From Cyanidioschyzon merolae (lineage: Eukaryota): a stretch of 64,000 nt of DNA. The notes beneath the pieces are model-generated. The model was given only the letters and a program-made list of their open reading frames with translations. It was not told the origin of the DNA and did no database searches. The DNA is taken from NCBI GenBank assembly GCA_000091205.1, contig AP006490.2; one strand, given 5' to 3'. This document shows, one piece after another, positions 1 through 64,000 of this stretch; position 1 is the first letter of the stretch, and each line of letters starts with the position of its first letter. A program made the translations under genes and the position numbers.

Positions 1-228
1 CCCAGAGGCGTCCCGTGATCACGGGGTACTCCAGCGGGCGCGGCAACGGAGCGGGGGCATCCACGGAATCCTTCCGTGCTCGTCGAGGGCATGGATCGAC
101 TGTTAGCACAGGCGTTCATGTGTCACAGGGCGGTGTTCAGAAGAGGAGATGCGGCGAACGCGTGAGAACACCAGACCCCAGTCAAGCGCTGCGGATGCAT
201 ATGGCGCACTGAGGCCGTCTACAACGAG
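1..228. repeat. Dispersed repeat, copy A; near-identical to 16628-16855. The window starts inside it, so its left boundary is unknown.
   Basis: Bases 1-228 align base-for-base (about 98-99%) with 16628-16855. Flanks diverge after 'ggccgtctacaacg'. ORFs 15..212 and 16588..16842 translate almost identically. Confidence 0.8.
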
Positions 229-709
229 AAATACATGGACCTAAACAGACAACATAGCACAGTTTGAAGCAGTCATGACGCGCCAACGTGCCGTGCGTAT
301 GCGTCGCAGCAGCTCAGCGCCCAATGTTTTCCGCGTTACGAAATCGACGTTTCTTATCCTGGCAACCCTGGATGTGCGCTGGTTATCGATAGCTATGGAC
401 GCTCCAGCGTAGACCGCCTCAGCGCTGGCTAGTAGACGCTATCGTCACGAGAGCGCCTACCGCCGCAGCACACTTGTTTGACAGATCTGAATCTTATTGT
501 AACATTACGTATAAAAATATATCTTATGGTCACGGGTGCATTGCGGCGGCGGCGATCGTCGGCGTCGATGCCCCTTGTCTCCCGTAGCCTGCATCGGCAG
601 CCTGTCTGGCGTTTGCACGAGCTTTGTTTCGAGCGCGCTGCACCACCCTAGGACACGAGGTGTCGACAACGTACCTCGTTCCGTGAGCAGTGTCTAGAGA
701 TCGAACGTC

Positions 710-1606
710 ATGGCGTTCGTCAAAGTCGTCAAAAACAAGGCATACTTCAAGCGGTTCCAAGTCAAGCCTCGACGCCGGCGGGAAGGGAAGACTGACTACC
801 ACGCTCGAAGGGCCTTGATCATCGTTGACAAAACCAAGTATAACACCCCAAAGTATCGTCTTGTCGTTAGGATTACGAACTCGGATGTGATCTGCCAGAT
901 TGTAACGGCTCGTGTTGAAGGAGACAAAGTGATAGCAGCGGCGTACGCGCACGAGCTCCCTCGTTATGGCATCAAGGTTGGTCTGACGAACTTTGCTGCA
1001 GCCTATGCCACTGGTTTACTCGTAGCCCGGCGGACGCTGACGATTCTCGGGCTTGCCGATGCATACCAGGGTAAGGTTGAGGCGGACGGCGAGCTTTACC
1101 AGGTGGAGCCGGTCGGGGAGACCCGCCCCTTCCGAGCGGTGCTGGACGTCGGGCTCGTGCGAACGACGACTGGCCATCGGGTGTTCGCGGCGATGAAAGG
1201 CGCGGTTGATGGAGGAATCGATATTCCACACAGCGAGAAACGTTTCCCAAAGTATAAGAAGGGATCCGAGTTCGACCCTGAGGAGCTGAAAGCACGCATA
1301 TATGGTAACCACGTGGCCGACTACATGCGAATGCTACGAGAGGAAGATCCCGAAAAGTACCAGCGGCAGTTCTCTCGTTATATTCAAGCAGGAATTGATC
1401 CCGATCAGTTGGAGGACATGTATCGGGAGGCCCATCGACGCATCCGAGAAGATCCACGCGCGGTTCTAACCGACAAGTCTCGTGTAACGAAGCGCCCACG
1501 AAAGACACCTAAGTTGAGTCGCGAAGAGAAGCAGGCGCGGCTGGCGGCGCGGTTAGCAGCGCTCGCCCGCTCTGGCGCCACGGAATCGATGGTAACCGTT
1601 TCATGA
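710..1606 (+). CDS. RPL5: 60S ribosomal protein L5 (uL18), full length, no intron
   Basis: 298-aa ORF '[34 protein letters not shown]...' is collinear with the eukaryotic L5/uL18 family. The basic C-terminal tail is present. Confidence 0.92.
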
Positions 1607-2586
1607 AATGGCAACACAGGCGTACCAAAAATGCTTACCGACGAGCACGGTCAGTCGGGTCGCGCGCTTCACCAAGGACAATGCGCAGCTAGCGCAACTC
1701 CCAAAACCGCACCAGACGCAGCGAAAGCTAAAGGAGTATCGTTGCCGTTCAAGAAGCTCGAGATGCTCCTTCTGTGTATCCAAGTTTTCAGCGCAGCCGC
1801 AACCTCGTCACAAACGGTACTCGATTCAGAGCGCAAAGACGCAGATTGCCATAGTACTTGAGCGCTCGTAAACCTGCCTGCTTTACGAGCCTACAACGAA
1901 CGCACATGGAATAGCCTTGAGCATGCCGCCTCCAGCGCTGTGGTGAAGAGCCCGATACGCGGTAGCGACTCCGATCGATGGACGCACACTGCTAGTCTAC
2001 AGCATCCAGCCAGGTTAGCTGAATCGATTGCTTGATCTACTGATTGACCGATTGATTGATTCTGTACGCCCGTCCGGAATACTCATGCGGCGCTGGTGGA
2101 ATCTAGAAGCGTCCGCAGACCAAAAGACGATGCTTTGACCGGTTCAGGAGCACGCGCATCTCGCGGGAATTCTGGGTATTTCCATCCATACGGTACCGTT
2201 CGAAAAACGCATCTATGCGGTGATTCTCAATGGTGCACGATCCAAACATATTTGTTGAGACTGCCGCGAGCGCTTGCAGTGCTTTCGAGAGCCTCGAAAG
2301 ACACCAGCGTAACTCGATAGGAAGAAAGCTGCGTTCGACAAACATCAGCCGGCATTCCCGCTGCGAAACTAGGTTCGCTCGATCCAGCTGCCTTTCTGGT
2401 GTCGAGCACGACGCAGGCGCTTGTCCCAGCACCGGATGCACTGTTGCCATAGTCGCGCTATGCAACTAGGACGTTGTTTCGGTACCGTAGAGGGGGTGTC
2501 GGGTCGCGGATCCAGGGGCGATACCCCTGTTTGGAATACCCCACCACGAAGCCGGTGCTGTCGTCGGGTATCCCCACAGGACACCC

Positions 2587-3450
2587 TTAGTTCAGCGGGA
2601 GCAGCGAGGCACGCAACTTCTCGATGTACGCCTGTGGACGTGGAACGTAGCCTGCACGGTGCTGCTCTACTGCTGCCAAATACTCAGAAAGAGGCATCCA
2701 TCGAACCTGCTCCACCTCTTCTTTTTGAAGGAGAAAAGTGTGCGACGTCGCTGACGTGCCGAGCGCATCGGCTTCATCGGCGTTGGCGGTGGCGGTAGCG
2801 GCCCCTGGGATGCACACAACGTAAACGCTCTGAACCTCGCGGTCCCGGAGGTGATCGTCGACGTACTCGCTCCGTACAGTAAACAAGAGTTCCGGCTCGA
2901 CGCTCCCAATACCGAGTTCTTCTTCGAGTTCCCGCTTAGCAGCTGTCGAGAGGTCGTGTTCGCCACTATGCAAGTGCCCAGCAGCAGACACATCCCAACA
3001 GAGCGGGTGCGTATCCTTAGCCGCACTTCGGAGCTGGAGGAGCACTGCATCAGACGCGGGGTCGTACAACCATACGTGCACCGCGCGATGCCAGTCGCCG
3101 TCCCGATGAACCTCGTGCCGCAACTTTTTCCCGACAATTGTATGCAAGTCAGTCTGGTCGAGAACATCGAACCACTCGGGCTTGCTGGTACCTCTATGAC
3201 GTATGTCGGTGTAGTGGCCGCGTAAGCCGCGAGCACCGCACGAGCGCTGCACGCGGTAAAAGCCACGCCACGACAAACCTGACAGCAAACCGCACCTTGC
3301 AGGAAGACTCGCCGGACCTGAAACACCGACACCCGACAGCTGCACAAAACCTGCTTGCATAAAAGCGGATCGGAAACCAAAACCCGGAGCTCGTTCCAGG
3401 CCAAACAAGCGCTCAGTTCCACAGTAGGGCAGTTGCAGCAACGCCAGCAC
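2587..3450 (-). CDS. Nudix hydrolase family protein; true start is probably an internal Met
   Basis: Nudix box G-x5-E-x7-REUxEExGU is visible as 'GHLHSGEHDLSTAAKRELEEELGI'. The ORF is 287 aa. Confidence 0.72.
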   Translation of the reverse strand: MLALLQLPYCGTERLFGLERAPGFGFRSAFMQAGFVQLSGVGVSGPASLPARCGLLSGLSWRGFYRVQRSCGARGLRGHYTDIRHRGTSKPEWFDVLDQTDLHTIVGKKLRHEVHRDGDWHRAVHVWLYDPASDAVLLQLRSAAKDTHPLCWDVSAAGHLHSGEHDLSTAAKRELEEELGIGSVEPELLFTVRSEYVDDHLRDREVQSVYVVCIPGAATATANADEADALGTSATSHTFLLQKEEVEQVRWMPLSEYLAAVEQHRAGYVPRPQAYIEKLRASLLPLN

Positions 3451-3550
3451 GCTGGCACGAAGTTTTCGCGCACTCGTCGGTGGTGCCTCCTGTTACCAGA
3501 TAACGGCAGCGTTGTAGCGCGAGAGCCGATACCTCGGTAACGACGCGCTC

Positions 3551-4507
3551 ATGCTCCGTCAACTGTCACTGGTCGTGACAAGTAGATCAACGAGCTCAAG
3601 GCTCTTCGTCTCTCTAACCAAGAGAAGAGGACTGGCGTCGGCGGGAAACGACGGCACCGAAGAACCGCCCAAGTCGCCGAAACCCCAGGTACCACCGGCT
3701 GACGTCCTCGACGAGGACCTGCTCACCGAGTTGTTCGCTGCTGATGAAGACCTGCGCAGGCTTGAGAAGCAGCGCCAGCTTGAAAGCGTCCAAGAAGAGG
3801 GTCAACGGCGTCAGGAGCAGGTCTCACCTGCTGCTACCTTCTTTGGTCCAGCGTTCGCAACGGACCTGGCGCCGGCGGAGGTAGCGGCGTTGCTCACGGA
3901 GCTGGAGAAGCGCATTACGCAGGACGTCGACCCGGATACGAAAACACCTGTATCCAGACTACACGTTTCACTGTTACCCCTGCTGCACTATGGAACTCGT
4001 CTCACGACGCATCGTATGTACGTTGCGGGGCACGAGCTGGGCGAGCACCCGATGGAACACAAAGCCTCCCTCGAGGTCGATACCGACGCACTCGTGCAAC
4101 GCGGCCTGATATCGCAGAGCTTGCGTAGAGCGATGGAGGTTATCGCGGGGCAGCGCTTTCAACCGCCGTCATGCATACGTCTAACATGTGGTCGTTTCGC
4201 AAGTCGTGCGGAAAACGTCCGCTGGCTTCTTTATGTTTTCGACTCGCTGGTACAACACGCACGCTACGCAGTAGGCGAATGGGACAGACAGCAGCTCCAG
4301 CGATGGCGGTATCCAGGCGGTACCGCGGATGCTCCATCATCACACGAGATGGACTGGTTGCAGTCGCGCTGGGACGCGTCCTCTGAGCGCCAATTGAACG
4401 GATATCTGGAAGGTCTGCCTCAGATCCTGGTCAACGAGCGGCAACGCTGGTTGCGTATTGATCGCGATCTCGGTGAGCCTTTTCCCTATCCAGGAAGCGA
4501 GCCCTGA
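3551..4507 (+). CDS. Hypothetical protein; N-terminus resembles a mitochondrial presequence (Arg/Ser-rich)
   Basis: 318-aa uninterrupted ORF in a GC-rich context. No motif recognised. Confidence 0.4.
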   Translation: MLRQLSLVVTSRSTSSRLFVSLTKRRGLASAGNDGTEEPPKSPKPQVPPADVLDEDLLTELFAADEDLRRLEKQRQLESVQEEGQRRQEQVSPAATFFGPAFATDLAPAEVAALLTELEKRITQDVDPDTKTPVSRLHVSLLPLLHYGTRLTTHRMYVAGHELGEHPMEHKASLEVDTDALVQRGLISQSLRRAMEVIAGQRFQPPSCIRLTCGRFASRAENVRWLLYVFDSLVQHARYAVGEWDRQQLQRWRYPGGTADAPSSHEMDWLQSRWDASSERQLNGYLEGLPQILVNERQRWLRIDRDLGEPFPYPGSEP

Positions 4508-4607
4508 GGCCCCGCTCCGAACCGCGCCGATATCGACCAGTGCCGGTGATCCAGGCGCGGCGTTCAATGACGATGATGAGACGATGATGATGGCGAAGCG
4601 ATCCGTC

Positions 4608-7052
4608 CTAGAGCGACGATGCTGGTGCCGTGTCTCGATGACCGTTGGGTTGTTCTCGGTCGAGTCGGCGTTGGTAGAAGAGAATATATGCAGAGGGCGA
4701 TACAATGCGTTTCGCGACCTCCTCTGGATCTTCGGGAAGCGCAGAGACGTAGGCATCATCGAAGTAGAACCAACGTGAACACGAAGCCCGATAGCAAGAC
4801 GCCGTGTAGTGGCCGCTACCAAGGCCGCCCATGTGATGGCTCACCGCATACAGGTCGTAGACGACGCGGTTGCCCGCAAAATCCAGCTCCAAATTGCGGA
4901 GCGGAAACTCTACGAGCACATCGAGTTTGTCCCGGAACCATGACGTGTACTGGAAACGCTTCAAATGAATGATAAGAATCGATGGTGCTCGATAGAGCGA
5001 CAGCTGCTTCCAGGCGCGTTGGTGCTTCTTGCACCGCGGACAATACCACAGATTGTCGTCATCGAGTTGCTCGGTTTCACTCCACAGATGGAGACACTGG
5101 TGGAGATCGATGGCGCCGTTCGAGTTCCGCCGATTGCCTCCGTTCGATTCACTGGCAGGGTTCAGTGCCAGAAAGCGATCGACCTGGGCAGCGTCTTCTG
5201 CGCGATGCCACTCCAGCTCGAACAAGAGCGCGCTATGCGGTGTGTGCGTTCGCGGACGAAGCGTATAGGCGTCAGCGTCGAGTTGCGGGAGTGCGCCTCG
5301 TAAACGCTCGTTGATCGACTTGCAGACTGAACGTTCATCGAGCGCATCCTGGGGTAGCGTGAACAGCAGGGGAATGCCAACGGGATCCCGATTCGGGCTG
5401 TACTGGTGTACTTCAACGAGTTTGGCGTCAGCGCCTGGGATCGCACCATTACCACACGCGGTTGCTCGCACCGCTTCCGGAATGGCGCTGAGAAGGCCTT
5501 TGCTTCCGCTCTGTGATCGCGTTCCGCGGCCCTCAAGCTGGGCCAAGGCGTCAGGGTCCTCAACTTGGATCGCTGCCAACTCCTCGACATCGCTCGCTTT
5601 CTCGATGCGTCTGCGGGCGGCTACGAGGCAACTCGTATCGAGGGCCAGACTCGCAGCCCCGCAATCCACCACAGCTATATCATCAGCATCGATGCCGGCT
5701 ACTTGCTGGAGTCGCTCTTTGAGCATGCGAATATTCGCCCGCCGTGGGATGCGCAAATCCAAACACTGTGGTGGCTTTCGATTCTGCATGTCGTCTAGAG
5801 TCCACAGTCGAATGGTGACCAGGCGTTCGCGTCGTCCTGGCAGTGGCAATGACAGATACATGAAGGGATCGTGTGTTACGCTGATTTTGTCGCATTCGGG
5901 ACACTGCACTCGAGAGCGGTACTGGCCGTGGAACAAATCGACGATAACCGAGTCATTTCGCGCCTTGTGATATCGCCATGCTTCATCCGGTGGAACGTCT
6001 TGGTCGGGATCCAGCGGTATGTACGGTTTTCGCCGTACTCGATTAAGGTCTTCGTGCAGACCGTCTAGCAGGAAAGTTATCCATTCTTGCGCATCGTGCT
6101 GGCCGTATCCCGAGAACTGGGGTGCATATCGAGAGACCTGGTACTTGAAGCGCCGCGGCGCCACCGTTCCCTGGCTCGTCGACCATAACTGGCGTACGAG
6201 CGCCGCGAACTCCTCCGCCAGCACACCGCCCGTTCCCAGTGGGTTGCTGCGGTTGAGATCCTTTCGATATTCGCCGGAGAGAAAGAACTCAGCCAACGGC
6301 ACTGTAGATGCCAAGCACTGAATAGCCGAATTCATGAAGCATGTGTTTCCCAGGTTACTGAGGCCAACAAGGCCTGTCGCCCGAGTTGCAGCGATCGCGT
6401 TTGTCTCTGTGGAGAGTTTTCGTACCCTCGCCCGTCGAAGACTCTCTTCACTCGAATACAATTCCGTATTATCCGTGATCATCGCATCGCGTACGGTGCC
6501 AGTAGCAGGTAGCGGCTCGGCGGAGTCCGCTAAGAAGAGCGGACCAGCGTGGAGACTCTGGATATCTGCCTCCTGGGAGATAAACCGCTCTTCGCCGTCG
6601 ACTAGGACACGCAGTGGGCGAACTTCAACAAGACCGTTGCTCATCAGAGGCAGCGGGTCTGGAAGCGGTGCGTCTGTGCCGTATTCCTCGGCGAGTTGCC
6701 GGTACTCGGAGTCCGGAATCAGTATAAAGTCCTCGTATTCAACGAGACCCGCGCGCAGGAGCTGGGGCCGCTGTGGATCCGTTAGTGTTGAAATAGGCAT
6801 CGCCTCCGGGTGTTCAACACGCTGTTGGACCTGCTCACGGTACCAAGTCGCTGGTACAGCCCCGTAATAGCGCGTTGGTGCAGCGCCGTTGTGCTTGGGG
6901 CCGGCGGGCTCCGCCTCGGTAGGCGCCTCGTGCGTGCAGCCGCCGTCACCAACAGGGGAAGCGCGCACTGCCCCGTTCAAGTCCGTTGCACTTTCCTGAC
7001 GTGCTGCACTCGCATTTGGTCGCTTGCTTTCCGGTTCCTGATAAAGTGTCAT
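4608..7052 (-). CDS. Ubiquitin carboxyl-terminal hydrolase (USP/UBP family deubiquitinase) with a DUSP-like N-terminal region
   Basis: Cys box 'GLSNLGNTCFMNSAIQCL' and His box 'YDLYAVSHHMGGLGSGHYTASC' are present. The ORF is 814 aa. Confidence 0.9.
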   Translation of the reverse strand: MTLYQEPESKRPNASAARQESATDLNGAVRASPVGDGGCTHEAPTEAEPAGPKHNGAAPTRYYGAVPATWYREQVQQRVEHPEAMPISTLTDPQRPQLLRAGLVEYEDFILIPDSEYRQLAEEYGTDAPLPDPLPLMSNGLVEVRPLRVLVDGEERFISQEADIQSLHAGPLFLADSAEPLPATGTVRDAMITDNTELYSSEESLRRARVRKLSTETNAIAATRATGLVGLSNLGNTCFMNSAIQCLASTVPLAEFFLSGEYRKDLNRSNPLGTGGVLAEEFAALVRQLWSTSQGTVAPRRFKYQVSRYAPQFSGYGQHDAQEWITFLLDGLHEDLNRVRRKPYIPLDPDQDVPPDEAWRYHKARNDSVIVDLFHGQYRSRVQCPECDKISVTHDPFMYLSLPLPGRRERLVTIRLWTLDDMQNRKPPQCLDLRIPRRANIRMLKERLQQVAGIDADDIAVVDCGAASLALDTSCLVAARRRIEKASDVEELAAIQVEDPDALAQLEGRGTRSQSGSKGLLSAIPEAVRATACGNGAIPGADAKLVEVHQYSPNRDPVGIPLLFTLPQDALDERSVCKSINERLRGALPQLDADAYTLRPRTHTPHSALLFELEWHRAEDAAQVDRFLALNPASESNGGNRRNSNGAIDLHQCLHLWSETEQLDDDNLWYCPRCKKHQRAWKQLSLYRAPSILIIHLKRFQYTSWFRDKLDVLVEFPLRNLELDFAGNRVVYDLYAVSHHMGGLGSGHYTASCYRASCSRWFYFDDAYVSALPEDPEEVAKRIVSPSAYILFYQRRLDREQPNGHRDTAPASSL

Positions 7053-7797
7053 ACTTCAGTACGCAGTTTATCACACCCGTGTGTGTCTGCAACGTCGAGC
7101 AACACAGCGTTCGCTGAGACGGCTACGCAAGCGCCCCGCGACTGGAGGAGTCCCTCTGCCAACGCAGGCGGCTCGTACGCGTGGCGTGTCGTCTGGGGCG
7201 GCAGCGGCTTCGCGAAACGCGCGTCGATGCCCTGTTGCCGCCGCGCTACACAGCGCGTCCGCACAAGCGATCTGCGGCAGCGGCCTGCGGAGCGCGGGTG
7301 CTGATCAGCGAATCGTCCAATGGATCTCTATGTCCACTTATAACAAACATGTATAGATACGTTCTACGTTAGACAACTTGTTAAGCGGATGCTGCCGTGG
7401 GCTTCCCTGTCCGTCTAGCACCATAATATACATTTATATTCTATATTGTATAGTTGTTTTAGAGCGTTCATGCCTGGATGGAGCATGCGCCTCGGTGTCG
7501 CGGCGTGCGGGCAACAGCGCGCGCCCGCTGCCTGTGGCAGCCTGCGCACAGATGGCAGCTGCAGCCACGGCCGCAGGTATGCGCCACCATGGACCGGTCG
7601 GTACGCTATACCGTACACGTTGACGCGCAAGCGATATACGGTGCAGGTGCGAAAAGCGTATTGCACCTGCACGAAGGGAGCTTGGCTACGGTTCCATTCA
7701 GGTGGTCGGGCTGGTTCGGTAGTGGGCGCGGACTGACGTCTGAGGATAGGTTCTCCTGTTGCTGCGTCGGTTGTCCAAAAGGGAACGCGCCTGTGCT

Positions 7798-8889
7798 ATG
7801 AGCTCGGCAGACTCCCGAGAGCATAAGCGGCTTGCCAACTTTTTGGCTGGTGCACTGTCGGGGCTAACGACCACGTTGGCGCTTCAACCGCTAGATGTCG
7901 TGAAGACGCGCATGCAACAGACGATGCTGTTCTCGAAGACCGTCGGGCTGCTGGACGAGAGCCGCGTTCGGTTCGATCCGAACCGCGCCCAGCTGCGGAA
8001 GCCGCCTTTTCGCCCAGGCAAGGCCTGGCGAGCTGCCCGCAGTGTCGTTGAAGAAAACGGTTTACTGGGTCTTTGGCGGGGCACAACGCCTACAATCCTG
8101 CGGAACATGATGGGCGTAGGCGTTTACTTTGTGACGCTAAACCAGCTCGCTACTCGCCTACGAGGCTCGGATCCGGAGCTTGCCCCACAATATGCGCTCC
8201 TGGCCGGTGCAACTGCCCGCTCCGTTTCCGCGACGCTGCTTTGCCCGCTGACCGTCATCAAGGCGCGATTCGAAGCTGCCGGGCCGCGCGAGTACCGACA
8301 TGTGTTTGATGCTCTCTACAAGATCGGTCGCTACGAGGGTATTCGGGGACTGTTCTCGGGGCTTTTGCCAACGGTTCTACGCGACGCCCCGTACTCGGCG
8401 CTTTATGTATTCATTTACTTGCGAACTCGCGATCGCGCCCAGGAACTCGCTCCCAATGTGAACAGCATGGTGATTAGTTTCACTTCGGGGTTTGTTGGTG
8501 GCGGCCTCAGCACGCTTCTGACTCAACCACAAGACGTTGTGAAAACTCGAATGCAGCTCGCTCGACATGTCGAACTAGAGCGCGATCAGTACGCAACGGT
8601 ACGAATGGCCATTAGACGCATCTGGCGCGAGGAAGGCATGTTCGGGTTTTTCCGAGGAGCATCGCCGCGAATACTAAAACGTTGCCTGGGATCCGCCATT
8701 ACGTGGATGATATACGAAGAGGTCGTCGTGGTGATCGACAGGTTGCTCGGGGCAGCGATTCCGGCGCCGGGAACATCGCCCGCTGCATTAGGTACGAGTG
8801 CGGACACCAAGACACGGCATGGTGGCACACGCCAGACTGCCGCTGCCGCCGCCGCCGTTGTTGGCTCGCCAGGTGCTTCGCAACGATGA
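7798..8889 (+). CDS. Mitochondrial carrier family (SLC25) protein; the ORF extends upstream to 7759
   Basis: Three carrier repeats carry P-x-D/E-x-x-K/R signatures: 'PLDVVKTRMQ', 'PLTVIKARFE', 'PQDVVKTRMQ'. About six TM helices, plus a low-complexity C-terminal tail. Confidence 0.85.
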   Translation: MSSADSREHKRLANFLAGALSGLTTTLALQPLDVVKTRMQQTMLFSKTVGLLDESRVRFDPNRAQLRKPPFRPGKAWRAARSVVEENGLLGLWRGTTPTILRNMMGVGVYFVTLNQLATRLRGSDPELAPQYALLAGATARSVSATLLCPLTVIKARFEAAGPREYRHVFDALYKIGRYEGIRGLFSGLLPTVLRDAPYSALYVFIYLRTRDRAQELAPNVNSMVISFTSGFVGGGLSTLLTQPQDVVKTRMQLARHVELERDQYATVRMAIRRIWREEGMFGFFRGASPRILKRCLGSAITWMIYEEVVVVIDRLLGAAIPAPGTSPAALGTSADTKTRHGGTRQTAAAAAAVVGSPGASQR

Positions 8890-9368
8890 CTGGCGAATCG
8901 TCCGTATCCAAAAACGTTGCAAACCTCCTTGATTCTACCAGGATGGGACGTGCACGCCCCAAGTTTGTGATTTGAAAGGAAATCAAAGCTCTGTGTACAT
9001 ATATGAATAGGAAATAGACCCACTCTCGATCGCTCCGACAGGCAACTCTTTCCCAGAGACCATTCATAGGTGCGAATCGGATGTCCCTGTCGCAGCAATA
9101 CCCCAAATACGTGGCATCCGCGGAACGAAAGCTGGGCGCTGTTCGAGCGATACGCAGCGTAGAGCGACCCGCTTACGGAATTATCGATACACGGATTCCT
9201 GCTCGATGCGGATAACTGGTTCACGTTTCTGCACAATTCCGTGCCTATGCGCTTGTTACACGATGCAATATGATCGCGACAAACGCACGGCTACGTGCAA
9301 CATATCAGCCGCAGAGGGATTCTCATGAATCGCTTCCACTTCCACACCCGAGTCCAGCGAGCGTTCGT

Positions 9369-9872
9369 CTACGTACTGGGCACGAAGTCGAGCAGTTCGA
9401 CCTCGAACTCGAGTGCTGCCGACGGAGGAATCACGCCGGGTATCCCGCGCTCGCCATACGCCTCACTGGGATCGCAGTAAATCCGAGCAAGTTCGCCTCT
9501 ATGCATGGAACTTATCGCGCGATCCCAGCAGGGAATCACTTGACCGATTCCGAGTTCGAAGGTAAAAGGCTTCCCTCGTTTGTATGAAGAGTCAAACTCC
9601 CGACCGGTATTGACAATAAAGCCGCGATAGTGCACAGTAACGATGCTATTCGCGGCGGGCTGCGAGCTCCTCGGGTCGCTGCCGGCGGCAGGTTCACCGG
9701 GTCGTAAAACCCGCTTTCGAACTCGTCTCGAAACGATCACGAAGTTGGTCACTCGGTTGAGTAGAATGATGAAACACACAACGACAAGGACCACGCGTAC
9801 GGTGTTTGCTCGCGTCCAGAAGCGGTTTGCAGTGCGCGCGGCGCTGGACGTGCCCCGCACAACCGAGGCCAT
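9369..9872 (-). CDS. FKBP-type peptidyl-prolyl cis-trans isomerase with an N-terminal hydrophobic anchor
   Basis: C-terminal FKBP domain 'VHYRGFIVNTGREFDSSYKRGKPFTFELGIGQVIPCWDRAI...GIPGVIPPSAALEFEVELLDF'. N-terminal TM-like 'VRVVLVVVCFIILL'. Confidence 0.8.
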   Translation of the reverse strand: MASVVRGTSSAARTANRFWTRANTVRVVLVVVCFIILLNRVTNFVIVSRRVRKRVLRPGEPAAGSDPRSSQPAANSIVTVHYRGFIVNTGREFDSSYKRGKPFTFELGIGQVIPCWDRAISSMHRGELARIYCDPSEAYGERGIPGVIPPSAALEFEVELLDFVPST

Positions 9873-11403
9873 CAGTGGAGGCGAATGAACTGGAACACGT
9901 CTCCTTCGCGACTGTTGAAGCTGTACTTATAGCAAAGCTTAGATGTTACGGATATATCTATGAAAATCGTTCTCTCGTACTTGTTCTTTTTCTAGTTGAA
10001 CACGGGGCACGCTTTCTGCAGTGGCAGATTCGCCTGGAGTCGTTGGTAGCGAACAACGCGGCGCGAGCGCAATGGTGTTTGCATTCGGATGCACTCGGAA
10101 GGATGGACAAGCCGGTGCAGGTGAGGTGTTTCTGGGCTACGACCTTGGCGTACTCTCGCTGAGCGTTTTCCAGTGGTCGCAGTATGCGCTTCCGTGCCGA
10201 CATTGGGAGCTTACGCTCGAGATTGTTTCATGTGAGACCTGTTATTCCCGCTGGGCAGAGCGTTCGCACGACAGTCGCATCCAACGTGACACATCGAGCA
10301 GACGCCCCTGCACACGAGGGTACTTTATAGTCGTTCTGTCTCCGCGCGGTGCGCACAGCAAGCACTCGGCATTCAGAGGGTCGTACGAACGGACCACGAC
10401 CCCCAAAGGCAAGTCTGGGTGACGGCTGCTGGCCCGCTGAGCTCTAGCGCTGGTTGATGCCTGCTTTCCTAGATGTCGATAGCTGACGCGCACTCGATGC
10501 TCCCTGCATAGATATAACGAGCCTGCACATTGAAGACTCCAAGGTAGCTCAGCGCTGGTGATAATGGAATTGGTCCTGATAATATGCCTCTTGTCTGGAG
10601 GCGTGCGTCGTACAACTCGTCTATGGAATGCACGCATATCTGGATCGGTCTCTTTCATGGTGTTTACATCTGTCCACAATGGACGCTATACGATGCCACG
10701 TGCGCTGCGCTTATCGAATCCATAACTCCACACGAATTCTGGGGTGCTTGCCTGCCTGCCTGCTGCCGGTAACCAGGGAGCAGTCCTCCGTTTCTCTGCG
10801 GACGATTCCGGAGTTCACGCGCTCCGGTCCACGATGTCCATCTAAAATCGCGGCTCGATGGATCCAGCAATGTTGTGGGTACCGAGCCTGTCGAGGGCGT
10901 TCGTCGCGGTGACGGATACGACAACGCAGTTTCCGTGTGGAGACGGCATCGCCGACGACGACGACGACGCCATATGGGCATGCGGCACCTCTAGTTGTAT
11001 GCGCTGCCGTCATTCCACCCAGACAGCTAGGTGCATTTCTGCATAGGAACGTTGCGTGCTCGTTTCAAACCGTGGTGCATTACGCGCGGACGCTCCTCCC
11101 GATGCGATCAAAAAGGCTGTCGCATTCACGATACCTGCTGGATCTATGGTCAATCGGTGAGCGCGCTCTGCCCACCGGAATCGAACAGGTTCCTGCATGA
11201 ACGATGCGTGGTGGACACGTCGCAAGCGGAACAGATCATGTGGATTAGTTTCCAGGGGTTCAATGCAGGTTTCAGTGGGCGCGTGGCCGTCCGTTCGCGC
11301 CCATGCCAAAGCGAGGAGCTGCTGGTGTCCCGTGCGCTCACGATGCAAGCCTCCACAAACGAGACGAAGCTTCACGGCGCGAAACGCATGTTTATATGGC
11401 CTG

Positions 11404-12495
11404 TTATCGCCAGAGGTCTGGAAACAGACGCTGTCGAGCTCGTTGCACATAGACGAGATCCTCGCCGGGGAAGCGTTCAAGGAACCATTCCGGAGTACGT
11501 GACGGGTCACCGAGTTGTCTCCTCCGGGTCGCTCGATAATAATGGCATTCATAGAGTTCGCGATTCTTTCGTCGATCAAAAATGGTGCTTCCCGACGGAT
11601 ACGGCGGCATAATGATATCGAGCATAGCGCACGGCTCTCGAACTGCAACGAGCTCGTGAATATTGCCTCCAGACCTGGGGTAAAGCGCCCAGGCGTCACC
11701 AGCTTCGCGCTCTGAGCGCTGAATTGTCGACTCTGCCCAGCCTCCATTGCAGTGCATCCATTCCAACTCTTCGTAGTTGGTGTAATGATCCGTCGCAAAA
11801 TCAAACGCGCGCATAACAAGTGAGCCCCAGAGCACACGCGAGACGACCACCATTCCAAAGTGGTCATGCAGTGGCAAGTACGCTCCCTTCGGCAGGTAAA
11901 ATACCCCGACGGAAAATAGATCAGACTGCTCGGCACCGAAGACGTACTGGATACGGCGAGTTGGCCACCTGCACTCCTCTGGCCAGCTGGCCTCCGGGAG
12001 CGACACGTCTTGGCTATGCTCCGCACCGTCCACAGCGCTAACTAGGTCCGATTCGGAAAGTTCGAACTGCGCAACGTCCACACTATTTACAACGGCCATG
12101 AGAGCGCTCACGTGCTGTCTAGCTTCGGCTTCGTACGCGTCGCTGAGAACGTGCGGCGTGCGCTGGCGTGCGTGTCGGAGCTCCAGCGCGACTCGCTGGA
12201 CGCTCTCCACGAGCACTTCCGCATCGCGCCTATGACTCGTGCCTTTACTCGCAGTGCCGCCCATGTACGGCCCGCAGTGACGCGAGCGTATACGAGTGCT
12301 TCTCAAACGAAACACGCTCCGAAAGCGAGGCACGGCAACGCGTACCCAAGACAGCATACCACGAGCGTCAACGATGAACGTCGGTACGCGCAGGCCACGT
12401 GCGTCGTCGCAGTGCGAAGCGCCCGGCATGCGCTGCCACCGCGGCAAAGCTACGAGGTAGAGTGTTTCGGAGGGGTTCAGAAGGAGGACACCCAT
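11404..12495 (-). CDS. PCO/ADO-family thiol dioxygenase-like cupin protein (2-aminoethanethiol / plant cysteine oxidase family); start probably an internal Met (MGGTASK...)
   Basis: Family-diagnostic stretch 'FYLPKGAYLPLHDHFGMVVVSRVLWGSLVMRAFDF' matches the ...iPlHdHPgM.v.sKvLyG.l.v..yDw pattern. The ORF is 363 aa. Confidence 0.65.
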   Translation of the reverse strand: MGVLLLNPSETLYLVALPRWQRMPGASHCDDARGLRVPTFIVDARGMLSWVRVAVPRFRSVFRLRSTRIRSRHCGPYMGGTASKGTSHRRDAEVLVESVQRVALELRHARQRTPHVLSDAYEAEARQHVSALMAVVNSVDVAQFELSESDLVSAVDGAEHSQDVSLPEASWPEECRWPTRRIQYVFGAEQSDLFSVGVFYLPKGAYLPLHDHFGMVVVSRVLWGSLVMRAFDFATDHYTNYEELEWMHCNGGWAESTIQRSEREAGDAWALYPRSGGNIHELVAVREPCAMLDIIMPPYPSGSTIFDRRKNRELYECHYYRATRRRQLGDPSRTPEWFLERFPGEDLVYVQRARQRLFPDLWR

Positions 12496-13199
12496 GTGGT
12501 CGTTTTTCTGCGGCAGTGAACACGTTGCCTAGTCTTCCGGAAAGTCTGAAGCCAACTGGAAAACGCTGCGTTGCTGCACTACTGCAGCGAGTCCTGTTTG
12601 AGAGCACGGGCCTGTGCTGGGTGTTGTTGTGGCTGCGCAAGGTGTCAGTGCCGGGTGTTGTTGTGTGATGCTTTCCGCGAAGAGGCGATGCAGAGCGCTG
12701 TAACTTGGGCTATTATGAGTCCAGAACCAGGGTCGTCACGCTAGAGCTTTCTTTGGAACAAGTCAGTTCCAAGATTGTACAGTATGATGTGCGGAACAGC
12801 GCTGCTGCGCGCGTTGTAACCTGTTCAACTTCTTTTCCAGAAACGCAGTGTTGAACGTGCGTGAAGAGTTTTGGGCTTCGATGAGCCTTGCTTGCGCTGC
12901 ACTAGTTCTGGTGCTACGATTGAAACCGGACCGGGTACAATACTCTATGCCAAAGGCGGCTCGGAACCGAGACTTGACCACAGCATAGCGAGCCCTCGAG
13001 GCCTTTTGCGGGTACGCGCTTGCCGCTTCTTGCGGACCGGGCCAACGCAACGCTTGCACGTGCAAACGTACCGTTGTGTTTCGTGACGTGACGTCGTCGC
13101 AGGAAAGAAACTCGAATCCCAGACTCGGGTGCGTACCGTTTCGGCGATATGGATACGAGGGCGTGTAGTCTTTCAACCCGAGTGCGATTCACCCCCAGG

Positions 13200-13725
13200 T
13201 GCATGATTTCAAATGCTTTTTCGCGGTTTATAGCAGATGCGTTCCAAGTGCGTGCATTTTGAAGAAATAATTATCTAATGAAAAGGCATGGAGATGGAAG
13301 GCGGGGGATCCTAGAGGGCCGGTGTCATCGGGGGCCGGAAAAGTAACGAAAAGAAATCCACTTCTCGCCGGCCAACGAGCGACAAAGAGCAAGGAATGAA
13401 GAAGAAGAAAGAGAAGCGGCGCGAGAGACGGGAATGTATTGGTACACAGGGCACGAGGTCCCGGCATCCTTGTAATGGTGCGTTCCATCAGCGGCAAGAA
13501 ACGGATGGAGTTCGTGAACCAAGACTTCAACGCAGTCATCAAAATCAGACGGTGTGCAGTGCTGAAGAGAAGAGACTCGAGGAACTGACGCAATCCAATT
13601 TTGCGGGGTTACCTTTCAGAGTCGAAGTGTACAACGAGAAACTCAAGCCGATAGCAGCCGGCCGGTCAAACAAGACTGGGAGGCGTCTGCGGGTGCGTAT
13701 GTGTATATACCCTCCATGGTCGTGA
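13200..13725 (+). mobile_element. Internally deleted (MITE-like) derivative of the TnpB/Fanzor-like element: about 250 bp of the 5' region fused to about 270 bp of the 3' terminus
   Basis: 13205-13290 'gctttttcgcggtttatagcagatgcgtt...' matches the copy at 27600-27700 ('gctttttcgcggtttagagcagagacgtt...'), with weaker homology to about 13450. 13455-13720 then encodes '...MEFVNQDFNAVIKIRRCAVL...VEVYNEKLKPIAAGRSNKTGRRLRV'. This matches the element C-terminus and its 'ggccggtc...gggaggcgtctgc' 3' module. Confidence 0.6.
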
Positions 13726-14327
13726 AACGTTGTTCGTTTTAATGGTCACATATAGCATGCGACTCAACGGAATGCTGCGACGCAGAAACGACCTACCGAC
13801 CTCAGTATCCATCATGCGTACTCTGCAAGCGTGGTCGGAACAGGTTCGTGGCGGGCCAGTCATGGACCATTGCATACGCTGCCACGAAGCTGAACGGGAT
13901 ACTGGACCCTTGTCGATGTATTCGACGACGACGTACGACTTGAAACTGTGATGATATTTGGTTTTACAAATGCCGCTGGTACATCCATGCCTGCGCACTT
14001 GAGCTTGTCTCTGCAATGTTCCCCGAATACCATCGCGCGCTTTAGATCATCAATACCTGTATTGCCAGAGATAAGCATATCGTATAAATTCGGATCATGT
14101 CTTCACATGGTTTGCATTGATTTCGATATCAACAGCTCGCACAGCGTGCCCCAGGCTGAGGCGTCGAGCGTCGCCTCGAGGTCGCGAGACGCTGCCAAGA
14201 GGTGCCGATGTGCCTTTGCGCAGCGTCTTCGCAGCGGGCCCAGCGCGTACCATACGTAACCGGCAACGCTGCACATGAATCCATGCCCTGCCACAGACCG
14301 ATGAACACATGACCTGTTTAACGAATC

Positions 14328-15908
14328 TTAGCTGTTCGGCCAGGCAACTGGAATCCGCAGCCTCGCCAAAACCGCAGAATGATCCGAGAGCGAAAAGTCC
14401 TCTTCAGGAAAAATGCGGGTTCGTGCCGCCTCCGGCACCGTGTAGCGATAGATGCGCACCGCACCGTTTTCGTCGCCATGCGCTATAACGGGTCCCTGCC
14501 GCGGATCAAACAGCAAATAATCGATACACTTTCCGTCATCAGTGATGGGATGCATCCCGCTGTGGGCAAGGCTGACTAGGTCGACGACCTGGAGGGCAGC
14601 GCCTTGTCGCGGTGCGCTTCCAAAGCGCTGCATCAGCTCCCGATACCAACGACTTTCATGCGGATTCTCCGGCGAGATTCGGGCGTTGATGTTGAAATCG
14701 CCAGTGATGAGTACCGGCCCTGCGTCATCCGCGACCTTGCGTGCGATAAAGTCACGCATTTCCTCCGCTTGATGAAAGCGAATCTCGGCGTGGTAGGCCT
14801 CCGGTTCATAGCCCGGTCGATCACCTGCTTGCATGTGCGTGCTGAAGATATGCAAGTAGCGTGCATTGGTCTGGCTCTCGACCCGCTTCGCTTGAACTGT
14901 GCTTGAAGGAAACGCGGAGCGATTCCATTTGCGCGGGAAGTCGGCAGGCCAGTACACTGGCAACTCAATGCGCGCATAGAGCACGCCCTTACCAACCAGC
15001 GCGTCGATCGTGTGGTACACCACGTTTCGATAGTGAATATAGTCCCATGCAACGATCGGGAAACGGCTGAAGATGCTGACGCCTCCATCGACGAATTTCG
15101 GAGGTATGCCAAGGATCCGCTTTGGCAGATAGACATGGTGGCGCAGGCCGTATTCCTTGAGCGCCGCCTGCATGGCTGAACGGCGATTGCTGTAGGCATC
15201 AAAGAGCTCTTGGAAGCATATGATGTCGAAGGAGGCAAGCTCAGGGAGCAGAAGTTTGAGGCGCTCATCTTTCAAGTCGTCACCGCTGGAGCCGGACACA
15301 CCTGGCGGCCGTACGCATATATTGTATGAGAGGAGGCGTACCGGCAGGCCCCGGCTACATACGTCATCCAACGCCGGGTCGGCGAAGAGGCGCGCTCTGT
15401 GCTGCCGCGCCACAGCGATGTATTCGCGGGTCCGGCGTCGATAGCTGTTCACCAACGTTGCTGCACCGAGCAGGAGCAATGCAAGGCCGAACGCCAGGGC
15501 AACAATATTCACCTTGGTCCGGTGAGTCTGCAAAAACCCTCTGCCACCACCAGTATTCGACAGGAAAAAATACGCAGCACCAGAGTCGAGAAACGCTTCG
15601 CTCGAGTCGCTATTCGCACGTGCTCCGAAGTACACAAGACCCAGGCTTGCGGCAGGTAGAGTTAACATAAGAACAGGAAACAGCTTGCGCACACTGACGC
15701 CAAGAAGTGTGGCCTTTCGCACCTGCTGGAACGAGAAGAACAAGGCCAGCAGCAGCTCAGAGATAACGGTGACGCCAAGTGCGAGCCAACAACCTCTTTG
15801 TGTTATCCACTTTCTCCACCAGGTGCTCCAACGTTCCACAGCATGAGACACAGCCGATGCTAATCCAATGCATACCTGAGTTGCATATGTACTCGCATCT
15901 GATTCCAT
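14328..15908 (-). CDS. Endonuclease/exonuclease/phosphatase (EEP) family membrane protein, neutral-sphingomyelinase-like
   Basis: EEP domain 'LLSYNICVRPP...FDIICFQELFD...VLITGDFNINAR...SDHSAVLARL' follows about three predicted TM helices. The ORF is 526 aa. Confidence 0.7.
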   Translation of the reverse strand: MESDASTYATQVCIGLASAVSHAVERWSTWWRKWITQRGCWLALGVTVISELLLALFFSFQQVRKATLLGVSVRKLFPVLMLTLPAASLGLVYFGARANSDSSEAFLDSGAAYFFLSNTGGGRGFLQTHRTKVNIVALAFGLALLLLGAATLVNSYRRRTREYIAVARQHRARLFADPALDDVCSRGLPVRLLSYNICVRPPGVSGSSGDDLKDERLKLLLPELASFDIICFQELFDAYSNRRSAMQAALKEYGLRHHVYLPKRILGIPPKFVDGGVSIFSRFPIVAWDYIHYRNVVYHTIDALVGKGVLYARIELPVYWPADFPRKWNRSAFPSSTVQAKRVESQTNARYLHIFSTHMQAGDRPGYEPEAYHAEIRFHQAEEMRDFIARKVADDAGPVLITGDFNINARISPENPHESRWYRELMQRFGSAPRQGAALQVVDLVSLAHSGMHPITDDGKCIDYLLFDPRQGPVIAHGDENGAVRIYRYTVPEAARTRIFPEEDFSLSDHSAVLARLRIPVAWPNS

Positions 15909-16627
15909 CAGTTCTAGTTGGCTACAAAGGATATTACGGCTTAACGGAATCCATGGTTAACGCGGCTATCATGGTGTTCCGGAAGGTCGGCTCCGATCCA
16001 GAGCCGCAACCCGCGATCTGGACGGCGCGATTTGATCCGTTTTGTTCGCCGATCGTTGCGCGATCGTCAACGGTATCTGCACGCGTTTCAGATGCCGCGG
16101 GAATACCAGACCGCTGGCTCTATTCCGGCTTTGCGATCTTTTCGGAGCCTGTTCAGACTTATTGTCTCTATTTTCAAATTTAAGCGATAAGGGCTTACGG
16201 ATTCAGATGCAGTTCTAGGATGCTGTGTCGTCGTTTCGGAGACGTTCGTTCGAGTCTCTCTGCCACTGCAACTCGTTACGTCAGTGGAATCAAGATGCTA
16301 CGCGGCATTCCGGAATGTGCGTTCGTAAAATAACCGACAGCATGATGCCGTGCATGTGAGCAAGCTTCCGTGCTTCTTGTTGCTCCATGAAACACCGCCA
16401 TGAACTCGTTCACATGGGTCATCGCAGCGATAACTTCCAGCAGGGCGTGCGTCGACGTTTTGCATGAAGCGACCAGAGACGCATCGAAGTTTCGTGACGT
16501 GGTATCCAGCGTGGATTCCCATTCCTCTACCAGTTCTATCATGGGCAACGTCGAGTTTCACAAATCCTCGGTCGAATTGAATGGAGCGTGCTTGCGCGTG
16601 CAGCTGGCACAGTGCTCGCCGAACAGA

Positions 16628-16855
16628 TCGCCCAGAGGCGTCCCGTGATCACGGGGTACTCCAGCGGGCGCGGCAACGGAGCGGGGGCATCCACGGAATC
16701 CTTCCGTGCCCGTCGAGGGCATGGATCGACTGTTAGCACAGGCGTTCATGTGTCACAGGGCGGTGTTCAGAAGAGGAGATGCGGCGAACGCGTGATGACA
16801 CCAGACCCCAGTCAAGCGCTGCGGATGCATATGGCGCACTGAGGCCGTCTACAAC
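16628..16855. repeat. Dispersed repeat, copy B (see 1-228)
   Basis: Near-identical to window positions 1-228. Confidence 0.8.
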
Positions 16856-17815
16856 GGAGATGAATACAGCAGGCGTGGCGTGGATCGCAACTTGCTGCTT
16901 TGCACGAAATGCGTGAAAAATCACCCAAAGCAGCGGAATCGGGATTTGGACCATGCCATCGACACGCTGCGACTGTTGACATCGGAGCTGGAGGGTGGGG
17001 AGAGATCGGTGTATTTAAAGGCAGGGGAAAAGAGAAACAGAAAACAGGGGTCTCAGAACAGGCGCACAAAGGCTGATATTGATGGCCTCGCGAAGACGAG
17101 ACACAACCTTAGTCGTACACAACCGAGTCAGAGGGTACGACCCTTTCTATTTCATCCTGCTATGTACATAGAACAGTGTCGATTCTTCAGCACCAGACCT
17201 GAATAGATTCGATTTAGCGTTGAGCGCGTCTAGTGACGGGCAACGCCTACCGTCCACGACACCAAGATTGCGTTTTACGATCTGGGACAGAGGTCCTGCG
17301 GACTAGACACGTCCGCAGGGCTCGTGCTGTGTGCGCCACCACGGCAGCGACTGCAGAGGCGGTGCAGGCGCAGTCCCAATGCAGCGCATCTCAGTCAGGC
17401 TGACCCCGCTGGAACGAGGGAGAGTGGCGTCTCCATCGTCGCCGGGATTTCTCCAGCATACCGCTCCGTGCAGCCAGCACGAGATCTGCATGCACCAACG
17501 GTTTGGTCCTAGGAAGAAGTCGAATTCTGCCCTTGAATGGTATCACTCACTCCAGAATCCGAAGGCTGCGATGTTTCGCAAAGCCGCAGTATCACCAGGG
17601 TATGACCGCGACGACGCGTAGCGTAGCGCAGCGAGCGCGCACGGCAGGCTCCTGTTCAAGGAGGCTGCAGGGTCCAGCGTACATATTCTCCTCAGAAACA
17701 CTGCTCTACGGTTGAAGTAAGCAGAAACGTATTTGCAGCGATAAAATCTCTTCCAAATTCACCAGCAGCGTCTACGTACCTCAAAGAATCCGGTTCAAAA
17801 TATCCATCTCATTGC

Positions 17816-20152
17816 TTGATAACATTCAAACGAAACTTTTTGATGCTCTTTGCACATGAGGCAACCTGTCGAAGCGCGTCGCAGATGCACACAGCCGGAT
17901 CGACATATTACCGGAAGCGCTATTCCGCTTCGTGGCGCGAGAACAGAGCGGCTGGTTTGTGGACGTGGCTGCGGATGTCGGTGGACCCCCAGACGCGAGT
18001 TTTGGTCGATGAGCTTCATAGACTGGGATTTGTTGTAGAACCAGCTGCTGTTTACTTGCTGCAGGAACGATTTTGCTCTGATCTTGAGCTTAGTCTTCTG
18101 GATGAAGAGGAACGAGTCGCGGCACTAGCAAGCCTTGTGCAGCGCTTGCGGGAAACTGCACTCGAGCAGGGAACGCGAACAATATCCACGGAGGCAGTGG
18201 AGCGAACACTGAAACTGGGTTCAGGCGGCAGTTTCGGAACGGATCGGAGTGGGACTGGCGCTGGCATAACGAAACACGGGCGCGTGAACGTGGCGAACGG
18301 GTGGAAGCTCCATGTTACCCGAGAGTTGAAGGAAACAGACTTGCTGCAACTGCCGCCCATAGCCAAACGCAGGGAAGCGCTAGCGTTTCGATATCAGACG
18401 CTTTACAAAGATCTTGAGCGTTGTTTGCAGATATCTGCTCTACGTAGGGAAGGTACAACACAGGAGAGTCCCTGGCCAAGGCAAGTCGTTCCTGTTGGCG
18501 TTTTGCGATCTGCCCGTGCGAGCGAAAACCGCCTGCAGATCGTGATGGGCATGCTCAGTGCTCAGGGTGTGGATGAGTGGTTGCTCGAAGATCCGACTGG
18601 ATCGATCGCTCTTCGGCTACATGGAGAACGTTCTGCTGTGGACGATTACCGGCTCTGTGGCACGAAATCGTGCTCGCTCGTGTGCGCAGGATGTATGCTC
18701 GTTGTAATTGGCGTTTACGACCCGATAGGAGATGCGATTGTCGTGCGCGAGCTTCGACAACCTCCGCTTTGTCCTGACTGGAGCATGAAGTTGCTGCCGC
18801 TGGAAGAGACTCCGGAATCATCAGCACCGCTGAGCCATGCGGGCGACCTGAGATTCACTGGGACCACAACTCTGGATGCTTCGCTGGACGCGCACGCCAG
18901 CGATTGCTCGGTCAGGTTGCCTCACCCAGAGTCACCGCAGGTAATGGATGCTTCTCGCGGGAATCTATTGGCCGCGAAGGATTTTCCTGAGGTACATGGC
19001 GACGTATCCGTGGCGCAGGAATTACAAGGCAATGTATCTCTTCCTCGAGCGGATCCTGAGAGCGAGGTCGAATCCCTGGACGACCCGGACGGCGAACTGC
19101 ATATTCTGTTTGCGGCCGATTTGGCCCTTGATGACAGCACCTCGTACGCAAAGTGGCGAAAGCTGCTCAGGGAACTCTACCTACCGAACGAAGCCTCAAC
19201 GATGCAGGGGACGAGCACACTGCCTCCGACCGATGAAGCGGCCGAACACCCTTCCAGGCCAGAGGCCTCCTTGCCTCACTGCATTTTTGTCCTTTGCGGG
19301 CCATTCCTAGGTTCAAAATGCATGTCGTGGCCGCCAGTCACGGAGCCTGCCCATGAAGATGCACCAACGGCTGGTGCTGTGCAAGGCGAGTCCTCGCTCA
19401 CGCCGAACGAGCAAGCGTTGCTTCTGGCTTTGCGACGTTTTGGGAAGATGCTGGCAGCGTTCCGAGCCCCATTGCGGTCGTCTGGCTCTGAGTTCATTCT
19501 GATCCCAGCGGAGCGGGATATGGATTGCTTTGGTGAGGTGTTGCCGCGGCCGCCTCTGTCGAACCTCTTTGTGGAAACGTTGAGAGTGCATAGTGGACTC
19601 CGAACTGAGCAGATCCGCACGCTCTCGGATCCAGCACGATTCGATGTGCTGCGGGGAGAGCGCTGCCGCTACAGCGTCCTCGTCCACGCAACGGAACGCC
19701 TGTGTGAACGTCTAGCTGCAGAAGCACTTCCATGGCCAGCGGAACGTGAGCAGCGCAACTACGCTGCGGATATGCAGCAGTTCGCTTCCAATGTTTTCCG
19801 CACGATTCTTCACCAGCGTCATGTCGCCCCGTTGCCTGTATACAAGCAGCCTATATTTTGGACGTTTGACCGGCAATATTTATGGACGCTCACAGACCCT
19901 AACCGTTTTGTTGATTTTCTCGTGCTCGCCGACAATACGCTTCCGTTGTGCATGGAGACATATGCAGTTGGCGGCTTCGCATCTCTCGCGGGCGGTCTCG
20001 AACCCAGCATGGTTCTCTGCATTGCCCCGGGAAGCTTTTCACGTGATGGAACTGCAGTATGGATTCGGCTTACTGGTCAGGCGCAGCAGCGTATTCAGCC
20101 ACGATCGCTGCATCTCGTTGCAGGGCAACAAGCAGAGCCGAGCGACCTGTAG
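17816..20152 (+). CDS. Hypothetical protein, 778 aa
   Basis: Long uninterrupted ORF in the sense frame. No motif recognised. Frames on the opposite strand are fragmented. Confidence 0.45.
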   Translation: MITFKRNFLMLFAHEATCRSASQMHTAGSTYYRKRYSASWRENRAAGLWTWLRMSVDPQTRVLVDELHRLGFVVEPAAVYLLQERFCSDLELSLLDEEERVAALASLVQRLRETALEQGTRTISTEAVERTLKLGSGGSFGTDRSGTGAGITKHGRVNVANGWKLHVTRELKETDLLQLPPIAKRREALAFRYQTLYKDLERCLQISALRREGTTQESPWPRQVVPVGVLRSARASENRLQIVMGMLSAQGVDEWLLEDPTGSIALRLHGERSAVDDYRLCGTKSCSLVCAGCMLVVIGVYDPIGDAIVVRELRQPPLCPDWSMKLLPLEETPESSAPLSHAGDLRFTGTTTLDASLDAHASDCSVRLPHPESPQVMDASRGNLLAAKDFPEVHGDVSVAQELQGNVSLPRADPESEVESLDDPDGELHILFAADLALDDSTSYAKWRKLLRELYLPNEASTMQGTSTLPPTDEAAEHPSRPEASLPHCIFVLCGPFLGSKCMSWPPVTEPAHEDAPTAGAVQGESSLTPNEQALLLALRRFGKMLAAFRAPLRSSGSEFILIPAERDMDCFGEVLPRPPLSNLFVETLRVHSGLRTEQIRTLSDPARFDVLRGERCRYSVLVHATERLCERLAAEALPWPAEREQRNYAADMQQFASNVFRTILHQRHVAPLPVYKQPIFWTFDRQYLWTLTDPNRFVDFLVLADNTLPLCMETYAVGGFASLAGGLEPSMVLCIAPGSFSRDGTAVWIRLTGQAQQRIQPRSLHLVAGQQAEPSDL

Positions 20153-20810
20153 GACGTTCCCGGCAAACGGTCCTGAACTGCAAGATGCAACGCATCAACG
20201 ACGAGGCGGCGTTGAGCGCGCCAGCTCGGTTGGCGGAATAATCTGTCAAAGAGAGGTTGCTGCACTGGTCGGGCGCATGCATTTGCGCGATGATCTCTGA
20301 TGATAAACATTTTGTTCGGCGAAGCGTACGGAATACAAGTTTCCTGACGATGATTAGGGGAGCGAAAATTTCGCTACTGCATGGTTCATACAGCTGAGAC
20401 CCAGCATGGTCACCATTCAATACTTGTTTGCAGCATACCCATGTTGATCGTGGCATGCAGCAGGCTTTCATTACCGAAGCTGACTTTTCAACATACGAGT
20501 AGCCGCCCAAAAGTGACAGGTAGTCCCAGCAGCACGATGCTACGGAGCTCGTTGAGGATGCACTGCGAGCAAACCGCCCAGCAGCGCTCTTTTGCACGTA
20601 CCGTAACTTGCAGGCGTATGCGATGACCAAAGTGATTTGGATGGCGTGCGTTGTTGCCTGACAAGAAGCTCGACTGTTCACGGAGGCGTCGCAGACCCGT
20701 CGTCGTTCACAAGATGTATGCACACGTACGAGCACAGTGTCCATCGCTATTCGATTTCTACGCATGCTGCTGAACAGGAATGCATGCATCCGAGCACACG
20801 CATCGATTCG

Positions 20811-20882
<72 letters not shown>
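20811..20882. repeat. (TGCG)n microsatellite, about 18 units
   Basis: 'tgcgtgcgtgcg...' run. It produces the (THAR)n and (ACVR)n artefact ORFs around it. Confidence 0.95.
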
Positions 20883-20883
<1 letters not shown>

Positions 20884-21335
20884 GGTTTCAAGCAGACTGC
20901 GACTTTTGCACGAACGACGAGTGAAGGTCGTTGTCGCATATGCTGTAAGCGTGTCTGCACGGTTCGGGAGTGGAATGCTGACAGACGCAGATTTATTGCG
21001 CTTAACGTTGCGGTTAGGTTTCTTCGTCTGGATCTGCGTCGTTCTTTACGTTTTTCTCGCGGTACCTCTTCCGTCAAAGCAAACAAGCGAGGCCAAGGGT
21101 CGTGCAGTGACTCTCGCAAGTGCGGCAGGCCCAGCGAGCTCGCGAGACAAGTCTGGGCGGCGCTGACGCTCCTGTTCTAGGTGAACGGTTACAGCATACT
21201 GAGCTAACGCTTGCTCTTTGATATACTAGGACGGATCAGTACTGTGTCCGAGGCGGTGCGGAGATAGGTCGACGAGTATCTGCAGACTCGCGTATCCACC
21301 GGAATACTCCTGAGACGGCCACAAAATATTTCGTC

Positions 21336-22004
21336 ATGGTCTATCTGCGTTCGTTGAAAGTCCCAAGAGGATACGCGGCGGCCTTTATGGTGGCTGGACC
21401 ATACGCAAGGTCGGGTTGCTGCTCCCGTGGGGCGTGCGTGCATCGTCGAACAACCGTACGAGGGTGCGAGACCAGTAGCGCGCCGCTGGCGCCTCGCGTT
21501 GCTGTATCCTCTGTGGTCTGGCAGCTGCCGGAGGCGGCCGCGCAGGCGTTTCAGGAGCGCAACTGGCAGGACTGTGCTTCTATTCTCGTGGAGACTCCCG
21601 TTCAGACTGCACAGTGCTTGTTAGTACAGCGCACGAAAGAGCCGGCAGCGAACCTTTGGTCTTTTCCCGGTGGCAGTTTGCACTTCGGCGAGTCAGTGCT
21701 CGACGGCATAGCTCGTGAGCTCTTTGAAGAGACTGGCCTCGCCCGGTCTGACGTCATGCTTGGATCAGAATACGAGGTGTATGAGTACATTGCACGTGAA
21801 TGGCACTACATTATCTTGACTGCAGTTGGGCTGGCGCGCCACGGTGTAGAGCCTGTTGCCGGTGATGATGCTCGCCGAGCTTGCTGGGTGCCGCTTCGTG
21901 ATCTGATGAATCCGAACTTTCCGAGTACAACACGCTGTCTGGAAACAGCGAGGAAGCTTTGGGACCGACTAAGAGTACATTCTACTTCAGCCCGACATAG
22001 TTAA
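21336..22004 (+). CDS. Nudix hydrolase family protein (second Nudix gene in the window)
   Basis: Nudix box 'GGSLHFGESVLDGIARELFEETGL'. The ORF is 222 aa. Confidence 0.72.
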   Translation: MVYLRSLKVPRGYAAAFMVAGPYARSGCCSRGACVHRRTTVRGCETSSAPLAPRVAVSSVVWQLPEAAAQAFQERNWQDCASILVETPVQTAQCLLVQRTKEPAANLWSFPGGSLHFGESVLDGIARELFEETGLARSDVMLGSEYEVYEYIAREWHYIILTAVGLARHGVEPVAGDDARRACWVPLRDLMNPNFPSTTRCLETARKLWDRLRVHSTSARHS

Positions 22005-22685
22005 TTGGGGGAAGGTGCGTGGGATCGTCGAGACGTTTCGCTGGAAAGCGCCCATTTGGTCTGTATGAGGCGTTTGCGCACTGCTCGTCCGCCCATAACT
22101 CCGCCATGGCTTTCTCCAGTGAATCCTTTGACGCCAGCCTCCAAGCGCGGCCAAGTTAGAACGGGATAGCCTCCTGGTCCAATGGACAGGATTATCGCGG
22201 GACAATGCTCGACTGTCTCCGTGTTGTTCGTTTGCAGGAATGTAGGTGATCGAGGCAGACACCCAGTTGTGCTCGCTCTATTGGAAACAGAGGTTTCGAT
22301 TACGTGCTCGGTTTCGCTCTGTCCAGAGCTGCGAAAGATCCACGACGGCCGCGGCTGCTATGGTGCGTACAGTGTCTGCGATCGTCAGAATACGTAAAAA
22401 TCAGGGTGCGGAAAGATTGCTGGAAACGTTTTCTGGCGTCATAGCGCCTATGAGACCCCTTTTCCCTGGGAGTCGAGCGACAAGCGGTGGCGCGTTCCCT
22501 TGGCTGTCTATCGGACAAGGAAGATAGGTTGAAAGCAAGTCTCGAGCATGACGGTAAAGGGGACGTATATGTTCAAGTGCTCAAGAGCTTTCTCGGCTGT
22601 AAGGCTATAGCACTATTGCCACGTGCACGGTGGACTTTTAGCGGGTAGTGAAAGTAGGTGAAGCGACTTGGCTTCTGACAAAAGG

Positions 22686-22821
22686 TTGCCATCGCGCGGG
22701 ATCGAACCGCGGACCTTTGCATCGCTCGACCGATTGCTGACGATCGTTGCGAGTGCCTTCAGTGCAACGCTTTCGGGCGAGCATCGAATGATGACTCCTC
22801 TCCCTGCTGAGCTACAATGGC
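22686..22821 (-). tRNA. tRNA-Phe(GAA)-like gene carrying intervening sequences: a canonical-position 34-nt intron after anticodon position 37, plus an extra roughly 28-nt insert 5' of the anticodon stem. It may be an unusually spliced tRNA or a pseudogene.
   Basis: The minus-strand read gives acceptor GCCATTG/CGATGGC (7 bp with one G-U), discriminator A and D-arm 'TAGCTCAGCAGGGAGAGG' (Phe-like). The anticodon stem TTGCA/TGCAA carries loop 'CTGAAG...A'. Variable loop is AGGTC and T-arm is CGCGG-TTCGATC-CCGCG. Confidence 0.5.
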
Positions 22822-23351
22822 AACATTCATGTGATATCGATTGCATAAATTGGATATAAAGGCTTGTTGGCGTCCGCTCCCACGCGCAGTTGGACAATCA
22901 TGACTTTAGCGTATATTTATGTATTAAACGGACACACTTCTCTGCATTCCGTTTTGCGGCTCTCCGCATGGGTGTCGATCACGGCTAGGCGAGCCCATTC
23001 CGAGCAACTAGGCGTCAATCGCTGGCGCTGCGACCCACGGACTGATAGGACGCGCTTTAGACAGAATGGCCCATTGTCTTGCTCCTAGCGCGCTGCGTGC
23101 CGCGTCTCCATACGCGTCGGACTCGTCGCGGCAACGTTGCGAAGACCCGTCGCCTCCGCGGCTGTTCGTTTTGTACACGGCAGAGCGGCGACTCGGTCCT
23201 GGACCATGCGCGTGATGCCTGTCGTCGCCCCGCAAAACGGCTGTCTCTCTAAGCGCTACACGTTTGCGCATTGTTTGCGTGTCGGCATGACGCGCAACTG
23301 GCAGAACAGCGCCGTATAGCACTCGCACAGACGCGAGCGTGGACAGAAAAG

Positions 23352-23422
23352 CAGGTACAGGCATAGGTACAGGCATAGGTACAGGCATAGGTACAGGCAT
23401 AGGTACAGGCATAGGTACAGGT
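23352..23422. repeat. 12-bp minisatellite (GTACAGGCATAG)n, about 6 units. The homologous site in the other palindrome arm (about 27105-27125) has about 2 units.
   Basis: 'gtacaggcataggtacaggcatag...' run. It generates the (PMPV)n and (YACT)n artefact ORFs. Confidence 0.9.
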
Positions 23423-23620
23423 GTGGGCTCCAGGTCGGCCCCGGAGAAGGAAGCGTGTGCAAGTACCATGGCGGCTAAAAATCGTTCGCAAAATATCACT
23501 TTATAGGCATCGAGGCTACGCATCAACGCACGGACGATCACTCACTCGCTTTCCATAGGTCGTATCCTTCCTCCATTGCATCCGGTCTTCCTTACATCAA
23601 GGCTTTCACCGCTCTCCGCT

Positions 23621-23914
23621 TTAGTTCCCCTGGAACTTTTCCTTGGTGGCATCTGCTGCGTGCTCTATTCCTTTCTTCGCAGACTGACCGGTTTCCTTCA
23701 GGTGATCCACTGCATCACCCGCCTTGTCTTGAGCTTTCTCCTGTGCGGACTTTTGCCCGGTGAGATCACGGAACTTGTCAGAGATCGTCTCCTTCGCCGA
23801 TGAAAACGCACCAGTGACAGACTCTTTCGCAGAATCCAAAGCGCCACCCGCTTTCTTCTCCGTATCTTTGAGAGCCGACTGTGCTGAGCTTGTATCTTGA
23901 GCTCCGGAAGACAT
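23621..23914 (-). CDS. Small hydrophilic stress-protein-like gene, copy A (97 aa; CsbD/LEA/Con-6-like, K/E/A/Q/G-rich)
   Basis: 'MSSGAQDTSSAQSALKDTEKKAGGALDSAKESVTGAFSSAKETISDKFRDLTGQKSAQEKAQDKAGDAVDHLKETGQSAKKGIEHAADATKEKFQGN*'. The paralog in the other arm has the same length and about 75% aa identity. The listed ORF 23621..24934 is a chance read-through from the upstream element. Confidence 0.6.
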   Translation of the reverse strand: MSSGAQDTSSAQSALKDTEKKAGGALDSAKESVTGAFSSAKETISDKFRDLTGQKSAQEKAQDKAGDAVDHLKETGQSAKKGIEHAADATKEKFQGN

Positions 23915-24040
23915 ATCACAATTTATAATGCTTTCGTAAACTCGAAAAATGCATATGCAAATGAGGTACCACGGCGCGCGCGGTGGCCGCACAGCCACAA
24001 ACACAGGAGATTTTACCGCAACAGGACCCGCACGCACCGC

Positions 24041-25320
24041 AGTTTGAAAGTCGAACGACGGCGGTGTACAGTAGCGGCGAACGATGCGCCCTAGACGACG
24101 TCTCCAACTGAGGTGCAGACGCCTCCCGGCCTTTTTGGACCGGCCACCCGCTACTGCTTCCAACTTTTTCTCAAATAATTCCACTTTGGGAGGTTGTCCA
24201 ATAACGTTCTCTCGTGGCAACTCTGGAGGTCTGCTCTCGAGCACCGCACATGTCGTTATCTTGATAGCGGCGTTAAAGTCTCGGTTCACAAACTCCATAC
24301 GTTCCGTGCCATCATTGGTTGTACTTACTAATGCAAGCAGTCCCCGAACTTTCGCCCTCCTTTCCATTTGCGCTTCCGTCAGCGGTCCGTACTTTGCTAT
24401 TCCCTCAGGGCTGCTCCGACACTTTTCTATCTCGACACTTTGAAGTGTACACCCCAGTTCATGGTGTGTATACGATGTTCGGAACTCATCTATCGATATC
24501 GTAACAAAACGTCGTGCACACTCTATGTACGTTCTCGTCGTTAGAGCTGGTGTACACCTTTTTTGGGTCTTCCAGCGCCCTGATCCGTACGCTACTACCA
24601 GCCTTTGGCTCTCGTCCTCCTTCAGGGCGTTCAACTCATTGAAAAAGTTCGCGAGCACGCGCTGCCTCCCACCGTATAGACTCATTCGCAGACGAGCCCA
24701 CCGGGGCTTTGTATACTCCTCCCGTAGCGCCTCCCGATGAGGAACACGAACTTCCATGACTTTCCGAGAAGCTTGAAAGTGTGCTCCGCGGCCCGTCACC
24801 TCGCTCAAAGCTTCCAGGTGATCCTTCATTCCTGCATCCCATGCAGGAATTTTCTTCCTCGCATTCATGACTCCCGATTCTCGATAGTATCTTGCTCTCG
24901 GGAACCTCAAAAGACGCATGTCTTTCTGACGCAAGGAACCGTCAGTACTATCTTCCGCACGCTACGCTGCGCGATGGTTATGATACTCGTATTCTCAGGG
25001 TCCGCGCCAACGACAAAGCCGTTATCTTGCACTTTCTGCACCGCAGGATCCGCCTCCTTCTCATCTTCATGCTGCACCACGTCAACGACAAAGTCGTTAT
25101 CCTGCACTTTCTGCGTCGCGGTACCCGCCTCCTTCTCATCTTCTTGCTGCGCCACGTCAACGACAAAGTAGTTATCCTGCACTTCCTGTGTGGCAGGATC
25201 CGCCTCTTTGTTTTCTGCATCCTTCGTCACGGGCGGAGCCGAGGGCGGAACTGGCCGATCTGTCTTCAACCGCCGATAGTGTACACACAAGGCTACTCCA
25301 TCGGTTTCGATCATCCCAGT
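24041..25320 (-). mobile_element. TnpB/Fanzor-like element, copy 1. The 3' about 1.3 kb is present; the 5' end is truncated at the palindrome centre. It carries a frameshift shared with copy 3 and has lost its stop codon (TGA to TGT).
   Basis: ORFs 24907..25326 (- '...VGADPENTSIITIA') and 23621..24934 (- 'MRQKDMRLLRF...MEFVNRDFNAAIKITTCAVLE...GRSKKAGRRLHLSWRRRLGRIVRRY'). About 98% identical to the 3' half of the 27.4-30.1 kb copy. Confidence 0.8.
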
Positions 25321-25372
25321 GAACAACTTTTGTTTGCTGACTTTGAGCCGTTCGAAACTGAAGATATTCTTC

Positions 25373-26572
25373 GTTGGGATGATCGAAACCGATGGAGCAG
25401 CCTTGTGTGTACACTATCGGCGGTTTCAGGCGGATCATCCAGCTCCGTCTTCGACTTCGCCGGGACGGAGCATGAAGCGAAGAAAGAGGCGGATCGTGCC
25501 ACGCAGAAAGTGCAGGATAAAGAATTTCCCATTGACGCTACGAAGCATGAAGATGAGATGGAGGCGGATACCGCGACGCAGGAGATGCAGGATAACGACT
25601 TTGTCGTTGGCGCGGACCCTTGGAACACGAATATCATTGGCATGGCTGTACCCAAGCGTGCGGAAGATGGTATCAACGACAGCCCATTTCAGAGAGACAT
25701 GCGTCTGTTGAGATTCTCGAGAGCAAGATACTACCTAGAATTGGGAATCATGAATGCAAGGAAGGAAATTGAGGCATGGAATGCGGAAGTGAAAGAGCAT
25801 CAGGAAGCTTTGAGCGAGGTGACAAGCCGAGGAGCGGGCTTTCAAGCTTTTCTGAAATTCATGGAAGTTCGCATTGCGCACTGGGATGCATTGTGGGAGG
25901 AGTATACAAAGCCCCGGTGGGCTCGTTTGCAAATGAATCTATACGTTGGGAAGCAGCGGGCCTTCGCGAGTTTTTTCAATCAGTTGAGTGCCCTGAAGGA
26001 GGATGAAAATCAGAGGCTCGTAGTAGCGTATAGAGCAGGGCGCTGGGCGCCCAAGAAAGGCACTACGCCAGCTCCAACGACGGGGGCGTACAAGGAGTGC
26101 GCACGGCGTTTCGTCGCGATACCGATAGATGAGTTCCGTTCGTCCTATACACTCCATGAACTGGGGTGTACACTTCAGAGAGTGGAGATGGAAAAGTGCC
26201 AACGGAGCCCTGAGGAAATAGCAAAGTACGGACCTCTGACGGAAGAGCAAATGGAAAGGAGGGCGAAACTTCGGGGGCTACTTGCATTAGTAAGTACAAC
26301 CAGTGATGGCAAGGAACGTATGGAGTTTTTAAACCGAGACTTTAACGTCGCTATCAATTTAAGGAGATGTGCGGTGCTGGAGACGAGACCTCCAGAGCTG
26401 ACAAGAGAGAACTTTGTTGGACAACCGCCCAAAGTAGAACTATATGAGAAAATATGGAATCAGTAGTAGGTGGCCGGTCCAAAAAGGCTGGGAGGCGTCT
26501 GCACGTCAGTGGGAGATGTTTCGTCTAGGGCGCGTGCTTCGCCACTATTGTACACCGTTGGCGTCGTTCGAG
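25373..26572 (+). mobile_element. TnpB/Fanzor-like element, copy 2. The 3' about 1.2 kb is present; this is an older, more diverged subfamily member and is in-frame through the RuvC-I region.
   Basis: ORF 24892..26466 from '[16 protein letters not shown]' onward reads '...DNDFVVGADPWNTNIIGMA...ERMEFLNRDFNVAINLRRCAVLETRPPELTRENFVGQPPKVELYEK'. About 80% aa identity to other copies. The 3' module 'ggtggccggtccaaaaaggctgggaggcgtctgcacgtcag...gtacaccgttggcgtcgttcga' is present. Confidence 0.75.
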
Positions 26573-26605
26573 TGCGAAAGGTGTTCCCTTAGCGTCGCAG
26601 TGACA

Positions 26606-26899
26606 ATGTCTTCTGGGTCGCAGGATACCTCTTCTGGTCAATCAGTTCTCAAAGATGCCGAGGCGAAGGTAGGCAGTGCATGGGAATCCACGAAGGAGTC
26701 AGTTTCTGAAGCGTTCACTTCGGCCAAGGAGACTATCTCTGACAAGTATCGTGATCTCACCGGCCAAAAGTCCGCGCAGGAGAAAGCCCAAGACAAGGCG
26801 AGCGAGGCGGTGGATCACCTAAAGGAAACCGGTCAGTCCGCGAAGGAGAGTTTGCAGCACGCTGCAGATGCAGCCTCGGAAAAGTTAAAGGACGGCTAA
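26606..26899 (+). CDS. Small hydrophilic stress-protein-like gene, copy B (97 aa)
   Basis: 'MSSGSQDTSSGQSVLKDAEAKVGSAWESTKESVSEAFTSAKETISDKYRDLTGQKSAQEKAQDKASEAVDHLKETGQSAKESLQHAADAASEKLKDG*'. Same length as copy A, intact ORF, and it begins about 35 bp after the copy-2 element terminus. Confidence 0.6.
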   Translation: MSSGSQDTSSGQSVLKDAEAKVGSAWESTKESVSEAFTSAKETISDKYRDLTGQKSAQEKAQDKASEAVDHLKETGQSAKESLQHAADAASEKLKDG

Positions 26900-27703
26900 C
26901 GGAGAGAGCGTAGAAAGACTTGAGTGAAGGATGCACGGAAGTAAAACAGGAAGGATACGACCTATGGACAGCGAGTGAGTGATCGTCCGTGCGTTGATGC
27001 GTAGCCTCGATGCCTATAAAGTGATGTTTTGCGAACGATTTTTAGCCGCCATGGTACTTGCACACGCGTCCCGCTCCGGGGCCGACCCGCAGCCCACACC
27101 TGTACCTATGCCTGTACCTGCTTTCCTGTCCACGCCCGCGTCTGTGTGAGTGCTATACGGCGCTGTTCTGCCAGTTGCGCGTCATGCCGACACCCAAACA
27201 ATGCGCAAACGTATAGCGCTTATAGAGAGATAGTTGTTCCGCGGGGCGAGCGCCCGCAATCGCAGTCGAGGGCACAATCGACTCGATCGCTGCCGCACGG
27301 GGCGCGACGCATCGCACGCTGTGGTGCAGCGCAGCGCGTACCGGCCTCTGGAAGCAAGTTGTGCGCAGCAGCGATCTGAGGCCTTTATCCATCGGTGCAG
27401 CGTCTCGCGCGGTGCACGCATCGCGCTCGGTGAGCGTACCCGGGAGATCAGGCAGATATGAGACACGACGCGCATGTCGCCGCTGAAGGGAAACGCGATC
27501 CTGACCATTCGTTGACGTGTTGTTCTAACGTAAAACTTGTATTTGCATTGGAATCGTAACAGAATATATTGTTTCATCTCAGTCGTGTTTCAACCTTCAA
27601 GTAAAAATACTCGAGCGCTTTTTCGCGGTTTAGAGCAGAGACGTTAATAGTGCGTTCTAAATCAAAAAAAAAAAACTAAAAAAGGAAAGTTCTGGACAGC
27701 GAA

Positions 27704-30068
27704 GTGGAGGACCCTGGAGGGTCAGTATCGCTGGCAGGCGAGAAAAAAGGAGCAAAAGAGCCAAACATAGAAGAACGAGACAAGACGAAGAAGCAGACGG
27801 GGGAGGTCCTACGTCAATGGCTGCAAGAAAGACGACAGTACGACGAGATGGAGGTGAAAACCTGTCTTCTCGGCTATAGCAAGGATTCGTAGAAGAAAAA
27901 ATTGCGAGAGTCCATCAGAAACTGTGACGAGTCGGACTCCATGAGTTTTCGTAAGACTTCTTTAGGAATGATGCATCTAGCGAGGGAGATGTATCGCGAC
28001 GTGACGCACATGGAAACAGTCGATGTTCCAGAAAAATTTTGCAACAGGAACTTTATTCTTCACCTGATGCTTGGTACAGGGGAAACATCGAGGAGAAATG
28101 AGCGGGTTCACGCCCTCCACGAAAACTTCGCGGAATTCCGCTTCGAGGGTACTCGGTACAGAGGTGACTCGAATATTTACATATACGGGGCGATGAAGTA
28201 CCTCACGAATCTGAAGAACCATTTGACAGTGAACCTTGAACGTTTCATGAGACGCTCGGTGTTTGCACTCTACCGGGGCATCTCTCGCACAGGAATACGG
28301 GCGATTACCAATGGCATCACCAACGAGCACCAGAATGAAGATGAAGTCGAATTTGTCGACAAGAAGGCGTCAAACGAGCGCACGAATGAAGCCTCTGTAA
28401 TCCGTGCGGTTATACAAGAGCGCCGTGCAATCTTGGGGTTGGCGGATCCAATAGACAAGATACCAGAGTTGAAAAAAAATATAAGGAAAGACACTATCGC
28501 CTCATCCTGCGATATTTCGTGTTTTTGCACCGAGAGCCCGAACGCAGTGCGCAGATGAAGCCGAGTGAGGAAAAAATATGAAGAGTGGGAGAGACGGAAA
28601 GCTTTCCTAATGGGGAAGCGCTTCAACGTCGTTCCAATGTGCAGCATCAAGTCACATTTTGTGACTGTCGACCCAACGTACGTTACAGCAAATTGAAGGA
28701 GATCTGTCCGGAGTTCAATGTAAGGAAGACAGAGTTCGCCGGTGAAAACCGGGAGACGTACTGGAAGAACATCTTCAATTTCAAACGGCTCAAAGTCAGC
28801 AAACAAAAGTTGTTCACTGGGATGATCGAAACCGATGGAGTAGCCTTGTGTGTACACTATCGGCGGTTGAAGACAGATCGGCCAGTTCCGCCCTCGGCTC
28901 CGCCCGTGACGAAGGATGCAGAAAACAAAGAGGCGGATCCTGCCACACAGGAAGTGCAGGATAACGACCTTGTCTTGACGTGGAGCAGCATGAAGATGAG
29001 AAGGAGGCGGATACCGCGACGCAGAAAGTGCAGGATAACGACTTTGTCGTTGACGTGGTGCAGCATGAAGATGAGAAGGAGGCGGATCCTGCGGTGCAGA
29101 AAGTGCAAGATAACGGCTTTGTTGCTGGCGCGGACCCCGGGAATACGAATATCATCACCATCGCAGCACCGAGGCGTGCGGAAGATGGTACTGACGGTTC
29201 CTTGCGTCAGAAAGACATGGGTCTTTTGAGGTTCCGGAGAGCAAGATACTATCGAGAATCGGGAGTCATGAATGCGAGGAAGAAAATTCCTGCATGGGAT
29301 GCAGGAATGAAGGATCACCTGGAAGCTTTGAGCGAGGTGACGGGCCGCGGAGCACACTTTCAAGCTTCTCGGAAAGTCATGGAAGTTCGTGTTCCTCATC
29401 GGGAGGCGCTACGGGAGGAGTATACAAAGCCCCGGTGGGCTCGTCTGCGAATGAGTCTATACGGTGGGAGGCAGCGCGTGCTCGCGAACTTTTTCAATGA
29501 GTTGAACGCCCTGAAGGAGGACGAGAGCCAAAGGCTGGTAGTAGCGTACGGATCAGGGCGCTGGAAGACCCAAAAAAGGTGTACACCAGCTCTAACGACG
29601 AGAACGTACATAGAGTGTGCACGACGTTTTGTTACGATATCGATAGATGAGTTCCGAACATCGTATACACACCATGAACTGGGGTGTACACTTCAAAGTG
29701 TCGAGATAGAAAAGTGCCAGAGCAGCCCTGAGGGAATAGCAAAGTACGGACCGCTGACGGAAGCGCAAATGGAAAGGAGGGCGAAAGTTCGGGGACTGCT
29801 TGCATTAGTAAGTACAACCAATGATGGCACGGAACGTATGGAGTTTGTGAACCGAGACTTTAACGCCGCTATCAAGATAACGACATGTGCGGTGCTCGAG
29901 AGCAGACCTCCAGAGTTGCCACGAGAGAACGTTATTGGACAACCTCCCAAAGTGGAGTTATTTGAGAAAAAGTTGGAGGCAGTAGCGGGTGGCCGGTCCA
30001 AAAAGGCCGGGAGGCGTCTGCACCTCAGTTGGAGACGTCGTCTAGGGCGCATCGTTCGCCGCTACTGA
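27704..30068 (+). pseudogene. TnpB/Fanzor-like RuvC-family protein gene, disrupted (in-frame stop SKDS*; about 1-bp deletions near 28667 and 28960; a possible 100-nt GT..AG intron at 28530-28629)
   Basis: Reconstructed order: N-terminal '...MYRDVTHMETVDVPEKF...' is followed by a WED-like '...[36 protein letters not shown]'. An acidic 25-aa repeat of about three units precedes 'GADPGNT' (RuvC-I D). Next come '...LVVAYGSGRW' (RuvC-II position, Glu apparently replaced), a degenerate Zn-ribbon 'TSYTHHELGC...C', then 'NRDFNAAIKI' (RuvC-III D). Compare the TnpB consensus RDxNAAxNIxRRG. Confidence 0.7.
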
Positions 30069-30075
30069 ACCACTG
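29930..30075 (+). ncRNA. Candidate omegaRNA-like conserved 3'-terminal module, overlapping the ORF's last about 45 codons and ending at the element terminus
   Basis: A single string is conserved in all copies and in both solo fragments: 'ggtggccggtccaaaaaggccgggaggcgtctgcacctcagttggagacgtcgtctagggcgcatcgttcgccgctactg(tacaccgccgtcgttcgacttt)'. Short hairpins are visible: GGCC...GGCC, GAGG...CCTC, CGTCT...AGACG. By analogy, the TnpB/Fanzor guide RNA scaffold is encoded at the 3' end of the ORF and the right end. Confidence 0.3.
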
Positions 30076-30132
30076 GCGGCAGCGTTTTTCTTTTGAAAAG
30101 CGTTTGCTGCTCGGGGTGCTAGCGTTCCTGAA

Positions 30133-32073
30133 ATGGAACCGAAACCTACTGTGTTCAACTCTTTAACTCGTGAAAAGGAGCAGATTACCCTTTCATCGGA
30201 TCGCAGCTTTCTGAGCTGGTATATCTGCGGACCAACGGTCTACGATGCCGCACACGTGGGGCACGCGCGGAACTACGTCTCTTTCGACATCGTTCGACGC
30301 TTGCTCGTTGATTATTTCGGCATACCGGTACTTTATCAAATGAACATAACGGATGTTGACGATAAAATCATTCAAAAGTCGTTTGATTCTGGGGAGAGCT
30401 TCACAAACATAGCGCGTCGGTTCGAGGCGGACTTTTTCGACGACCTGGAAGCGCTGCACTGCCTGCCACCGGACGTTGTTACCCGAGTGACCGAGTACAT
30501 TCCTGAGATAACGGCATATGTTCGCAAACTTATGGAACGTGGATATGCCTACGAGGCGGCCTCTGGTTCCGTCTACTTTGACGTGGAAGCGTTTGAGCGA
30601 AGTGGACGACACCGTTTTGGGAAGCTCAGGCCTGCCGCTGCCGCAGCAGCAACGAGCGTTGAGACCCGACCGCATGCGGGTGCAAACGGGGTCGATCCTC
30701 CCAGCCTTGAGCAGCTCTCTGTCCAGGAAGAAAAACGGAACCCTCGAGACGCTGCTCTGTGGAAAGCCTCCAAGTCAGCAATGGAGCCAGGTTGGGAAAG
30801 TAACGGTCTAGCGCGGGGGCGTCCCGGCTGGCACATTGAATGTGCGGTCATGGCGTCGCTGGTCAGCTGTGCGGGTACGACACACTTGGATATTCACACC
30901 GGTGGTATCGATCTCGAGTTTCCGCATCATGACAATGAGATCGCGGAAGCGGAAGCGTACTTCGAGACCGACCTGTGGTCACGCTACTTTCTCCATTCGG
31001 GGCATTTGAATATTGAGGGCCTCAAAATGTCCAAATCGCTGAAAAATTTCATTACCATTCGTGAAGTTCTCCGTCGATGGAATTGGCGCCAACTACGTGT
31101 TCTGTTTCTCATGCACCATTACCAGACGACCATGAACTATTCTGAAGAGAGCATGACACATGCGGCAGCAGTCGAAAGGACCATCCAGGAATTTATGCGT
31201 TCTACAGAGGCAGAGCTGCGGGCGCACTTGCCCGAGGAACGCCATCGGAAGCCCACAAAAGTCGATCTAGAGCTCTTATACCAGGTACTGCCTGCAACTG
31301 AGGCCACTGTTCGTGCCCACCTGAGCGACAACTTCAACACACAGGACGCGTTGCAGGACTTGCTTACACTGATTCGCACGGTGAATCTCCATCGGCATGA
31401 AACACCGGGGGGCGTTGGATACGCCACTCTACATCACATACGCAGCTCCGTCGGTCGTATACTATCTTGTTTCGGTCTTGACTACGACGTCAAGGATGAT
31501 GTCGCGTCCCAGGGCGGAGCTGCACTGGCCTCCGTCGAACCGTGGATTCAGGGGGCCGTGCGCCTCCGCGACCAGATTCGCGAAGTTGTACTTTCGGCGG
31601 ATGCAAATACTGACGCGAACGCCCTCAAAGAAAGTATTCTTGCGGTGTGCGACGAGTTTCGGGATGCGGTATTACCGCCTCTGGGGGTACGGCTCGAGGA
31701 TCGGACGTATCCGAAACCAGCAATCTGGAAATACGATGATCCTGCGGCTATTCAGGCGGACATCGAGCAGCGGCGGCAAGCCGAAGCTGCGCGAGCAGCG
31801 GAGAAAGAGGCCCGTCGTAGAGAAGCGGAACAGCGGCTCTTGAAAGAGCTCGAACAAGGTCGCACGCATCCTAGTCAAATGTTCCTGGACCCGAGTCTCT
31901 ATTCCCAATGGCGAGAGGACGGCATTCCGACGCATGACGCCGAGGGTCGCGAACTCGAAAAATCTCGCGTGAAGCGACTCTTGAAAGAGCAACAGCGTCA
32001 AGAGCGTCTACATCGCAAATTTCTGGAAGCACAGGCTTCGGGCCTCTTGTCCAAACTTGGCATGGAGCCTTGA
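30133..32073 (+). CDS. Cysteinyl-tRNA synthetase (class I aaRS), 646 aa
   Basis: HIGH motif 'AAHVGHARNY' and KMSKS motif 'KMSKSLKNF' are present and the protein is collinear with CysRS. The Lys/Arg/Glu-rich C-terminal extension is typical of eukaryotes. Confidence 0.9.
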   Translation: MEPKPTVFNSLTREKEQITLSSDRSFLSWYICGPTVYDAAHVGHARNYVSFDIVRRLLVDYFGIPVLYQMNITDVDDKIIQKSFDSGESFTNIARRFEADFFDDLEALHCLPPDVVTRVTEYIPEITAYVRKLMERGYAYEAASGSVYFDVEAFERSGRHRFGKLRPAAAAAATSVETRPHAGANGVDPPSLEQLSVQEEKRNPRDAALWKASKSAMEPGWESNGLARGRPGWHIECAVMASLVSCAGTTHLDIHTGGIDLEFPHHDNEIAEAEAYFETDLWSRYFLHSGHLNIEGLKMSKSLKNFITIREVLRRWNWRQLRVLFLMHHYQTTMNYSEESMTHAAAVERTIQEFMRSTEAELRAHLPEERHRKPTKVDLELLYQVLPATEATVRAHLSDNFNTQDALQDLLTLIRTVNLHRHETPGGVGYATLHHIRSSVGRILSCFGLDYDVKDDVASQGGAALASVEPWIQGAVRLRDQIREVVLSADANTDANALKESILAVCDEFRDAVLPPLGVRLEDRTYPKPAIWKYDDPAAIQADIEQRRQAEAARAAEKEARRREAEQRLLKELEQGRTHPSQMFLDPSLYSQWREDGIPTHDAEGRELEKSRVKRLLKEQQRQERLHRKFLEAQASGLLSKLGMEP

Positions 32074-32316
32074 CACCCATCTGATCAATATGCTTCTCGC
32101 ACCGAGACTGGTTTCATTCGCGAAGATGTAGACGTCGGGCTTACGATCTATCACGTACCATGAAAGTCTCCAGCGAGCGCTTGCTACGAAACAGCAGCGA
32201 ATTTGGCGCCGCCGGTTACGTTCGCAGACAATCGCTCAGCGCCAAGGCCAGCAACGTTATCGATACCCAAACGCATTCGGCCCGACAAGCGAGCTGTCGC
32301 GAAGGAACTGTACGTT

Positions 32317-33237
32317 TCAAAGCGAGCGGAAACGTTTCTGACTTGGCGTACGGCGCCGAGTGCGCAACCACTGCCAGTCCAGCGTTGGCAGAAGCGTGCA
32401 CAAGGCATCTTCTAGTCGCGGTTGATGACCATGATCTAAACGCCACCAGTACTCGACGACGTTCCAAAACACGAGTGGTGACACCTGTGCCATTTTCGCT
32501 GGTCGCAAATTCTCTCTATGTTCAGGAGGCATGCCGTAGACCTCCCGAATGATTTCCCGCAGCACATCCACAGGCAGACTGCGCACATGGGTGTCTTCGT
32601 GCATTGCCGTGCGTGCGCCCATCTTGGGATACTGCACGATCCAAAAGCGAGACGCATTCCCGGAAGCACCAGTGTCAGCGTGGTCGGACTCCTCGCGTAC
32701 CACGTGATATGAGCGTGCGAGTGCCGCTCGGTACCGATCCGCCGCTCGTACCTCCTGGTCGTGTTCAGTGCGCGCTTCACGCAGCGCTCTGCGAAACGCC
32801 TGTGCTTCCCGAGCACTCCCCGCTGAGCCCGATAACGCGTTTACGAGTTGCGTTCCCAGTGCAGCAGTCGCCTCAGCGGGTTGAATCGCTGCATCCGTTG
32901 CCAGTTGTTTCGCACCCCGGGTGCCAACAGGTCGCTTTCTATTTCTGGACGCAGTGTTCGTGTTCGTGCTCGGTCTTCGTCGATGGTGTGGCGTCTCAGG
33001 CACAGTGCTTTCCAGCAGAATCGTATCCAGGGGCTGAATATCCGCCGCAGTCTCCACTAACCGCGGTGGAACGCCAGCCCGCAGACGCTGACATGCAACG
33101 GGTACAGCGAACACCTGCTCAAGCCGCTGTCGCAGAGCCTCCAGACCGTGCTCGCCGGTCAAGTCGACCTCGTCGAGCACCTCCGCACGACCGGTACCCA
33201 CGTGCCGCACACATACACGAGCACAGTTGCGAGACAT
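32317..33237 (-). CDS. Hypothetical protein, 306 aa; the N-terminal roughly 70 aa have a ubiquitin-like fold pattern
   Basis: Uninterrupted ORF. No firm motif. Confidence 0.4.
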   Translation of the reverse strand: MSRNCARVCVRHVGTGRAEVLDEVDLTGEHGLEALRQRLEQVFAVPVACQRLRAGVPPRLVETAADIQPLDTILLESTVPETPHHRRRPSTNTNTASRNRKRPVGTRGAKQLATDAAIQPAEATAALGTQLVNALSGSAGSAREAQAFRRALREARTEHDQEVRAADRYRAALARSYHVVREESDHADTGASGNASRFWIVQYPKMGARTAMHEDTHVRSLPVDVLREIIREVYGMPPEHRENLRPAKMAQVSPLVFWNVVEYWWRLDHGHQPRLEDALCTLLPTLDWQWLRTRRRTPSQKRFRSL

Positions 33238-33482
33238 AGACTAAGAAATGAGTGGCGATACGGAGTAGCCGGTCAGGGCGCCACACGGACCATTGGTGCG
33301 TCAGCGTGTGGTCGATTTGCGGCCGCGTTCGTATCGCTGGTGTTGCGCTATGCGCCGACTCCAGGCTTTCGCTCGCTCCTTACTGGGCATTGTCGATACC
33401 TACATACGTACAGACGTACGAACAAATCGTAGACTCGGTGGAGTTGACGCGTTGACGGACTGGCGAACGACGGACGAGACGT

Positions 33483-34100
33483 ATGGCCTGTGCGCAAACC
33501 ATGTCTCTTTTGGTTGAAGACGAGGAGACCGGCCACGCTGACAAGGAAGGTCAAATCAGCGGGGCGCGTGTTCGGAAGGTGGTGCCAGCGCCCTGGTGTC
33601 GCAACCCGTTGGTCGAGATTCTGGTGATTTACAACGCCGACTCGACACTCGTGGGAGAGGTTCGATATTTTTTGCAAAAGGTGCTATTTCATAACTACTG
33701 CGCTGCTTGTGTGCTGACGCACGGACGGCGTAGCGAGAAGCCCGAGTGGGTCGCGCTCAAGTCCGGGCAGCACGACTGGGGTTCCAGGGTTCGCCTCCGG
33801 AACGTCCACCGAGACGAGATAGGACCAGAGGCCCGAAAGGTCGCCGGCAAACATCTGCCTTGTGTGCTGGGACGACTGGAGAACGGGTCGTACTTGTTGC
33901 TGCTCACGCGCGAGGAGCTCGAGCTCTGTAACGGCCACGTGGGCGGGTTCCGGGAGCGCCTCAGCGAAACCCTGGTCCGGCACGGTCTCTTTGTCTGGCT
34001 GGATGGCACTACAGGGGACGCGACCTTAACCAATGGTGCCTGCAAGATGGTCGCGGAGCACCTCGAGAATACGAATGCGACTGTAACGCATTCTCGATAG
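33483..34100 (+). CDS. Hypothetical protein, 205 aa
   Basis: Uninterrupted ORF with a plausible codon pattern. No motif recognised. Confidence 0.4.
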   Translation: MACAQTMSLLVEDEETGHADKEGQISGARVRKVVPAPWCRNPLVEILVIYNADSTLVGEVRYFLQKVLFHNYCAACVLTHGRRSEKPEWVALKSGQHDWGSRVRLRNVHRDEIGPEARKVAGKHLPCVLGRLENGSYLLLLTREELELCNGHVGGFRERLSETLVRHGLFVWLDGTTGDATLTNGACKMVAEHLENTNATVTHSR

Positions 34101-34959
34101 GGATGCTAGTCTGTGGTATATTGGTTGTGTGTTTGAATTTCACTGCATCCGAGCAGAAGCTCCCGGATGCGTCCGTGTTACGGGCAACCAGGACAAAAAC
34201 CCGGATTCTTCCTCGAATGCTTCCACTGTTGACGGGCCCAGTAGAGTTTTCCGGTAAGGAGCAGACAGCGGCGACATGCCGGCACCGTCCGCGTGCCGGC
34301 CTGAGCGCAAAACTCGCATCCAGACCGAACCGTTTTTGGCGGTAAGATGCGGATGTTTGCCCGATGCAAGGTACGGTTGCATGCCCCTTGAAGTGCTTTC
34401 TCGTGCGAATGCCACATTTATGTTCGTGAACACGATTGCTCATCATGTTGTTGGATACGGAGATCGATATAGCAATCAGACAGGAAGGATCCATACGAAC
34501 GGCCTGCGCGGTGCATTTGAAATCTCTTTTTTCAATCCATTATCGGCGTTGTTTGAACGCCGCCCCATACCACGCTGATTTAGCTGCTCCTTAAACCCCA
34601 GAGTACCTCAATTGTGGACCCGCTCTTGCAGTGAACGCTGGCGCACCTATTCTTGCGGTAGTCATTCGACCGCGGCGCTGAACAACGTTCCGAATGGCGC
34701 AGCGTGCCACGCCCGTGATAACTCCCGCTTCTGGGGTTCTGTGCAGTCCTGGGGCTCCCAGACTCGTAGCGTATTATTCTTGTCTATGCACGGCGGGTCC
34801 GGGTTCCCGTGCGCATCCCAGGATATTGCACTGGTTTGACGCTTGGGAACGTGTGCTCCCGACGCAAGGCGCCTCAGACTCGCATCGACTCGGTTTACGG
34901 CAGGGGCTCCTGCGCAAAGCCTTCATGCTTCGATACGCAACGATCTTGACACTTCGAAG

Positions 34960-35300
34960 CGCTATGATGAGCGAAGCACCCGTTGTACGCAGTTTTGCTG
35001 CGTCGTTCCGTGCAGGCCTCTGACGCACCTGTTTGCGTAGCAGCGGTCAAACGTGGAACGTCAGCAGACGAAAACTGCCCTGACGCATCGATTATACGCA
35101 GTTTTGCTGCGTCGTTCCGTGCAGGCCTCTGACGCACCTGTTTGCATAGCAGCGGTCAAACGTGGAACGTCAGCAGACGAAAACTGCCCTGACGCATCCA
35201 TTGTACGCAGTTTTGCTGCGTCGTTCCGTGCAGGCCTCTGACGCACCTGTTTGCATAGCAGCGGTCAAACGTGGAACGTCAGCAAACGAAAACTGCCCAG
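34960..35300. repeat. Tandem repeat of a 109-bp unit, about 3.2 copies. Each unit is bounded by an inverted repeat (GCAGTTTTGCTG...CAGACGAAAACTGC).
   Basis: Units start at 34989, 35098 and 35207 and are about 97% identical. The repeat generates the repeated 'RSFAASFRAGL' and 'MRQRPARNDAAKLR' artefact ORFs. Confidence 0.9.
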
Positions 35301-35437
35301 TATCAAGCCTCGCCACCCCGCGAGCCAGGCCATCGGCGCAGTGGGCAAGCGCGCAGCAGCGGCAACTGGAACGATCGGCATGGCGCAGTGAAGTCTTTAT
35401 ATACAAATTTTGTGGAACGTTCATAGCGAGTTCCTGT

Positions 35438-35571
35438 TTCTCGCGTGGTCTAGTGACCGCATCGAGCGACTAGATGTTAGCGTCAAATCGCGTCTGCCTG
35501 AAGCAGACCTTGACAACTCAGATGCCTGGCTTTCACCCAGGAGATCGCGGGTTCGAACCCCGCCGCGAGAA
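35438..35571 (+). tRNA. tRNA-Glu(UUC)-like gene with a roughly 60-nt insertion in the D-loop region. It may be a noncanonically interrupted tRNA or a pseudogene.
   Basis: Acceptor TCTCGCG/CGCGAGA with discriminator A. The Glu-like D-loop 'TGGTCTAGTG' is followed by an insert with two internal hairpins (TCTAGT..ACTAGA and GTCTGC..GCAGAC). Anticodon arm is CCTGG-CTTTCAC-CCAGG with anticodon TTC. T-arm is GCGGG-TTCGAAC-CCCGC. Confidence 0.45.
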
Positions 35572-36515
35572 ACCCCTTTTGACATCTTTTCGAATTGGCA
35601 GCGTACTGAGCAAGCGGCTCCCGCGCCGCGTTGGACGTGAAAACGCGTCACCTAAAGAGGCTGCCATCTGTTGTGCATAGTGCAGACTCGTGTTTTGCGT
35701 CGATCTTGCTTTTTGATGCCTATGGATGTGTGGGCATGAGGCCAGCATCATCAACGCTTTACCGTTCCATGCGCGCAAGTTCACGAGATCTGTCCGGGGC
35801 CCAGACGTTGCGTCGCACAGGTACGGTGTGCGAACGGGTATTCGACACTGAATGTGCCGCAGCGACGAAGCGGGTATTGTCGGGCGGGTACCCGGCGAGC
35901 GCTCTACCTACCAGCGCAAGCGCACGAGGGGTGCAAGGAGCAGTGAGCGGGCCCGGCGTCACGTCAGTAACGACGTTGTACGCGAGCATTTGGGGTACAG
36001 GTGTGCCAGGCTGGTACCCGGAGGACGTGTTGTTAGCACGCTCACAATGCGTCCATGCGGAGAATCCGGGGAATCCTTTTCTGCCGCGCAGTGCTTTCAA
36101 TATGCGGGGTCATGCAACCGAGTCAGCGCGTGCATGTTTTCGATCGCGACGCGGGTGCGATTCACGCTGCTGTACCCAGTGGGACGCTCAGTTGCGGAAA
36201 TAGCGTGGAGTTGGTGTGCAATGCTGGGGCCTGGTTGCTCGTGATCCGTTTCGCTGCAACCTGATCATGGGTTCTCGCATGGGGTGGCGGATGGCATTGG
36301 TAGTGCCGTTTGTCGGCTGTGCGCTTGAGCGGGCAAAAAAAGAGCCGGTTGAGAGCGCTGTATGATAGCCGTTACACCACGCCGGATGTGGACGGGGCGA
36401 TTTCCGGCGCCGGGATGTTCGAGGTGTCCGATCGAACCCGGATCTCAGCGGCGCTTTGCCGGAGCTGTCAAGTATAAGCGTGAAATCCGTATATAAAGCC
36501 TTGTGAGGCTTTGGA

Positions 36516-37532
36516 TTGATCGATGCCAGTCGGCTGATGCCTTGGGCGCTACGGGGTGCTGCAGCTTGCCGGTGTCGAGGATTCCAGCCCAGTATTGCAG
36601 TCTTTATGTGGGTCACGAGTGCGTATGCTCGTGGAAACCGGTTTGCAAGGTTCTTCGGCAGGCCCCGTTCTGCAGGAACGTGCGTCAGCGGGAGAATGTG
36701 TTCCATGGAGGTGCCCGCTCCAGCACACTATTCCGGGAACGTCAGCGACGACTTGGTCGCTCTCGCGCGAAGGATCGCTTCGGCCGGGTCTCAGGTGGTT
36801 GCTCGGCACTTTCGCCGAAAGGATTCCTACGTATCTTATACGAAAAAGGACCGCAGTCCTGTAACTGAGATTGACCGACAGGCCGAAGAGGCCATGCGTG
36901 CGGTTATTCGACGTGACGCGCCCGCAGCGCTGCAGGGGGTTCTCGGCGAGGAGCTGTCCGACTCGGACGTCAACCCACGCACTGGAGGCTTTCTCTGGGT
37001 GCTGGATCCGATTGATGGAACCAAAGCTTTCATGTGTGGAAAACCGACTTTTGCTACCCTGGTGGCCCTGCTGCGAGACGGCGAGCCCGTTCTCGGTATC
37101 ATTGAGCAGCCGTTTCTTGGCGAGTGCTGGCTTGGTGTCCACGGGCGACCGACGCTATGGAACACCCAAGTTGCGCATACTAACCAAACAAATACTGAGT
37201 TGTCAGCTGCAATTCTAAGCGCAACAACACCGGCTATGTTCCAGCACGCAAACCGCGAACGTTTCTTCGAGGGACTGGCAGCAAAAGTTTGGCAGGTGGT
37301 TTATGGCTGTGATAGCTACGCGTATGGCCTGCTCGCTGCCGGGTTCATCGACATCGTTGCTGAGGCAGATTTGAAACCCTGGGACTACATGGCCTTGGTT
37401 CCGATCGTTACTGGTGCTGGAGGTATCATCACTGACTGGAATGGTCAGGCGTTAACAGTGGAAAGCGACGGCCGAGTGTTAGCAGCTGCAAACCCCGAAC
37501 TTCACCGAAAAGCGCTCACAGCATTGCAGTAA
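36516..37532 (+). CDS. Inositol monophosphatase family protein (IMPase / histidinol-phosphatase / bisphosphate nucleotidase-like); start probably at the internal Met about 36705 (MEVPAPAHY...)
   Basis: Motifs 'WVLDPIDGTKAF' and 'KPWDYMALVPIVTGAGG' (WD-x-AAG) are present, plus a metal-binding 'EEL' region. Confidence 0.85.
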   Translation: MIDASRLMPWALRGAAACRCRGFQPSIAVFMWVTSAYARGNRFARFFGRPRSAGTCVSGRMCSMEVPAPAHYSGNVSDDLVALARRIASAGSQVVARHFRRKDSYVSYTKKDRSPVTEIDRQAEEAMRAVIRRDAPAALQGVLGEELSDSDVNPRTGGFLWVLDPIDGTKAFMCGKPTFATLVALLRDGEPVLGIIEQPFLGECWLGVHGRPTLWNTQVAHTNQTNTELSAAILSATTPAMFQHANRERFFEGLAAKVWQVVYGCDSYAYGLLAAGFIDIVAEADLKPWDYMALVPIVTGAGGIITDWNGQALTVESDGRVLAAANPELHRKALTALQ

Positions 37533-40332
37533 TCGTGGACGAGATGATCAGGCTGTTTGCAGTAATGCCCGCGTATTTCCTCAGGGCGCTCCGTACCGAT
37601 GGTGGCACCAATACAGGTACCTTGGAACCAGCATTCCACCTGCGTATCGGGGCGATTCCTGCTCGCTTTCAGAGTGCATTCTTTCGGTCGGTGTGCCTGC
37701 GTCGACGTGGTGCGGAAAAGCTGCGGTAGAGTTTGTTTTTGCGCGTGGTTCCGCTTGGTAGCATCGATTTATCCAGCCCCGGCAACTGAGCCGAGCTTAG
37801 CACGACAAGAGCATGCGCTCGCGCTTGTTCAGGGATATTCTGTGTACGCTCTAGGCGCTCTTTTTTTCTACATGGTAGAAACTCGAGTCCATGCGCCTCC
37901 AGCTGGTCGAGGTATCGCATGCACCTGCTGGTCTTGTTTTTGACCGCGAACCCGCCTCGCGCATCATTCGTACCGGTTTTATTCGGCTGTTGCTGCGCTT
38001 TGCAGAGAATTCCGGAACACCTGTACTAGCACGCCATTTTCTCTGGTAGGTATTCTATAGAAGAAATGTCTCTTGTAGATCGCGGGAAGATCGCGGAGAG
38101 ACTTGATGCATTCAACACATGCTCGAGACAAAAGGCCTTCATTCGATAGGTCTATGATTCTAACATCTGCAAGAGGATGAACCACGCTTGTCGTAGTCCT
38201 CATCCTGAACATCATGCACTAAAAGCAGGACTTGTGGCACTCTACGTATCAGAGCGTCTGCTCATTCATGCATTCCACACCGTAAGTAGTCTAAAAAGTC
38301 CCCCCCCCCCCCACCCCCAAAGAATCCATAAGATATAAAGTTTCCATACATTTGATTCGAAGGCTGACCAAGAGATGCGCATGGACATAGAATCATGTAC
38401 GCTTCTAACTGCGAATGTCGTGCGCTCAACAAAAATTCTGTCCATTCCGTACGGAAACCCGAACGCTCATTCCATTAGGAATTGATTTCGTCTCAGTCAG
38501 TGAAAGCCCATCCAGGAGAAACGATTCATCTCTAAATGGATACTATAAGAATACCCATGCAACGATGCTGGTGAAGAAGAGCTAAACGAGCACGACGAAG
38601 ATGCCATGCCAAGCAGCGGTACGGTCATGTGCTCGCCAACAAATCGGCAATCGGACAGAACGGATCTGCATTTCATCCTCTTTAAAAAAAGCTCTCTTCG
38701 CGGCTTCTCAATCCCGAATGCTTTTGGCCTGCACTCAGAAAACGTCGCTTTCCACCACACAAAAGCGATCAAGGAGTGCCTGGTTGAGACTGTGATTGAG
38801 CTGCTCTCCGTGGGAGCCCGGGTTCCGAGGTTCAGTCGAGTCAACGGCGTCTCCGCTGTTGACGAAAGCTCTGTTTCGGCTCACGGCTCATTCGACGAGT
38901 CGTTCGCATTCATGGCACCGAGAGCTGCCGGACGGCATTCGGGATGGTGTCGGTTCTTGCTCATGGGAGGCTCGGCGAGCTTCTCCCGCACTCCTGCAGC
39001 GTTTCGAGCATCCGAGGGTAGTAGTTCCGGAAGCGGTGATGTCAGTTGTCCGCATTCCTGTAGCATTTTTTCATCAAAACTTGGTGCAACAAGACAGCTG
39101 ATACTCGGGATCCAAGTCTAACACGGCCTCATCTTAGGATCAGAGATATGCACACACGCTTTCCGAAACCTCAAGAGAAGTAGCTGTACGTGGGTAATCA
39201 GAACGTCTACAGAGCAGGCGCCTGAAAGTATCCAACGAAACATTAAACCCGTATGCGGGTCAATGTCAATTGCTTCATGAAGCGCACCCTGTGGGCGTAG
39301 TACCCCCAACGTACCGGTCTTCGAAAAGCGAGTACTCATCACACAGGGGCCTTGGAATGTCCATGATGGCAAATGACGCGAGCGAGCATCGCCTCGGATC
39401 GTCCAGACCCATCGTGTAGCGCTTGGCTTCGGATCGACGAACGTTGTATCCAACGGATGGTGGGCGCGTCATGCCTGTCCTGCTTGCATCGTACGCTCCT
39501 ACGCTCTGCTGATTAGAGCTCTCCAGCACAGAGCAGACTCCATCCACGAATAGAAGAGGATAATCAATTAGAAACTGATACACAATATGACGGACGACAA
39601 GCCGCCCGGACTTGCGTTATCGAGACAATCGAATGCGAGATTCTCTCTACAGCGTGATCCTAGCAGCAAGCATGCGCACAAGCATTTCCTGAATCGAGAC
39701 TTGGGCGCCTCCAGCTGCATCTCAAAAAGCGTCGTGCTTCCGGAACGTGCAGCGGTATTGTTTCGAGCGAGCATCCCATGTAATGGTGTGGTACGCAGTG
39801 CGGGCAGCATCTGGAAACGCTCAAGACCTCCGTTTCGACCTAACCATTGGCCAGGAGTGCGGGTATTGGATTCTCGCCCGAAGCAAGGCACTCGTATGGC
39901 ACGGTCAGCGATCTAGCAAGGCTGCGATACCGTCCATATGGATCGTAAATAACTTTCCTGGGCTATTGGTGAACGATCGTGAAAGCCCATGATTCGATGC
40001 TACTTGGCATACTGCGCAGCCTCTGATGCGCGGCTCCCGGATCACTGGTGGAAAGATGGGTAGTAACGTCCATCGTTGCACATCCACAGGCATCTCTCTG
40101 TGTCTCTCTAATGCAAGACTCTTGGATTCCTGTTGAAAAAAAGGGCGTTGGCGTCTGTCGCTGTACAAAAACCGGCATCTCAGTGCGAGTGCCGCTGCCC
40201 TCAGACTGCTGCGACCGCGAGTCATCGCAGCGCCGCTCTGAACCTTGATCAGATGCTTTCACCAAGCGAACCCAGTGCTCTTTGCATCCGCCTTGTTAAA
40301 AAAAGGTCATCAGGGTTGGCACAACAAGTTCG

Positions 40333-41019
40333 TCACTCACCAAATGTGTTGGTTGCAGGGTGCGCGCTTCGCCACTGCTCGGCCCGCGGTGCGCTGAAAC
40401 ACGACGCGTTGCCCTCGACTTCCCCCAGGATACAACAACGCACGGCTATCCAGTCAGAAACTCGGTTATAATGGATCCAGCGAGCCTCCGAGGCGCCCTG
40501 TCCCGCCGCCTCAATAAGAACTGCCGCCAGTAGGTGCTTACATAACGATATGTCCGCACAGCTACACGAACAGCGTAGAGGGCACGATTCACACAGGTAG
40601 GGCGCCCCTGAAAGCGGTCGACCTGGTCGAACAAGCGCAAACCACTGAGCCTTAGTACAGTGCAGCGTGATGCGTTTTGATTCGCTCGCAGCGAGTTCCA
40701 GTGCTGCATCCAAGGTTGCCGCGTTGCAGCCACTCAGAACATAGAGCGCAACAAGCTGGTCGTTGGTTAGCGTGCCGCGACTTGCTCGAAGCTCTTCAAC
40801 GAGTCGATTGAAAAGCTCTTCCGTCCATAGTTCTGCTAAACGAGCTGCTGCGTCGTCGTCCAACCTGCTGTCTACGTCCATGACAACACAACAGAAAGGT
40901 GTGGGATTTTGAGATCTGACGTCAACGCGACGCGGTCTAGGCACCTCACCGTTGCAGCGAACGCGGCGCTTCCAGTCGTCAGAAGCAGCGTCTCGGAGCT
41001 CTATTTCTGAAACAAGCAA
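40333..41019 (-). CDS. SWIM-type zinc-finger protein (SWS1/Shu2-like?)
   Basis: The CxCxnCxH pattern appears as 'CSCSCADISLCKH' near the C-terminus. The ORF is 228 aa. Confidence 0.45.
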   Translation of the reverse strand: MLVSEIELRDAASDDWKRRVRCNGEVPRPRRVDVRSQNPTPFCCVVMDVDSRLDDDAAARLAELWTEELFNRLVEELRASRGTLTNDQLVALYVLSGCNAATLDAALELAASESKRITLHCTKAQWFALVRPGRPLSGAPYLCESCPLRCSCSCADISLCKHLLAAVLIEAAGQGASEARWIHYNRVSDWIAVRCCILGEVEGNASCFSAPRAEQWRSAHPATNTFGE

Positions 41020-41523
41020 CGCAAGAGCTTTTAACTTTATTTAAAAACACTATCCGCCAGACAAATACGATGGTGTCAGCGAAGAACGCTGTACGCAGAT
41101 CATACAACGAGCGGTGGAGCCGGACGAAGCACACGAACGACACCGTCGTGAATCCAAGCAGGGGCACTGGTGCCGTTCGAGCCCCCGTGGATACCATCGA
41201 GGCTCCAACGCGTTGACGCGAAGCACGAAAGGTTGCGGAACGCGCTATGCCGCAAATATGGCACTGCCGTGTCTGCTGGCTTTCGATCAGCAAACAAAAG
41301 GTTCAGTTGTGTGCTCTGAGACGCAACTCATCAATCCAGTGCATCGGTTTTGGAACCTTTGATGTGCAGCGCAAAGCATATCGTAATGCAGAGCGGGTGT
41401 TTCAGAAACACGCTTGGCCTCGCCCGCGGCATCAATGGCCGGTGCGGACGCTTGTGATCCTTCCGTGCACATGTGCAACATTCCCAGAGATGCCCGCCAT
41501 ATACTGATGCCCATGAGCGTCGT

Positions 41524-41550
41524 AGCAGCAGCAGCAGCAGCAGCAGCAGC
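41524..41550. repeat. (CAG)9 microsatellite
   Basis: 'agcagcagcagcagcagcagcagcagc'. Confidence 0.95.
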
Positions 41551-42011
41551 TTCTACGCAAATGCCCCGATAACCTGCCAACACCGCCGTATTCGCAAGCG
41601 ATCATCGTCTGAACGAACAGTGATCTCCAAAGGCAAGTCTCGATGGTGGCGATGGTGATGCCGATGGCATTCGCGTACCCAAAGATCCCTGCTTCAGTGC
41701 TAGAATCTCGCACACCATAAGAAAAGCGAGCGAACATGATGCTCCACTGACGTCTCATGGCGAGCGCATACCGGTGTCGATCGCCGTGCACGAGCAGCAT
41801 CGGCCCCGGCAAGCGCACAACACGACGCACGACAAGCAAAGTCGCAGGCGTGCAAAAATGTAACGCAAAGGCGAACTCGCTCGTTCATCTGGGAGCATCT
41901 GGTTGCTCGCTTCAGCTCTAGACCATAAATAAAGCGCGAACACAAACACATAACGTACCCTTGATCATATCCAGTGAATCCGGGCAGGGCACACCACAAC
42001 AGCCTTCGACA

Positions 42012-43370
42012 TCAACCAAACGTATCATAGTCACGGTTTGCATTACGGTTCGATGACCAGAAGGGTGCGCGTTGCAGAGGTCGCCACCGCGTGCCAGCGG
42101 CTGCTTGTCGCACTGGTGATATCGCTCCTGCTGGTGTGTCGAGAAGCAGAGGCTCGCTCAGAATCGGACCGACGGCAACGTTCGCGCTCGCTTCGTGATC
42201 GCGCTCCAGCGCCTGACTCGCCTCAGTGGCAGCTTCGTTTTCAGTTCGATGAGCGGCCCGCTCTTCCCAGCGGTAAATACACAGGCCAATGAGGATCACG
42301 ACAAGGCCAACGAGGTCATACCAGTCGACGGGTTGCGCCTCATCGCCCATGAAAAATGACATGCAGAATGCAAAGCTCACCAGAGGGAGACGGAGCGTCA
42401 TCAGCATCGTATAGAGCGTTGCACCCCCGTGTTTGATCACCAGGATGCCGAATACATTATACAAGATGTTCGCAATCATATACAGAAGAACTGGGAGCCA
42501 TGCCCCCCGACAATGGTCGCACGGCGGCAGGGATGTGCCGTCGTCCCCGCGCTCTATTATGCAGTCGGTGCGAAGGACATCTTGACCGAGTAAGCACTTG
42601 ATTCCGTTCAGAAGAAGGCTAGGCAAGTCATGCAGTGGGACGCGGGCCGGTCCAAAAAGCCGCAGGGAATTCACCGGAATCAAAGAGAGCCCGATCAAGG
42701 ACTGATACCAGGCGATGTAGAACATGACTATGAACACGCTCATCTCTTGGCCGCGAAGGGCGTATTCCTTGTACACATGGGCTAGAGATTGCGGCAGTTG
42801 TGCAGCGAGAAACACCAAATTGAAGAACAGGAGGTCAACAGTGCCTGTGCTTGTGCTCCCGCTGCTGTGGATACCAATGAGCCGTGGCGTTAACACGACA
42901 AGTGCCCCTCCGATGATGACGCCCGCCGCAACAAACTGATGTACGACGTATCGCGTCCCGAGAATGCAAGCGGACCAAAACATGGTCATGGGGATGCTGG
43001 CCTGGACGAGGATCATTTGTGTTGTGCCGCGAGTGTAGACACCTCCGAGGACGGTGCAGATTCCTGCGATTGCCTCTAGGAGACCGACAAAAGCGAGCTT
43101 GAGCTGCGGCAGCTCCTCATCTTCCAATGGCGACGGCCGATCGAAAACGCGCTTGAAGAGCAGCACGAGGCCCAGGACTGGCAAGTAAATCCAGCTCGTG
43201 ACCTGCGATAGAAAATAGGGATAATTTGGCATGGTATTTGTCATACGCTTGAAGAACACAGCATTCCAAACCGAGAAAAAAAGCAGTGCCGATGCATAAA
43301 CGCCCAGAACGCTCTGCTTTAGCCATCGGTCCGCAGGCTGGGACGGTTTCCAACTCGAAGCGCTGCTCAT
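42012..43370 (-). CDS. Polytopic membrane transporter, CRT-like (chloroquine-resistance-transporter-like) / drug-metabolite-transporter superfamily
   Basis: 452 aa with about 10 predicted TM helices. The overall architecture resembles CRT/CLT-family proteins. The assignment is by pattern, not by a strict motif. Confidence 0.5.
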   Translation of the reverse strand: MSSASSWKPSQPADRWLKQSVLGVYASALLFFSVWNAVFFKRMTNTMPNYPYFLSQVTSWIYLPVLGLVLLFKRVFDRPSPLEDEELPQLKLAFVGLLEAIAGICTVLGGVYTRGTTQMILVQASIPMTMFWSACILGTRYVVHQFVAAGVIIGGALVVLTPRLIGIHSSGSTSTGTVDLLFFNLVFLAAQLPQSLAHVYKEYALRGQEMSVFIVMFYIAWYQSLIGLSLIPVNSLRLFGPARVPLHDLPSLLLNGIKCLLGQDVLRTDCIIERGDDGTSLPPCDHCRGAWLPVLLYMIANILYNVFGILVIKHGGATLYTMLMTLRLPLVSFAFCMSFFMGDEAQPVDWYDLVGLVVILIGLCIYRWEERAAHRTENEAATEASQALERDHEASANVAVGPILSEPLLLDTPAGAISPVRQAAAGTRWRPLQRAPFWSSNRNANRDYDTFG

Positions 43371-43399
43371 ATTGCTCGCTTATCGCGTGCGCTACGCTG

Positions 43400-43732
43400 T
43401 CGACGGACAACGTACCAGGTTTTTTCGTCGTTCCAAACAGGTTCTGGATCTCGATGTGGTAACGCAATATCTTTGCCAGAATAAATACAGGACGCGTGTC
43501 CACGCAGCGCCTCCAGCTAAACGAAAGCGAGTTCCGGGCCCAGGTGCGTACGCCGCAGACGGACCGGAATCCTTCTACGAGGACTCGAAACTCGCAAGTG
43601 ACTGTTTGATGGAGCTTCTCGGTGATCCGCGGCGGAGTGAGCTCTTCATCGCCTTGACTGCAGCAGCGGAAAGCGGATGGGACTTTGTCGCGCTGGCTGC
43701 GCGATCGGCGAAGCCTGTGCTCACACACCAAC
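43400..43732 (+). pseudogene. Trehalase gene fragment. 43562-43732 is about 95% identical to 49329-49501 of the intact trehalase gene. Upstream there is weaker protein-level similarity ('RVHAAPPAK' vs 'RYHAPAAEG').
   Basis: 'ccggaatccttctacgaggactcgaaact.gcaagtgactgtt.gatgga.cttctcggtgatccgcggcggagtgagctcttcatcgccttgactgcagcagcggaaagcggatgggactt' is shared. The fragment's 'ESGWDFVALAAR' is a degenerate version of the trehalase 'ESGWDFSSRW' motif. It ends about 12 bp before the right end of the 43.7-kb element. Confidence 0.75.
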
Positions 43733-46046
43733 AACGCCGCTCTAAAGTCGAACGACGTCGGGCGTGTACAGTAGTGGCAGCAACCGCGCCCTCGACAAGA
43801 CGTCTCCAACTGACGCGCAGACGCCTCCCCGTCTTATTGGACCGGCCACCGATTACTGCTTCCAACTTTTTCTCATATAGTTCCACTTTGAGAGGTTGCC
43901 GCACAAAATTCTCTCTTGTCAGCGCTGGAGGTCTTCTTTCCAGCACCGCACATCTCCTGATATTGATAGTGGCATTAAAGTCTCGATTCACAAACTCCAT
44001 ACGCCTCTTGCCATCATTGGTTGTACTTACTAGTGCAAGTGGCCCTCACACTTTTGCCCTCCTTTCCATTTGCTCCTCCGTCAGCGGTCTATACTTCTTT
44101 ACATCTTCAGGGCTCCTCTGGCACTTTTCCATCTCGACCCTCTGAAGTGTACAACCCAGCTCGTGGTGTGTATAAGATGTTCGGAACTCATCTATCGGTA
44201 TTGTAACGAAACGCCGTGCGCACTCCTTGTACACCCTCGTCGTTGGAGCTGGCGTAGCTCCTTTCTTGGGCGCTCAGCGCCCTGCTCCGTACGCTACTAC
44301 CAGCCTTTGGCTCTCGTCCTCCTTCAGGGCGTTCAACTCATTGAAAAAGTTCGCGAGCACGCGCTGCCTCCCACCGTATAGACTCATTCGCAGACGAGCC
44401 CGCCGGGGCTTTGTATACTCCTCCCGTAGCGCCTCCCGATGAGGAACACGAACTTCCATGACTTTCCGAGAAGCTTGAAAGTGTGCTCCGCGGCCCGTCA
44501 CCTCGCTCAAAGCTTCCAGGTGATCCTTCATTCCTGCATCCCATGCAGGAATTTTCTTCCTCGCATTCATGACTCCCGATTCTCGATAGTATCTTGCTCT
44601 CGGGAACCTCAAAAGACGCATGTCTTTCTGACGCAAGGAACCGTCAGTACTATCTTCCGCACGCTACGCTGCGCGATGGTTATGATACTCGTATTCTCAG
44701 GGTCCGCGCCAACGACAAAGTCGTTACCCTGCACTTTCTGCGTCGCAGGACCCGCCTCCTTCTCATCTTCCTGCTTCACCGCGTCAACGACAAGATCGTT
44801 ATCCTCCACCTCCTGCGTCGCAGGATCCGCCGCTTTGTTTTCTGCATCCTTCGTCACGGGCGAAGCCGAGAGCGGGACTGAACGATCTTTCTTCAACCGC
44901 CGATAGTGTACACACAAGGCTACTCCATCGGTTTCGATCAACCCAGTGAATACCTTTTGTTTGCTCATTTTGAGCCGTTTGAAATTGAAGATGTTCTTCC
45001 AGTACGTCTCCAGGTTTTCACCGATGAACTCTTCCCTGTTAACATCGAACTCGGGAATGATCTCCCTCATGATGCCATAAAGGATTCTGGAGTCGATAGT
45101 CACAAAATGTGACTTGAAGTTGCACAACGGAACGACACTGAAGCGCTTACCCACTAGGGCAGCCTTCCGTCTCTCCCACTCTTCATTTTTCTCTCACTCA
45201 GCTTCATCTCTGCCTTGCGTTTGAGTTCTCGGTCCAAAATCACGAAATACCGCAGGACGAGGCGATAGTATCTTTCCTTATCTTTTTCAACTCTGATATC
45301 TTTTCTGTTGGATTAACCAACCCCAGTACCGCACGATGCTCTTGTATAACCGCGCGGATGACGGAATCCTCATTCGTGCTCTTGTTTGACGCCTTCTTGT
45401 CGACGACTTCGACCTCATCTTCATGCTTACGATCTTTCGTGATGCCATTGATAATCGCCCATTTTCCATTGCGAGATAGGCTCTGGTAGAGTGCAACCAC
45501 GGCGCGTATCATGAAACGTTCGAGGTTCGCTGTCAAATGGTTTTTCAGATTCGTGAGGTACTTCATCGCCCCATATGTGTAAATATCCCCGTCACCCTTG
45601 TATCGAGTACCATTGAAGCTGTAAAAGGGATGTTTTTCGTGGAGGGCATGCATTCGCTCGTTTTCCCTCCGCGCTTCCCCTGTAACAAGCATCAGCTGAC
45701 GAATAAAGGTCATGTCGAAAAACTCGTCCGGAATTTCGACTGTTTCCATATGCGTCACGTCGCGATACATCTACCTCGCCAAATGCATCAGTCCTGACGA
45801 CGCCTTGACAATACTCTCGGAGTCTGACGCAACACGTTTTTCGATAGCGTCTCGCAACGTTTCCCTGTTGGGATCCTTGATATGTTTAAGAAGACAGCCT
45901 TTAACCACCATCTCGTCGTACAGTTGTCTTTTTTGCCGGCTTCGACGTAGGACCTCACCTTTTGCTTCTTTTTCTCTTCCTTTTCTTCTGGAATCGGCAC
46001 TGTTTTTTGTTTTTTTTTCTGGCAGCCGGCGACACTGGGCCTCCAA
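43575..46046 (-). pseudogene. TnpB/Fanzor-like protein gene of copy 3, disrupted
   Basis: Same domain order as the 27.7-30.1 kb gene. The N-terminal half is about 75% aa identical to that copy and the C-terminal half about 98%. Confidence 0.7.
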
Positions 46047-46345
46047 GATCGTGGACTTGCTTTTTCATATCTTTCCTTTTTTTGTTTTTTTTGAAAAGGA
46101 ACGCTCTTTGGACGCTTGTGGTATATGCTGCGAAAAAACACTTGACTAGACTTGTTTGAAGTTTTAAACAAAAATGAGCTGAAAGACTGTACTTTGCTAC
46201 GAACTGAACGGAAATCCAACTTTTTACAGCTGAACAACACGCTTCTGATCGAGATCACGTTTCCCTTCAACGGCGAGATACATGTCGTGTCTCATGTCTG
46301 CCTGATCTCCCAGGTGCGCTCACCGATCGATGAAGGTCACGTGTC
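43745..46345 (-). mobile_element. TnpB/Fanzor-like element, copy 3. Near full length, minus strand. It carries a nonsense mutation (E to stop before MYRDVTH), the frameshift shared with copy 1, and others.
   Basis: Minus-strand ORF pieces 45771..46046, 45240..45770, 44609..45154, 44274..44636, 44046..44234 (other frame) and 43575..44000. The last reads 'MEFVNRDFNATINIRRCAVLERRPPALTRENFVRQPLKVELYEKKLEAVIGGRSNKTGRRLRVSWRR'. The 3' terminus is '...ctactgtacacgcccgacgtcgttcgacttt'. Confidence 0.8.
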
Positions 46346-48235
46346 CGACACCCCGCCTTGGCACTTGCGTGTTCGCATCGCGCAGCAGCAAAAATCAGGT
46401 GTCCTAAATCGAAAACTCACGTGGAGTAGTCTCGTGCTATAGGCTATGTCGCTGGTGCTGACGCTACTGCCCATCGCATTACCGCCCTGACAGACATGGA
46501 GCTGTTGGGGCCTGGCACGATACCTCTCGACGCTTCTATCAAATGCGTAGCGTTCTCTGCGGCTTACGCTTGTGTGGATAAGATACGCATCACTCTACTC
46601 AATAGGAATTTTGTTAGTTTTATTGATCGTAAACAAACAAGGTACGGTAGGATTCCTGAACACGGATACAAGTTTATTTCCTATGCTTGTAATGCATGCT
46701 GCACGGACGCTGGAATAAGGAACTGACATGAATTTTGCTTCTTTCCGGCGTCATGGGCTGGTACTGATGACCGTTCAAGTCATTTTCCATGCTATCGTCA
46801 TTGCCCAAGTTATGGTGCCTGCTACTGTCTCGGACCCGGTGATCTTGACAGAGGCATAGCACACAGGTAGCGTCCATATCTGCCACGACGTTTGAGCCTT
46901 GCATCTCGCCTGGCACGATCGAGGAACCCGATAAAAGCACATACTGTATTCTTATCTACTCTATAAGATTAGTTTCAAGAGCCTAACCTGTATGTAGTTG
47001 TGCAAGCACCAAACCGTAAACTTATCTGCACCCCCTACGCCCCCCGCCATTCCTTAAGCAAGCGGATGTTCGTTAGCCACCTGCTGATTTTTCCCTTCCA
47101 GTAGTAAAACTGCTCAAGAGACGGATTTTTTCTCTATCCCTTACCGTTCAATGGAAAGAAAACGTTTCACGACCATGTAGGGTAAATTAATATCCAATCA
47201 CAGACGTCTCCTAGCCTTTTCCACCGGCCCCCTGCTATCGGTTGCAGCTTCTCTTTGTACAATTCGACCCTGAGAGGATGTCCCAGAAAGGTGGACCGCG
47301 TCAGCTCCGCCGGTCGCGCCTCCATCACCATTCGTCTTCTGATATTGATGAGGTTTTGTCGAAAACGCTAGTGATAGAGCTGAGGTCAAGAAACGATCCA
47401 TCTTGACTGGCGCTATCAAACGATCGGTACCAGAAGCTGGAGGCTGCAGCCGGCACCAGGTGCTCTGGTGACGGCATGCTGGCCGTGAATAGTGCGCGAC
47501 GAAGCCGCACAGCATGCTACGGTTTCCTAGTACGTAGGTAAAACAAGCGCGTACCCTAAACGTTCATATTCAGGGCGATGACTAGTCGCCGCCACGGTAT
47601 CCTGGGAAAAATATGCGAGTGCACTTTGGTTGCTCGACTATCGAGCACCATCACGAGTATGGGTGCACTTCACTACACGGTTTCCAACGATCATTGAATC
47701 CACCATCATCCAAAAGTGACGAAAAGTCACAAGCGCACCGGCCTCGTACCTCCAAGTCAGGACTTGCCCATCAGCACGCACACAAATTTCGTGACCCGCT
47801 GCGCATTCACCAAACGAAAGGAAGCACGCGTTTCTTCATCCAGGGATAGAGGGTTCCAAATTCCTTCAGAGACTGCCGATGCTTCGCCCGAACCCAGACC
47901 ATCAGCTGCGGTATGCCCACGAGCATAAACCGGATGCCTGCGATTATCTGCGTCATCAATGTAAATCCTGCCCACACCAGTACCTCAAATGTGTGTCGTT
48001 CGGACACGACACAAGCTCGAAAACCAAGCCGTATGGGGCCTGTCGCAAGCGCCAGTGGCACACCAGGTTGCCAAGCTCACAAATGCCAAAGCACACCACG
48101 CCTATCCAAAAAAAGGCGGCAGCGTCAGCAGCGGAAAGCACCAGCTCTATTGATCAAGAAGCGCATCGATGCGCTTCTCGATCGACGAAACGCGAGCTCC
48201 GCGAGACGCATTCGCCATCAGTTGACGTATAGAAC

Positions 48236-50332
48236 GTGTGGTACTATGCAACTGTTCAGTACCGTAACCTGAGCACCATGACATTGAAAGTCATAGAAGC
48301 GTATGTGCATATGGCTTTTCGTCTGGGCGCGTTGGCGCCTGCATTTCCGAGTTCGGTTGTATACTGTGCCGCCAACTGCGCTGAAACTAGTGCCGGCTGT
48401 GAAAAGTCGCTGCTCGCAGTCGTTCAGCGACTCCGCATTTTCGCTGACTCAAAACACTTTGTGGATCTGCCTCTGCTACCTGGGCGAATACCGGAGCGGA
48501 TCATAGAGTACTGGGACGCTGAGTTCGGTCGCCGCGTTGTTGAGGAGCCGCTGGCGGGCCCAGGCGAAGCAACCAGCGGGCTCCGCGAGGCCGAGCGCGA
48601 GCCCCCTGTGCCCACCTTTCGGCTAGCACGTGTCGAGGGACCTGACACCGACTTCGAGGAGGTACGTCGCTTTCTGTTAGAGCACTTTGACTACGCGCCT
48701 GGTGGCGACTTGCTTGCCTGGATCCCGCGGGACTTGCCGCAGTTGGAGCTGGACCCTGAACCTGGAACGACAGCGACTGGTTCGCCACCGTTGCTGCACC
48801 AGATCTGGCGCTGGATGAAAGCACAGGATGTCGATGCGGGAAACTGGCTCATGGATATGGTCGCACGCTGGCGAAAACTCGGTCGCGAGACCTCGCCGAT
48901 GGTGTTCAGAGAACCTGAACGCTTCAGTCTGCTGCCCCTGAAACATCCATTCATCGTGGCTGGTGGTCGATTCCGCGAGTGCTACTACTGGGATACCTAC
49001 TTCATCGTTCGCGGCCTTCTGGTCTGCGGTATGTGGGAGACTGCGCGCTGCTGCGTTGAGAATCTTCTCGATCTGGTAGAGCAGTTCGGCTTTGTGCCCA
49101 ACGGTGCCCGCATCTACTATCTGAATCGTACCCAACCACCACTACTTTCGGATATGGTGCGCTGCATTGCAGAGCATGCACATGCCGGATGGGACGTGAT
49201 GACATTTTTGGGGCGAGCGTTGCCGCTTCTGGAGCGTGAATACAACTTCATGATGGAGCAACGGGCGGTAAAGATGCGCGCAGGGGGAACCCTAAATCGT
49301 TACCATGCGCCCGCAGCCGAAGGACCGCGACCGGAATCCTTCTACGAGGACTCGAAACTTGCAAGTGACTGTTCGATGGAACTTCTCGGTGATCCGCGGC
49401 GGAGTGAGCTCTTCATCGCCTTGACTGCAGCAGCGGAAAGCGGATGGGACTTTTCGTCGCGCTGGCTGCGCGACCGGCGAAGCATGTGCTCCATCCGAAC
49501 GCAGTTGATTATCCCTGTGTGTTTCAACAGTTTCATGCTTCGCATGGAACGCAATCTCGCTTTTCTCTACCAATGGTATATCAGCGGTAGCCGACCGGAA
49601 ACGGAAAAAGGTAGCATTTTCGAACAGCGGTTACCTGGAAATGAGGAGGTCCCCAATGACCCAGTGACAAGAGACTTGCTTGATCGAGTCCAACAGCGGG
49701 TCTCTACGATGCAAAAGTATTTATACGTACCAAGCCGGGATCAATGGATCGACTACGACCTGGAGGCCGATACAACGACCCTGCAAACGGTTGCAGATTG
49801 GCGGCAGACGGTGAGTTCGAGCAACTTTTTCCCGCTCTGGAGCGGCATCCTCGAGCATATCGAATCGGAACAAGCGGCTTCCATCGCGCGTGGCGTGCTC
49901 CAGTCGTTCGAGGAGAGTGGTCTCCTGCAAAACGGAGGCGTTGTTGCAACATTGGTGACCGATTCGGGTCAACAGTGGGATTACCCGAACGCGTGGCCAC
50001 CCGTGCAACTCCTGCTGCACGAAGCGTTTGCGTCGCTAGCGACGCAGTTTTCCGCGAATGAGCAAATCTCCAACCGAGCTCGCGAACTTTCTTTGCAGAT
50101 AGCCATCCGATTTCTGCGTTCTGTATACCAGGGCTGGCTTCGGAGTGGTGATCTTTTCGAGAAGTATCACGCGGAAAAGGTCGGAGAGAGTGGCAACGGC
50201 GGTGAATACGTTCCCCAGGTTGGATTCGGATGGACAATTGGGGTGAGCCTTGCGCTCTTGTCCAGTGTATGGCAGCTTGATCGAAGCCTGCTCGCACAAG
50301 TCTGGCAGAGGGTATCCGATGAAGCCACATAA
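48236..50332 (+). CDS. Trehalase (glycoside hydrolase family 37), about 690 aa; start may be the Met at about 48278
   Basis: Trehalase signature 1 'GGRFRECYYWDTYF' and signature 2 'QWDYPNAWPP' are present, plus 'AESGWDFSSRW'. Confidence 0.92.
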   Translation: MWYYATVQYRNLSTMTLKVIEAYVHMAFRLGALAPAFPSSVVYCAANCAETSAGCEKSLLAVVQRLRIFADSKHFVDLPLLPGRIPERIIEYWDAEFGRRVVEEPLAGPGEATSGLREAEREPPVPTFRLARVEGPDTDFEEVRRFLLEHFDYAPGGDLLAWIPRDLPQLELDPEPGTTATGSPPLLHQIWRWMKAQDVDAGNWLMDMVARWRKLGRETSPMVFREPERFSLLPLKHPFIVAGGRFRECYYWDTYFIVRGLLVCGMWETARCCVENLLDLVEQFGFVPNGARIYYLNRTQPPLLSDMVRCIAEHAHAGWDVMTFLGRALPLLEREYNFMMEQRAVKMRAGGTLNRYHAPAAEGPRPESFYEDSKLASDCSMELLGDPRRSELFIALTAAAESGWDFSSRWLRDRRSMCSIRTQLIIPVCFNSFMLRMERNLAFLYQWYISGSRPETEKGSIFEQRLPGNEEVPNDPVTRDLLDRVQQRVSTMQKYLYVPSRDQWIDYDLEADTTTLQTVADWRQTVSSSNFFPLWSGILEHIESEQAASIARGVLQSFEESGLLQNGGVVATLVTDSGQQWDYPNAWPPVQLLLHEAFASLATQFSANEQISNRARELSLQIAIRFLRSVYQGWLRSGDLFEKYHAEKVGESGNGGEYVPQVGFGWTIGVSLALLSSVWQLDRSLLAQVWQRVSDEAT

Positions 50333-50974
50333 ACCGTGCGGGTCCTGATGCTGTCATGACCTCTGCGTTTACCTCAGCGTAGATTGGCGCTCGACGATAG
50401 ATTTTTGTTTATGAATGCATGTTTATTTATGTGTATGTGCTCCAAGTTTCCCGCGCTGTTCATTCGCGAGCCCGCGATAAACACAGCCTCCAACGAGCGA
50501 CAAGAATCTTGATTTTATTCGAGACGATTGGCGTATCGCATATTTGATCGATTTGAGGCACTTGAAGACTGCAGAAGTTTTCCATCAGCCGAATACATGC
50601 ATAAATAGATGTATTGTCTCAAGGGAAGGGCAGTATCCCTTTCTCAATGATCCGCAGCTGGCTAGCTCGCTTTTTCTGAACGAGGTACCCAAAATCAGTC
50701 ACCGAACAACGTATCACCGGGTCAGGCTCGAAGCGTCTACGCTGCGTCCGGCGTGAACGTGCCTAGACTTGCTCTGTCCCGGATGCTGGACCCTGATAGG
50801 CCGTTGAAAGCACTCGAACCGTGCATTCCGCCTCGGATACGCGTTCAACAACGGAGTCGTATGTCGTTTCATCAATCTGCCGTCAGCAAGAAGGCAGCGG
50901 CAGCTGCGCTCGTACAGACTCGGCATAGCGAGGTCGATCTCGCATCGAGTTCGCCCGAGTATTCACGATTCGCA

Positions 50975-53743
50975 TCAGTTGCTGTCGTGGACAGTTGCGA
51001 GCACACAATGTTCACCAGTCAGTCGGTAGAGGAGGCGAGCGCGCTCCTCATTGTCTTCGGTTCGCGCTTCCAAGACATATTCCCGCATGTGCGGGGTTTC
51101 CAGAACAGCCGCCTCATCGAGGTCAAAGATCGAGCGCGTCAAGTACTCCAGAAGTGCTGTTTGCACCGGTGCTGCTGTTGGCGAAGCATACGGCCCCGGA
51201 AGCGTCAGCTGCCCATGTTGAAGCAATTCATCTAAAAGCTCCATACGATCCTGGAAGACTCGTCGCAAAAGTTGCACGTGCACCCAAAGCGTCAGCAGTT
51301 GATCGATCTCGTCCATGCTGTGCTGCAGGTGCGCACCCAGAACACCAGTCTCTGGCACAGAGGACTGGAAAAGCGCAGCACACGCAGCCGCTGTGGACTC
51401 GAAACAGCGACGAAAGCCCGTTACATACTGGCGTTCGATGCTAGACTGGCAGCAGATCGCTTGCCAGAGCGCTCTCACACACTGCATAGCCCCGAACTCG
51501 AGCAGTCTCTGCCATTGCTGTCGACTTGGTTCCGAGTCATCCGGAAAGAAAGATGCCTCAGCTTTGGCAGTCGCGTTGCCCGTGGGTGTCCCATTGGCCC
51601 CTGGATTTGCGTCGTACAGGGATGCGCACCGGTGTGGATCGTTTTCAACAGAAAAGATGCCTTCCGTCGAGGTGTCATCCGCGGCAACCGGCATTTGCGC
51701 ATCAGAATCCACTTCAGCCTGGCCTAGCGCCTCAGGATCCGACTTTACAGCATGCTCGCTTGCCGCACCATGCAGTTGCTTTCGTGTGCCGGCCGTCTGC
51801 AGGTGGCCCGGTCTACTGGGTACAGGCGCTGGCTCAGGTGACGGGAGCGAAGCTGAAGCAACCCCTTGCCCAGGGCTGACGGAGCCCAAAGCGCGTCCCG
51901 GCACCCGTACTGTGTATGCCTGCGATCCGAATGCATCGGACGCAAACGCTACTGCCGTTTGCTCAAGAGCTACCGCACCGGCCTCTCCGCGAATTCCAGC
52001 GTTCAGCGCATACACAGGCGTAGCAGAGGGAGCCTGTGCTCCAGCGCTCTTTTCAGATGCGACGGCTCCTCGATTCCTGGCAGCTGGGCATGTGCTTTCC
52101 ACTGGAACCCGTTGAGATTCTACGCTAGCCGCTGCGGCGTCAAGAGGTGTCGCCTCCGGTGTTGATTTCTGCAGATTCGCACTCGCCAGTCTATTCAAGC
52201 TCTCTAGTGTCACACGAAGTTCTGCCGCAACCGTCCCGTCGTTCTCGCTGTGCAGCCCTTTTGGCCATGAATTTGCAATCAAGGCGTCGTCGACGCACGC
52301 TCTCAACGCTTCCAAGAGCGGACAAATCAGGTGCCTTGACGTGAACACCCTGCTGGGCTGCTCTGGATCCAGGGACTGCTCAGTATCACTGATCGATACG
52401 GAGCGGAGGATGCGAATCAGTTGCACAAGTCGTCTGACGAGTTGTCTCAACAGTCGCATCTGTGTCCAGTGTGGCACCGGCATTACTTTCCGTGGCATGC
52501 TGGACATGGGTTCGGCGTCCAGGCTTTCGCTCGGTAACCAGAGGATCCACTCTGGTGCATCCAGCAGATCCATGCTTTCGTAGGCAGCGAGCGACCTCAG
52601 TGGCCATCGCAGCATCAACGCAAGCCGCAGGGCATCCGCATCTACAAGAGGCGATGTGACTAAGCCCTCGGACTCGACCGCTTCGGGTTCCAGCACTACC
52701 TCATAGGTCAGGGCAATCTCAAGCCGCTCTTGTGTGATGCTCCTGTTCGTCTCCGTGGCGCCTGGCGAGAGCGAAGGTGTTACGATATGCTGGCGAAAGA
52801 ATGCCAACAAGGATTCCAGATCCTCGATATTCGCAGGAGGTGTAGATAGCACGCGCATTTCGTAATGCCGCAATGCAAACCCATCACCAATCCCTAGTCC
52901 GCGGTACTCGGTTGCAGCTTCCGTCATCGTAGCGCTTGTTTCAACGAAAACTGTCGTGGGCATCATTGTCATCGAGACGCTGGTGCAGTGCTTACGGTCC
53001 TGGGGCTCAGTCGACTCTACAGAGTGTGTGCTTCCGTTTCGCTTGTTGAGCGTCGTGCACTTCCTCCTGGGACCAGTCTCGACGTCTGAGGTACAGTCGG
53101 GTGTCATACACTGGCGCCCCGCTCCGCGAGACTGCCATAGAACGCACGCGCTTTCACCAGGCTGGTCTTGATCGGTCTGTAGACAGGTCGTGGCAACGAA
53201 GAAAAGTGCGCCAACTGCAGCTTGAACCCAGTCACGATATGACGATAGTGCTGGCGTCAAACGGAGTAGCCAGTACGCAGGAACGCCAAAGAGTCTCACG
53301 AGCCCCAGAGGTTGCGCCACCTGCCAGGTTTCATCGCATACGAGGAAGAGCTCTGCAGACACACGAGTGCTTGTCGATGCGTCTTCCCTGCAGGTCGTCC
53401 AAGGTGTCCAGGGTGTCCGGTCCAGTGCTGGTGGCAGTGCGACCGTCAACGACTGTCGTACGGCTCCGGGTACGGTATTACGAGTTGCCACCTGCGTAAC
53501 CAAGGCCTTTGCGGCTTCTTCTAAAGCGTACACGAGGTCCTCCCAGGGCGTGTTCCGACTGAAGTCTTGCGTGACGCTGGATTCTCTTGGTAATAGCAGG
53601 CGGAAGCCCGGGATACGCAGGTTTGGCCACCGGAAGTCTGCTGGCGTGCCACCGCTGGGCACTTGTTGCTCCTCAGCGTCGGAGCGGCCTGCCATAGGCA
53701 CCTGACAGCCTTGAGGCTGGGCCCGGAATGGACGCCTACGCAC
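50975..53743 (-). CDS. Hypothetical large protein, 922 aa
   Basis: Long uninterrupted ORF. No motif recognised. Antisense frames are fragmented, except for a 266-aa low-complexity antisense ORF. Confidence 0.45.
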   Translation of the reverse strand: MRRRPFRAQPQGCQVPMAGRSDAEEQQVPSGGTPADFRWPNLRIPGFRLLLPRESSVTQDFSRNTPWEDLVYALEEAAKALVTQVATRNTVPGAVRQSLTVALPPALDRTPWTPWTTCREDASTSTRVSAELFLVCDETWQVAQPLGLVRLFGVPAYWLLRLTPALSSYRDWVQAAVGALFFVATTCLQTDQDQPGESACVLWQSRGAGRQCMTPDCTSDVETGPRRKCTTLNKRNGSTHSVESTEPQDRKHCTSVSMTMMPTTVFVETSATMTEAATEYRGLGIGDGFALRHYEMRVLSTPPANIEDLESLLAFFRQHIVTPSLSPGATETNRSITQERLEIALTYEVVLEPEAVESEGLVTSPLVDADALRLALMLRWPLRSLAAYESMDLLDAPEWILWLPSESLDAEPMSSMPRKVMPVPHWTQMRLLRQLVRRLVQLIRILRSVSISDTEQSLDPEQPSRVFTSRHLICPLLEALRACVDDALIANSWPKGLHSENDGTVAAELRVTLESLNRLASANLQKSTPEATPLDAAAASVESQRVPVESTCPAARNRGAVASEKSAGAQAPSATPVYALNAGIRGEAGAVALEQTAVAFASDAFGSQAYTVRVPGRALGSVSPGQGVASASLPSPEPAPVPSRPGHLQTAGTRKQLHGAASEHAVKSDPEALGQAEVDSDAQMPVAADDTSTEGIFSVENDPHRCASLYDANPGANGTPTGNATAKAEASFFPDDSEPSRQQWQRLLEFGAMQCVRALWQAICCQSSIERQYVTGFRRCFESTAAACAALFQSSVPETGVLGAHLQHSMDEIDQLLTLWVHVQLLRRVFQDRMELLDELLQHGQLTLPGPYASPTAAPVQTALLEYLTRSIFDLDEAAVLETPHMREYVLEARTEDNEERARLLYRLTGEHCVLATVHDSN

Positions 53744-54231
53744 TCAAAAACCGGCTAGGTGCCGTCGAGTGCAAGCTCTGCCGCACCGTCCACCCCAGCG
53801 AGGCGAACTACCTCGTACACACTCGGGGGCGTCGTCACCGTCAGGCTGTGAAGCGTCGCGAAGAGCGCGACACCCTGCGACGACGCTTTCCCGAAACAGG
53901 AGTCGTCTCTGGGTCGGTTGTAAACACAAAACTCGAAAGCAGACGCTCGGAAGGAACCGAAGCAAGCCCGCATACACCAAAAGTCGAGTGCTGGCGTCTT
54001 CCGGGGAACGCGGGGTTTCGGATAGCCACAGAGCTGTCAGCAAGCGCGGACGTTGAGGTGCTGGTTACCCCGCAACCCAGACGTCTGGGTCAAGAGATCT
54101 GGCTGATTCCCGATGTCGCTTGTATGCGGCTTGAGCAGGGGAGTTTTGTGACACGCGTACGGACACGTAGGTTCCCGGTTTGCTCTGGTGCTGTGCGTTT
54201 CGAGGTGGATCTGTATGTGCGAAGAGACTAG
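53728..54231 (+). CDS. SF3A2/PRP11-like splicing factor fragment with a matrin/U1-type C2H2 zinc finger. At 167 aa it is shorter than typical, so it may be partial or lack an exon.
   Basis: 'KNRLGAVECKLCRTVHPSEANYLVHTRGRRHRQ' parallels SF3a66 'KNHLGSYECKLCLTLHNNEGSYLAHTQGKKHQTN'. Confidence 0.55.
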   Translation: MDAYALKNRLGAVECKLCRTVHPSEANYLVHTRGRRHRQAVKRREERDTLRRRFPETGVVSGSVVNTKLESRRSEGTEASPHTPKVECWRLPGNAGFRIATELSASADVEVLVTPQPRRLGQEIWLIPDVACMRLEQGSFVTRVRTRRFPVCSGAVRFEVDLYVRRD

Positions 54232-55294
54232 CGCGTGTTCCGTTCACTGCGCCTTGGGGTATGCATCGAGCGCATTCAGTATCGAAACGATGAGTTAAGC
54301 CAGCGAAAACGGCTTTTGTTTCGATGCGGAGGCATCTTACGTGCATACAACAGTGATTGCACCCAGGAGGGAATGAAGCATGGAGCGCTACAGCAGCAAC
54401 ATCTCCGATCATGCGACTGCTGTATGAGCTAGTTAGCGAAGGACGGACGCTCGCGTCTGCTGCACTGCTGTGGTTGTCGCTGACGTTGAGCCTTCAAAGG
54501 TGATGATGAGGCGGGAAGCGTTTCGGGTCCAGCGTTCGATAATGCGCTGGAGGTTGCGGGTACCTCGTCGCCTGTTTCCATGCTGTATGGAGTGGGCATC
54601 AGCTCAGAGGCTTCCAGTGGAGGCGCGTCATGGTTGCCTCTCCACTGCCACCTGTGGTTTTGTATGTATCGTAAGCATCGGCAACGAATGCAAACGAGTA
54701 CAACATGTCATAGAGTGTTTATGAGCATGCTCGCACCAAGAAGCAAGCAGGCCGTCCGACGCTGCGTTGCCTATAGCGATTGTCGGTGGCTGCGAACCAG
54801 TCCTCGCTGACGGATGCCTCGCGACTCTTGAATCCTGTTCTTCTACATCTCCGTTACAGAGCTGGCGTTTAGCTTGCCGAGTGCATATCCATTAGCACGT
54901 TTATCAGCTCCGTATCTCGAAAATGGAGAACGCAGTCATCTGGACTATGGACACCTGAGCGAAGGATACACAGCGGAACTCGGTACTGAGGAGAGCTCAG
55001 GCGCTTCAAAGGCTGCTGGTGACGATTGCCGCGCTCTGCAACCGAATCAAGGTTCGATTATCCCCGTTTGTCGTTCGTATCTGGAGGTATCCGGGTGAGC
55101 ACATTGAAAAGAGCGCAGCGCTTTGTAGATAAACACCTGCTATACCAGTTGCCAGGCGCGATGCTCCAGCGCGATCACTGCACATGTTTCGATGTGAAGG
55201 CGCACGAGGCTTTGATACCTGACCCAGCGATCTCGACCTGTGCACTACGTTCGAGATGCTAGCTTGCGCATTCCAGTGCATGCTTCAGCAAACC

Positions 55295-56245
55295 TCATAA
55301 TTTGGACGGTGCTAGCGAGACACCAGGTGGTAGCGCTCTGGGGTCCTTCGCGGTTGATGCCCACGGTTTGCGTGGAGGCCAGGCTCGCTCTGGCTCCACA
55401 TCTGGATCGCAGCGGTACTGGGAAAAGTCTCGGACACCGCGGGAGCGCAGGTAGTCTTCGTCGATGAGCGCACGACCGCTCAATGCGTTGCGCTCAGGGT
55501 CATGGAGAAGCATGTGGACGCAATCAGCGATAATGCTGGCTTTTCGCCATTGCGAGCGATCTCCGAGCTGGAAGTTCTTCGTCGCGAAAGACTCTACCAT
55601 CGTAGCTGGCCAAAGAGCCACCGAGGTGACGCCAGTGCCGGCAAGCTCGCCACCAAGCCCGTGAACCAGCATGGTCATTCCGAACTTGCTTATCAAATAC
55701 CCGGTCATTCCGGGAAGCGCGTCAAGCTCTACCGGCGGCGACATCGTTATAATGAGGCCGTTCTTTTGACGCACCATAGCGGGCAGAACTGCGCGGGCAC
55801 AGGCAAACGAGCCTCGGGCGTTGACACCATGGACGAGATCGAAGCGCTCGAGGGGCGTCTCGGCCACCGGTTTCCACCATAAAGCACCAGCGTTGCACAC
55901 CAGCACGTCGATTCGACCGAATCGCTGTAGCGTCTCGTGCACCATTCGCTCGATCCCTTGGTCGTCACGGACGTCAAGCGGGAACGGGAGAACCGCAGCA
56001 GCACCACGAGCCAGGCACTCGTCAGCGACGCTCTGCACTGTTCCAGGCAGGTTTGCACGAGACACCCGGCTCTTAGCCGCGAGTACGAGAACCATGCGGT
56101 CCCTCTCGGCAAGGGTCAAGGCGATAGCCCGACCTATCCCCCGGGATGCACCCGTTATGATAGCTACCGGCTGGCTCGAGCCGAACGATGCCTCTTTGGC
56201 TTGGAGCATCGCGCTGTTACGACTGTTGCGGGAGCTGTAAAACAA
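55295..56245 (-). CDS. Short-chain dehydrogenase/reductase, HSDL2-like
   Basis: 'IITGASRGIGRAIALTLAE' (TGxxxGxG), 'VLVCNAGA' and catalytic 'YLISKFG' (YxxxK) are present. The protein is collinear with hydroxysteroid dehydrogenase-like 2, including 'ISPPL'. Confidence 0.85.
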   Translation of the reverse strand: MFYSSRNSRNSAMLQAKEASFGSSQPVAIITGASRGIGRAIALTLAERDRMVLVLAAKSRVSRANLPGTVQSVADECLARGAAAVLPFPLDVRDDQGIERMVHETLQRFGRIDVLVCNAGALWWKPVAETPLERFDLVHGVNARGSFACARAVLPAMVRQKNGLIITMSPPVELDALPGMTGYLISKFGMTMLVHGLGGELAGTGVTSVALWPATMVESFATKNFQLGDRSQWRKASIIADCVHMLLHDPERNALSGRALIDEDYLRSRGVRDFSQYRCDPDVEPERAWPPRKPWASTAKDPRALPPGVSLAPSKL

Positions 56246-58554
56246 GGATTGTCGCCGACTTGCGTCTCCACTTCCGGAAACACACGAACGTCGTCCAGTC
56301 CCGACTTGGACGAAGCGCTCTTTCGAACCGAACGTGATACGTATGAAAGCGCTTTTGAACGGTATCCGGTGCCTGCACTTGCTTCAAGCCACGAACGGAA
56401 GCTGTTTTGGGATGCTTTGCACCCGTTCCGCCACGTCGGGAGATGTAGCTCGCCCAGCGCCACGCTTCTCGACGGGCTGCTTCCCACACGTGTACCCAGC
56501 TGACTGCGTTCGGTATGCTCCAGCATATCCTGGACAGTGGTGAAGCGGGTTCGCCAATGGACCCTGACGGTGAGGTGCGGAACAAGCGACACGCTCTCGG
56601 ATACCAGTGAGCGTCGTGCAGTGGGGAATCCCTGGTCATGGTAAACGATCCTCTATTCTCGGGAAAGATTCTAGCTGGTAGGCATTTAACCATGGCGCTT
56701 GCCATCGATGGGTGCAGTGAGAAAAACATCGAATCCTGCGAGTGAAGTCTTCTTTGCAGGCACGATACGCGTGTTCTGTGCTGAGATGCCCGCGTTTGCT
56801 GGTGCTATGTCCGGTGCTGGACTAGGATTCAACGCTTGGAAGCTCGTTTGGTGAATGAAACGCTCATTCTCGATAGTCAGACTGGAGCGTGATTCACGTG
56901 ACCCAGAGGTCTCCGAAGCACATGAGGGCTCGCTTCCCTGGGTATAGGCAGCGGTTGTATATCCCGGGCATTGCTGGTCAGATTCGTGGATCAATCATCA
57001 AAAGATATCTCGCCTTGACGCTATTTGGAAGCAGTGCTTCGCGCGGCTACCCGCACAGCATCGCGCCTGTGTTTTTGATCGACGGAACCCCCAGAGGAAC
57101 CGACGACGCGCTATTGTACGCGAAAGGTATCGACATAAGTGAAAACGCCCATCATGCCGCATCCGACCTCCAAGTTAAGCTAGTCACTGAACATGCTTCC
57201 CTTCGGAGTGCATGCCCAGTTCATATGTCACTCGGGGTGCTGTGTGCCTGCTGCTGTGCCCGGCAATGCACGGAGAGAAGACGCAGCGGCGGGTAGAATC
57301 GTGTGCATGAGCAATCTCGAAGAAACGAAATGCGCACTAGCAACTCGAGAACCTGGTGTTTGAATGGATATGGTGAGCGATGAAAGGGGAAAACATTCCC
57401 TGTATATTCGACCATTTACGTCTAAGAGGCAGGTCCTGCGAGCCGGATGAGTGTTCTGGGCCAGCGCTTTGTGTGCTTCTGCACTGGCGGGTGCTGAGCC
57501 AATACATGGCTGCTTGTCCGAAACGCATTTCATTCTGGGAATCGTAGCTGGTAAGCTGCGTAGGGGCGTCGCTATGGTCGCAGTGGACTCCTAGCACATC
57601 GCTTCGCGCCTCCACAGGCAGTGCTTCCGTATGCGCAGGATTCAGGCTCCCAGAATGATAATGCATCCCGATTTTGTGACTAGTGAAGCGTGCCTCGAGC
57701 CGACGCTCCCGAGAGTATTTCGAAGCCGTTTCGTCTCCGTACTGAATCCGCACCGGTTGTATGGGCGTTATTGCGGGTGCTCAAGACAGCCTCGGCAGTT
57801 TTTTGTCGCAGGAAATGACCAGAATCTCCGAGAACGAGTATAAATAATCTAACGTGGATGTAGCGTCAAGAATGATCTGCGCGTTCCTGGATGTCACTAT
57901 CCATCGCGGAATCTAGCATCCCTAGTCCATACAAGCATTCTGTCCAATAAACGATAATCTTCGATCAGCGCCGAGTACCCGCCTTGCGGAACCCGCAATA
58001 GCGCCTAATTCGCTGATGCAGGTGCATCATAGAGACAGGACGGCTTTGCCGTACCACAGAGGGCGTCGGCTCAAGCAATGCTTCACCTGAAACGGAGTCG
58101 GAGTACCTGATCATTCTGGGAGCCTCCAAATTGTACAGACAGACCGACTGCCTGCGGCAGCGCGAGGCGATGTATACTAGGAGAGCACCACGACCAGGAC
58201 GACGTCGAGACGGATTCTCCCCAATGCGAGCCCCAGAATATACTGCGTATCGGAGAGTCTGCTCAGATTTCACTACAACACCAGGCACTGGTGGCGGAGG
58301 CACATGAAGCACAAGTCTAGCAGAAACGTGCGGCTCGCGGCAACTTCCACCTAGACGGTAATCGTTCACCAATATGAAAACCTTTACCCCCTTTCAACGC
58401 TTATCATACAAGCCGAACGACATTGTTATCTCGTCACTAGTTAGCGCTTGCCTTCTCTTCTACCATGTATTCGAGCCTGCTTATCGATCCGGATGCTTCT
58501 GTGCTGTAGTAGCGCTGCATCCTTCGTCGCCGCTTCGCGGCGATCCTTCAAGCT

Positions 58555-60375
58555 TTGCAGCGAGCTTTGCAGGTACGGCGTGGCGTTGCGCTCGAGTATT
58601 TTGGTATCGTGACGATGTTTGTGGTGTCTGGACACACTACAGTAAAGAGCTTTCGAAAACCCTTGGTAGGTAGTCGCTATGCTGGTGCTCCCCTAGAAAG
58701 AAGACTCTGGAACAAACGAAAGTGCGCTCGGCTCTGGATGCAACAAACGAGTAGCGCGGGAACTGCCGGAACTGGAACGGCGGACGCTTCATCCACGGAC
58801 TCGAAACCAACCGCAGGGGTAGGTACGGTTGCCGTTTTTGGGGCAAGCGGTCGGACCGGTAAGCAGCTTCTGCGGCAACTCTGTTCACAGCGGGCTTGCC
58901 GCCAGGTACGAGCCATTGTACGTGACGCGAGTCGACTGCGGAGCGAGCTTGCATCCTGGAAGCAAGACCCGTCCCTCAGTGGTGTGCATGTTGACGTCAG
59001 GGCCGTTGGTGACTTAACCAGACTTGACTCCAATGCGTTGAGTGAACTCGTACGAAGTGCCGACGCGATCATATGGAGTGCGGGAGCTTCCGGTGGTCGT
59101 GACGGGTTCCAGACGTCGCCAGCTGCGCTCGATGAGGCCACGCTACAGCGTTTATGTAGTGTGCTCGCCACGGAGTCGACCGCAAACGGTGTGACATTCC
59201 GTTCTCCGGATGAAATGGTACGCGTGCTGGACTTTGGACGCGGGCCGCTAGTACCTGCAGCCTTCACAGCAGTTGACGACGTCATTATGGGTGGCCAGTC
59301 GAAAAGCAGCTTTCACTTCGACAGCAACGACTCGGTAGGGCTTTTCACAGGGCTCGTGACGACCGATGGAGGTGGTGGCTTCTGCCACGTTCGCTGCGAC
59401 GCGTCTGCGGTGATGCCAGCGGAGCGCTTCGGAGACGCACCTCTGGTCAACGTTGACGAAAACGGTCGAAGCGTCCCTCACTGGGACTTGGCGGCATACG
59501 ATGGTATCGCGCTAGTCGTACGCGGCGATGGACGTCGCTACAAAGTCAACCTCAAGACATCATCTGAGCCAGAATTGGTTTTCCAACAGGAGTTTGTGAC
59601 AAGTGATGACTTACCGCCGGGCACCTTCGAAACGCATTTCCTCCCGTTCGCGGACTTTGTTCCCGTACGACGCGGAGAGCCCGTGTACAGCACCGGCAGT
59701 GCGCAGTTATACGCCATGAAGCTTGATCCGAATCGTATCCGTTCTGTGGGGCTCGTCTACTCGAAAGTAGCCATCGGTGGTGGACCCGCCATCGACTTTA
59801 GACCCGGAAGGTTCCATCTGGCCTGTCGTCGCATCTGCGCATATCGTCAGGTGCCGCCACGCTTCCTTGCGTTGTCGTCGGCAGCGGTCACCCGTCCGTA
59901 CTGGCCACCGTTGAAACGCCAAGCGTACCCGGAGCTCGCGCAGGTACCGATTGTGAAGCTCAACCCCGCCGGAGTTCTTGGTCACAAACTCGCTGGCGAA
60001 GACGCTGTACGGACACTGGTGAGTCATCGCTCGAGTTTGGGAGCACCCTACGCTATCGTGCGGGCAGTGGGACTCAACGACGGCGATGATCCTGATTTTC
60101 CGGGAGCTGCCCAGGGCGAGCTACGGTTCGGCCAAGGTGATCTTATGGTTGGGAAAATCTCGCGGACGGTTCTGGCGGAGCTTCTTGTGAACCTGTTGAA
60201 TGAACCCGAAGGTTTCTGCAAGACCTTTGAAGTGAAGCAGGAACCCAAGACGATGTCGCGTAATGGCACAGGGGCATCCGCTGCAACGCTTTCGCTCGCG
60301 GAGAAACTGCGACAACTGCGTACCGACGTGGCGCGTGCCCTGAAGCCCTGGAACCCGCCTCCCTCGCTATCATGA
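58555..60375 (+). CDS. NAD(P)-binding (NmrA-like) plus CIA30-domain protein (complex I intermediate-associated protein 30-like)
   Basis: 'VAVFGASGRTGKQLLRQL' is a Rossmann GxxGxxG motif. The CIA30 core reads 'DDVIMGGQSKSSFHFDSNDSVGLFTGLVTTDGGGGFCHVRC'. Start codon uncertain. Confidence 0.72.
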   Translation: MQRALQVRRGVALEYFGIVTMFVVSGHTTVKSFRKPLVGSRYAGAPLERRLWNKRKCARLWMQQTSSAGTAGTGTADASSTDSKPTAGVGTVAVFGASGRTGKQLLRQLCSQRACRQVRAIVRDASRLRSELASWKQDPSLSGVHVDVRAVGDLTRLDSNALSELVRSADAIIWSAGASGGRDGFQTSPAALDEATLQRLCSVLATESTANGVTFRSPDEMVRVLDFGRGPLVPAAFTAVDDVIMGGQSKSSFHFDSNDSVGLFTGLVTTDGGGGFCHVRCDASAVMPAERFGDAPLVNVDENGRSVPHWDLAAYDGIALVVRGDGRRYKVNLKTSSEPELVFQQEFVTSDDLPPGTFETHFLPFADFVPVRRGEPVYSTGSAQLYAMKLDPNRIRSVGLVYSKVAIGGGPAIDFRPGRFHLACRRICAYRQVPPRFLALSSAAVTRPYWPPLKRQAYPELAQVPIVKLNPAGVLGHKLAGEDAVRTLVSHRSSLGAPYAIVRAVGLNDGDDPDFPGAAQGELRFGQGDLMVGKISRTVLAELLVNLLNEPEGFCKTFEVKQEPKTMSRNGTGASAATLSLAEKLRQLRTDVARALKPWNPPPSLS

Positions 60376-60489
60376 GCGCAACTTTCGGGGGGCGCAGTAA
60401 AAACGCAGTTGCGTGTGGTGTGGTTTCTTTCCTCGGCGGCGGGTTTATGTCGGTGTAGAGCATTGTAAAGGTTTGGTAAGCATGAAGCG

Positions 60490-60720
60490 ATAGGGCATCG
60501 AGTTGGCCTCGAAATGCGATCGTGAAAAGTCGTGAGACGTGTCGGCAAACGCTGTGGCGCCAGCGTAGCACGCGTGGTGACGAGAGCGAACCTAGTGGGG
60601 CAACCGCTCCTGATCGAGGTGTGCCAGGAGAAGCTGAAACCGATAGCATGCGGTCGGTCGAAAAACAAAAGGCTGGGAGGCGTCTCCATGTCGGTGCAGA
60701 GACGTGCACTCTATGGGTGT
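60490..60720 (+). mobile_element. Solo 3'-terminal fragment of the TnpB/Fanzor-like element, more diverged, lying 115-345 bp downstream of the CIA30-domain gene stop
   Basis: It encodes '...RANLVGQPLLIEVCQEKLKPIACGRSKNKRLGGVSMSVQRR', matching the element's '...RENVIGQPPKVELFEKKLEAVAGGRSKKAGRRLHLSWRRR'. DNA 'ggtcggtcgaaaaacaaaaggctgggaggcgtctcc' matches the 3' module 'ggccggtccaaaaaggccgggaggcgtctgc'. Confidence 0.6.
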
Positions 60721-61157
60721 CACAGGGAGCGCATGCTGCTCGAAGGAGGCCGCTGTAGCGGAAAGCAACGCGTAACACCGGCAGTACGCGTGGTGCTTGA
60801 CGATGCAGGGATACACACACGGGGGCATGCTTGTGTCGAGGCCGCTTCGCATCCGAAAGCTAAGACAAAGACTGGTGCTGCGCTAGCGGACTAGGAAGAG
60901 AGAGACGGATTACCGCATCCGCGCGCTCCGAAAGGCAAACGTATTGCCGCAGAGACCTGCTGTCGTTCAAATCTCGCAAAGCAGGAAAGCCAGTATAGCG
61001 TATGGAAACAATGCTTGATCTGTGCGGTGAGTGTGCATCTCGACGCTGACCGCCGCAAAGGGGACTCGTGTACGACTCGTTGGGTGCAGCTGGCGCCGGC
61101 AACGGCATCACGCGACAGGTACCGTCACCAACACGGCCAAATCATTCGTCGAGCTGC

Positions 61158-63938
61158 TCAGCCGGGCTCAGATACGTTCGAGCGAAAGAATGCCCCCTTC
61201 GAGATCCAGGCTTTGACGCGTGCCCGCCGTCGCTCCCGGCACCGTCGGAGCAAATGACCCAACGCCTGCCCGTGTGCTATGCGGCTCGCTATACAGGCGA
61301 TATCCTCAAATGCAACGCATGCAGCGCAGGCGTCTGCATCGTTCTCTGGACTGGCGTGCCAAGTGGTGTAGGGCGTCGCGTCGACGACATGCGCATCCAG
61401 TGCGCTCTCGTAGCATCGATACTGGCAATGTTCAAAGTGAATGAGCGGATACACCGGGCTAATGCGTGCATCGGTGCCATTCGATGACCGCGAATCTAGT
61501 GCCAGACAACGAGGTGGATGCACTGCGTCCTCGTAGCGCAGCCTGATGACAAGGAGCGGTCCGTCCGGGTCGTCGGCAGCGTATGCGTACCGCTGCGCCT
61601 GGCGTATATCGCCGCCGCGCAGCGCACCCACGTACAGCAGGCGCAAGCCAGGTGCTGCGTCAAACGTATCGAACGGGGTTAGCGTTTCCAGCCCCGATAC
61701 CCGGATGCGTTGCCGAGGCCAGTGGACATATACGCGACGCGTGAACACACGAGCACCCAACTTGCCGTCAGTCTCGAGTGGAACGATATTCACACCGAAT
61801 TTGGCGGAGCCTAGTAGCCGCCACACCCCGGGCTGTGCAGATACCGGCACGACACAACAGAGACGCACGAGCGAGCCCTCGTATTTGGTTCGCAGGAGCT
61901 GTGCTAGGTCCAGTGGACAATCCCAAACCTCTACCTTGGCTAAATGTTTGCCCAGCGGGTCCGCCACGCCAAGCGTTAACAAGGAGCCTATTTTTGGCGG
62001 GAATTTGTCTACGTGTCCTGATGCGTGCACCGCATCCGTGCACGCATCGCTTTCGAGATGCTCAGGGTGCCCGCACGCAGACCAGGCGCCAGGCGTACGA
62101 GGCGCCGCATCTGGGCTCCACGAAAATATGGGTACAGGGCAGGCATGGAGTTGCCCGTGTTCAGCATCTGCGACGATCTGTGCGGTGTAGGTTGCGCTCA
62201 GAAGGTATCTTGGCTTTCCGGGGAGAGTTCCCGGCTGACGGGGTGAAACATAGGCCCCATTTTTGTCCAACTGTCGTTGTTGTTGGTGGTGGTGTAGCGT
62301 TTCCGCGACGAACCTTAGTGGATGGACTCGGTGCAGGACGACGTCCAGGGCGGGAACGGTGCCGCCCAAGGGATCGGTCTGTGGCAGGGTCACCGCCATC
62401 AATGCGGATTGCACACGACCTATTGCCTGATGAACGGAATCGCCGATACGTTTCATCGACCAGCGCTGCTTCTGGAACAGTGGCGCTGGATGGACGCTGT
62501 TCAGGGACAGGGTTAAAGAGATTCGCTCGATCTGTGCAGCCGCTGTACGGATGGAGCGCCTGCTGGCATGGTGCGGTGCCGCAGCGCTGCACTCTACCCG
62601 AGCCGCACCGATGTAAAGACAACCTGCCCTGGTCCATAGGCGATGAGGTGCAGAAACCGATCTGTAGCCAATCTGCGGTCGATATTGTAACGCTCGCTCC
62701 GTTGCTGCGAATACGCGCAGGTGATGCAGCCACGCTTCAACGGGCTGGGTACCTTTCGCAAAAACCAAGTAATGCCCGTCGCAAAGCAATAAGCATACAT
62801 GCTCAGTCTCGATGCTCGTTTCGCAATCGTAGCCTGGAACGAGGAGGAGTCTCATCGGGGGCAGATAACTAAAAGCGTCTGGAGCTCGAGCAATCGCTTC
62901 AAACATGGAACTAGAGCGTTGCTGTTCCATGCGACGATGGCAACGCCAGAAGCGCCCGATGAGTTGATACAGCACTTGCCATACGGTTAAGACGCGACCG
63001 AATAGTGCTTGCGGCACAGCGAGCTCTATGAGACTCATCTCGTAAATAATCAAGCACCAGTAACGACGAAACCAAGCAAGGGAACCTACTCGATTGACAA
63101 CCTGGGAGGCATTAACAGTCGGCTCGAAATCTTGCTGAGACACCAGCCAAAAGGTGTCCGTTGGATCCGGCTTTGGGTTTTCTTGAACGGTATCGTCAAC
63201 GCAGAAGAAACAGAAGAAATCCCACGCATCTAGGACTGCACCTTGGGCACGCAGTTTTGTAACAAGGCGCTCAGTGGCAGTGTCGTCGCGCCCAGTCGCA
63301 TGCAGCGACTCGAGTTTCGTGATCAGGGCATCCGCATCGTTGCGAGAGCACTTGAACCGGAAACGTATGCTTTCCCAGGGCGCAAACGCCGCACGAATCG
63401 CATGCACGGAAGGATGTTCCAGGTCGATATCACATGGAGGGCGCGGAAAACACTTTGGAACCAAAGCTGGCGACCAGTATCCCGTGCGGCGTGCCGCATC
63501 GCCGCGGAAGGCAGCATGTGCACCAGCCTTTGGGTCATGTTCAGGGCAGACAGGCAGTGACTGGATCTCTGGTGCATCCCCTGCTCCATGAGCATCGGTA
63601 CTTGTCTTGCTTCGATGGATGCTTGTCATTGGTGCCTCAGCCTTTGACGGTGGCGTGAAGCGTCGGGCCCGCGAACTGAGCGGTCTTGCAGGCGCTTCTA
63701 CCGAAGTCACGTCTGCAAACGGTGGTCGAGCGTGACAAACGGATATTCCATTGTCTTGATCGTTGATGTTTCCCGCCCGTTTCGAATTGTCCATGGAGCA
63801 CGGCGGCCTTTTTCGTGGAAGATTACTATTTGAAGCGGGCCAGATGCATCGCTTGCTGGGAGCTGCGTATGCATTGACGCACGAGCTCGGGCCCATATGC
63901 GCTACTTGTGGCTCATTCATTCCACAATCAATAGACAT
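61158..63938 (-). CDS. Hypothetical large protein, 926 aa
   Basis: Long uninterrupted ORF. No motif recognised. Confidence 0.45.
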   Translation of the reverse strand: MSIDCGMNEPQVAHMGPSSCVNAYAAPSKRCIWPASNSNLPRKRPPCSMDNSKRAGNINDQDNGISVCHARPPFADVTSVEAPARPLSSRARRFTPPSKAEAPMTSIHRSKTSTDAHGAGDAPEIQSLPVCPEHDPKAGAHAAFRGDAARRTGYWSPALVPKCFPRPPCDIDLEHPSVHAIRAAFAPWESIRFRFKCSRNDADALITKLESLHATGRDDTATERLVTKLRAQGAVLDAWDFFCFFCVDDTVQENPKPDPTDTFWLVSQQDFEPTVNASQVVNRVGSLAWFRRYWCLIIYEMSLIELAVPQALFGRVLTVWQVLYQLIGRFWRCHRRMEQQRSSSMFEAIARAPDAFSYLPPMRLLLVPGYDCETSIETEHVCLLLCDGHYLVFAKGTQPVEAWLHHLRVFAATERALQYRPQIGYRSVSAPHRLWTRAGCLYIGAARVECSAAAPHHASRRSIRTAAAQIERISLTLSLNSVHPAPLFQKQRWSMKRIGDSVHQAIGRVQSALMAVTLPQTDPLGGTVPALDVVLHRVHPLRFVAETLHHHQQQRQLDKNGAYVSPRQPGTLPGKPRYLLSATYTAQIVADAEHGQLHACPVPIFSWSPDAAPRTPGAWSACGHPEHLESDACTDAVHASGHVDKFPPKIGSLLTLGVADPLGKHLAKVEVWDCPLDLAQLLRTKYEGSLVRLCCVVPVSAQPGVWRLLGSAKFGVNIVPLETDGKLGARVFTRRVYVHWPRQRIRVSGLETLTPFDTFDAAPGLRLLYVGALRGGDIRQAQRYAYAADDPDGPLLVIRLRYEDAVHPPRCLALDSRSSNGTDARISPVYPLIHFEHCQYRCYESALDAHVVDATPYTTWHASPENDADACAACVAFEDIACIASRIAHGQALGHLLRRCRERRRARVKAWISKGAFFRSNVSEPG

Positions 63939-64000
63939 AGATGAAGCGTCTTGGTTGCGGAACTCGCATGGAAAAGCTCGCGAATTTGCAAACTCTTGCC

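Follow-up and report, generated by a model that had tools for sequence, protein, structure and literature searches.

The stretch analysed here (the window) comprises 64,000 nt of Cyanidioschyzon merolae DNA from contig AP006490.2. It contains a degenerate Fanzor1 element, termed copy D, between a transporter gene and a trehalase gene, and a piece of trehalase sequence at the right end of this element. The features of the locus are as follows.

42012–43370, minus strand: CRT-like transporter gene (C. merolae BAM79780.1), with its ATG 352 nt downstream of the element terminus and on the same strand as the element
43562–43722, plus strand: trehalase-derived patch, with a core of 161 nt and gapped similarity that may extend leftward to ~43540 (161–183 nt)
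43702–43721, minus strand: the 20 nt directly 3' of the element terminus, i.e., the omega-RNA guide position, AGCACAGGCTTCGCCGATCG
43722–43766, minus strand: terminal 45-nt hairpin of copy D, CACGCCCGACGUCGUUC-GACUUUA-GAGCGGCGUUGUUGGUGUG-UG
43722–43957, minus strand: conserved structured 3' region of copy D, a candidate omega-RNA scaffold, with a near-invariant motif at 43818–43847
43722–46329, minus strand: CMe-1A Fanzor1 element copy D, short form (5' boundary approximate)
43865–45653, minus strand: Fanzor1 pseudogene of copy D, with at least four frame changes and three in-frame stops relative to the intact relative P0036
48278–50332, plus strand: intact trehalase gene (PF01204), with the ATG at 48278 and the longest ORF starting from a GTG at 48236
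49329–49491, plus strand: source segment in the trehalase gene, including the guide-matching stretch 49471–49490 and the junction-equivalent point 49491/49492

Three further element copies in the window served for comparison.

24024–25372, minus strand: copy A, 5'-truncated, forming a palindromic pair with copy B
25375–26585, plus strand: copy B, 5'-truncated, with a terminal hairpin that ends at 26585, 20 nt before the ATG of a small gene
27424–30118, plus strand: copy C, with its right end 14 nt before the ATG (30133) of the cysteinyl-tRNA synthetase gene

A first-pass annotation of this sequence had assigned the element to the TnpB family, and profile searches bore this out. Against PDB sequences, the family profile matched PpFz1 (9cf0, E 6.3e-20) and SpuFz1 (8gkh, E 2.6e-11). 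A phmmer search of the PDB sequences with one element ORF gave no match, and Pfam searches with the element ORFs and distant relatives returned nothing above threshold (sub-threshold Cas12f1-like_TNB, E 0.07). The split RuvC triad (D314, E486, and D555 in P0036 numbering) is invariant or nearly so among 78 diverse relatives, and the RuvC motifs GxDPG, VDEFRT, and NRDxNAAxNI are also readable in copies A, B, and C. An AF2 model based on the alignment of these 78 relatives reached a pLDDT of 84.9 and a pTM of 0.80; this alignment was used instead of a shallow one, which gave a pLDDT of 34. The seven best Foldseek matches of the model were all Fanzor1 structures (SpuFz, PpFz, and GtFz; E 2e-14 to 5e-10, TM 0.47–0.60), with Cas12 far behind. 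The element family is Fanzor1, with a predicted Fanzor/TnpB fold (WED-REC-RuvC-NUC).

Copy D is a degenerate copy of CMe-1A, the Fanzor1 family of C. merolae (Bao & Jurka, 2013, Mob DNA 4:12; PMC3627910). The assignment follows the published description in species, length (~3 kb), copy identity (~80%), lack of TIRs, and a single Fanzor1 ORF. Exact protein matches identified the source of the window as C. merolae strain 10D. Among the copies compared here, identities ranged from 66 to 89% and the long copies measured 3.05–3.3 kb; a search of the element for TIRs found none. Copy D is a "short" form that lacks the 5' part of ~640 nt present as a separate module in the 3.1–3.3-kb copies. At the left end, seven copies align from a T-run into CAATGACAAAACGTTTAC and carry the palindrome TCAATG...CATTGA with the adjoining T-run, and a mismatch search for further left-end copies added none. 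The nuclease gene of copy D is, as read from its sequence, dead, and no intact Fanzor gene is present within the 64-kb window. Neither Rfam at gathering thresholds nor a tRNA scan gave a hit in the window.

The termini and TSDs of CMe-1A were left undefined in the original description (PMC3627910). Comparison of ~17 independent copies placed the true 3' terminus of copy D at 43722/43723. BLAST alignments of copy D to more than 10 other loci begin at 43718–43722, and the tails of L030 and L047 are common with copy D up to ...GGTGTGTG, where they diverge. The last 45 nt of the element fold into a hairpin (−24.8 kcal/mol, z = −5.1), and z-scores of −4.7 to −5.7 were obtained for five out of six copies tested. 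The same architecture was found in most of the 16 folded right ends, with stems that differ and co-vary between subfamilies. RNAalifold missed the hairpin on the 17-copy alignment, in which the two subfamilies are out of register, and per-sequence folds were used instead. Hairpin and GT-rich tail are conserved across the 17 aligned right ends and the 16 folded terminal sequences, and the motif GGCCGGTCCAANAAGNCNGGGAGGCGTCTG together with the hairpin could serve to locate CMe-1A 3' termini. The terminus "...gtcgttcgacttt" (43744) proposed in the first-pass annotation lies 22 nt too early, as this sequence is the 5' arm and loop of the terminal hairpin. The locus thereby adds to the CMe-1A description a defined 3' terminus, the guide beginning at the first base of the flank, and one copy that is fused to a host gene piece.

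Upstream of this terminus, the 3' region of copy D shows a mean column identity of 82% over 17 copies; nested stems are predicted, with little covariation. The end of the Fanzor reading frame falls inside this region, which is also coding. Recognition by a transposase at the DNA level would explain its conservation equally well as a role in an omega-RNA.

The trehalase fragment beside the element is real. In a BLASTN comparison of the window with itself, 43562–43722 (+) aligned to 49329–49491 (+) with 95.7% identity over 163 columns (E 2e-71 to 1e-69), the differences being five substitutions and one 2-bp gap. The intact gene lies 5.6 kb away on the same strand; the patch is sense to trehalase and antisense to both the element and the CRT-like gene, and its reading frame is disrupted by the 2-bp deletion. 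The annotation had described a 171-bp segment (43562–43732), separated from the element by a spacer of ~12 bp. This segment holds up to 43722, whereas its last 10 nt (43723–43732) are the terminal tail of the element and common to other copies. There is no spacer: the fragment abuts the terminus with an overlap of 1 nt, base 43722 fitting the element tail and the trehalase sequence alike. The weaker trehalase similarity reported further upstream was recovered over ~20 gapped nt to ~43540, but not beyond, since 43371–43551 scored 18 against the trehalase gene, which equals the shuffle maximum (18). Identity thus falls from 97% to nothing over ~25 nt, without an even decay. Trehalase similarity was found neither across the element (46330–48235) nor elsewhere in 43371–48235, where scores were at shuffle level. 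Both edges are sharp: the junction on the element side is clean, and the left junction is messy, with no clean microhomology. On these alignments the patch is shown to be fused base-to-base to the true 3' terminus of the element, with no continuation of trehalase on either side.

Two trivial accounts of the similarity were discarded. The fragment has the composition of ordinary coding DNA and derives from within the Trehalase domain, which excludes low-complexity sequence. An assembly chimera is contradicted by eight contigs from eight other samples (L001, L037, L039, L042, L059, L060, L061, and L062), each spanning the element end, the fragment, and the transporter gene with 97.5–99.5% identity to the window. 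Judged by these assemblies, the patch is shown to be older than the split of all sampled C. merolae lineages. At 49374, 49474, and 49484 the fragment has kept the outgroup states and the trehalase gene has changed.

The trehalase ORF (48236/48278–50332) carries the Pfam Trehalase domain with an E-value of 2e-115, and its product is 99% identical to the 684-aa protein P0270. The gene is intact, without a footprint, in every strain and in the sister species. A protein search yielded no second trehalase closer than 68% identity, the 68% match belonging to another species. In that sister species (68% identical trehalase), synteny upstream of the trehalase gene is broken, and neither a CRT-like gene nor a Fanzor was found within 10 kb of it.

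Copy D is an outlier in the distance to the CRT-like ATG (352 nt), of which 161–183 nt are the patch, and we read it as a typical CMe-1A insertion just upstream of a host gene that carries one extra piece of DNA. Tentatively, we favor the explanation that this piece is host DNA captured at the right-end junction and copied as filler (probability roughly 45%). Among the three origins proposed in the first-pass annotation, a transduced or captured segment gives the best fit. The filler would have been copied from the nearby trehalase gene by template switching or ectopic synthesis when the right end joined the chromosome, either at insertion or during repair of a break at the right-end boundary. 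Filler DNA and templated insertions occur at double-strand-break and transposon junctions. The patch resembles them as a short, isolated copy (~160–180 nt) of a nearby locus that sits exactly at a junction and has one clean and one messy edge. It differs from them in being an old, fixed germline event without clear microhomology, whereas filler DNA is mostly described from experimental or somatic settings. As neither an empty site nor an intermediate was found, the succession of events is only inferred; all eight other assemblies of the locus carry element and patch. The right ends of other copies, which the annotation had recommended for inspection, were compared over ~19 independent flanks (~0.5 Mb searched), and a duplicated host piece was present in copy D alone; capture is therefore not established as a habit of CMe-1A. 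If the patch is filler only, which we judge most likely, the locus is a small example of DNA capture associated with a transposon end and has no consequence for the cell.

An unlikely alternative is that the element inserted into a pre-existing trehalase duplicate, which may have been a complete tandem paralogue or a segmental copy of part of the gene, and that later deletions left only 161–183 nt next to the right end. The outcome would look the same as capture if the element had entered a short, already existing duplicate and sequence had then been deleted on the left-end side. The intact terminus and the clean junction are what a simple insertion would leave, and the age of the patch (~4% divergence, fixed in all strains) allows for trimming. 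An old paralogue or pseudogene, as the annotation had suggested, is difficult to reconcile with an isolated, sharp-edged patch beyond which trehalase sequence resumes neither on the left-end side nor elsewhere in 43371–48235, with identity that stops within ~25 nt instead of decaying evenly, and with the lack of a surviving paralogue. Furthermore, this explanation requires at least three events and a target in the middle of a gene, in antisense, unlike the usual CMe-1A site just upstream of start codons. Insertions in mid-coding, antisense position are atypical for CMe-1A, which counts against a paralogue as the target as well as against a parent copy inside the trehalase gene.

Such a parent copy is required by a rather improbable third explanation. 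Here, an element at 49491/49492 of the trehalase gene (minus strand) would have transposed by Helitron/IS91-type read-through past its end, taking along ~170 nt of flank, and the parent would then have been lost or precisely excised. Such an end bypass yields an element followed by a piece of flank and then the new site. Terminal hairpins without TIRs are in keeping with it, and there is a precedent, as Fanzor1 elements in Chlamydomonas are non-autonomous Helitron2 elements with one-ended transposition and captured sequences (PMC3627910). Like Helitrons and Helitron2, including the Chlamydomonas CRe-1/2/3 (PMC3627910), CMe-1A lacks TIRs, has hairpins at its ends, is often truncated at the 5' end, and shows a T-run by the left end and host DNA joined to an element end. 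Unlike them, it lacks the 5'-TC...CTRR-3' ends of Helitron1: the 3' end reads ...GGTG(C/T)GTG, with a 3' hairpin. Of the short asymmetric terminal inverted repeats that accompany hairpins at both ends in Helitron2, an ATIR-like match of ~9 nt, read by eye, was seen in one copy only. Neither the window nor the retrieved loci showed a RepHel gene, which autonomous members carry, or another transposase gene. A second terminus-like hairpin is not evident at the far edge of the patch. In contrast to Helitron captures, the patch is antisense and internal to a gene without trace of a parent copy; the trehalase gene is free of footprints in all strains and the sister species, and a parent inside this single-copy gene would be deleterious as well as atypically placed.

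The remaining functional explanation concerns the guide. In TnpB and Fanzor systems, the sequence flanking the right end serves as guide (Saito et al., 2023, PMC10432273; Jiang et al., 2023, PMC10530073), being the 3' flank of the omega-RNA (Saito et al., 2023, PMC10432273). As the element ends at 43722/43723, the patch abuts the terminus without a spacer and fills the guide position. This relation, for which the annotation had advised a second look at the flank, was strengthened, since the trehalase match starts at the first flank base. An omega-RNA from copy D, if made, would carry a guide complementary to the trehalase sense strand at 13 out of 14 and 18 out of 20 positions; positions 7 and 17 of the guide are mismatched. 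When up to three mismatches are allowed, this site, 49471–49490 (−), is the only further match in the window. As in TnpB/Fanzor omega-RNAs, a conserved structured 3' region extends from within the end of the ORF to the terminus, and the flank begins where the guide would. Guides in the known systems match the empty insertion site of the element itself (PMC10432273, PMC10530073). Copy D differs in this respect and appears to be a natural case of a guide position that near-matches (18/20) an internal, element-free site of a host gene.

The present trehalase target is AGCACATGCTTCGCCGGTCG, and its ancestral version is identical to the patch. At both guide mismatches it is the gene that carries the derived base and the patch the ancestral one, and one of the two changes replaces by methionine a leucine found in 11 out of 11 other trehalases. 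The gene-side origin of both mismatches, one at an otherwise invariant leucine, is suggestive without amounting to proof. Two out of three changes in the gene lineage fall within 20 of the 163 nt (P ~0.04, in a test chosen after inspection of the data), and the polarisation of the synonymous site relies on a 69% identical outgroup. Two out of the five substitutions lie in the first 20 nt from the junction, an enrichment that is not significant alone. Next to the target on its 5' side stands CGTTCGGATG, which does not resemble the T-rich flanks at CMe-1A left ends. Cleavage of trehalase is unlikely, given that the mismatch at guide position 7 falls in the seed region and that no family-like motif lies 5' of the target. 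The patch is probably inert at present, as the Fanzor gene of copy D is broken and no T-rich motif lies beside the gene target. The annotation's suspicion that a functional gene is targeted thus stands for the match of 18/20, but not for a working nuclease or a family-like motif at the target.

That the patch has or had a function is a highly unlikely reading. It would imply that the omega-RNA of copy D, directed against trehalase, was used in trans by the Fanzors of intact copies, and that the gene was cut in the past and escaped by mutation; in a variant, the antisense patch acts through RNA to control trehalase or the transporter. Besides the guide match and the derived mismatches, the intact hairpin and scaffold of copy D are in its favor, as is the proposal that protein-less "ghost" omega-RNA loci act in trans (PMC10432273). 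Copy D resembles the SpuFz1 "ghost" loci (Saito et al., 2023) in its dead nuclease gene and intact 3' RNA region, which could act only in trans, and differs from these omega-RNA loci without a Fanzor ORF in that a decayed ORF is kept. The post hoc statistic, the distant outgroup, the sequence 5' of the target, and the lack of an intact Fanzor gene in the window weigh against it.

We give very long odds to the specific scenario that capture at the right end re-aimed the omega-RNA guide of copy D onto the only trehalase gene and that intact CMe-1A Fanzors used it in trans. If it were true, the two derived target substitutions, one synonymous and one at the otherwise invariant leucine, would be escape mutations, the locus would preserve the first trace, in a native host genome, of cleavage by Fanzor, and right-end capture would be a route to new guides for such elements. 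The locus bears on what Fanzor nucleases do in the eukaryotes that naturally host them. C. merolae is amenable to efficient gene targeting by homologous recombination. With this and the complete 16.5-Mb genome, one could test directly whether the guide is used, which TAM applies, and how cleavage compares between the ancestral and the present target.

Gene conversion, in which the live gene overwrote part of an older, diverged pseudogene, is scarcely credible: apart from the ~20 nt of weak gapped similarity left of the core, the flanking weaker homology that a conversion tract requires is absent, with nothing significant further left and the element on the right, and the patch holds ancestral bases lost by the gene, which speaks against recent overwriting by the latter. 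Retroposition with 3' transduction was ruled out, as no poly(A) is present at the far edge of the patch. A long TSD as in the Chlamydomonas Fanzor elements was likewise ruled out, as the second of the two repeats is part of the intact gene, 3 kb past the 5' end of the element.

As a side observation, CMe-1A copies normally end shortly before a host start codon. For at least 10 of ~17 independent insertions, a same-strand ORF of at least 100 aa has its ATG 5–112 nt downstream of the right end.

Comparison of the window with itself revealed one strong match for the sequence at the right (3') end of the 43.7-kb element copy. Positions 43562-43722 (+) correspond to 49329-49491 (+) with 95.7% identity over 163 columns (five substitutions and one 2-bp gap; E 2e-71 to 1e-69), which confirms the trehalase fragment reported in the first-pass annotation. 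The matched segment lies within the trehalase open reading frame and is ordinary coding DNA rather than low-complexity sequence. An assembly chimera was ruled out because eight further public samples each supplied a contig that runs across element end, fragment and neighboring gene (L001, L037, L039, L042, and L059-L062; 97.5-99.5% identity). The relevant features are as follows.

Features of the window referred to in the text
24024-25372, element repeat, copy A
25375-26585, element repeat, copy B
27424-30118, element repeat, copy C
30133-32073, cysteinyl-tRNA synthetase, exact match to C. merolae strain 10D BAM79775.1
42012-43370, minus strand, CRT-like transporter, exact match to C. merolae strain 10D BAM79780.1
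43722-46329, element repeat adjoining the trehalase-derived patch, copy D
48236-50332, plus strand, trehalase open reading frame, 698 codons, ATG at 48278, Pfam Trehalase E 2e-115

The repeat adjoining the patch occurs four times in the window. Its open reading frames gave no match above threshold in Pfam-A. A profile of 78 diverse relatives matched two Fanzor1 proteins of solved structure, PpFz1 (E 6e-20) and SpuFz1 (E 3e-11), and the RuvC D-E-D residues are invariant or nearly so in that alignment. The AlphaFold model derived from it (pLDDT 85, pTM 0.80) returned Fanzor1 structures as all of its best seven Foldseek matches (E 2e-14 to 5e-10). The family was named CMe-1A by Bao & Jurka (2013, PMC3627910), who described ~150 copies of ~3 kb with ~80% identity to the consensus, no TIRs, TSDs that could not be determined, and a 5' module of 635 bp common to TE-N2_CMe. 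Identities among the copies found here are in line with this, as is the occurrence of long (3.05-3.3 kb) and short forms. The element family is already known; what is new is the patch, as a proposed instance of host-DNA capture at a transposon end.

Within the Fanzor reading frame, tandem 75-nt repeats (25002-25231, 28905-29133, and 44704-44852) encode a repeated acidic linker immediately N-terminal of the RuvC-I motif, and their number varies among element copies and relatives. Precomputed Pfam hits label the middle (REC-side) part of Fanzor1 as PF26935 (DUF8286) in the database proteins P0007, P0010, and others, and at 1104-1637 of L059. Diverged relics of the Fanzor 3' region (~70-78% identity) were found at 13493-13731 (+), 47161-47351 (-), and 60596-60685, one of them in the interval that separates the trehalase gene from copy D.

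Metagenome contigs were scanned with a conserved 30-nt motif of the 3' region, giving 42 loci from ~19 independent insertion sites. In an alignment of 17 right ends, conservation continues past ...CGTCGTTCGACTTT (window 43744), a string that supplies the 5' arm plus loop of a terminal hairpin; next come the 3' arm GA[A/G]CGGCG and the GT-rich tail TTGNTGGTG[C/T]GTG. The terminal stem of a second subfamily differs, yet is equally complementary (AACGTTTTTC/GAAAGGCGTT), and co-variation is also seen in the outer stem (CACGCC/GGTGTG, CACTGG/CCAGGGG, CACTGC/GCGGTG). Five of the six termini tested folded far better than shuffled sequences (z -4.7 to -5.7). The tail of L030/L047 equals that of copy D through ...GGTGTGTG and diverges directly afterwards, and BLAST alignments of copy D to >10 loci start at 43718-43722. 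Together, these observations place the terminus of copy D at 43722/43723. The trehalase match stops exactly there, base 43722 being compatible with both sequences. The 12-bp spacer previously described between fragment and terminus is therefore element sequence, as are the last 10 nt of the 171-bp segment assigned to trehalase, and the trehalase piece begins at flank base 1.

Over 1.3 kb, copies A and C share 98% identity, yet their right-end hairpins belong to the two different subfamilies (24024-24066 and 30050-30118), so one terminus is recombinant or replaced. Where copy D has its 5' boundary (~46329), another strain, L042 (~10259), has ~36 nt of extra sequence between two TCGGTGAG repeats that is absent from the window and recurs just before copy C; the 'short' copies thus reach further 5' than BLAST shows.

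Weaker trehalase similarity had also been noted further upstream. Left of the core, ~20 nt of gapped similarity may extend the homology to ~43540; beyond this the claim did not hold, as 43371-43551 aligned to the gene with a score at the level of shuffled controls. Past the opposite end of the element (45900-48235), the gene does not resume from 49492, nor was other trehalase similarity found. The protein search returned a 99% identical strain variant first and then a 68% identical protein of another species, with no second C. merolae trehalase. The patch is thus an isolated, sharp-edged piece rather than a decayed paralogue, and the old paralogue or pseudogene suggested initially as one possible origin is not supported.

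The patch is present in every sampled strain. Differences were polarized with the sister-species gene and 11 trehalase proteins. At 49374, 49474, and 49484 the patch agrees with the outgroup, the changes on its own side being 43593 and the 2-bp loss; 49381 was uninformative. The patch was thus copied from an earlier form of the gene. The gene change at 49484 replaced Leu, present in 11/11 other trehalases, by Met. In the sister species (L055-L057; trehalase 68% identical), synteny with the window is kept downstream of trehalase (a large ORF and a short-chain dehydrogenase) and broken upstream, where 10 kb of sequence contains neither a CRT-like gene nor a Fanzor.

In at least 10 of ~17 independent insertions, a CMe-1A right end is followed after 5-112 nt by the ATG of a host ORF (>=100 aa) on the same strand, far above the chance expectation from gene density. 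The loci concerned are the window pairs 30118/30133, 26585/26606, and 24024/23914 (right end/ATG; 14 nt separate copy C from the tRNA synthetase ATG) and the right-end flanks of L012, L013, L015, L018, L019, L026, L030, L036, and L048. The habit may reflect a preference for inserting at gene 5' ends or else promoter donation, and guide positions, the flank just 3' of the terminus, are accordingly usually occupied by host 5'-UTR or start-codon sequence. Copy D, which precedes the CRT-like gene in the same orientation, fits the habit; its distance, however, is 352 nt, of which 161-183 nt are patch.

L001 (JGI 3300053654, 2269 nt) corresponds to window 44061..41893: beginning inside copy D, it crosses patch and CRT-like gene and ends 119 nt beyond the stop codon of the latter, with a fold-back after that. 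Should the sample be a metatranscriptome, the contig would represent read-through transcription from element into host gene.

Neither an empty site nor an intermediate turned up among the loci of the sampled strains, so the ranking of origins rests on anatomy and family habit. These favor the capture of a trehalase segment, one of the origins first suggested: the right end of copy D may have been joined to the chromosome, or repaired, with filler DNA copied in from the nearby trehalase gene. We give this reading a probability of roughly 0.45. Insertion into a short pre-existing trehalase duplicate is less likely, and end-bypass transduction from a parent copy in trehalase is clearly less likely still; a mid-gene, antisense position in trehalase, which would be atypical for the family, is needed both for insertion into a paralogue and for such a parent copy. 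Retroposition (no poly(A)) and a long TSD (geometry) were ruled out, which likewise leaves filler capture favored.

A functional or formerly active guide seems improbable. Native Fanzor guides are the 3'-terminal flank of the omega-RNA (11-21 nt), and the TAM is positioned 5' of the target (Saito et al., 2023, PMC10432273). Read on the element strand, the 20 bases that directly flank copy D (AGCACAGGCTTCGCCGATCG) match the live gene at 49471-49490 (AGCACATGCTTCGCCGGTCG) at 13/14 and 18/20 positions. The mismatches at guide positions 7 and 17 are the gene-lineage changes at 49484 and 49474. That two of three such changes fall inside 20 of 163 nt (P ~0.04, in a test chosen after the data were seen) is suggestive. 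Against present activity, the Fanzor gene of copy D has at least four frame changes and three stops, no intact copy exists within the window, and the sequence 5' of the gene target (CGTTCGGATG) is unlike the T-run adjoining the seven alignable left ends. The patch, probably inert, is of interest for the coincidence at the guide position and for the testable escape hypothesis that this raises. Gene conversion, also raised at first, is very improbable, since the weak flanking homology it needs is missing around the patch.

Elsewhere, 23225-25372 and 25375-27249 form a palindromic (inverted) duplication (78-82% identity) of two 5'-truncated Fanzor halves, head to head, with a paralogous small gene beyond each right end. 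These genes encode a small hydrophilic protein of ~97 aa with no Pfam match above threshold and only sub-threshold apolipoprotein/HSP12-like matches. Unrelated to the patch are a 235-nt repeat (1-235 and 16631-16868, 97.5% identical, 16.6 kb apart) and a tandem array with a period of ~109 nt at 34973-35298.

Follow-up and report, generated by a model that had tools for sequence, protein, structure and literature searches.

A probable Fanzor-type active site in decayed CMe-1A elements of Cyanidioschyzon merolae

The window analysed here, a stretch of 64,000 nucleotides, holds four copies of a TnpB-like gene in which a preliminary description saw the RuvC-II glutamate replaced and the zinc-ribbon cysteines partly replaced by histidine. 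It offered two readings of this state: a nuclease-inactive family, comparable to TldR regulators and other domesticated TnpB derivatives, or a rearranged catalytic site. We therefore asked what the absence of an acidic residue from the canonical RuvC-II strand means for the protein family encoded at this locus, and whether a catalytic glutamate might be found elsewhere.

Identity of the element and state of its copies

The window is Cyanidioschyzon merolae 10D, as judged from its CysRS and EamA proteins, which are exact matches to BAM79775.1 and BAM79780.1 of that strain. All four copies of the gene (A to D, table 1) are 84–88% identical by blastn to the 3169-bp published consensus of CMe-1A, and the gene at the interval in question (44274–44400) very probably belongs to the Fanzor1 family CMe-1 and lies in a decayed copy of its element CMe-1A, a judgement that we make jointly with that on its active site (below). 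Fanzors are a TnpB-like eukaryotic family of RNA-guided endonucleases. CMe-1 and CMe-1A were described by Bao & Jurka in 2013, with about 150 copies of about 80% identity in the genome, no TIRs and some intact ORFs (PMC3627910); no TIRs were evident when we aligned the element ends, in agreement with that description. The published 734-aa CMe-1 consensus protein carries the identical motifs RLVVAYGAGRW, VDEFRTSYTHHELGC and NRDFN. Unlike the published CMe-1A, copies A and D begin at consensus positions 660–671 and lack its ~635-bp TE-N2_CMe-like 5' portion.

The relationship to Fanzor1 proteins is seen at the level of profiles and of predicted structure. Single-sequence searches of Pfam, and of PDB with phmmer, gave no match; a profile of 20 homologues searched against PDB matched Fanzor1 chains only (PpFz1, 1e-22; SpuFz1, 1.5e-15; GtFz1, 5e-10). 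Foldseek with the full-length AF2 model found SpuFz1 (E=1e-16, target-normalised TM-score 0.69–0.71), then PpFz1 and GtFz1, and the first structural match that is not a Fanzor was Cas12 (E=8e-3); the AF2 model of the 362-aa ORF of copy D likewise matches Fanzor1 structures. In the full-length model long helices lie between beta-3 and beta-4 (residues 528–608), as does the helical hairpin of Fanzor1. CMe-1 thus shares its fold with SpuFz1 (8GKH, 9CEU–9CEZ; TM-score 0.7), PpFz1 (9CF0–3) and GtFz1 (9CER–T) at a sequence identity of 13–18%, and differs from all three by a ~20-residue insert in the ribbon and a variable, acidic linker of 25-residue repeats before RuvC-I.

The preliminary description overlooked a more trivial death of the window's copies, by frameshifts and stop codons. 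Relative to the consensus coding sequence, copy A has five frameshifting indels (window positions 46018, 45958, 45287, 45193 and 44672) and four stops (first bases 45773, 44666, 44276 and 44048). Introns were considered as a source of the frame changes and rejected, since the lesions vary from copy to copy and a related ORF of 752 aa runs without interruption. By their sequences all four copies are pseudogenes, and a full-length protein would be impossible from any of them. The copies are ~18–20% diverged (81.6% DNA identity between A and C), and B and D are close (dS 0.015). Between copies, and against the intact 752-aa metagenomic ORF, dN/dS is 0.22–0.41, the ribbon region included.

Table 1. 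Features of the CMe-1A copies in the window (nucleotide positions of the window).
Feature	Position	Strand	Remarks
Older divergent CMe-1A-like fragments	13163–13690	+	about 74% identical
Copy B, 5'-truncated	24061–25372	-	consensus 1976–3140; RuvC half nearly identical to D
Copy C, 5'-truncated	25375–26563	+	consensus 2030–3145; head to head with B
Copy D, CMe-1A	27446–30102	+	consensus 671–3169; N-terminal half broken
Copy D ORF, 362 aa	28980–30068	+	intact from RuvC-I to end; GADPGNT, VVAYGSGRW, IDEFRTS, NRDFN
Copy A, CMe-1A, holds the interval in question	43764–46319	-	consensus 660–3137, 85–88% identity by blastn; pseudogene
RuvC-III Asp, NRDFNA	43980–43982	-	aligns to SpuFz1 D606 and TnpB RD (hhalign)
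Degenerate zinc-ribbon (TNB) segment	43989–44171	-	THHELGC...EKC...(~20-aa insert)...KV*GPLALVSTTNDGKRRMEFV
Second stop, within ribbon	44046–44048	-	CGA to TGA; copy A
Putative relocated catalytic glutamate (Ealt), E of PIDEFRTS	44187–44189	-	profile alignment
Interval in question	44274–44400	-	end of long helical hairpin, KEDESQ, beta-strand RLVVAYG, AGR, premature stop
Premature stop, TGA for consensus TGG (Trp574 of CMe-1)	44274–44276	-	Trp of GRW
Gly codon at canonical TnpB RuvC-II glutamate position	44286–44288	-	2013 alignment and literature
KEDE, candidate alternative acid of the preliminary description	44313–44324	-	columns 611–614
RuvC-I Asp, GADPENT	44702–44704	-	DPG mutated to DPE in copy A

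The canonical RuvC-II strand and the catalytic triad

The minus strand at 44274–44400 encodes ...ALKEDESQRLVVAYGAGR* in translation, with no acidic residue in the RuvC-II strand, and ends ...NELNALKEDESQRLVVAYGAGR followed by the premature stop; GRW is intact in copies B, C and D. RLVVAYG is modelled as a strand by AF2 (residues 185–191 of the 362-aa ORF and 617–623 of P0001). None of the four window copies has Asp or Glu in it, and among 195 aligned relatives acidic residues reach at most 1% in each of its columns, except for 9% Asp one residue past the Gly. The preliminary description was thus right that diverged copies share the lack of a glutamate on the canonical strand, which holds for the four copies, the consensus and the relatives, and a conserved acid at the canonical RuvC-II position, its own suggested refutation, was not found among the aligned relatives. 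It erred in naming Ala as the replacement. In the Fanzor/TnpB alignment published in 2013, the Glu of TIFIE in IS608 faces the Gly of the CMe-1 motif VVAYG; this position is Gly in 190/195 relatives, and replacement of the canonical Glu by Gly or Pro has been described in Fanzors (PMC10530073, PMC10691335). The assignment of this register rests on the 2013 alignment and the literature, as hhalign against three TnpBs (sequences from the 2013 supplement) gave no clear register for beta-4: its default local alignment covers only the region from the zinc knuckle to RuvC-III, and forced or global alignment brings RuvC-I and RuvC-III together but pairs beta-4 of TnpB, with low confidence, with a helix of the Fanzor, and was not used for the register.

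An acid that could take the place of the missing one lies downstream. When the profile of homologues is aligned to solved structures, on which the mapping of the triad rests, the family's D (GADPG), E ((I/V)DEFRTS) and D (NRDFN) align to D383, E541 and D606 of SpuFz1 (offset 394), which are the metal-coordinating catalytic residues of that enzyme (PMC10432273, PMC11423790). The counterpart of the Glu, which follows the canonical position by 33 residues, is residue 935 of the SpuFz1 chain, or E541 after the offset; E541 is catalytic (PMC10432273, PMC11423790), and mutation of the equivalent Glu in ApmFz2 (E467A) abolishes cleavage (PMC10530073). In the literature this residue, Ealt, is by definition six residues N-terminal of the first Cys of the zinc finger, and with DPG it defines Fanzors (PMC10711439); the E of DEFRTSYT-H stands 7 positions ahead of the residue aligned to the first zinc-ligand Cys. 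Bao & Jurka had called the Gly and Glu corresponding to G500 and E536 of SPu-1 "extremely conserved" in Fanzor1 (PMC3627910).

The family is large (about 8000 clusters at 50% identity), and conservation was scored in a set of 221 sequences, with per-column totals that vary with coverage. The RuvC-I Asp is present in 213/217 relatives (with the Pro of DPG in 203/217 and its Gly in 212/217), the Ealt Glu in 189/191 and the RuvC-III Asp, in the RD/RN motif (NRDFNAA) at the start of the last helix, in 178/179; of the 179 sequences that span the whole triad, 176 have D-E-D complete. Both Asp residues are present in copy A, as the preliminary description had reported. DPG is intact in copy D, the consensus and P0001 (GADPGNT), and reads DPE in copies A and B and DPW in copy C, whose other motifs are VVAYRAGRW, IDEFRSS, TLHELGC and NRDFN. 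No other conserved acid lies between columns 596 and 662 of the 221 sequences. The preliminary description had pointed upstream, to KEDE, for an alternative acid; this candidate was rejected for want of conservation, its columns being 14–48% acidic and often gapped in the 221 sequences, and the AF2 model places KEDE in a loop N-terminal of the strand.

The solved Fanzor1s share with CMe-1 the DPG, the Glu, in (D/P)E(F/Y/H)xTS, and the RD/RN at RuvC-III, so that the triad corresponds residue for residue (GtFz1 has Asn at the RuvC-III position). A relocated Glu and a Gly or Pro in place of the canonical one also occur in Fanzor2 and in pro-Fanzor/TnpB2 (RIIr-5) proteins with Ealt, for example ApmFz2 E467 (PMC10530073, PMC11832414, PMC10691335), but these are compact, TnpB-like, IS607-associated and zinc-finger-bearing, whereas CMe-1 has the enlarged REC of Fanzor1, with REC2 helices. 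Canonical TnpBs (IS608, ISDra2) align with CMe-1 in RuvC-I, the zinc knuckle and RuvC-III (hhalign probability 89–97%); they differ in a Glu that closes beta-4 (TIFIEDLN), a non-acidic residue at Ealt (IDRFYPSS), DxG with a hydrophobic residue for the Pro of DPG, and C4 ligands.

These comparisons indicate that, in the CMe-1 family, the strand bearing the RuvC-II Glu of canonical TnpB terminates with an invariant Gly, and that the catalytic Glu has moved to (I/V)DEFRTS, just past the next beta-strand; with the aspartates of DPG and RDxN it would make up the D-E-D triad on which catalysis depends in the solved Fanzor1s. The missing canonical glutamate is thus very probably the standard active-site arrangement of a Fanzor and not a mark of inactivation; absence of an acid at the canonical position does not imply inactivity. 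Of the rearranged site entertained in the preliminary description, the relocation itself stands; its attribution to some Fanzor lineages does not, as the trait belongs to all Fanzors and pro-Fanzor TnpBs (PMC10711439, PMC10530073, PMC11832414).

The zinc ribbon and its possible consequences

The motifs THHELGC (44151–44171) and EKC (44121–44129), on which the claim of His-for-Cys replacement was based, lie outside 44274–44400. They do exist and the C4 is lost, but only one of the four ligand positions is His: by hmmalign and hhalign these positions read H/L/L/R in CMe-1, with Leu at the first in copy C, as against CCCC in the solved Fanzor1s. The motif given by Bao & Jurka in 2013, D-X(125,275)-[TS]-[TS]-X-X-[C4 zinc finger]-X(5,50)-RD, is matched in D, TS and RD at the expected spacing, and the C4 is absent. 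Those authors call the C4 zinc finger "strictly conserved", yet list CMe-1, whose published sequence itself lacks it, as Fanzor1 (PMC3627910). Because they do so, and because later work reports a zinc finger in "many", not all, Fanzors (PMC10711439) and its loss in large TnpB branches judged active (PMC10691335), we treat the C4 as frequent rather than defining. Among 147 relatives other than close ones, 114 carry no more than two Cys in the ligand positions and 145 keep D-E-D; distant members (P0074–76) retain CxxC...C...C and match PF07282. The C4 ligands of the TNB/zinc-ribbon have been lost in CMe-1 and in most of the relatives nearest to it; the ribbon also contains the insertion of ~20 residues.

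Intact members of the family are probably still Mg-dependent RNA-guided DNA nucleases that serve maintenance of the element and have no need of structural zinc. A tentative further reading, to which we give somewhat less than even weight, is that CMe-1 and its C4-less relatives constitute a large zinc-finger-less Fanzor1 clade with an active, zinc-independent RNA-guided nuclease. We found no report on CMe-1 cleavage in the literature searched. Two weak tests for an omega RNA in the 216 nt at the 3' end of copy D gave no signal (folding z=-0.28 relative to shuffled sequences, and no match in Rfam), nor was the 3' end more conserved than the rest by sliding identity, also a weak test.

It is less likely, though it deserves some weight, that the triad is kept but that loss of the C4 and the insert have altered function, leaving a weak nuclease, a nickase or an RNA-binding factor. 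Every Fanzor1 with demonstrated cleavage (Spu, Gt, Pp) carries CCCC (PMC10432273), in SpuFz1 the TNB/zinc-finger domain forms part of the wall of the substrate channel (PMC11423790), and the algal Fanzor CrFNuc-1 gave no in vitro cleavage (PMC10530073). Against this, the low-Cys relatives retain D-E-D across 50%-identity clusters, which argues for selection on catalysis, the TnpB branches that lost their zinc fingers are judged active, and dN/dS stays at about 0.4 or less even with the ribbon region included.

That THHELGC...EKC forms a replacement HHCC or HCC zinc site in the CMe-1 subfamily, as partial replacement by His might suggest, is improbable, and we rejected a new HHCC site on conservation. 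The pattern H-H-x3-C-x9-C does occur in the consensus and in all copies but C, and the 2013 alignment, by means of an added gap, pairs the Cys of LGC with the first knuckle's second Cys. In our profile and hhalign alignments, however, the Cys residues of LGC and EKC are not equivalent to ligands; conservation of the HH..C..C residues within the subfamily, 83–94%, is no higher than that of the region around them (mean 84%), and the nearest outgroups mostly lack them (P0052 has EKR, P0057 THYEKGN and P0077 THAETGQ). In addition, copy C reads TLHELGC, and the second-knuckle positions, L and R, offer no ligands.

Inactivated relatives and significance

A nuclease-dead, domesticated TnpB/Fanzor derivative that binds without cutting, like TldR or Cas12k/Cas12m, is a very improbable account of CMe-1. 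The lack of a Glu on the canonical strand and the loss of zinc ligands would fit it, and inactivated TnpB branches do exist (PMC10691335); those branches, however, lose the residues that are catalytic in SpuFz1, all three of which are kept here. What TldR and other inactivated TnpBs share with CMe-1 is only the absence of the canonical RuvC-II Glu: TldR-type lineages have lost catalytic residues and are fixed beside host partner genes, whereas CMe-1 keeps an alternative triad in full, is mobile and occurs in many copies in varied contexts, with no fixed host-gene partner (PMC3627910), and its four copies in the window are pseudogenes rather than a conserved single-copy host gene. The triad, the multicopy transposon and the dN/dS values all speak against the TldR-like reading of the preliminary description. 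Mere decay in dead copies, which the pseudogene state of the window's copies might suggest, can be set aside, since the same absence of Glu and Cys is seen in the published consensus, the intact 752-aa ORF and relatives down to 23% identity, and is a family trait, as the preliminary description had held.

The element family was already described in 2013, and relocation of the RuvC-II glutamate has counted as a textbook signature of Fanzors since 2023; the sole point that may be mildly new is the putative large Fanzor1 clade without a zinc finger. For annotation, the Fanzor-type reading stops these copies from being misnamed "nuclease-dead TnpB derivatives", and it places the compensating acid downstream, in DEFRTS, rather than upstream, in KEDE. 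The "strictly conserved C4 zinc finger" fails for CMe-1 and most of its closest relatives, and the D-E-D triad holds. Should zinc-finger-less Fanzor1 proteins be active, this would bear on the role of the TNB domain, whose zinc site would then be dispensable in Fanzor1, and the C. merolae members, which come from a thermoacidophilic host, could be a heat-tolerant, eukaryote-adapted scaffold for an editor.

Identity and state of the copies

The cysteinyl-tRNA synthetase and EamA-domain protein encoded in the window match C. merolae 10D proteins BAM79775.1 and BAM79780.1 exactly. Bao & Jurka described one Fanzor1 family, CMe-1A, in this red alga, with about 150 copies, each ~80% identical to a ~3 kb consensus (3169 bp in their table); TIRs were not found, and some copies were still intact (PMC3627910). 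We took the consensus DNA and protein from their supplement (PMC3627910) and mapped the DNA onto the window, which yielded the positions and identities of four copies, A to D (table). The published 734-aa CMe-1 consensus has exactly the motifs picked out in the preliminary description (RLVVAYGAGRW, VDEFRTSYTHHELGCTLQRVEMEKC and NRDFNAAINI); the element thus belongs to a family that had already been named, and was itself published in 2013.

Positions of CMe-1A copies and other features in the window
Feature	Position	Strand	Match or detail
Copy A (target)	46319-43764	-	CMe-1A consensus 660-3137, 85-88% identity
Copy D	27446-30102	+	CMe-1A consensus 671-3169, 84-87% identity
Copy B	25372-24061	-	CMe-1A consensus 1976-3140, 85-88% identity
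Copy C	25375-26563	+	CMe-1A consensus 2030-3145, 83-87% identity
Intact ORF, copy D	28980-30068	+	last 362 codons
Acidic repeat, copy A	44704-44852
Acidic repeat, copy D	28913-29133
Short fragments	13163-13690, 47161-47351, 60596-60685		~72-75% identical to 3' part of CMe-1A
TE-N2_CMe-like copy	57383-57944	-	73-79% identical (both copies)
TE-N2_CMe-like copy	57968-58444	+
Palindrome, ~4 kb	23244-27228		centre near 25347, arms 82-95% complementary
LEA-like gene	ORF ending near 23621-24100	-
LEA-like gene	ORF ending near 26444-26899	+
Direct repeat, 163 bp	43562-43722, 49329-49491		95.7% identical

The interval 44274-44400 (-) lies in copy A within a long broken reading frame, ~45990 down to ~43806, and translates to ...RMSLYGGRQRVLANFFNELNALKEDESQRLVVAYGAGR, with a stop codon after it at 44274-44276. 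When compared with the consensus CDS, copy A shows five indels that shift the frame and four in-frame stop codons, among them a TGG to TGA change inside this interval and a CGA to TGA change at 44046-44048, and the other full-length copy, D, shows five such indels and a single stop codon. Both B and C are truncated at the 5' end, and the family DPG is replaced by DPE in A and B and by DPW in C. The only intact ORF among the copies is the 3' part of D; a full-length protein is impossible from any of the four, and they are pseudogenes. Introns are ruled out as the source of the frame changes, which reflect decay, because the lesions vary by copy and a related 752-aa ORF on a metagenome contig (P0001) is uninterrupted. 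Across the RuvC half of copies A-D and this intact ORF, pairwise dN/dS ranges from 0.22 to 0.41 and dS reaches 0.49. This fits the divergence along protein-coding master lineages for which Bao & Jurka argued (PMC3627910).

Copies A and D lack the ~635 bp 5' portion of the consensus, which Bao & Jurka equated with TE-N2_CMe (PMC3627910), and the window also carries two inverted TE-N2_CMe-like copies away from A and D; two units may have been merged into the published consensus. The short fragments may be what is left of an older Fanzor subfamily or of a second one. Copies B and C lie head to head in a palindrome (inverted duplication) with a small LEA-like gene duplicated on either side, and a direct repeat unrelated to CMe-1A lies just downstream of copy A.

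Fanzor1 homology and the relocated glutamate

Single-sequence searches of Pfam and PDB sequences gave no matches. A database search found 76 homologues (lowest identity 23%), and a profile from an alignment of 20 of them matched only Fanzor1 chains in the PDB: PpFz1 of Parasitella (9CF0, E=1e-22), SpuFz1 of Spizellomyces (8GKH, 1.5e-15) and GtFz1 of Guillardia (9CER, 5e-10). When the 362-aa window ORF was modelled with AF2 (pLDDT 73.6, core >85), the top Foldseek matches were Fanzor1 structures; an AF2 model of full-length P0001 (pLDDT 75.6) matched SpuFz1 (E=1e-16; target-normalised TM-score 0.69-0.71), the first non-Fanzor match having E=8e-3. These results show homology and fold identity with Fanzor1. 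The linker directly before RuvC-I, predicted to be disordered (pLDDT 25-40), contains a tandem acidic repeat of 75 nt (25 residues), present once in the published consensus, twice in A, ~3 times in D and 4-5 times in P0001 (residues ~376-475).

In the HMMER alignment (SpuFz1 MBP-fusion chain offset 394), the family DPG Asp, the Glu of vDEFrTS and the Asp of nRDlnAA correspond to SpuFz1 chain residues 777, 935 and 1000, which are D383, E541 and D606, its Mg-coordinating catalytic residues (PMC10432273, PMC11423790). In all Fanzors and a TnpB subset the canonical RuvC-II position is Gly or Pro, and an alternative conserved Glu lies ~45-50 residues away; it is essential, since cleavage is abolished in ApmFz2 E467A (PMC10530073, PMC11832414). 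In the definition of Yoon et al., a Fanzor has DPG and, six residues before the zinc-finger motif, this Glu (Ealt) (PMC10711439); Altae-Tran et al. report that TnpB clade RIIr-5 shows the same rearrangement from Glu to Gly (PMC10691335). The CMe-1 Glu of DEFRTSYT-H, 33 residues downstream of the canonical position and 7 ahead of the one that aligns with the first Cys, is placed exactly in the published Ealt pattern.

Conservation was scored on 221 profile-aligned sequences, the 76 homologues and 145 new representatives drawn from 7981 clusters (50% identity, E<=1e-3). Ealt is conserved in 189/191, the RuvC-I Asp in 213/217, the RuvC-III Asp in 178/179 and the Gly ending the VVAYG strand in 190/195; profile positions 596-662 hold no further conserved acid column. 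The strand indeed lacks a Glu, as the preliminary description stated, but the published Fanzor/TnpB alignment sets CMe-1 VVAYG opposite IS608 TIFIE, so that the canonical Glu corresponds to Gly and not to the Ala proposed there. The upstream KEDE, also suggested as a source of the missing acid, is rejected (columns only 14-48% acidic, often gapped). With hhalign against three TnpBs the RuvC-I, zinc-knuckle and RuvC-III correspondences were confirmed and beta-4 was not resolved; at the position of Ealt in CMe-1 these TnpBs have Arg, Ala or Glu. Together the alignments show conservation in the family of a predicted Fanzor-type catalytic triad with a relocated Glu (D-E-D). The suggested rearranged catalytic site is thus borne out, not as a peculiarity of some Fanzor lineages but as their known, universal state (PMC10530073, PMC11832414).

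Loss of the zinc ribbon ligands

The C4 zinc ribbon ligands are lost in CMe-1, where the preliminary description read a partial replacement by His: profile and hhalign alignments place H, L, L, R at the four Cys positions in A, B and D, with His at only one of them, whereas C reads L, L, L, R; there is a ~20-residue insertion (EKCQRSPED...TEE) inside the ribbon. Distant family members (P0074-76) keep CxxC...C...C and match PF07282. The original Fanzor motif definition called the C4 zinc finger 'strictly conserved' (PMC3627910); that paper's supplement gives sequences without CxxC pairs for CMe-1 and for VCa-1 and VCa-2 of Volvox.

Among 147 non-close relatives, four zinc-position Cys occur in 20, three in 13 and two or fewer in 114 (exactly one in 82), and D-E-D is nevertheless kept in 145 of the 147. 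Loss of the ligands is thus a trait of the clade, uncoupled from the triad, and the proposal of an inactive family resembling the TldR regulators finds no support. The THHELGC...EKC residues might form a substitute metal site, but this has no support: within the subfamily they are no more conserved than their neighbours, and most of them are missing from the nearest outgroups. Many of the 221 homologues keep His at zinc position 1 and Cys at position 3 (H-T-C-x, H-D-C-x), which looks like a vestigial pair and not a four-ligand site; CMe-1 lacks the Cys of this pair too.

Every Fanzor1 protein for which cleavage has so far been demonstrated has CCCC, unlike the CMe-1 copies; zinc-finger loss has been reported in large, probably active TnpB branches (PMC10691335). 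Simple tests of the 3' end for a guide RNA gave negative or uninformative results. We infer that intact CMe-1 would be a Mg-dependent, RNA-guided DNA endonuclease using D(DPG), E(DEFRTS) and D(RDFN), and that it would work without structural zinc. As the relocated Glu is a known Fanzor state and the element family has been known since 2013, the significance of these findings is low; mildly new is what appears from sequence to be a large Fanzor1 clade with the triad but no zinc finger.

Follow-up and report, generated by a model that had tools for sequence, protein, structure and literature searches.

Probable ectopic gene conversion between linked copies of a dead Fanzor1-type element in a Cyanidiales red alga

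The question raised by this locus is how copies of one mobile element come to be nearly identical over part of their length and widely diverged elsewhere. The whole stretch of DNA analysed, hereafter the window (64,000 nucleotides), holds four copies of the element plus fragments: A (24047-25372, minus strand), B (25375-26571, plus strand), C (27424-30070, plus strand) and D (43726-46329, minus strand), the last being the feature under study. A preliminary description had reported four homologous copies with non-uniform divergence, and both observations are borne out: C and D are full length, A and B are 5'-truncated, and in change-point models four segments beat one by 120 BIC units for D against C, and three segments win by 88 BIC units for D against A. 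The same description had also proposed a generally homogenised 3' module and the propagation of a shared frameshift from a defective master; on these two points our analysis leads elsewhere. The mosaic is probably the product of non-allelic (ectopic) gene conversion between linked copies, superimposed on an older inverted duplication.

Four dead copies of a Fanzor1-type element

All four copies in the window are dead Fanzor1-type (TnpB-like) elements, and the host is a Cyanidiales red alga, its CysRS being 70-71% identical to those of Cyanidiococcus and a related genome. Fanzor proteins were reached only through a profile of homologues: the reconstructed D protein had no match in Pfam and none in a single-sequence search of the PDB, and a profile built from 10 homologues matched SpuFz (the S. 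punctatus Fanzor, 8GKH) with E=3.5e-7; this alignment covers about 360 positions and brings the RuvC motifs into register. A Foldseek search placed Fanzor1 chains in its top seven positions (E 1.7e-12 to 3.8e-10); as the query model was poor (pLDDT 50, TM about 0.3), only the ranking of these matches was used. The family consensus contains the RuvC order D...E...RD, in a 15-letter motif and in NRDFNAAINI, facing IDP, LDEYKTS and NRD in SpuFz, and copy D keeps these residues despite its broken frame. Between the E and RD motifs the CCCC zinc finger is absent. The consensus has two Cys and two His there (TSYTHHELGC...EKC...), and two distant homologues, P0044 and P0047, have two to three Cys in the same interval; a variant metal site is possible.

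The element comprises one ORF, lacks terminal inverted repeats (none were found between its left and right ends) and finishes on the right in a hairpin. No recognisable transposase is encoded, as judged from the Pfam search of the reconstructed D protein. A majority consensus of about 80 metagenome copies gives an open frame of 815 codons, and 282 relatives lie in metagenome contigs with unrelated flanks, a multi-copy mobile-element context. Family copies are old and many, about 80-85% identical to one another and about 88-90% identical to their own consensus; most are pseudogenes, and a few retain long open frames.

The right end of D (43726-43782, minus strand) consists of a conserved box, GCCACTACTGTAC, followed by the terminal hairpin. 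Equivalent right ends lie at 24025-24082 (minus strand) for A, 26537-26594 (plus strand) for B and 30054-30115 (plus strand) for C, the hairpins of A and B belonging to one class (class 1) and that of C to another (class 2). RNAalifold applied to the last 56-450 nt returned no convincing consensus fold, and an Rfam scan of the whole window returned no match; the hairpin became visible only after single copies had been folded and realigned with a covariance model. It is then 88.8% paired, with double changes at 7 of 12 pairs, and none of 500 shuffles reached the observed values. No inverse copy of the box (up to three mismatches) occurs near the 5' ends of C or D, nor were Helitron2-style asymmetric repeats found.

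Each of the four copies is a pseudogene with further private stops or frameshifts, which extends to the whole set the private nonsense and frameshift mutations already noted. D is a full-length, 'short-form' pseudogene. Relative to the family consensus it carries three stops, GAG>TAG (~45770), TGG>TGA (~44275) and CGA>TGA (~44047), and 1-bp deletions at consensus nt 1080, 1175 and 1697. Sequencing error, the caveat attached to the shared indel, is excluded for the lesions of D, since they are reproduced in the other assemblies that cover them: the full set recurs in locus L061, L060 shows every lesion within the part it covers (from consensus nt 591), and L002 covers the last ~360 nt only. An intron around the stops near 'SSCGIS*FW...' in D was considered and rejected, the family consensus being continuous and in frame there. 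Directly upstream of D, as in a subset of family copies, lies an optional 5' module of 663 bp (46330-46992, minus strand); together they make a 'long form' of about 3.27 kb (43726-46992). At the other side, the 160 bp abutting the right end of D are a copy of a segment of a trehalase gene located 5.6 kb away.

C is likewise a full-length, short-form pseudogene, with unusually high divergence over the first ~700 nt (65-85% identity to consensus). A RIP-like or deamination bias does not explain this divergence: transitions amount to about 54% of changes and show no directional bias. Within the coding region, D contains about two units of an in-frame tandem repeat of 75 bp (44704-44858, minus strand), and A (25008-25206) and C (28930-29122) contain about three units each. 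The junctions of the palindrome formed by A and B adjoin this repeat.

An inverted duplication and bounded tracts of near-identity

A and B are not transposition products: they form the left and right arms of an inverted duplication that takes in host flank. The palindrome spans 23229-27245, with arms at 23229-25320 and 25377-27245 that are about 82% identical and an asymmetric 56-nt spacer between them (25321-25376). Each ~2-kb arm joins the 3' 1.27 kb of the element to about 820 bp of host flank, and the flank of A pairs with that of B, not with that of C. Inverted arms extending into non-element flank and a short asymmetric spacer are the features of a fold-back inverted duplication. The earlier suggestion of duplication rather than autonomous transposition thus holds for A and B. 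The identity of B to each of A, C and D is about 82% and uniform along its length. Another head-to-head palindrome of this element, independent of the first, was found elsewhere.

Near-identity between the copies is confined to discrete tracts. In inverted orientation, A matches the 3' 1.29 kb of C (28784-30067) at 98% identity, with 26 differences over 1307 columns, and this internal tract ends about 13 nt short of each copy's own right-end hairpin. Half of these differences (13 of 26) cluster in columns 1796-1909, and A equals D at all 13, so that the interior of A (24069-25352), 98% identical to C, contains a D-type patch at 24900-25012. D itself is nearly identical to A over 44275-44720 (minus strand; 99.6-99.8% to A 24573-25018), a tract of 436-447 bp with two mismatches in 447 columns. 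By alignment column, D and A are 89.6% identical in 1436-1789, 99.8% in 1790-2225 and 81.5% in 2226-2745; the last 520 bp of D are as diverged from A as unrelated family members are. The 3' portion of the tract, 316-327 bp, is common to C as well (D 44275-44601, 99.7% to C 29237-29563).

The initial picture of the mosaic needs corresponding revision. A 3' block of 1.3 kb at about 98% identity up to the right end had been attributed to three copies; it exists between A and C only, and D shares just 436-447 bp. The figure of about 70% nucleotide identity for the 5' halves fits the first ~750 bp of C and D (72%) but not the next ~570 bp (85%), so the divergence is not flat. The coincidence of the start of the high-identity block with the truncation point of the palindrome copies is trivial for A and C, because A ends there; in D a step from about 81% to about 91% near column 1412 is weakly supported (models with K=5 and K=4 lie less than 2 BIC units apart), and the true near-identity block begins about 355 bp further in. 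The idea that C is a clean chimera at the truncation point is weakened, its excess divergence lying mostly in the first ~700 nt and the column-1412 step being poorly supported by BIC.

At the flanking divergence, a run of 436 sites with no more than a single mismatch has a probability of 8e-20 or less. In 3520 pairs of family copies that are less than 90% identical, the longest run containing no more than one mismatch has a 99th percentile of 103 bp; it reaches 435 bp in D/A and 316 bp in D/C. Similar bounded blocks occur in other family pairs, also in 5' and central regions. Identity to the family consensus is level from one end of the element to the other, the 100-nt medians being mostly 87-92% (82-92% overall). 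A generally homogenised 3' module is therefore not a property of this family.

The 1-bp deletion that gives the '...IITIAQRSVRKIVLTVPCVRKTCVF' frame is present in A (~24971) and D (~44673) and absent from B and C, a two-against-two distribution that agrees with the initial observation. It lies in the patch of D (44602-44714, minus strand) where D equals A and differs from C at 13 sites, and which also holds six derived substitutions. Of the 89 family segments aligned, only D, its orthologues in two other assemblies and A have the deletion with its six linked substitutions. The haplotype sits inside the D/A tract, with 10-19% divergence on either side, and A has none of the other lesions of D, including the TGG>TGA stop immediately outside the tract. 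These three points argue that the deletion was moved by ectopic gene conversion and not inherited from a spreading defective master, contrary to what the shared frameshift had been taken to imply.

Origin of the mosaic

Gene conversion of part of the element, already suggested in the preliminary description, is the best explanation because the tracts are bounded and internal to the homology and because right-end hairpins and flanks differ between copies. Near-identity exceeds chance within otherwise diverged paralogues, and the flanks of D are unrelated to those of A and C; since the copies keep unrelated flanks and homology stops inside the repeat, segmental duplication does not apply. An old duplication of fold-back type made the A|B palindrome by copying the 3' half of one element with its host flank. 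A lies about 3.4 kb from the 3' half of C, with which it forms inverted repeats; the two were homogenised over the 1.29-kb internal tract, each retaining its own right-end hairpin and flank. The 436-447-bp tract was exchanged between D and A, 19.7 kb apart, carrying the derived cluster with the 1-bp deletion, and C has the 3' 327 bp of that tract. Transfer of the patch from D to A is favoured since the orthologues of D carry it. No donor was found among 80 fetched loci for the A/C sequence that differs from D, the best other copy being 85-89% identical. At least three events are needed, and an account in terms of a discontinuous tract, or of mismatch repair acting in patches, is no less possible. 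The conversions were probably ordinary double-strand-break repair by homologous recombination between nearby repeats, not element activity, and the apparent 3' bias would arise only from truncated copies having just the 3' half available for recombination.

Could A and D nevertheless descend from an already-defective master, multiplied by trans-mobilisation, with the frameshift inherited? Pseudogenes make up most of the family, any mobility has to be supplied in trans given that the element encodes no recognisable transposase, and the deletion is exactly common to both. However, the deletion haplotype is in none of the other family sequences examined, identity between A and D falls to 90% and 81% on the two sides of the 447-bp tract, and the stop of D immediately outside it is missing from A, which moreover belongs to a palindrome with host flank and hence is no transposition product. 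We consider such descent highly improbable. Selection on the 3' part, that is, on the RuvC domain and guide-RNA scaffold, might also mimic homogenisation, and the conserved hairpin with its compensatory changes and the intact consensus ORF are in its favour. Yet the 5'-to-3' identity to consensus is flat family-wide, the 99.8% identity is at the nucleotide level in copies that all have frameshifts and stops, and the terminal 520 bp of D, the expected guide-RNA site, are its least similar part (81%). With a flat family profile and four pseudogenes, a selective explanation is scarcely credible.

Two further readings concern the assemblies and the activity of the element. In the first, repeats were assembled from metagenomic reads into a chimeric consensus, and some or all of the near-identical blocks, above all the patch of D type in A and the A/C identity, would be artefacts. 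Several independent short-read metagenome contigs end exactly at the right end of A. The segment 25375-28763 lies in the opposite orientation in a second contig, whose hybrid arm resembles A on the centre side and C on the hairpin side; this speaks for recombination between the A and C arms, but, given the contig breaks, the difference could be assembler ambiguity and not biology. The patch of A was found in no other assembly, by exact-protein look-ups of the A-specific ORF and in neighbouring-gene contigs, which stop at the right end of A. On the other hand, the structure of D, deletion and stops included, is reproduced in L060 and L061, and the D=C block recurs between L061 and L062 in a second strain, so it predates the strain split. 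The left junction of the patch falls in a 6-nt interval (columns 1789/1796), too short for an assembler's k-mer (de Bruijn) path switch, and comparable bounded blocks occur in other family pairs. An artefact is accordingly unlikely. As for the element, Fanzor-nuclease cutting or mobilisation might have been followed by homing-like repair, with the conversions, the palindromes broken in mid-element and the piece of host sequence at the right end of D as its footprints. TnpB-family nucleases stimulate donor-site gene conversion (review PMC13565253), a second, independent palindrome exists, and the 160-bp trehalase copy lies exactly where the guide of D would be read. But the flank, and not the interior of the element, would be the target of a guide, the D tract is internal and ends short of the right end, every local copy is dead, and ordinary recombination between linked repeats suffices. 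Element-driven breaks thus appear very unlikely; if they did occur, the locus would be in-genome evidence for Fanzor-promoted, homing-like gene conversion in a eukaryote.

Comparison with known systems

Ectopic gene conversion is known among dispersed transposable-element copies such as yeast Ty and primate Alu. The likeness lies in near-identity tracts of a few hundred bp to about 1.3 kb within diverged paralogues, in the transfer of linked variants, and in the strongest effect falling between close, inverted copies. Nothing essential differs; the tract here carries a frameshift and so mimics shared ancestry. A lesion common to transposon copies can thus travel by gene conversion, and is no proof of a defective master; ages or phylogenies computed from such mosaic copies would be wrong.

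The family type is itself already known, the copies here being a further member and the process an ordinary, unremarkable one. CMe-1A is the Fanzor1 family of Cyanidioschyzon merolae (Bao & Jurka 2013, PMC3627910). Going by its published description only, it shares with the present family a Cyanidiales host, a length of 2.6-3.3 kb, a single Fanzor1 ORF, the lack of terminal inverted repeats, many old copies (~80-85% pairwise) with few long open frames, and an optional 5' module of ~0.65 kb, given as 635 bp for CMe-1A (PMC3627910). The copies here are about 88-90% identical to their consensus, whereas about 80% is reported for CMe-1A (PMC3627910), and that paper makes no mention of a right-end hairpin or a conversion patchwork. 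In MCi-2, a Fanzor1 family of Mucor circinelloides, 5' regions differ and the 3' Fanzor-coding region is nearly identical, at 99% (PMC3627910). The resemblance to copies with different 5' parts and a nearly identical 3' region is limited: MCi-2 involves the whole 6-kb 3' region at 11 loci in subfamilies, whereas here 1.3 kb is common to only two linked copies and 0.44 kb to a third, in a family without overall 3' homogeneity.

The right end recalls the 3' subterminal hairpin of Helitrons and the subterminal hairpins of IS200/IS605 elements: at one end only, a hairpin that varies in sequence but keeps its pairing comes after a conserved box. The present element differs from them in that no partner for an asymmetric terminal inverted repeat was found at the 5' end, neither a RepHel nor a Y1 transposase is encoded, and the alignment shows no conserved CTRR terminus. 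The family offers a natural collection of Fanzor1 right ends that is well sampled and has its hairpin conserved in structure. The locus also shows that linked repeats recombine actively in a compact, intron-poor red-algal genome, and among the outcomes are a possible inversion polymorphism and a gene that palindrome formation has duplicated. The host flank in both palindrome arms carries an intact, helical small gene of about 97 amino acids.

Copies of a Fanzor1-type element

Self-comparison of the window reveals four homologous copies of a roughly 2.6-kb element. Two are full length, copy D, the copy under study (43726-46329, minus strand), and copy C (27424-30070, plus strand), and two are 5'-truncated, copy A (24047-25372, gene on the minus strand) and copy B (25375-26571, plus strand); small extra fragments lie at 13493-13731, 47161-47351 and 60596-60685. 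Stops or frameshifts disrupt each of the four. The Fanzor ORF contains a 75-bp (25-aa) in-frame tandem repeat with a variable number of units: about two in D (44704-44858), about three in A (25008-25206) and C (28930-29122), and four in P0001, a near-intact homologous protein.

The conceptual protein displays the RuvC motifs of TnpB-like nucleases, including NRDFNAAINI, and gave no match in Pfam or single-sequence PDB searches. A database search returned 49 relatives, nearly all from JGI metagenomes and pre-annotated as DUF8286, and a profile of ten relatives matches 8GKH, a Fanzor structure from Spizellomyces punctatus, at E=3.5e-7, with the catalytic motifs lining up. Although the structure model of P0001 is poor (pLDDT 50), its top seven matches in the PDB are Fanzor1 structures without exception. 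The clade of the window element has not kept the strict CCCC zinc finger. Scanning metagenome contigs yielded 282 relatives, of which 80 loci (L numbers below denote such family loci) were retrieved for a majority consensus that holds an open frame of 815 codons; individual copies are mostly pseudogenes, but in L001 819 codons stay open.

The element belongs to an already known family type. CMe-1A of Cyanidioschyzon merolae, a matching, unclassified family of about 150 old copies of ~3 kb, is devoid of terminal inverted repeats and has a 635-bp 5' module in common with another element (Bao & Jurka, PMC3627910). Likewise, no terminal inverted repeats were found in the window element, and D has an optional 5' module of 663 bp (46330-46992), present in only some family copies (long form). 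An older, highly diverged Fanzor 3' remnant lies upstream of this module (47148-47351). The order of remnant or right end, module and element is seen again in L018, L039, L075 and L044, a recurrence suggestive of nested or tandem insertion beside existing right ends. Neighbouring genes are eukaryotic, intron-poor and closely packed; the CysRS beside copy C is 70-71% identical to that of Cyanidiococcus yangmingshanensis and a related genome and 58% to that of Cyanidium, placing the host among the Cyanidiales red algae.

Mosaic identity and the shared deletion

Identity along the copies was followed with sliding windows and maximum-likelihood change-point models in one MAFFT alignment of A, B, C and D in gene orientation, to which all columns refer. 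Divergence is non-uniform, as the preliminary description had proposed: D/A and D/C change stepwise, whereas D/B and A/B are uniform (~82% over the whole overlap, best fitted by one segment). D and A are 89.6% identical in columns 1436-1789, 99.8% in 1790-2225 and 81.5% in 2226-2745; for D and C the values are 72.4% (90-843), 85.5% (844-1860), 99.2% (1861-2225; 99.7% from 1910) and 81.3% (2226-2745), the low identity over the first ~700 nt arising because C itself is unusually diverged there (65-85% to consensus). The same description had the copies about 98% identical up to the right end, which holds for A and C (26 differences in 1307 columns) but not for D, whose near-identity is limited to an internal tract of 436-447 bp (window 44275-44720, A 24573-25018) and whose last 520 bp are diverged to the same degree as in any unrelated family member. 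Chance falls far short of explaining the D/A tract: its binomial tail probability is 8e-20 or less, and the longest stretch containing no more than one mismatch reaches 435 bp, against a 99th percentile of 103 bp among 3520 family pairs below 90% identity.

Half of the A/C differences (13 of 26) cluster in columns 1796-1909, and at each of these 13 A equals D. Identity between A and C stops about 13 nt short of the terminal hairpin, the hairpins fall into different sequence classes (A class 1, B-like; C class 2), and A's flank is homologous to that of B, not C; the A/C near-identity would thus be a conversion and not a duplication. The 1-bp deletion lies inside the D/A-specific patch, linked with six derived substitutions. 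Among 89 aligned family segments, this haplotype occurs only in A, D and D's orthologues L060 and L061; since the latter come from two other assemblies, the deletion is genuine in D and not a sequencing error. D's other lesions are absent from A, and its TGG>TGA stop lies directly outside the tract boundary. This restricted distribution argues against the idea that the shared frameshift marks a spreading defective master, while the bounded patch, together with A/C identity that ends before the hairpin, favours the gene conversion proposed at the same time. On the simplest reading, gene conversion carried the patch between D and A, so that a frameshift common to copies would here reflect conversion, not descent. 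The left junction of A's patch falls within 6 nt (columns 1789 to 1796), which leaves an assembler too little room to switch paths; the main caveat is that exact-protein look-ups of the A-specific ORF did not find A's patch in other assemblies.

Origin of the tracts, the palindrome and a second strain

It is well known that transposon copies convert one another. Directly observed here are the tracts with their boundaries, the deletion as a linked part of the transferred haplotype, and the structure of the palindrome; ordinary homologous repair between linked repeats would have caused the tracts, through a proposed series of at least three events, in which A and C were homogenised, D and A exchanged 447 bp, and C came to share the 3' 327 bp of that stretch. 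For the patch, the direction from D to A is favoured, since D's orthologues already have it. A functional 3' module under selection, another possible source of such a pattern, does not explain it: across the family, identity to the consensus stays level between the 5' and 3' ends (medians per 100 nt are mostly 87-92% and span 82-92% in all), all window copies are disrupted, and D is least similar at its extreme 3' end. Other family copies also show bounded blocks of near-identity, in 5', central or 3' parts of the element, and pairs such as L074/L026 (consensus 1722-2196), L009/L014 (778-1183) and L007/L004 (101-349), otherwise 81-88% identical, share 250-475 bp stretches containing no more than one mismatch, although some such pairs may represent orthologues of diverged strains. 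Conversion between copies thus seems general in the family and not bound to a 3' module. Within the window it looks biased towards the 3' part because truncated copies hold only 3' sequence for recombination.

A and B represent the two arms (23229-25320 and 25377-27245, about 82% identical) of an inverted duplication, parted by an asymmetric 56-nt spacer. Both arms extend into host DNA for ~820 bp, which bears out, for these two copies, the suggested spread by duplication rather than transposition. An intact small gene of ~97 aa, starting about 50 nt past the element's right end, is present in both arms (23621-23914, minus; 26606-26899, plus), so the inverted duplication doubled a host gene; its paralogues are 82% identical in DNA and encode a Lys/Glu/Ala-rich, helical (LEA-like) protein. 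In A, the element frame runs on into this gene, giving a 437-aa ORF. A 12-bp unit, AGGTACAGGCAT, repeated 5.8 times at 23353-23421 in the left flank, matches a ~50-bp length difference between the arms. An independent head-to-head pair of 5'-truncated copies exists at an unrelated locus (L078:1-1503, L081:1-1717, L082:1-1810), with its junction at element positions ~1551/1661, ~100-200 nt from that of the window and beside the 75-bp coding repeat; mid-element palindromes seem recurrent in the family.

Contig Ga0080006_1231026 (L061, L062) is syntenic with the window, its unique sequence differing at about 0.5% of sites. It also has the block shared by D and C (98-100% identical, 82-86% outside), so this conversion predates the strain split. 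The 3.4 kb between the inverted A and C arms (25375-28763) is inverted there, and L062 has a hybrid arm, A-like on the centre side and C-like on the hairpin side; an inversion polymorphism through crossover in the repeats and assembler ambiguity over the 1.3-kb inverted repeat are equally plausible. The right end of A is also the exact end of several short-read contigs. Compared over 46063-46262, 46528-46927 and 46263-46327, window and L061 depart from the 0.5% baseline: short patches at D's 5' end and in its 5' module have 9-25% mismatches, and a 35-bp deletion in the window copy is flanked by CGGTGAG direct repeats, probably reflecting further small conversions or slippage.

Right ends and adjoining sequences

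Right ends of the element, in the window copies and L001-L081, consist of a conserved box, GCCACTACTGTAC, followed directly by a 12-20-bp hairpin (D 43726-43782 and A 24025-24082, minus strand; B 26537-26594 and C 30054-30115, plus strand). Hairpin sequences form at least three classes and keep pairing (88.8% of cells paired), with compensatory changes, both sides being altered in 7 of 12 pairs, and none of 500 shuffles reaching the observed values; in A and B the hairpin has decayed. Such a hairpin could serve as a structure recognised in mobilisation or as the final stem of a guide RNA.

The 160 bp adjoining D's right end (43562-43722) copy, at 95.7% identity and with 2 bp deleted, part of the interior (49329-49491) of the trehalase gene, which is intact 5.6 kb away. 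This copy sits where a putative Fanzor guide would be read, its first 21 nt matching the trehalase antisense strand with two mismatches. It is also found in L002, L060 and L061 and absent beside other family copies; transduction and repair filler DNA are possible sources. Elsewhere in the window, an unrelated tandem repeat at 34986-35298 comprises 2.9 copies of a 109-bp unit (98% identical), and an ARTH/ACVR peptide motif repeated in ORF translations around 20700-20900 suggests a short tandem repeat at 20.7-20.9 kb.
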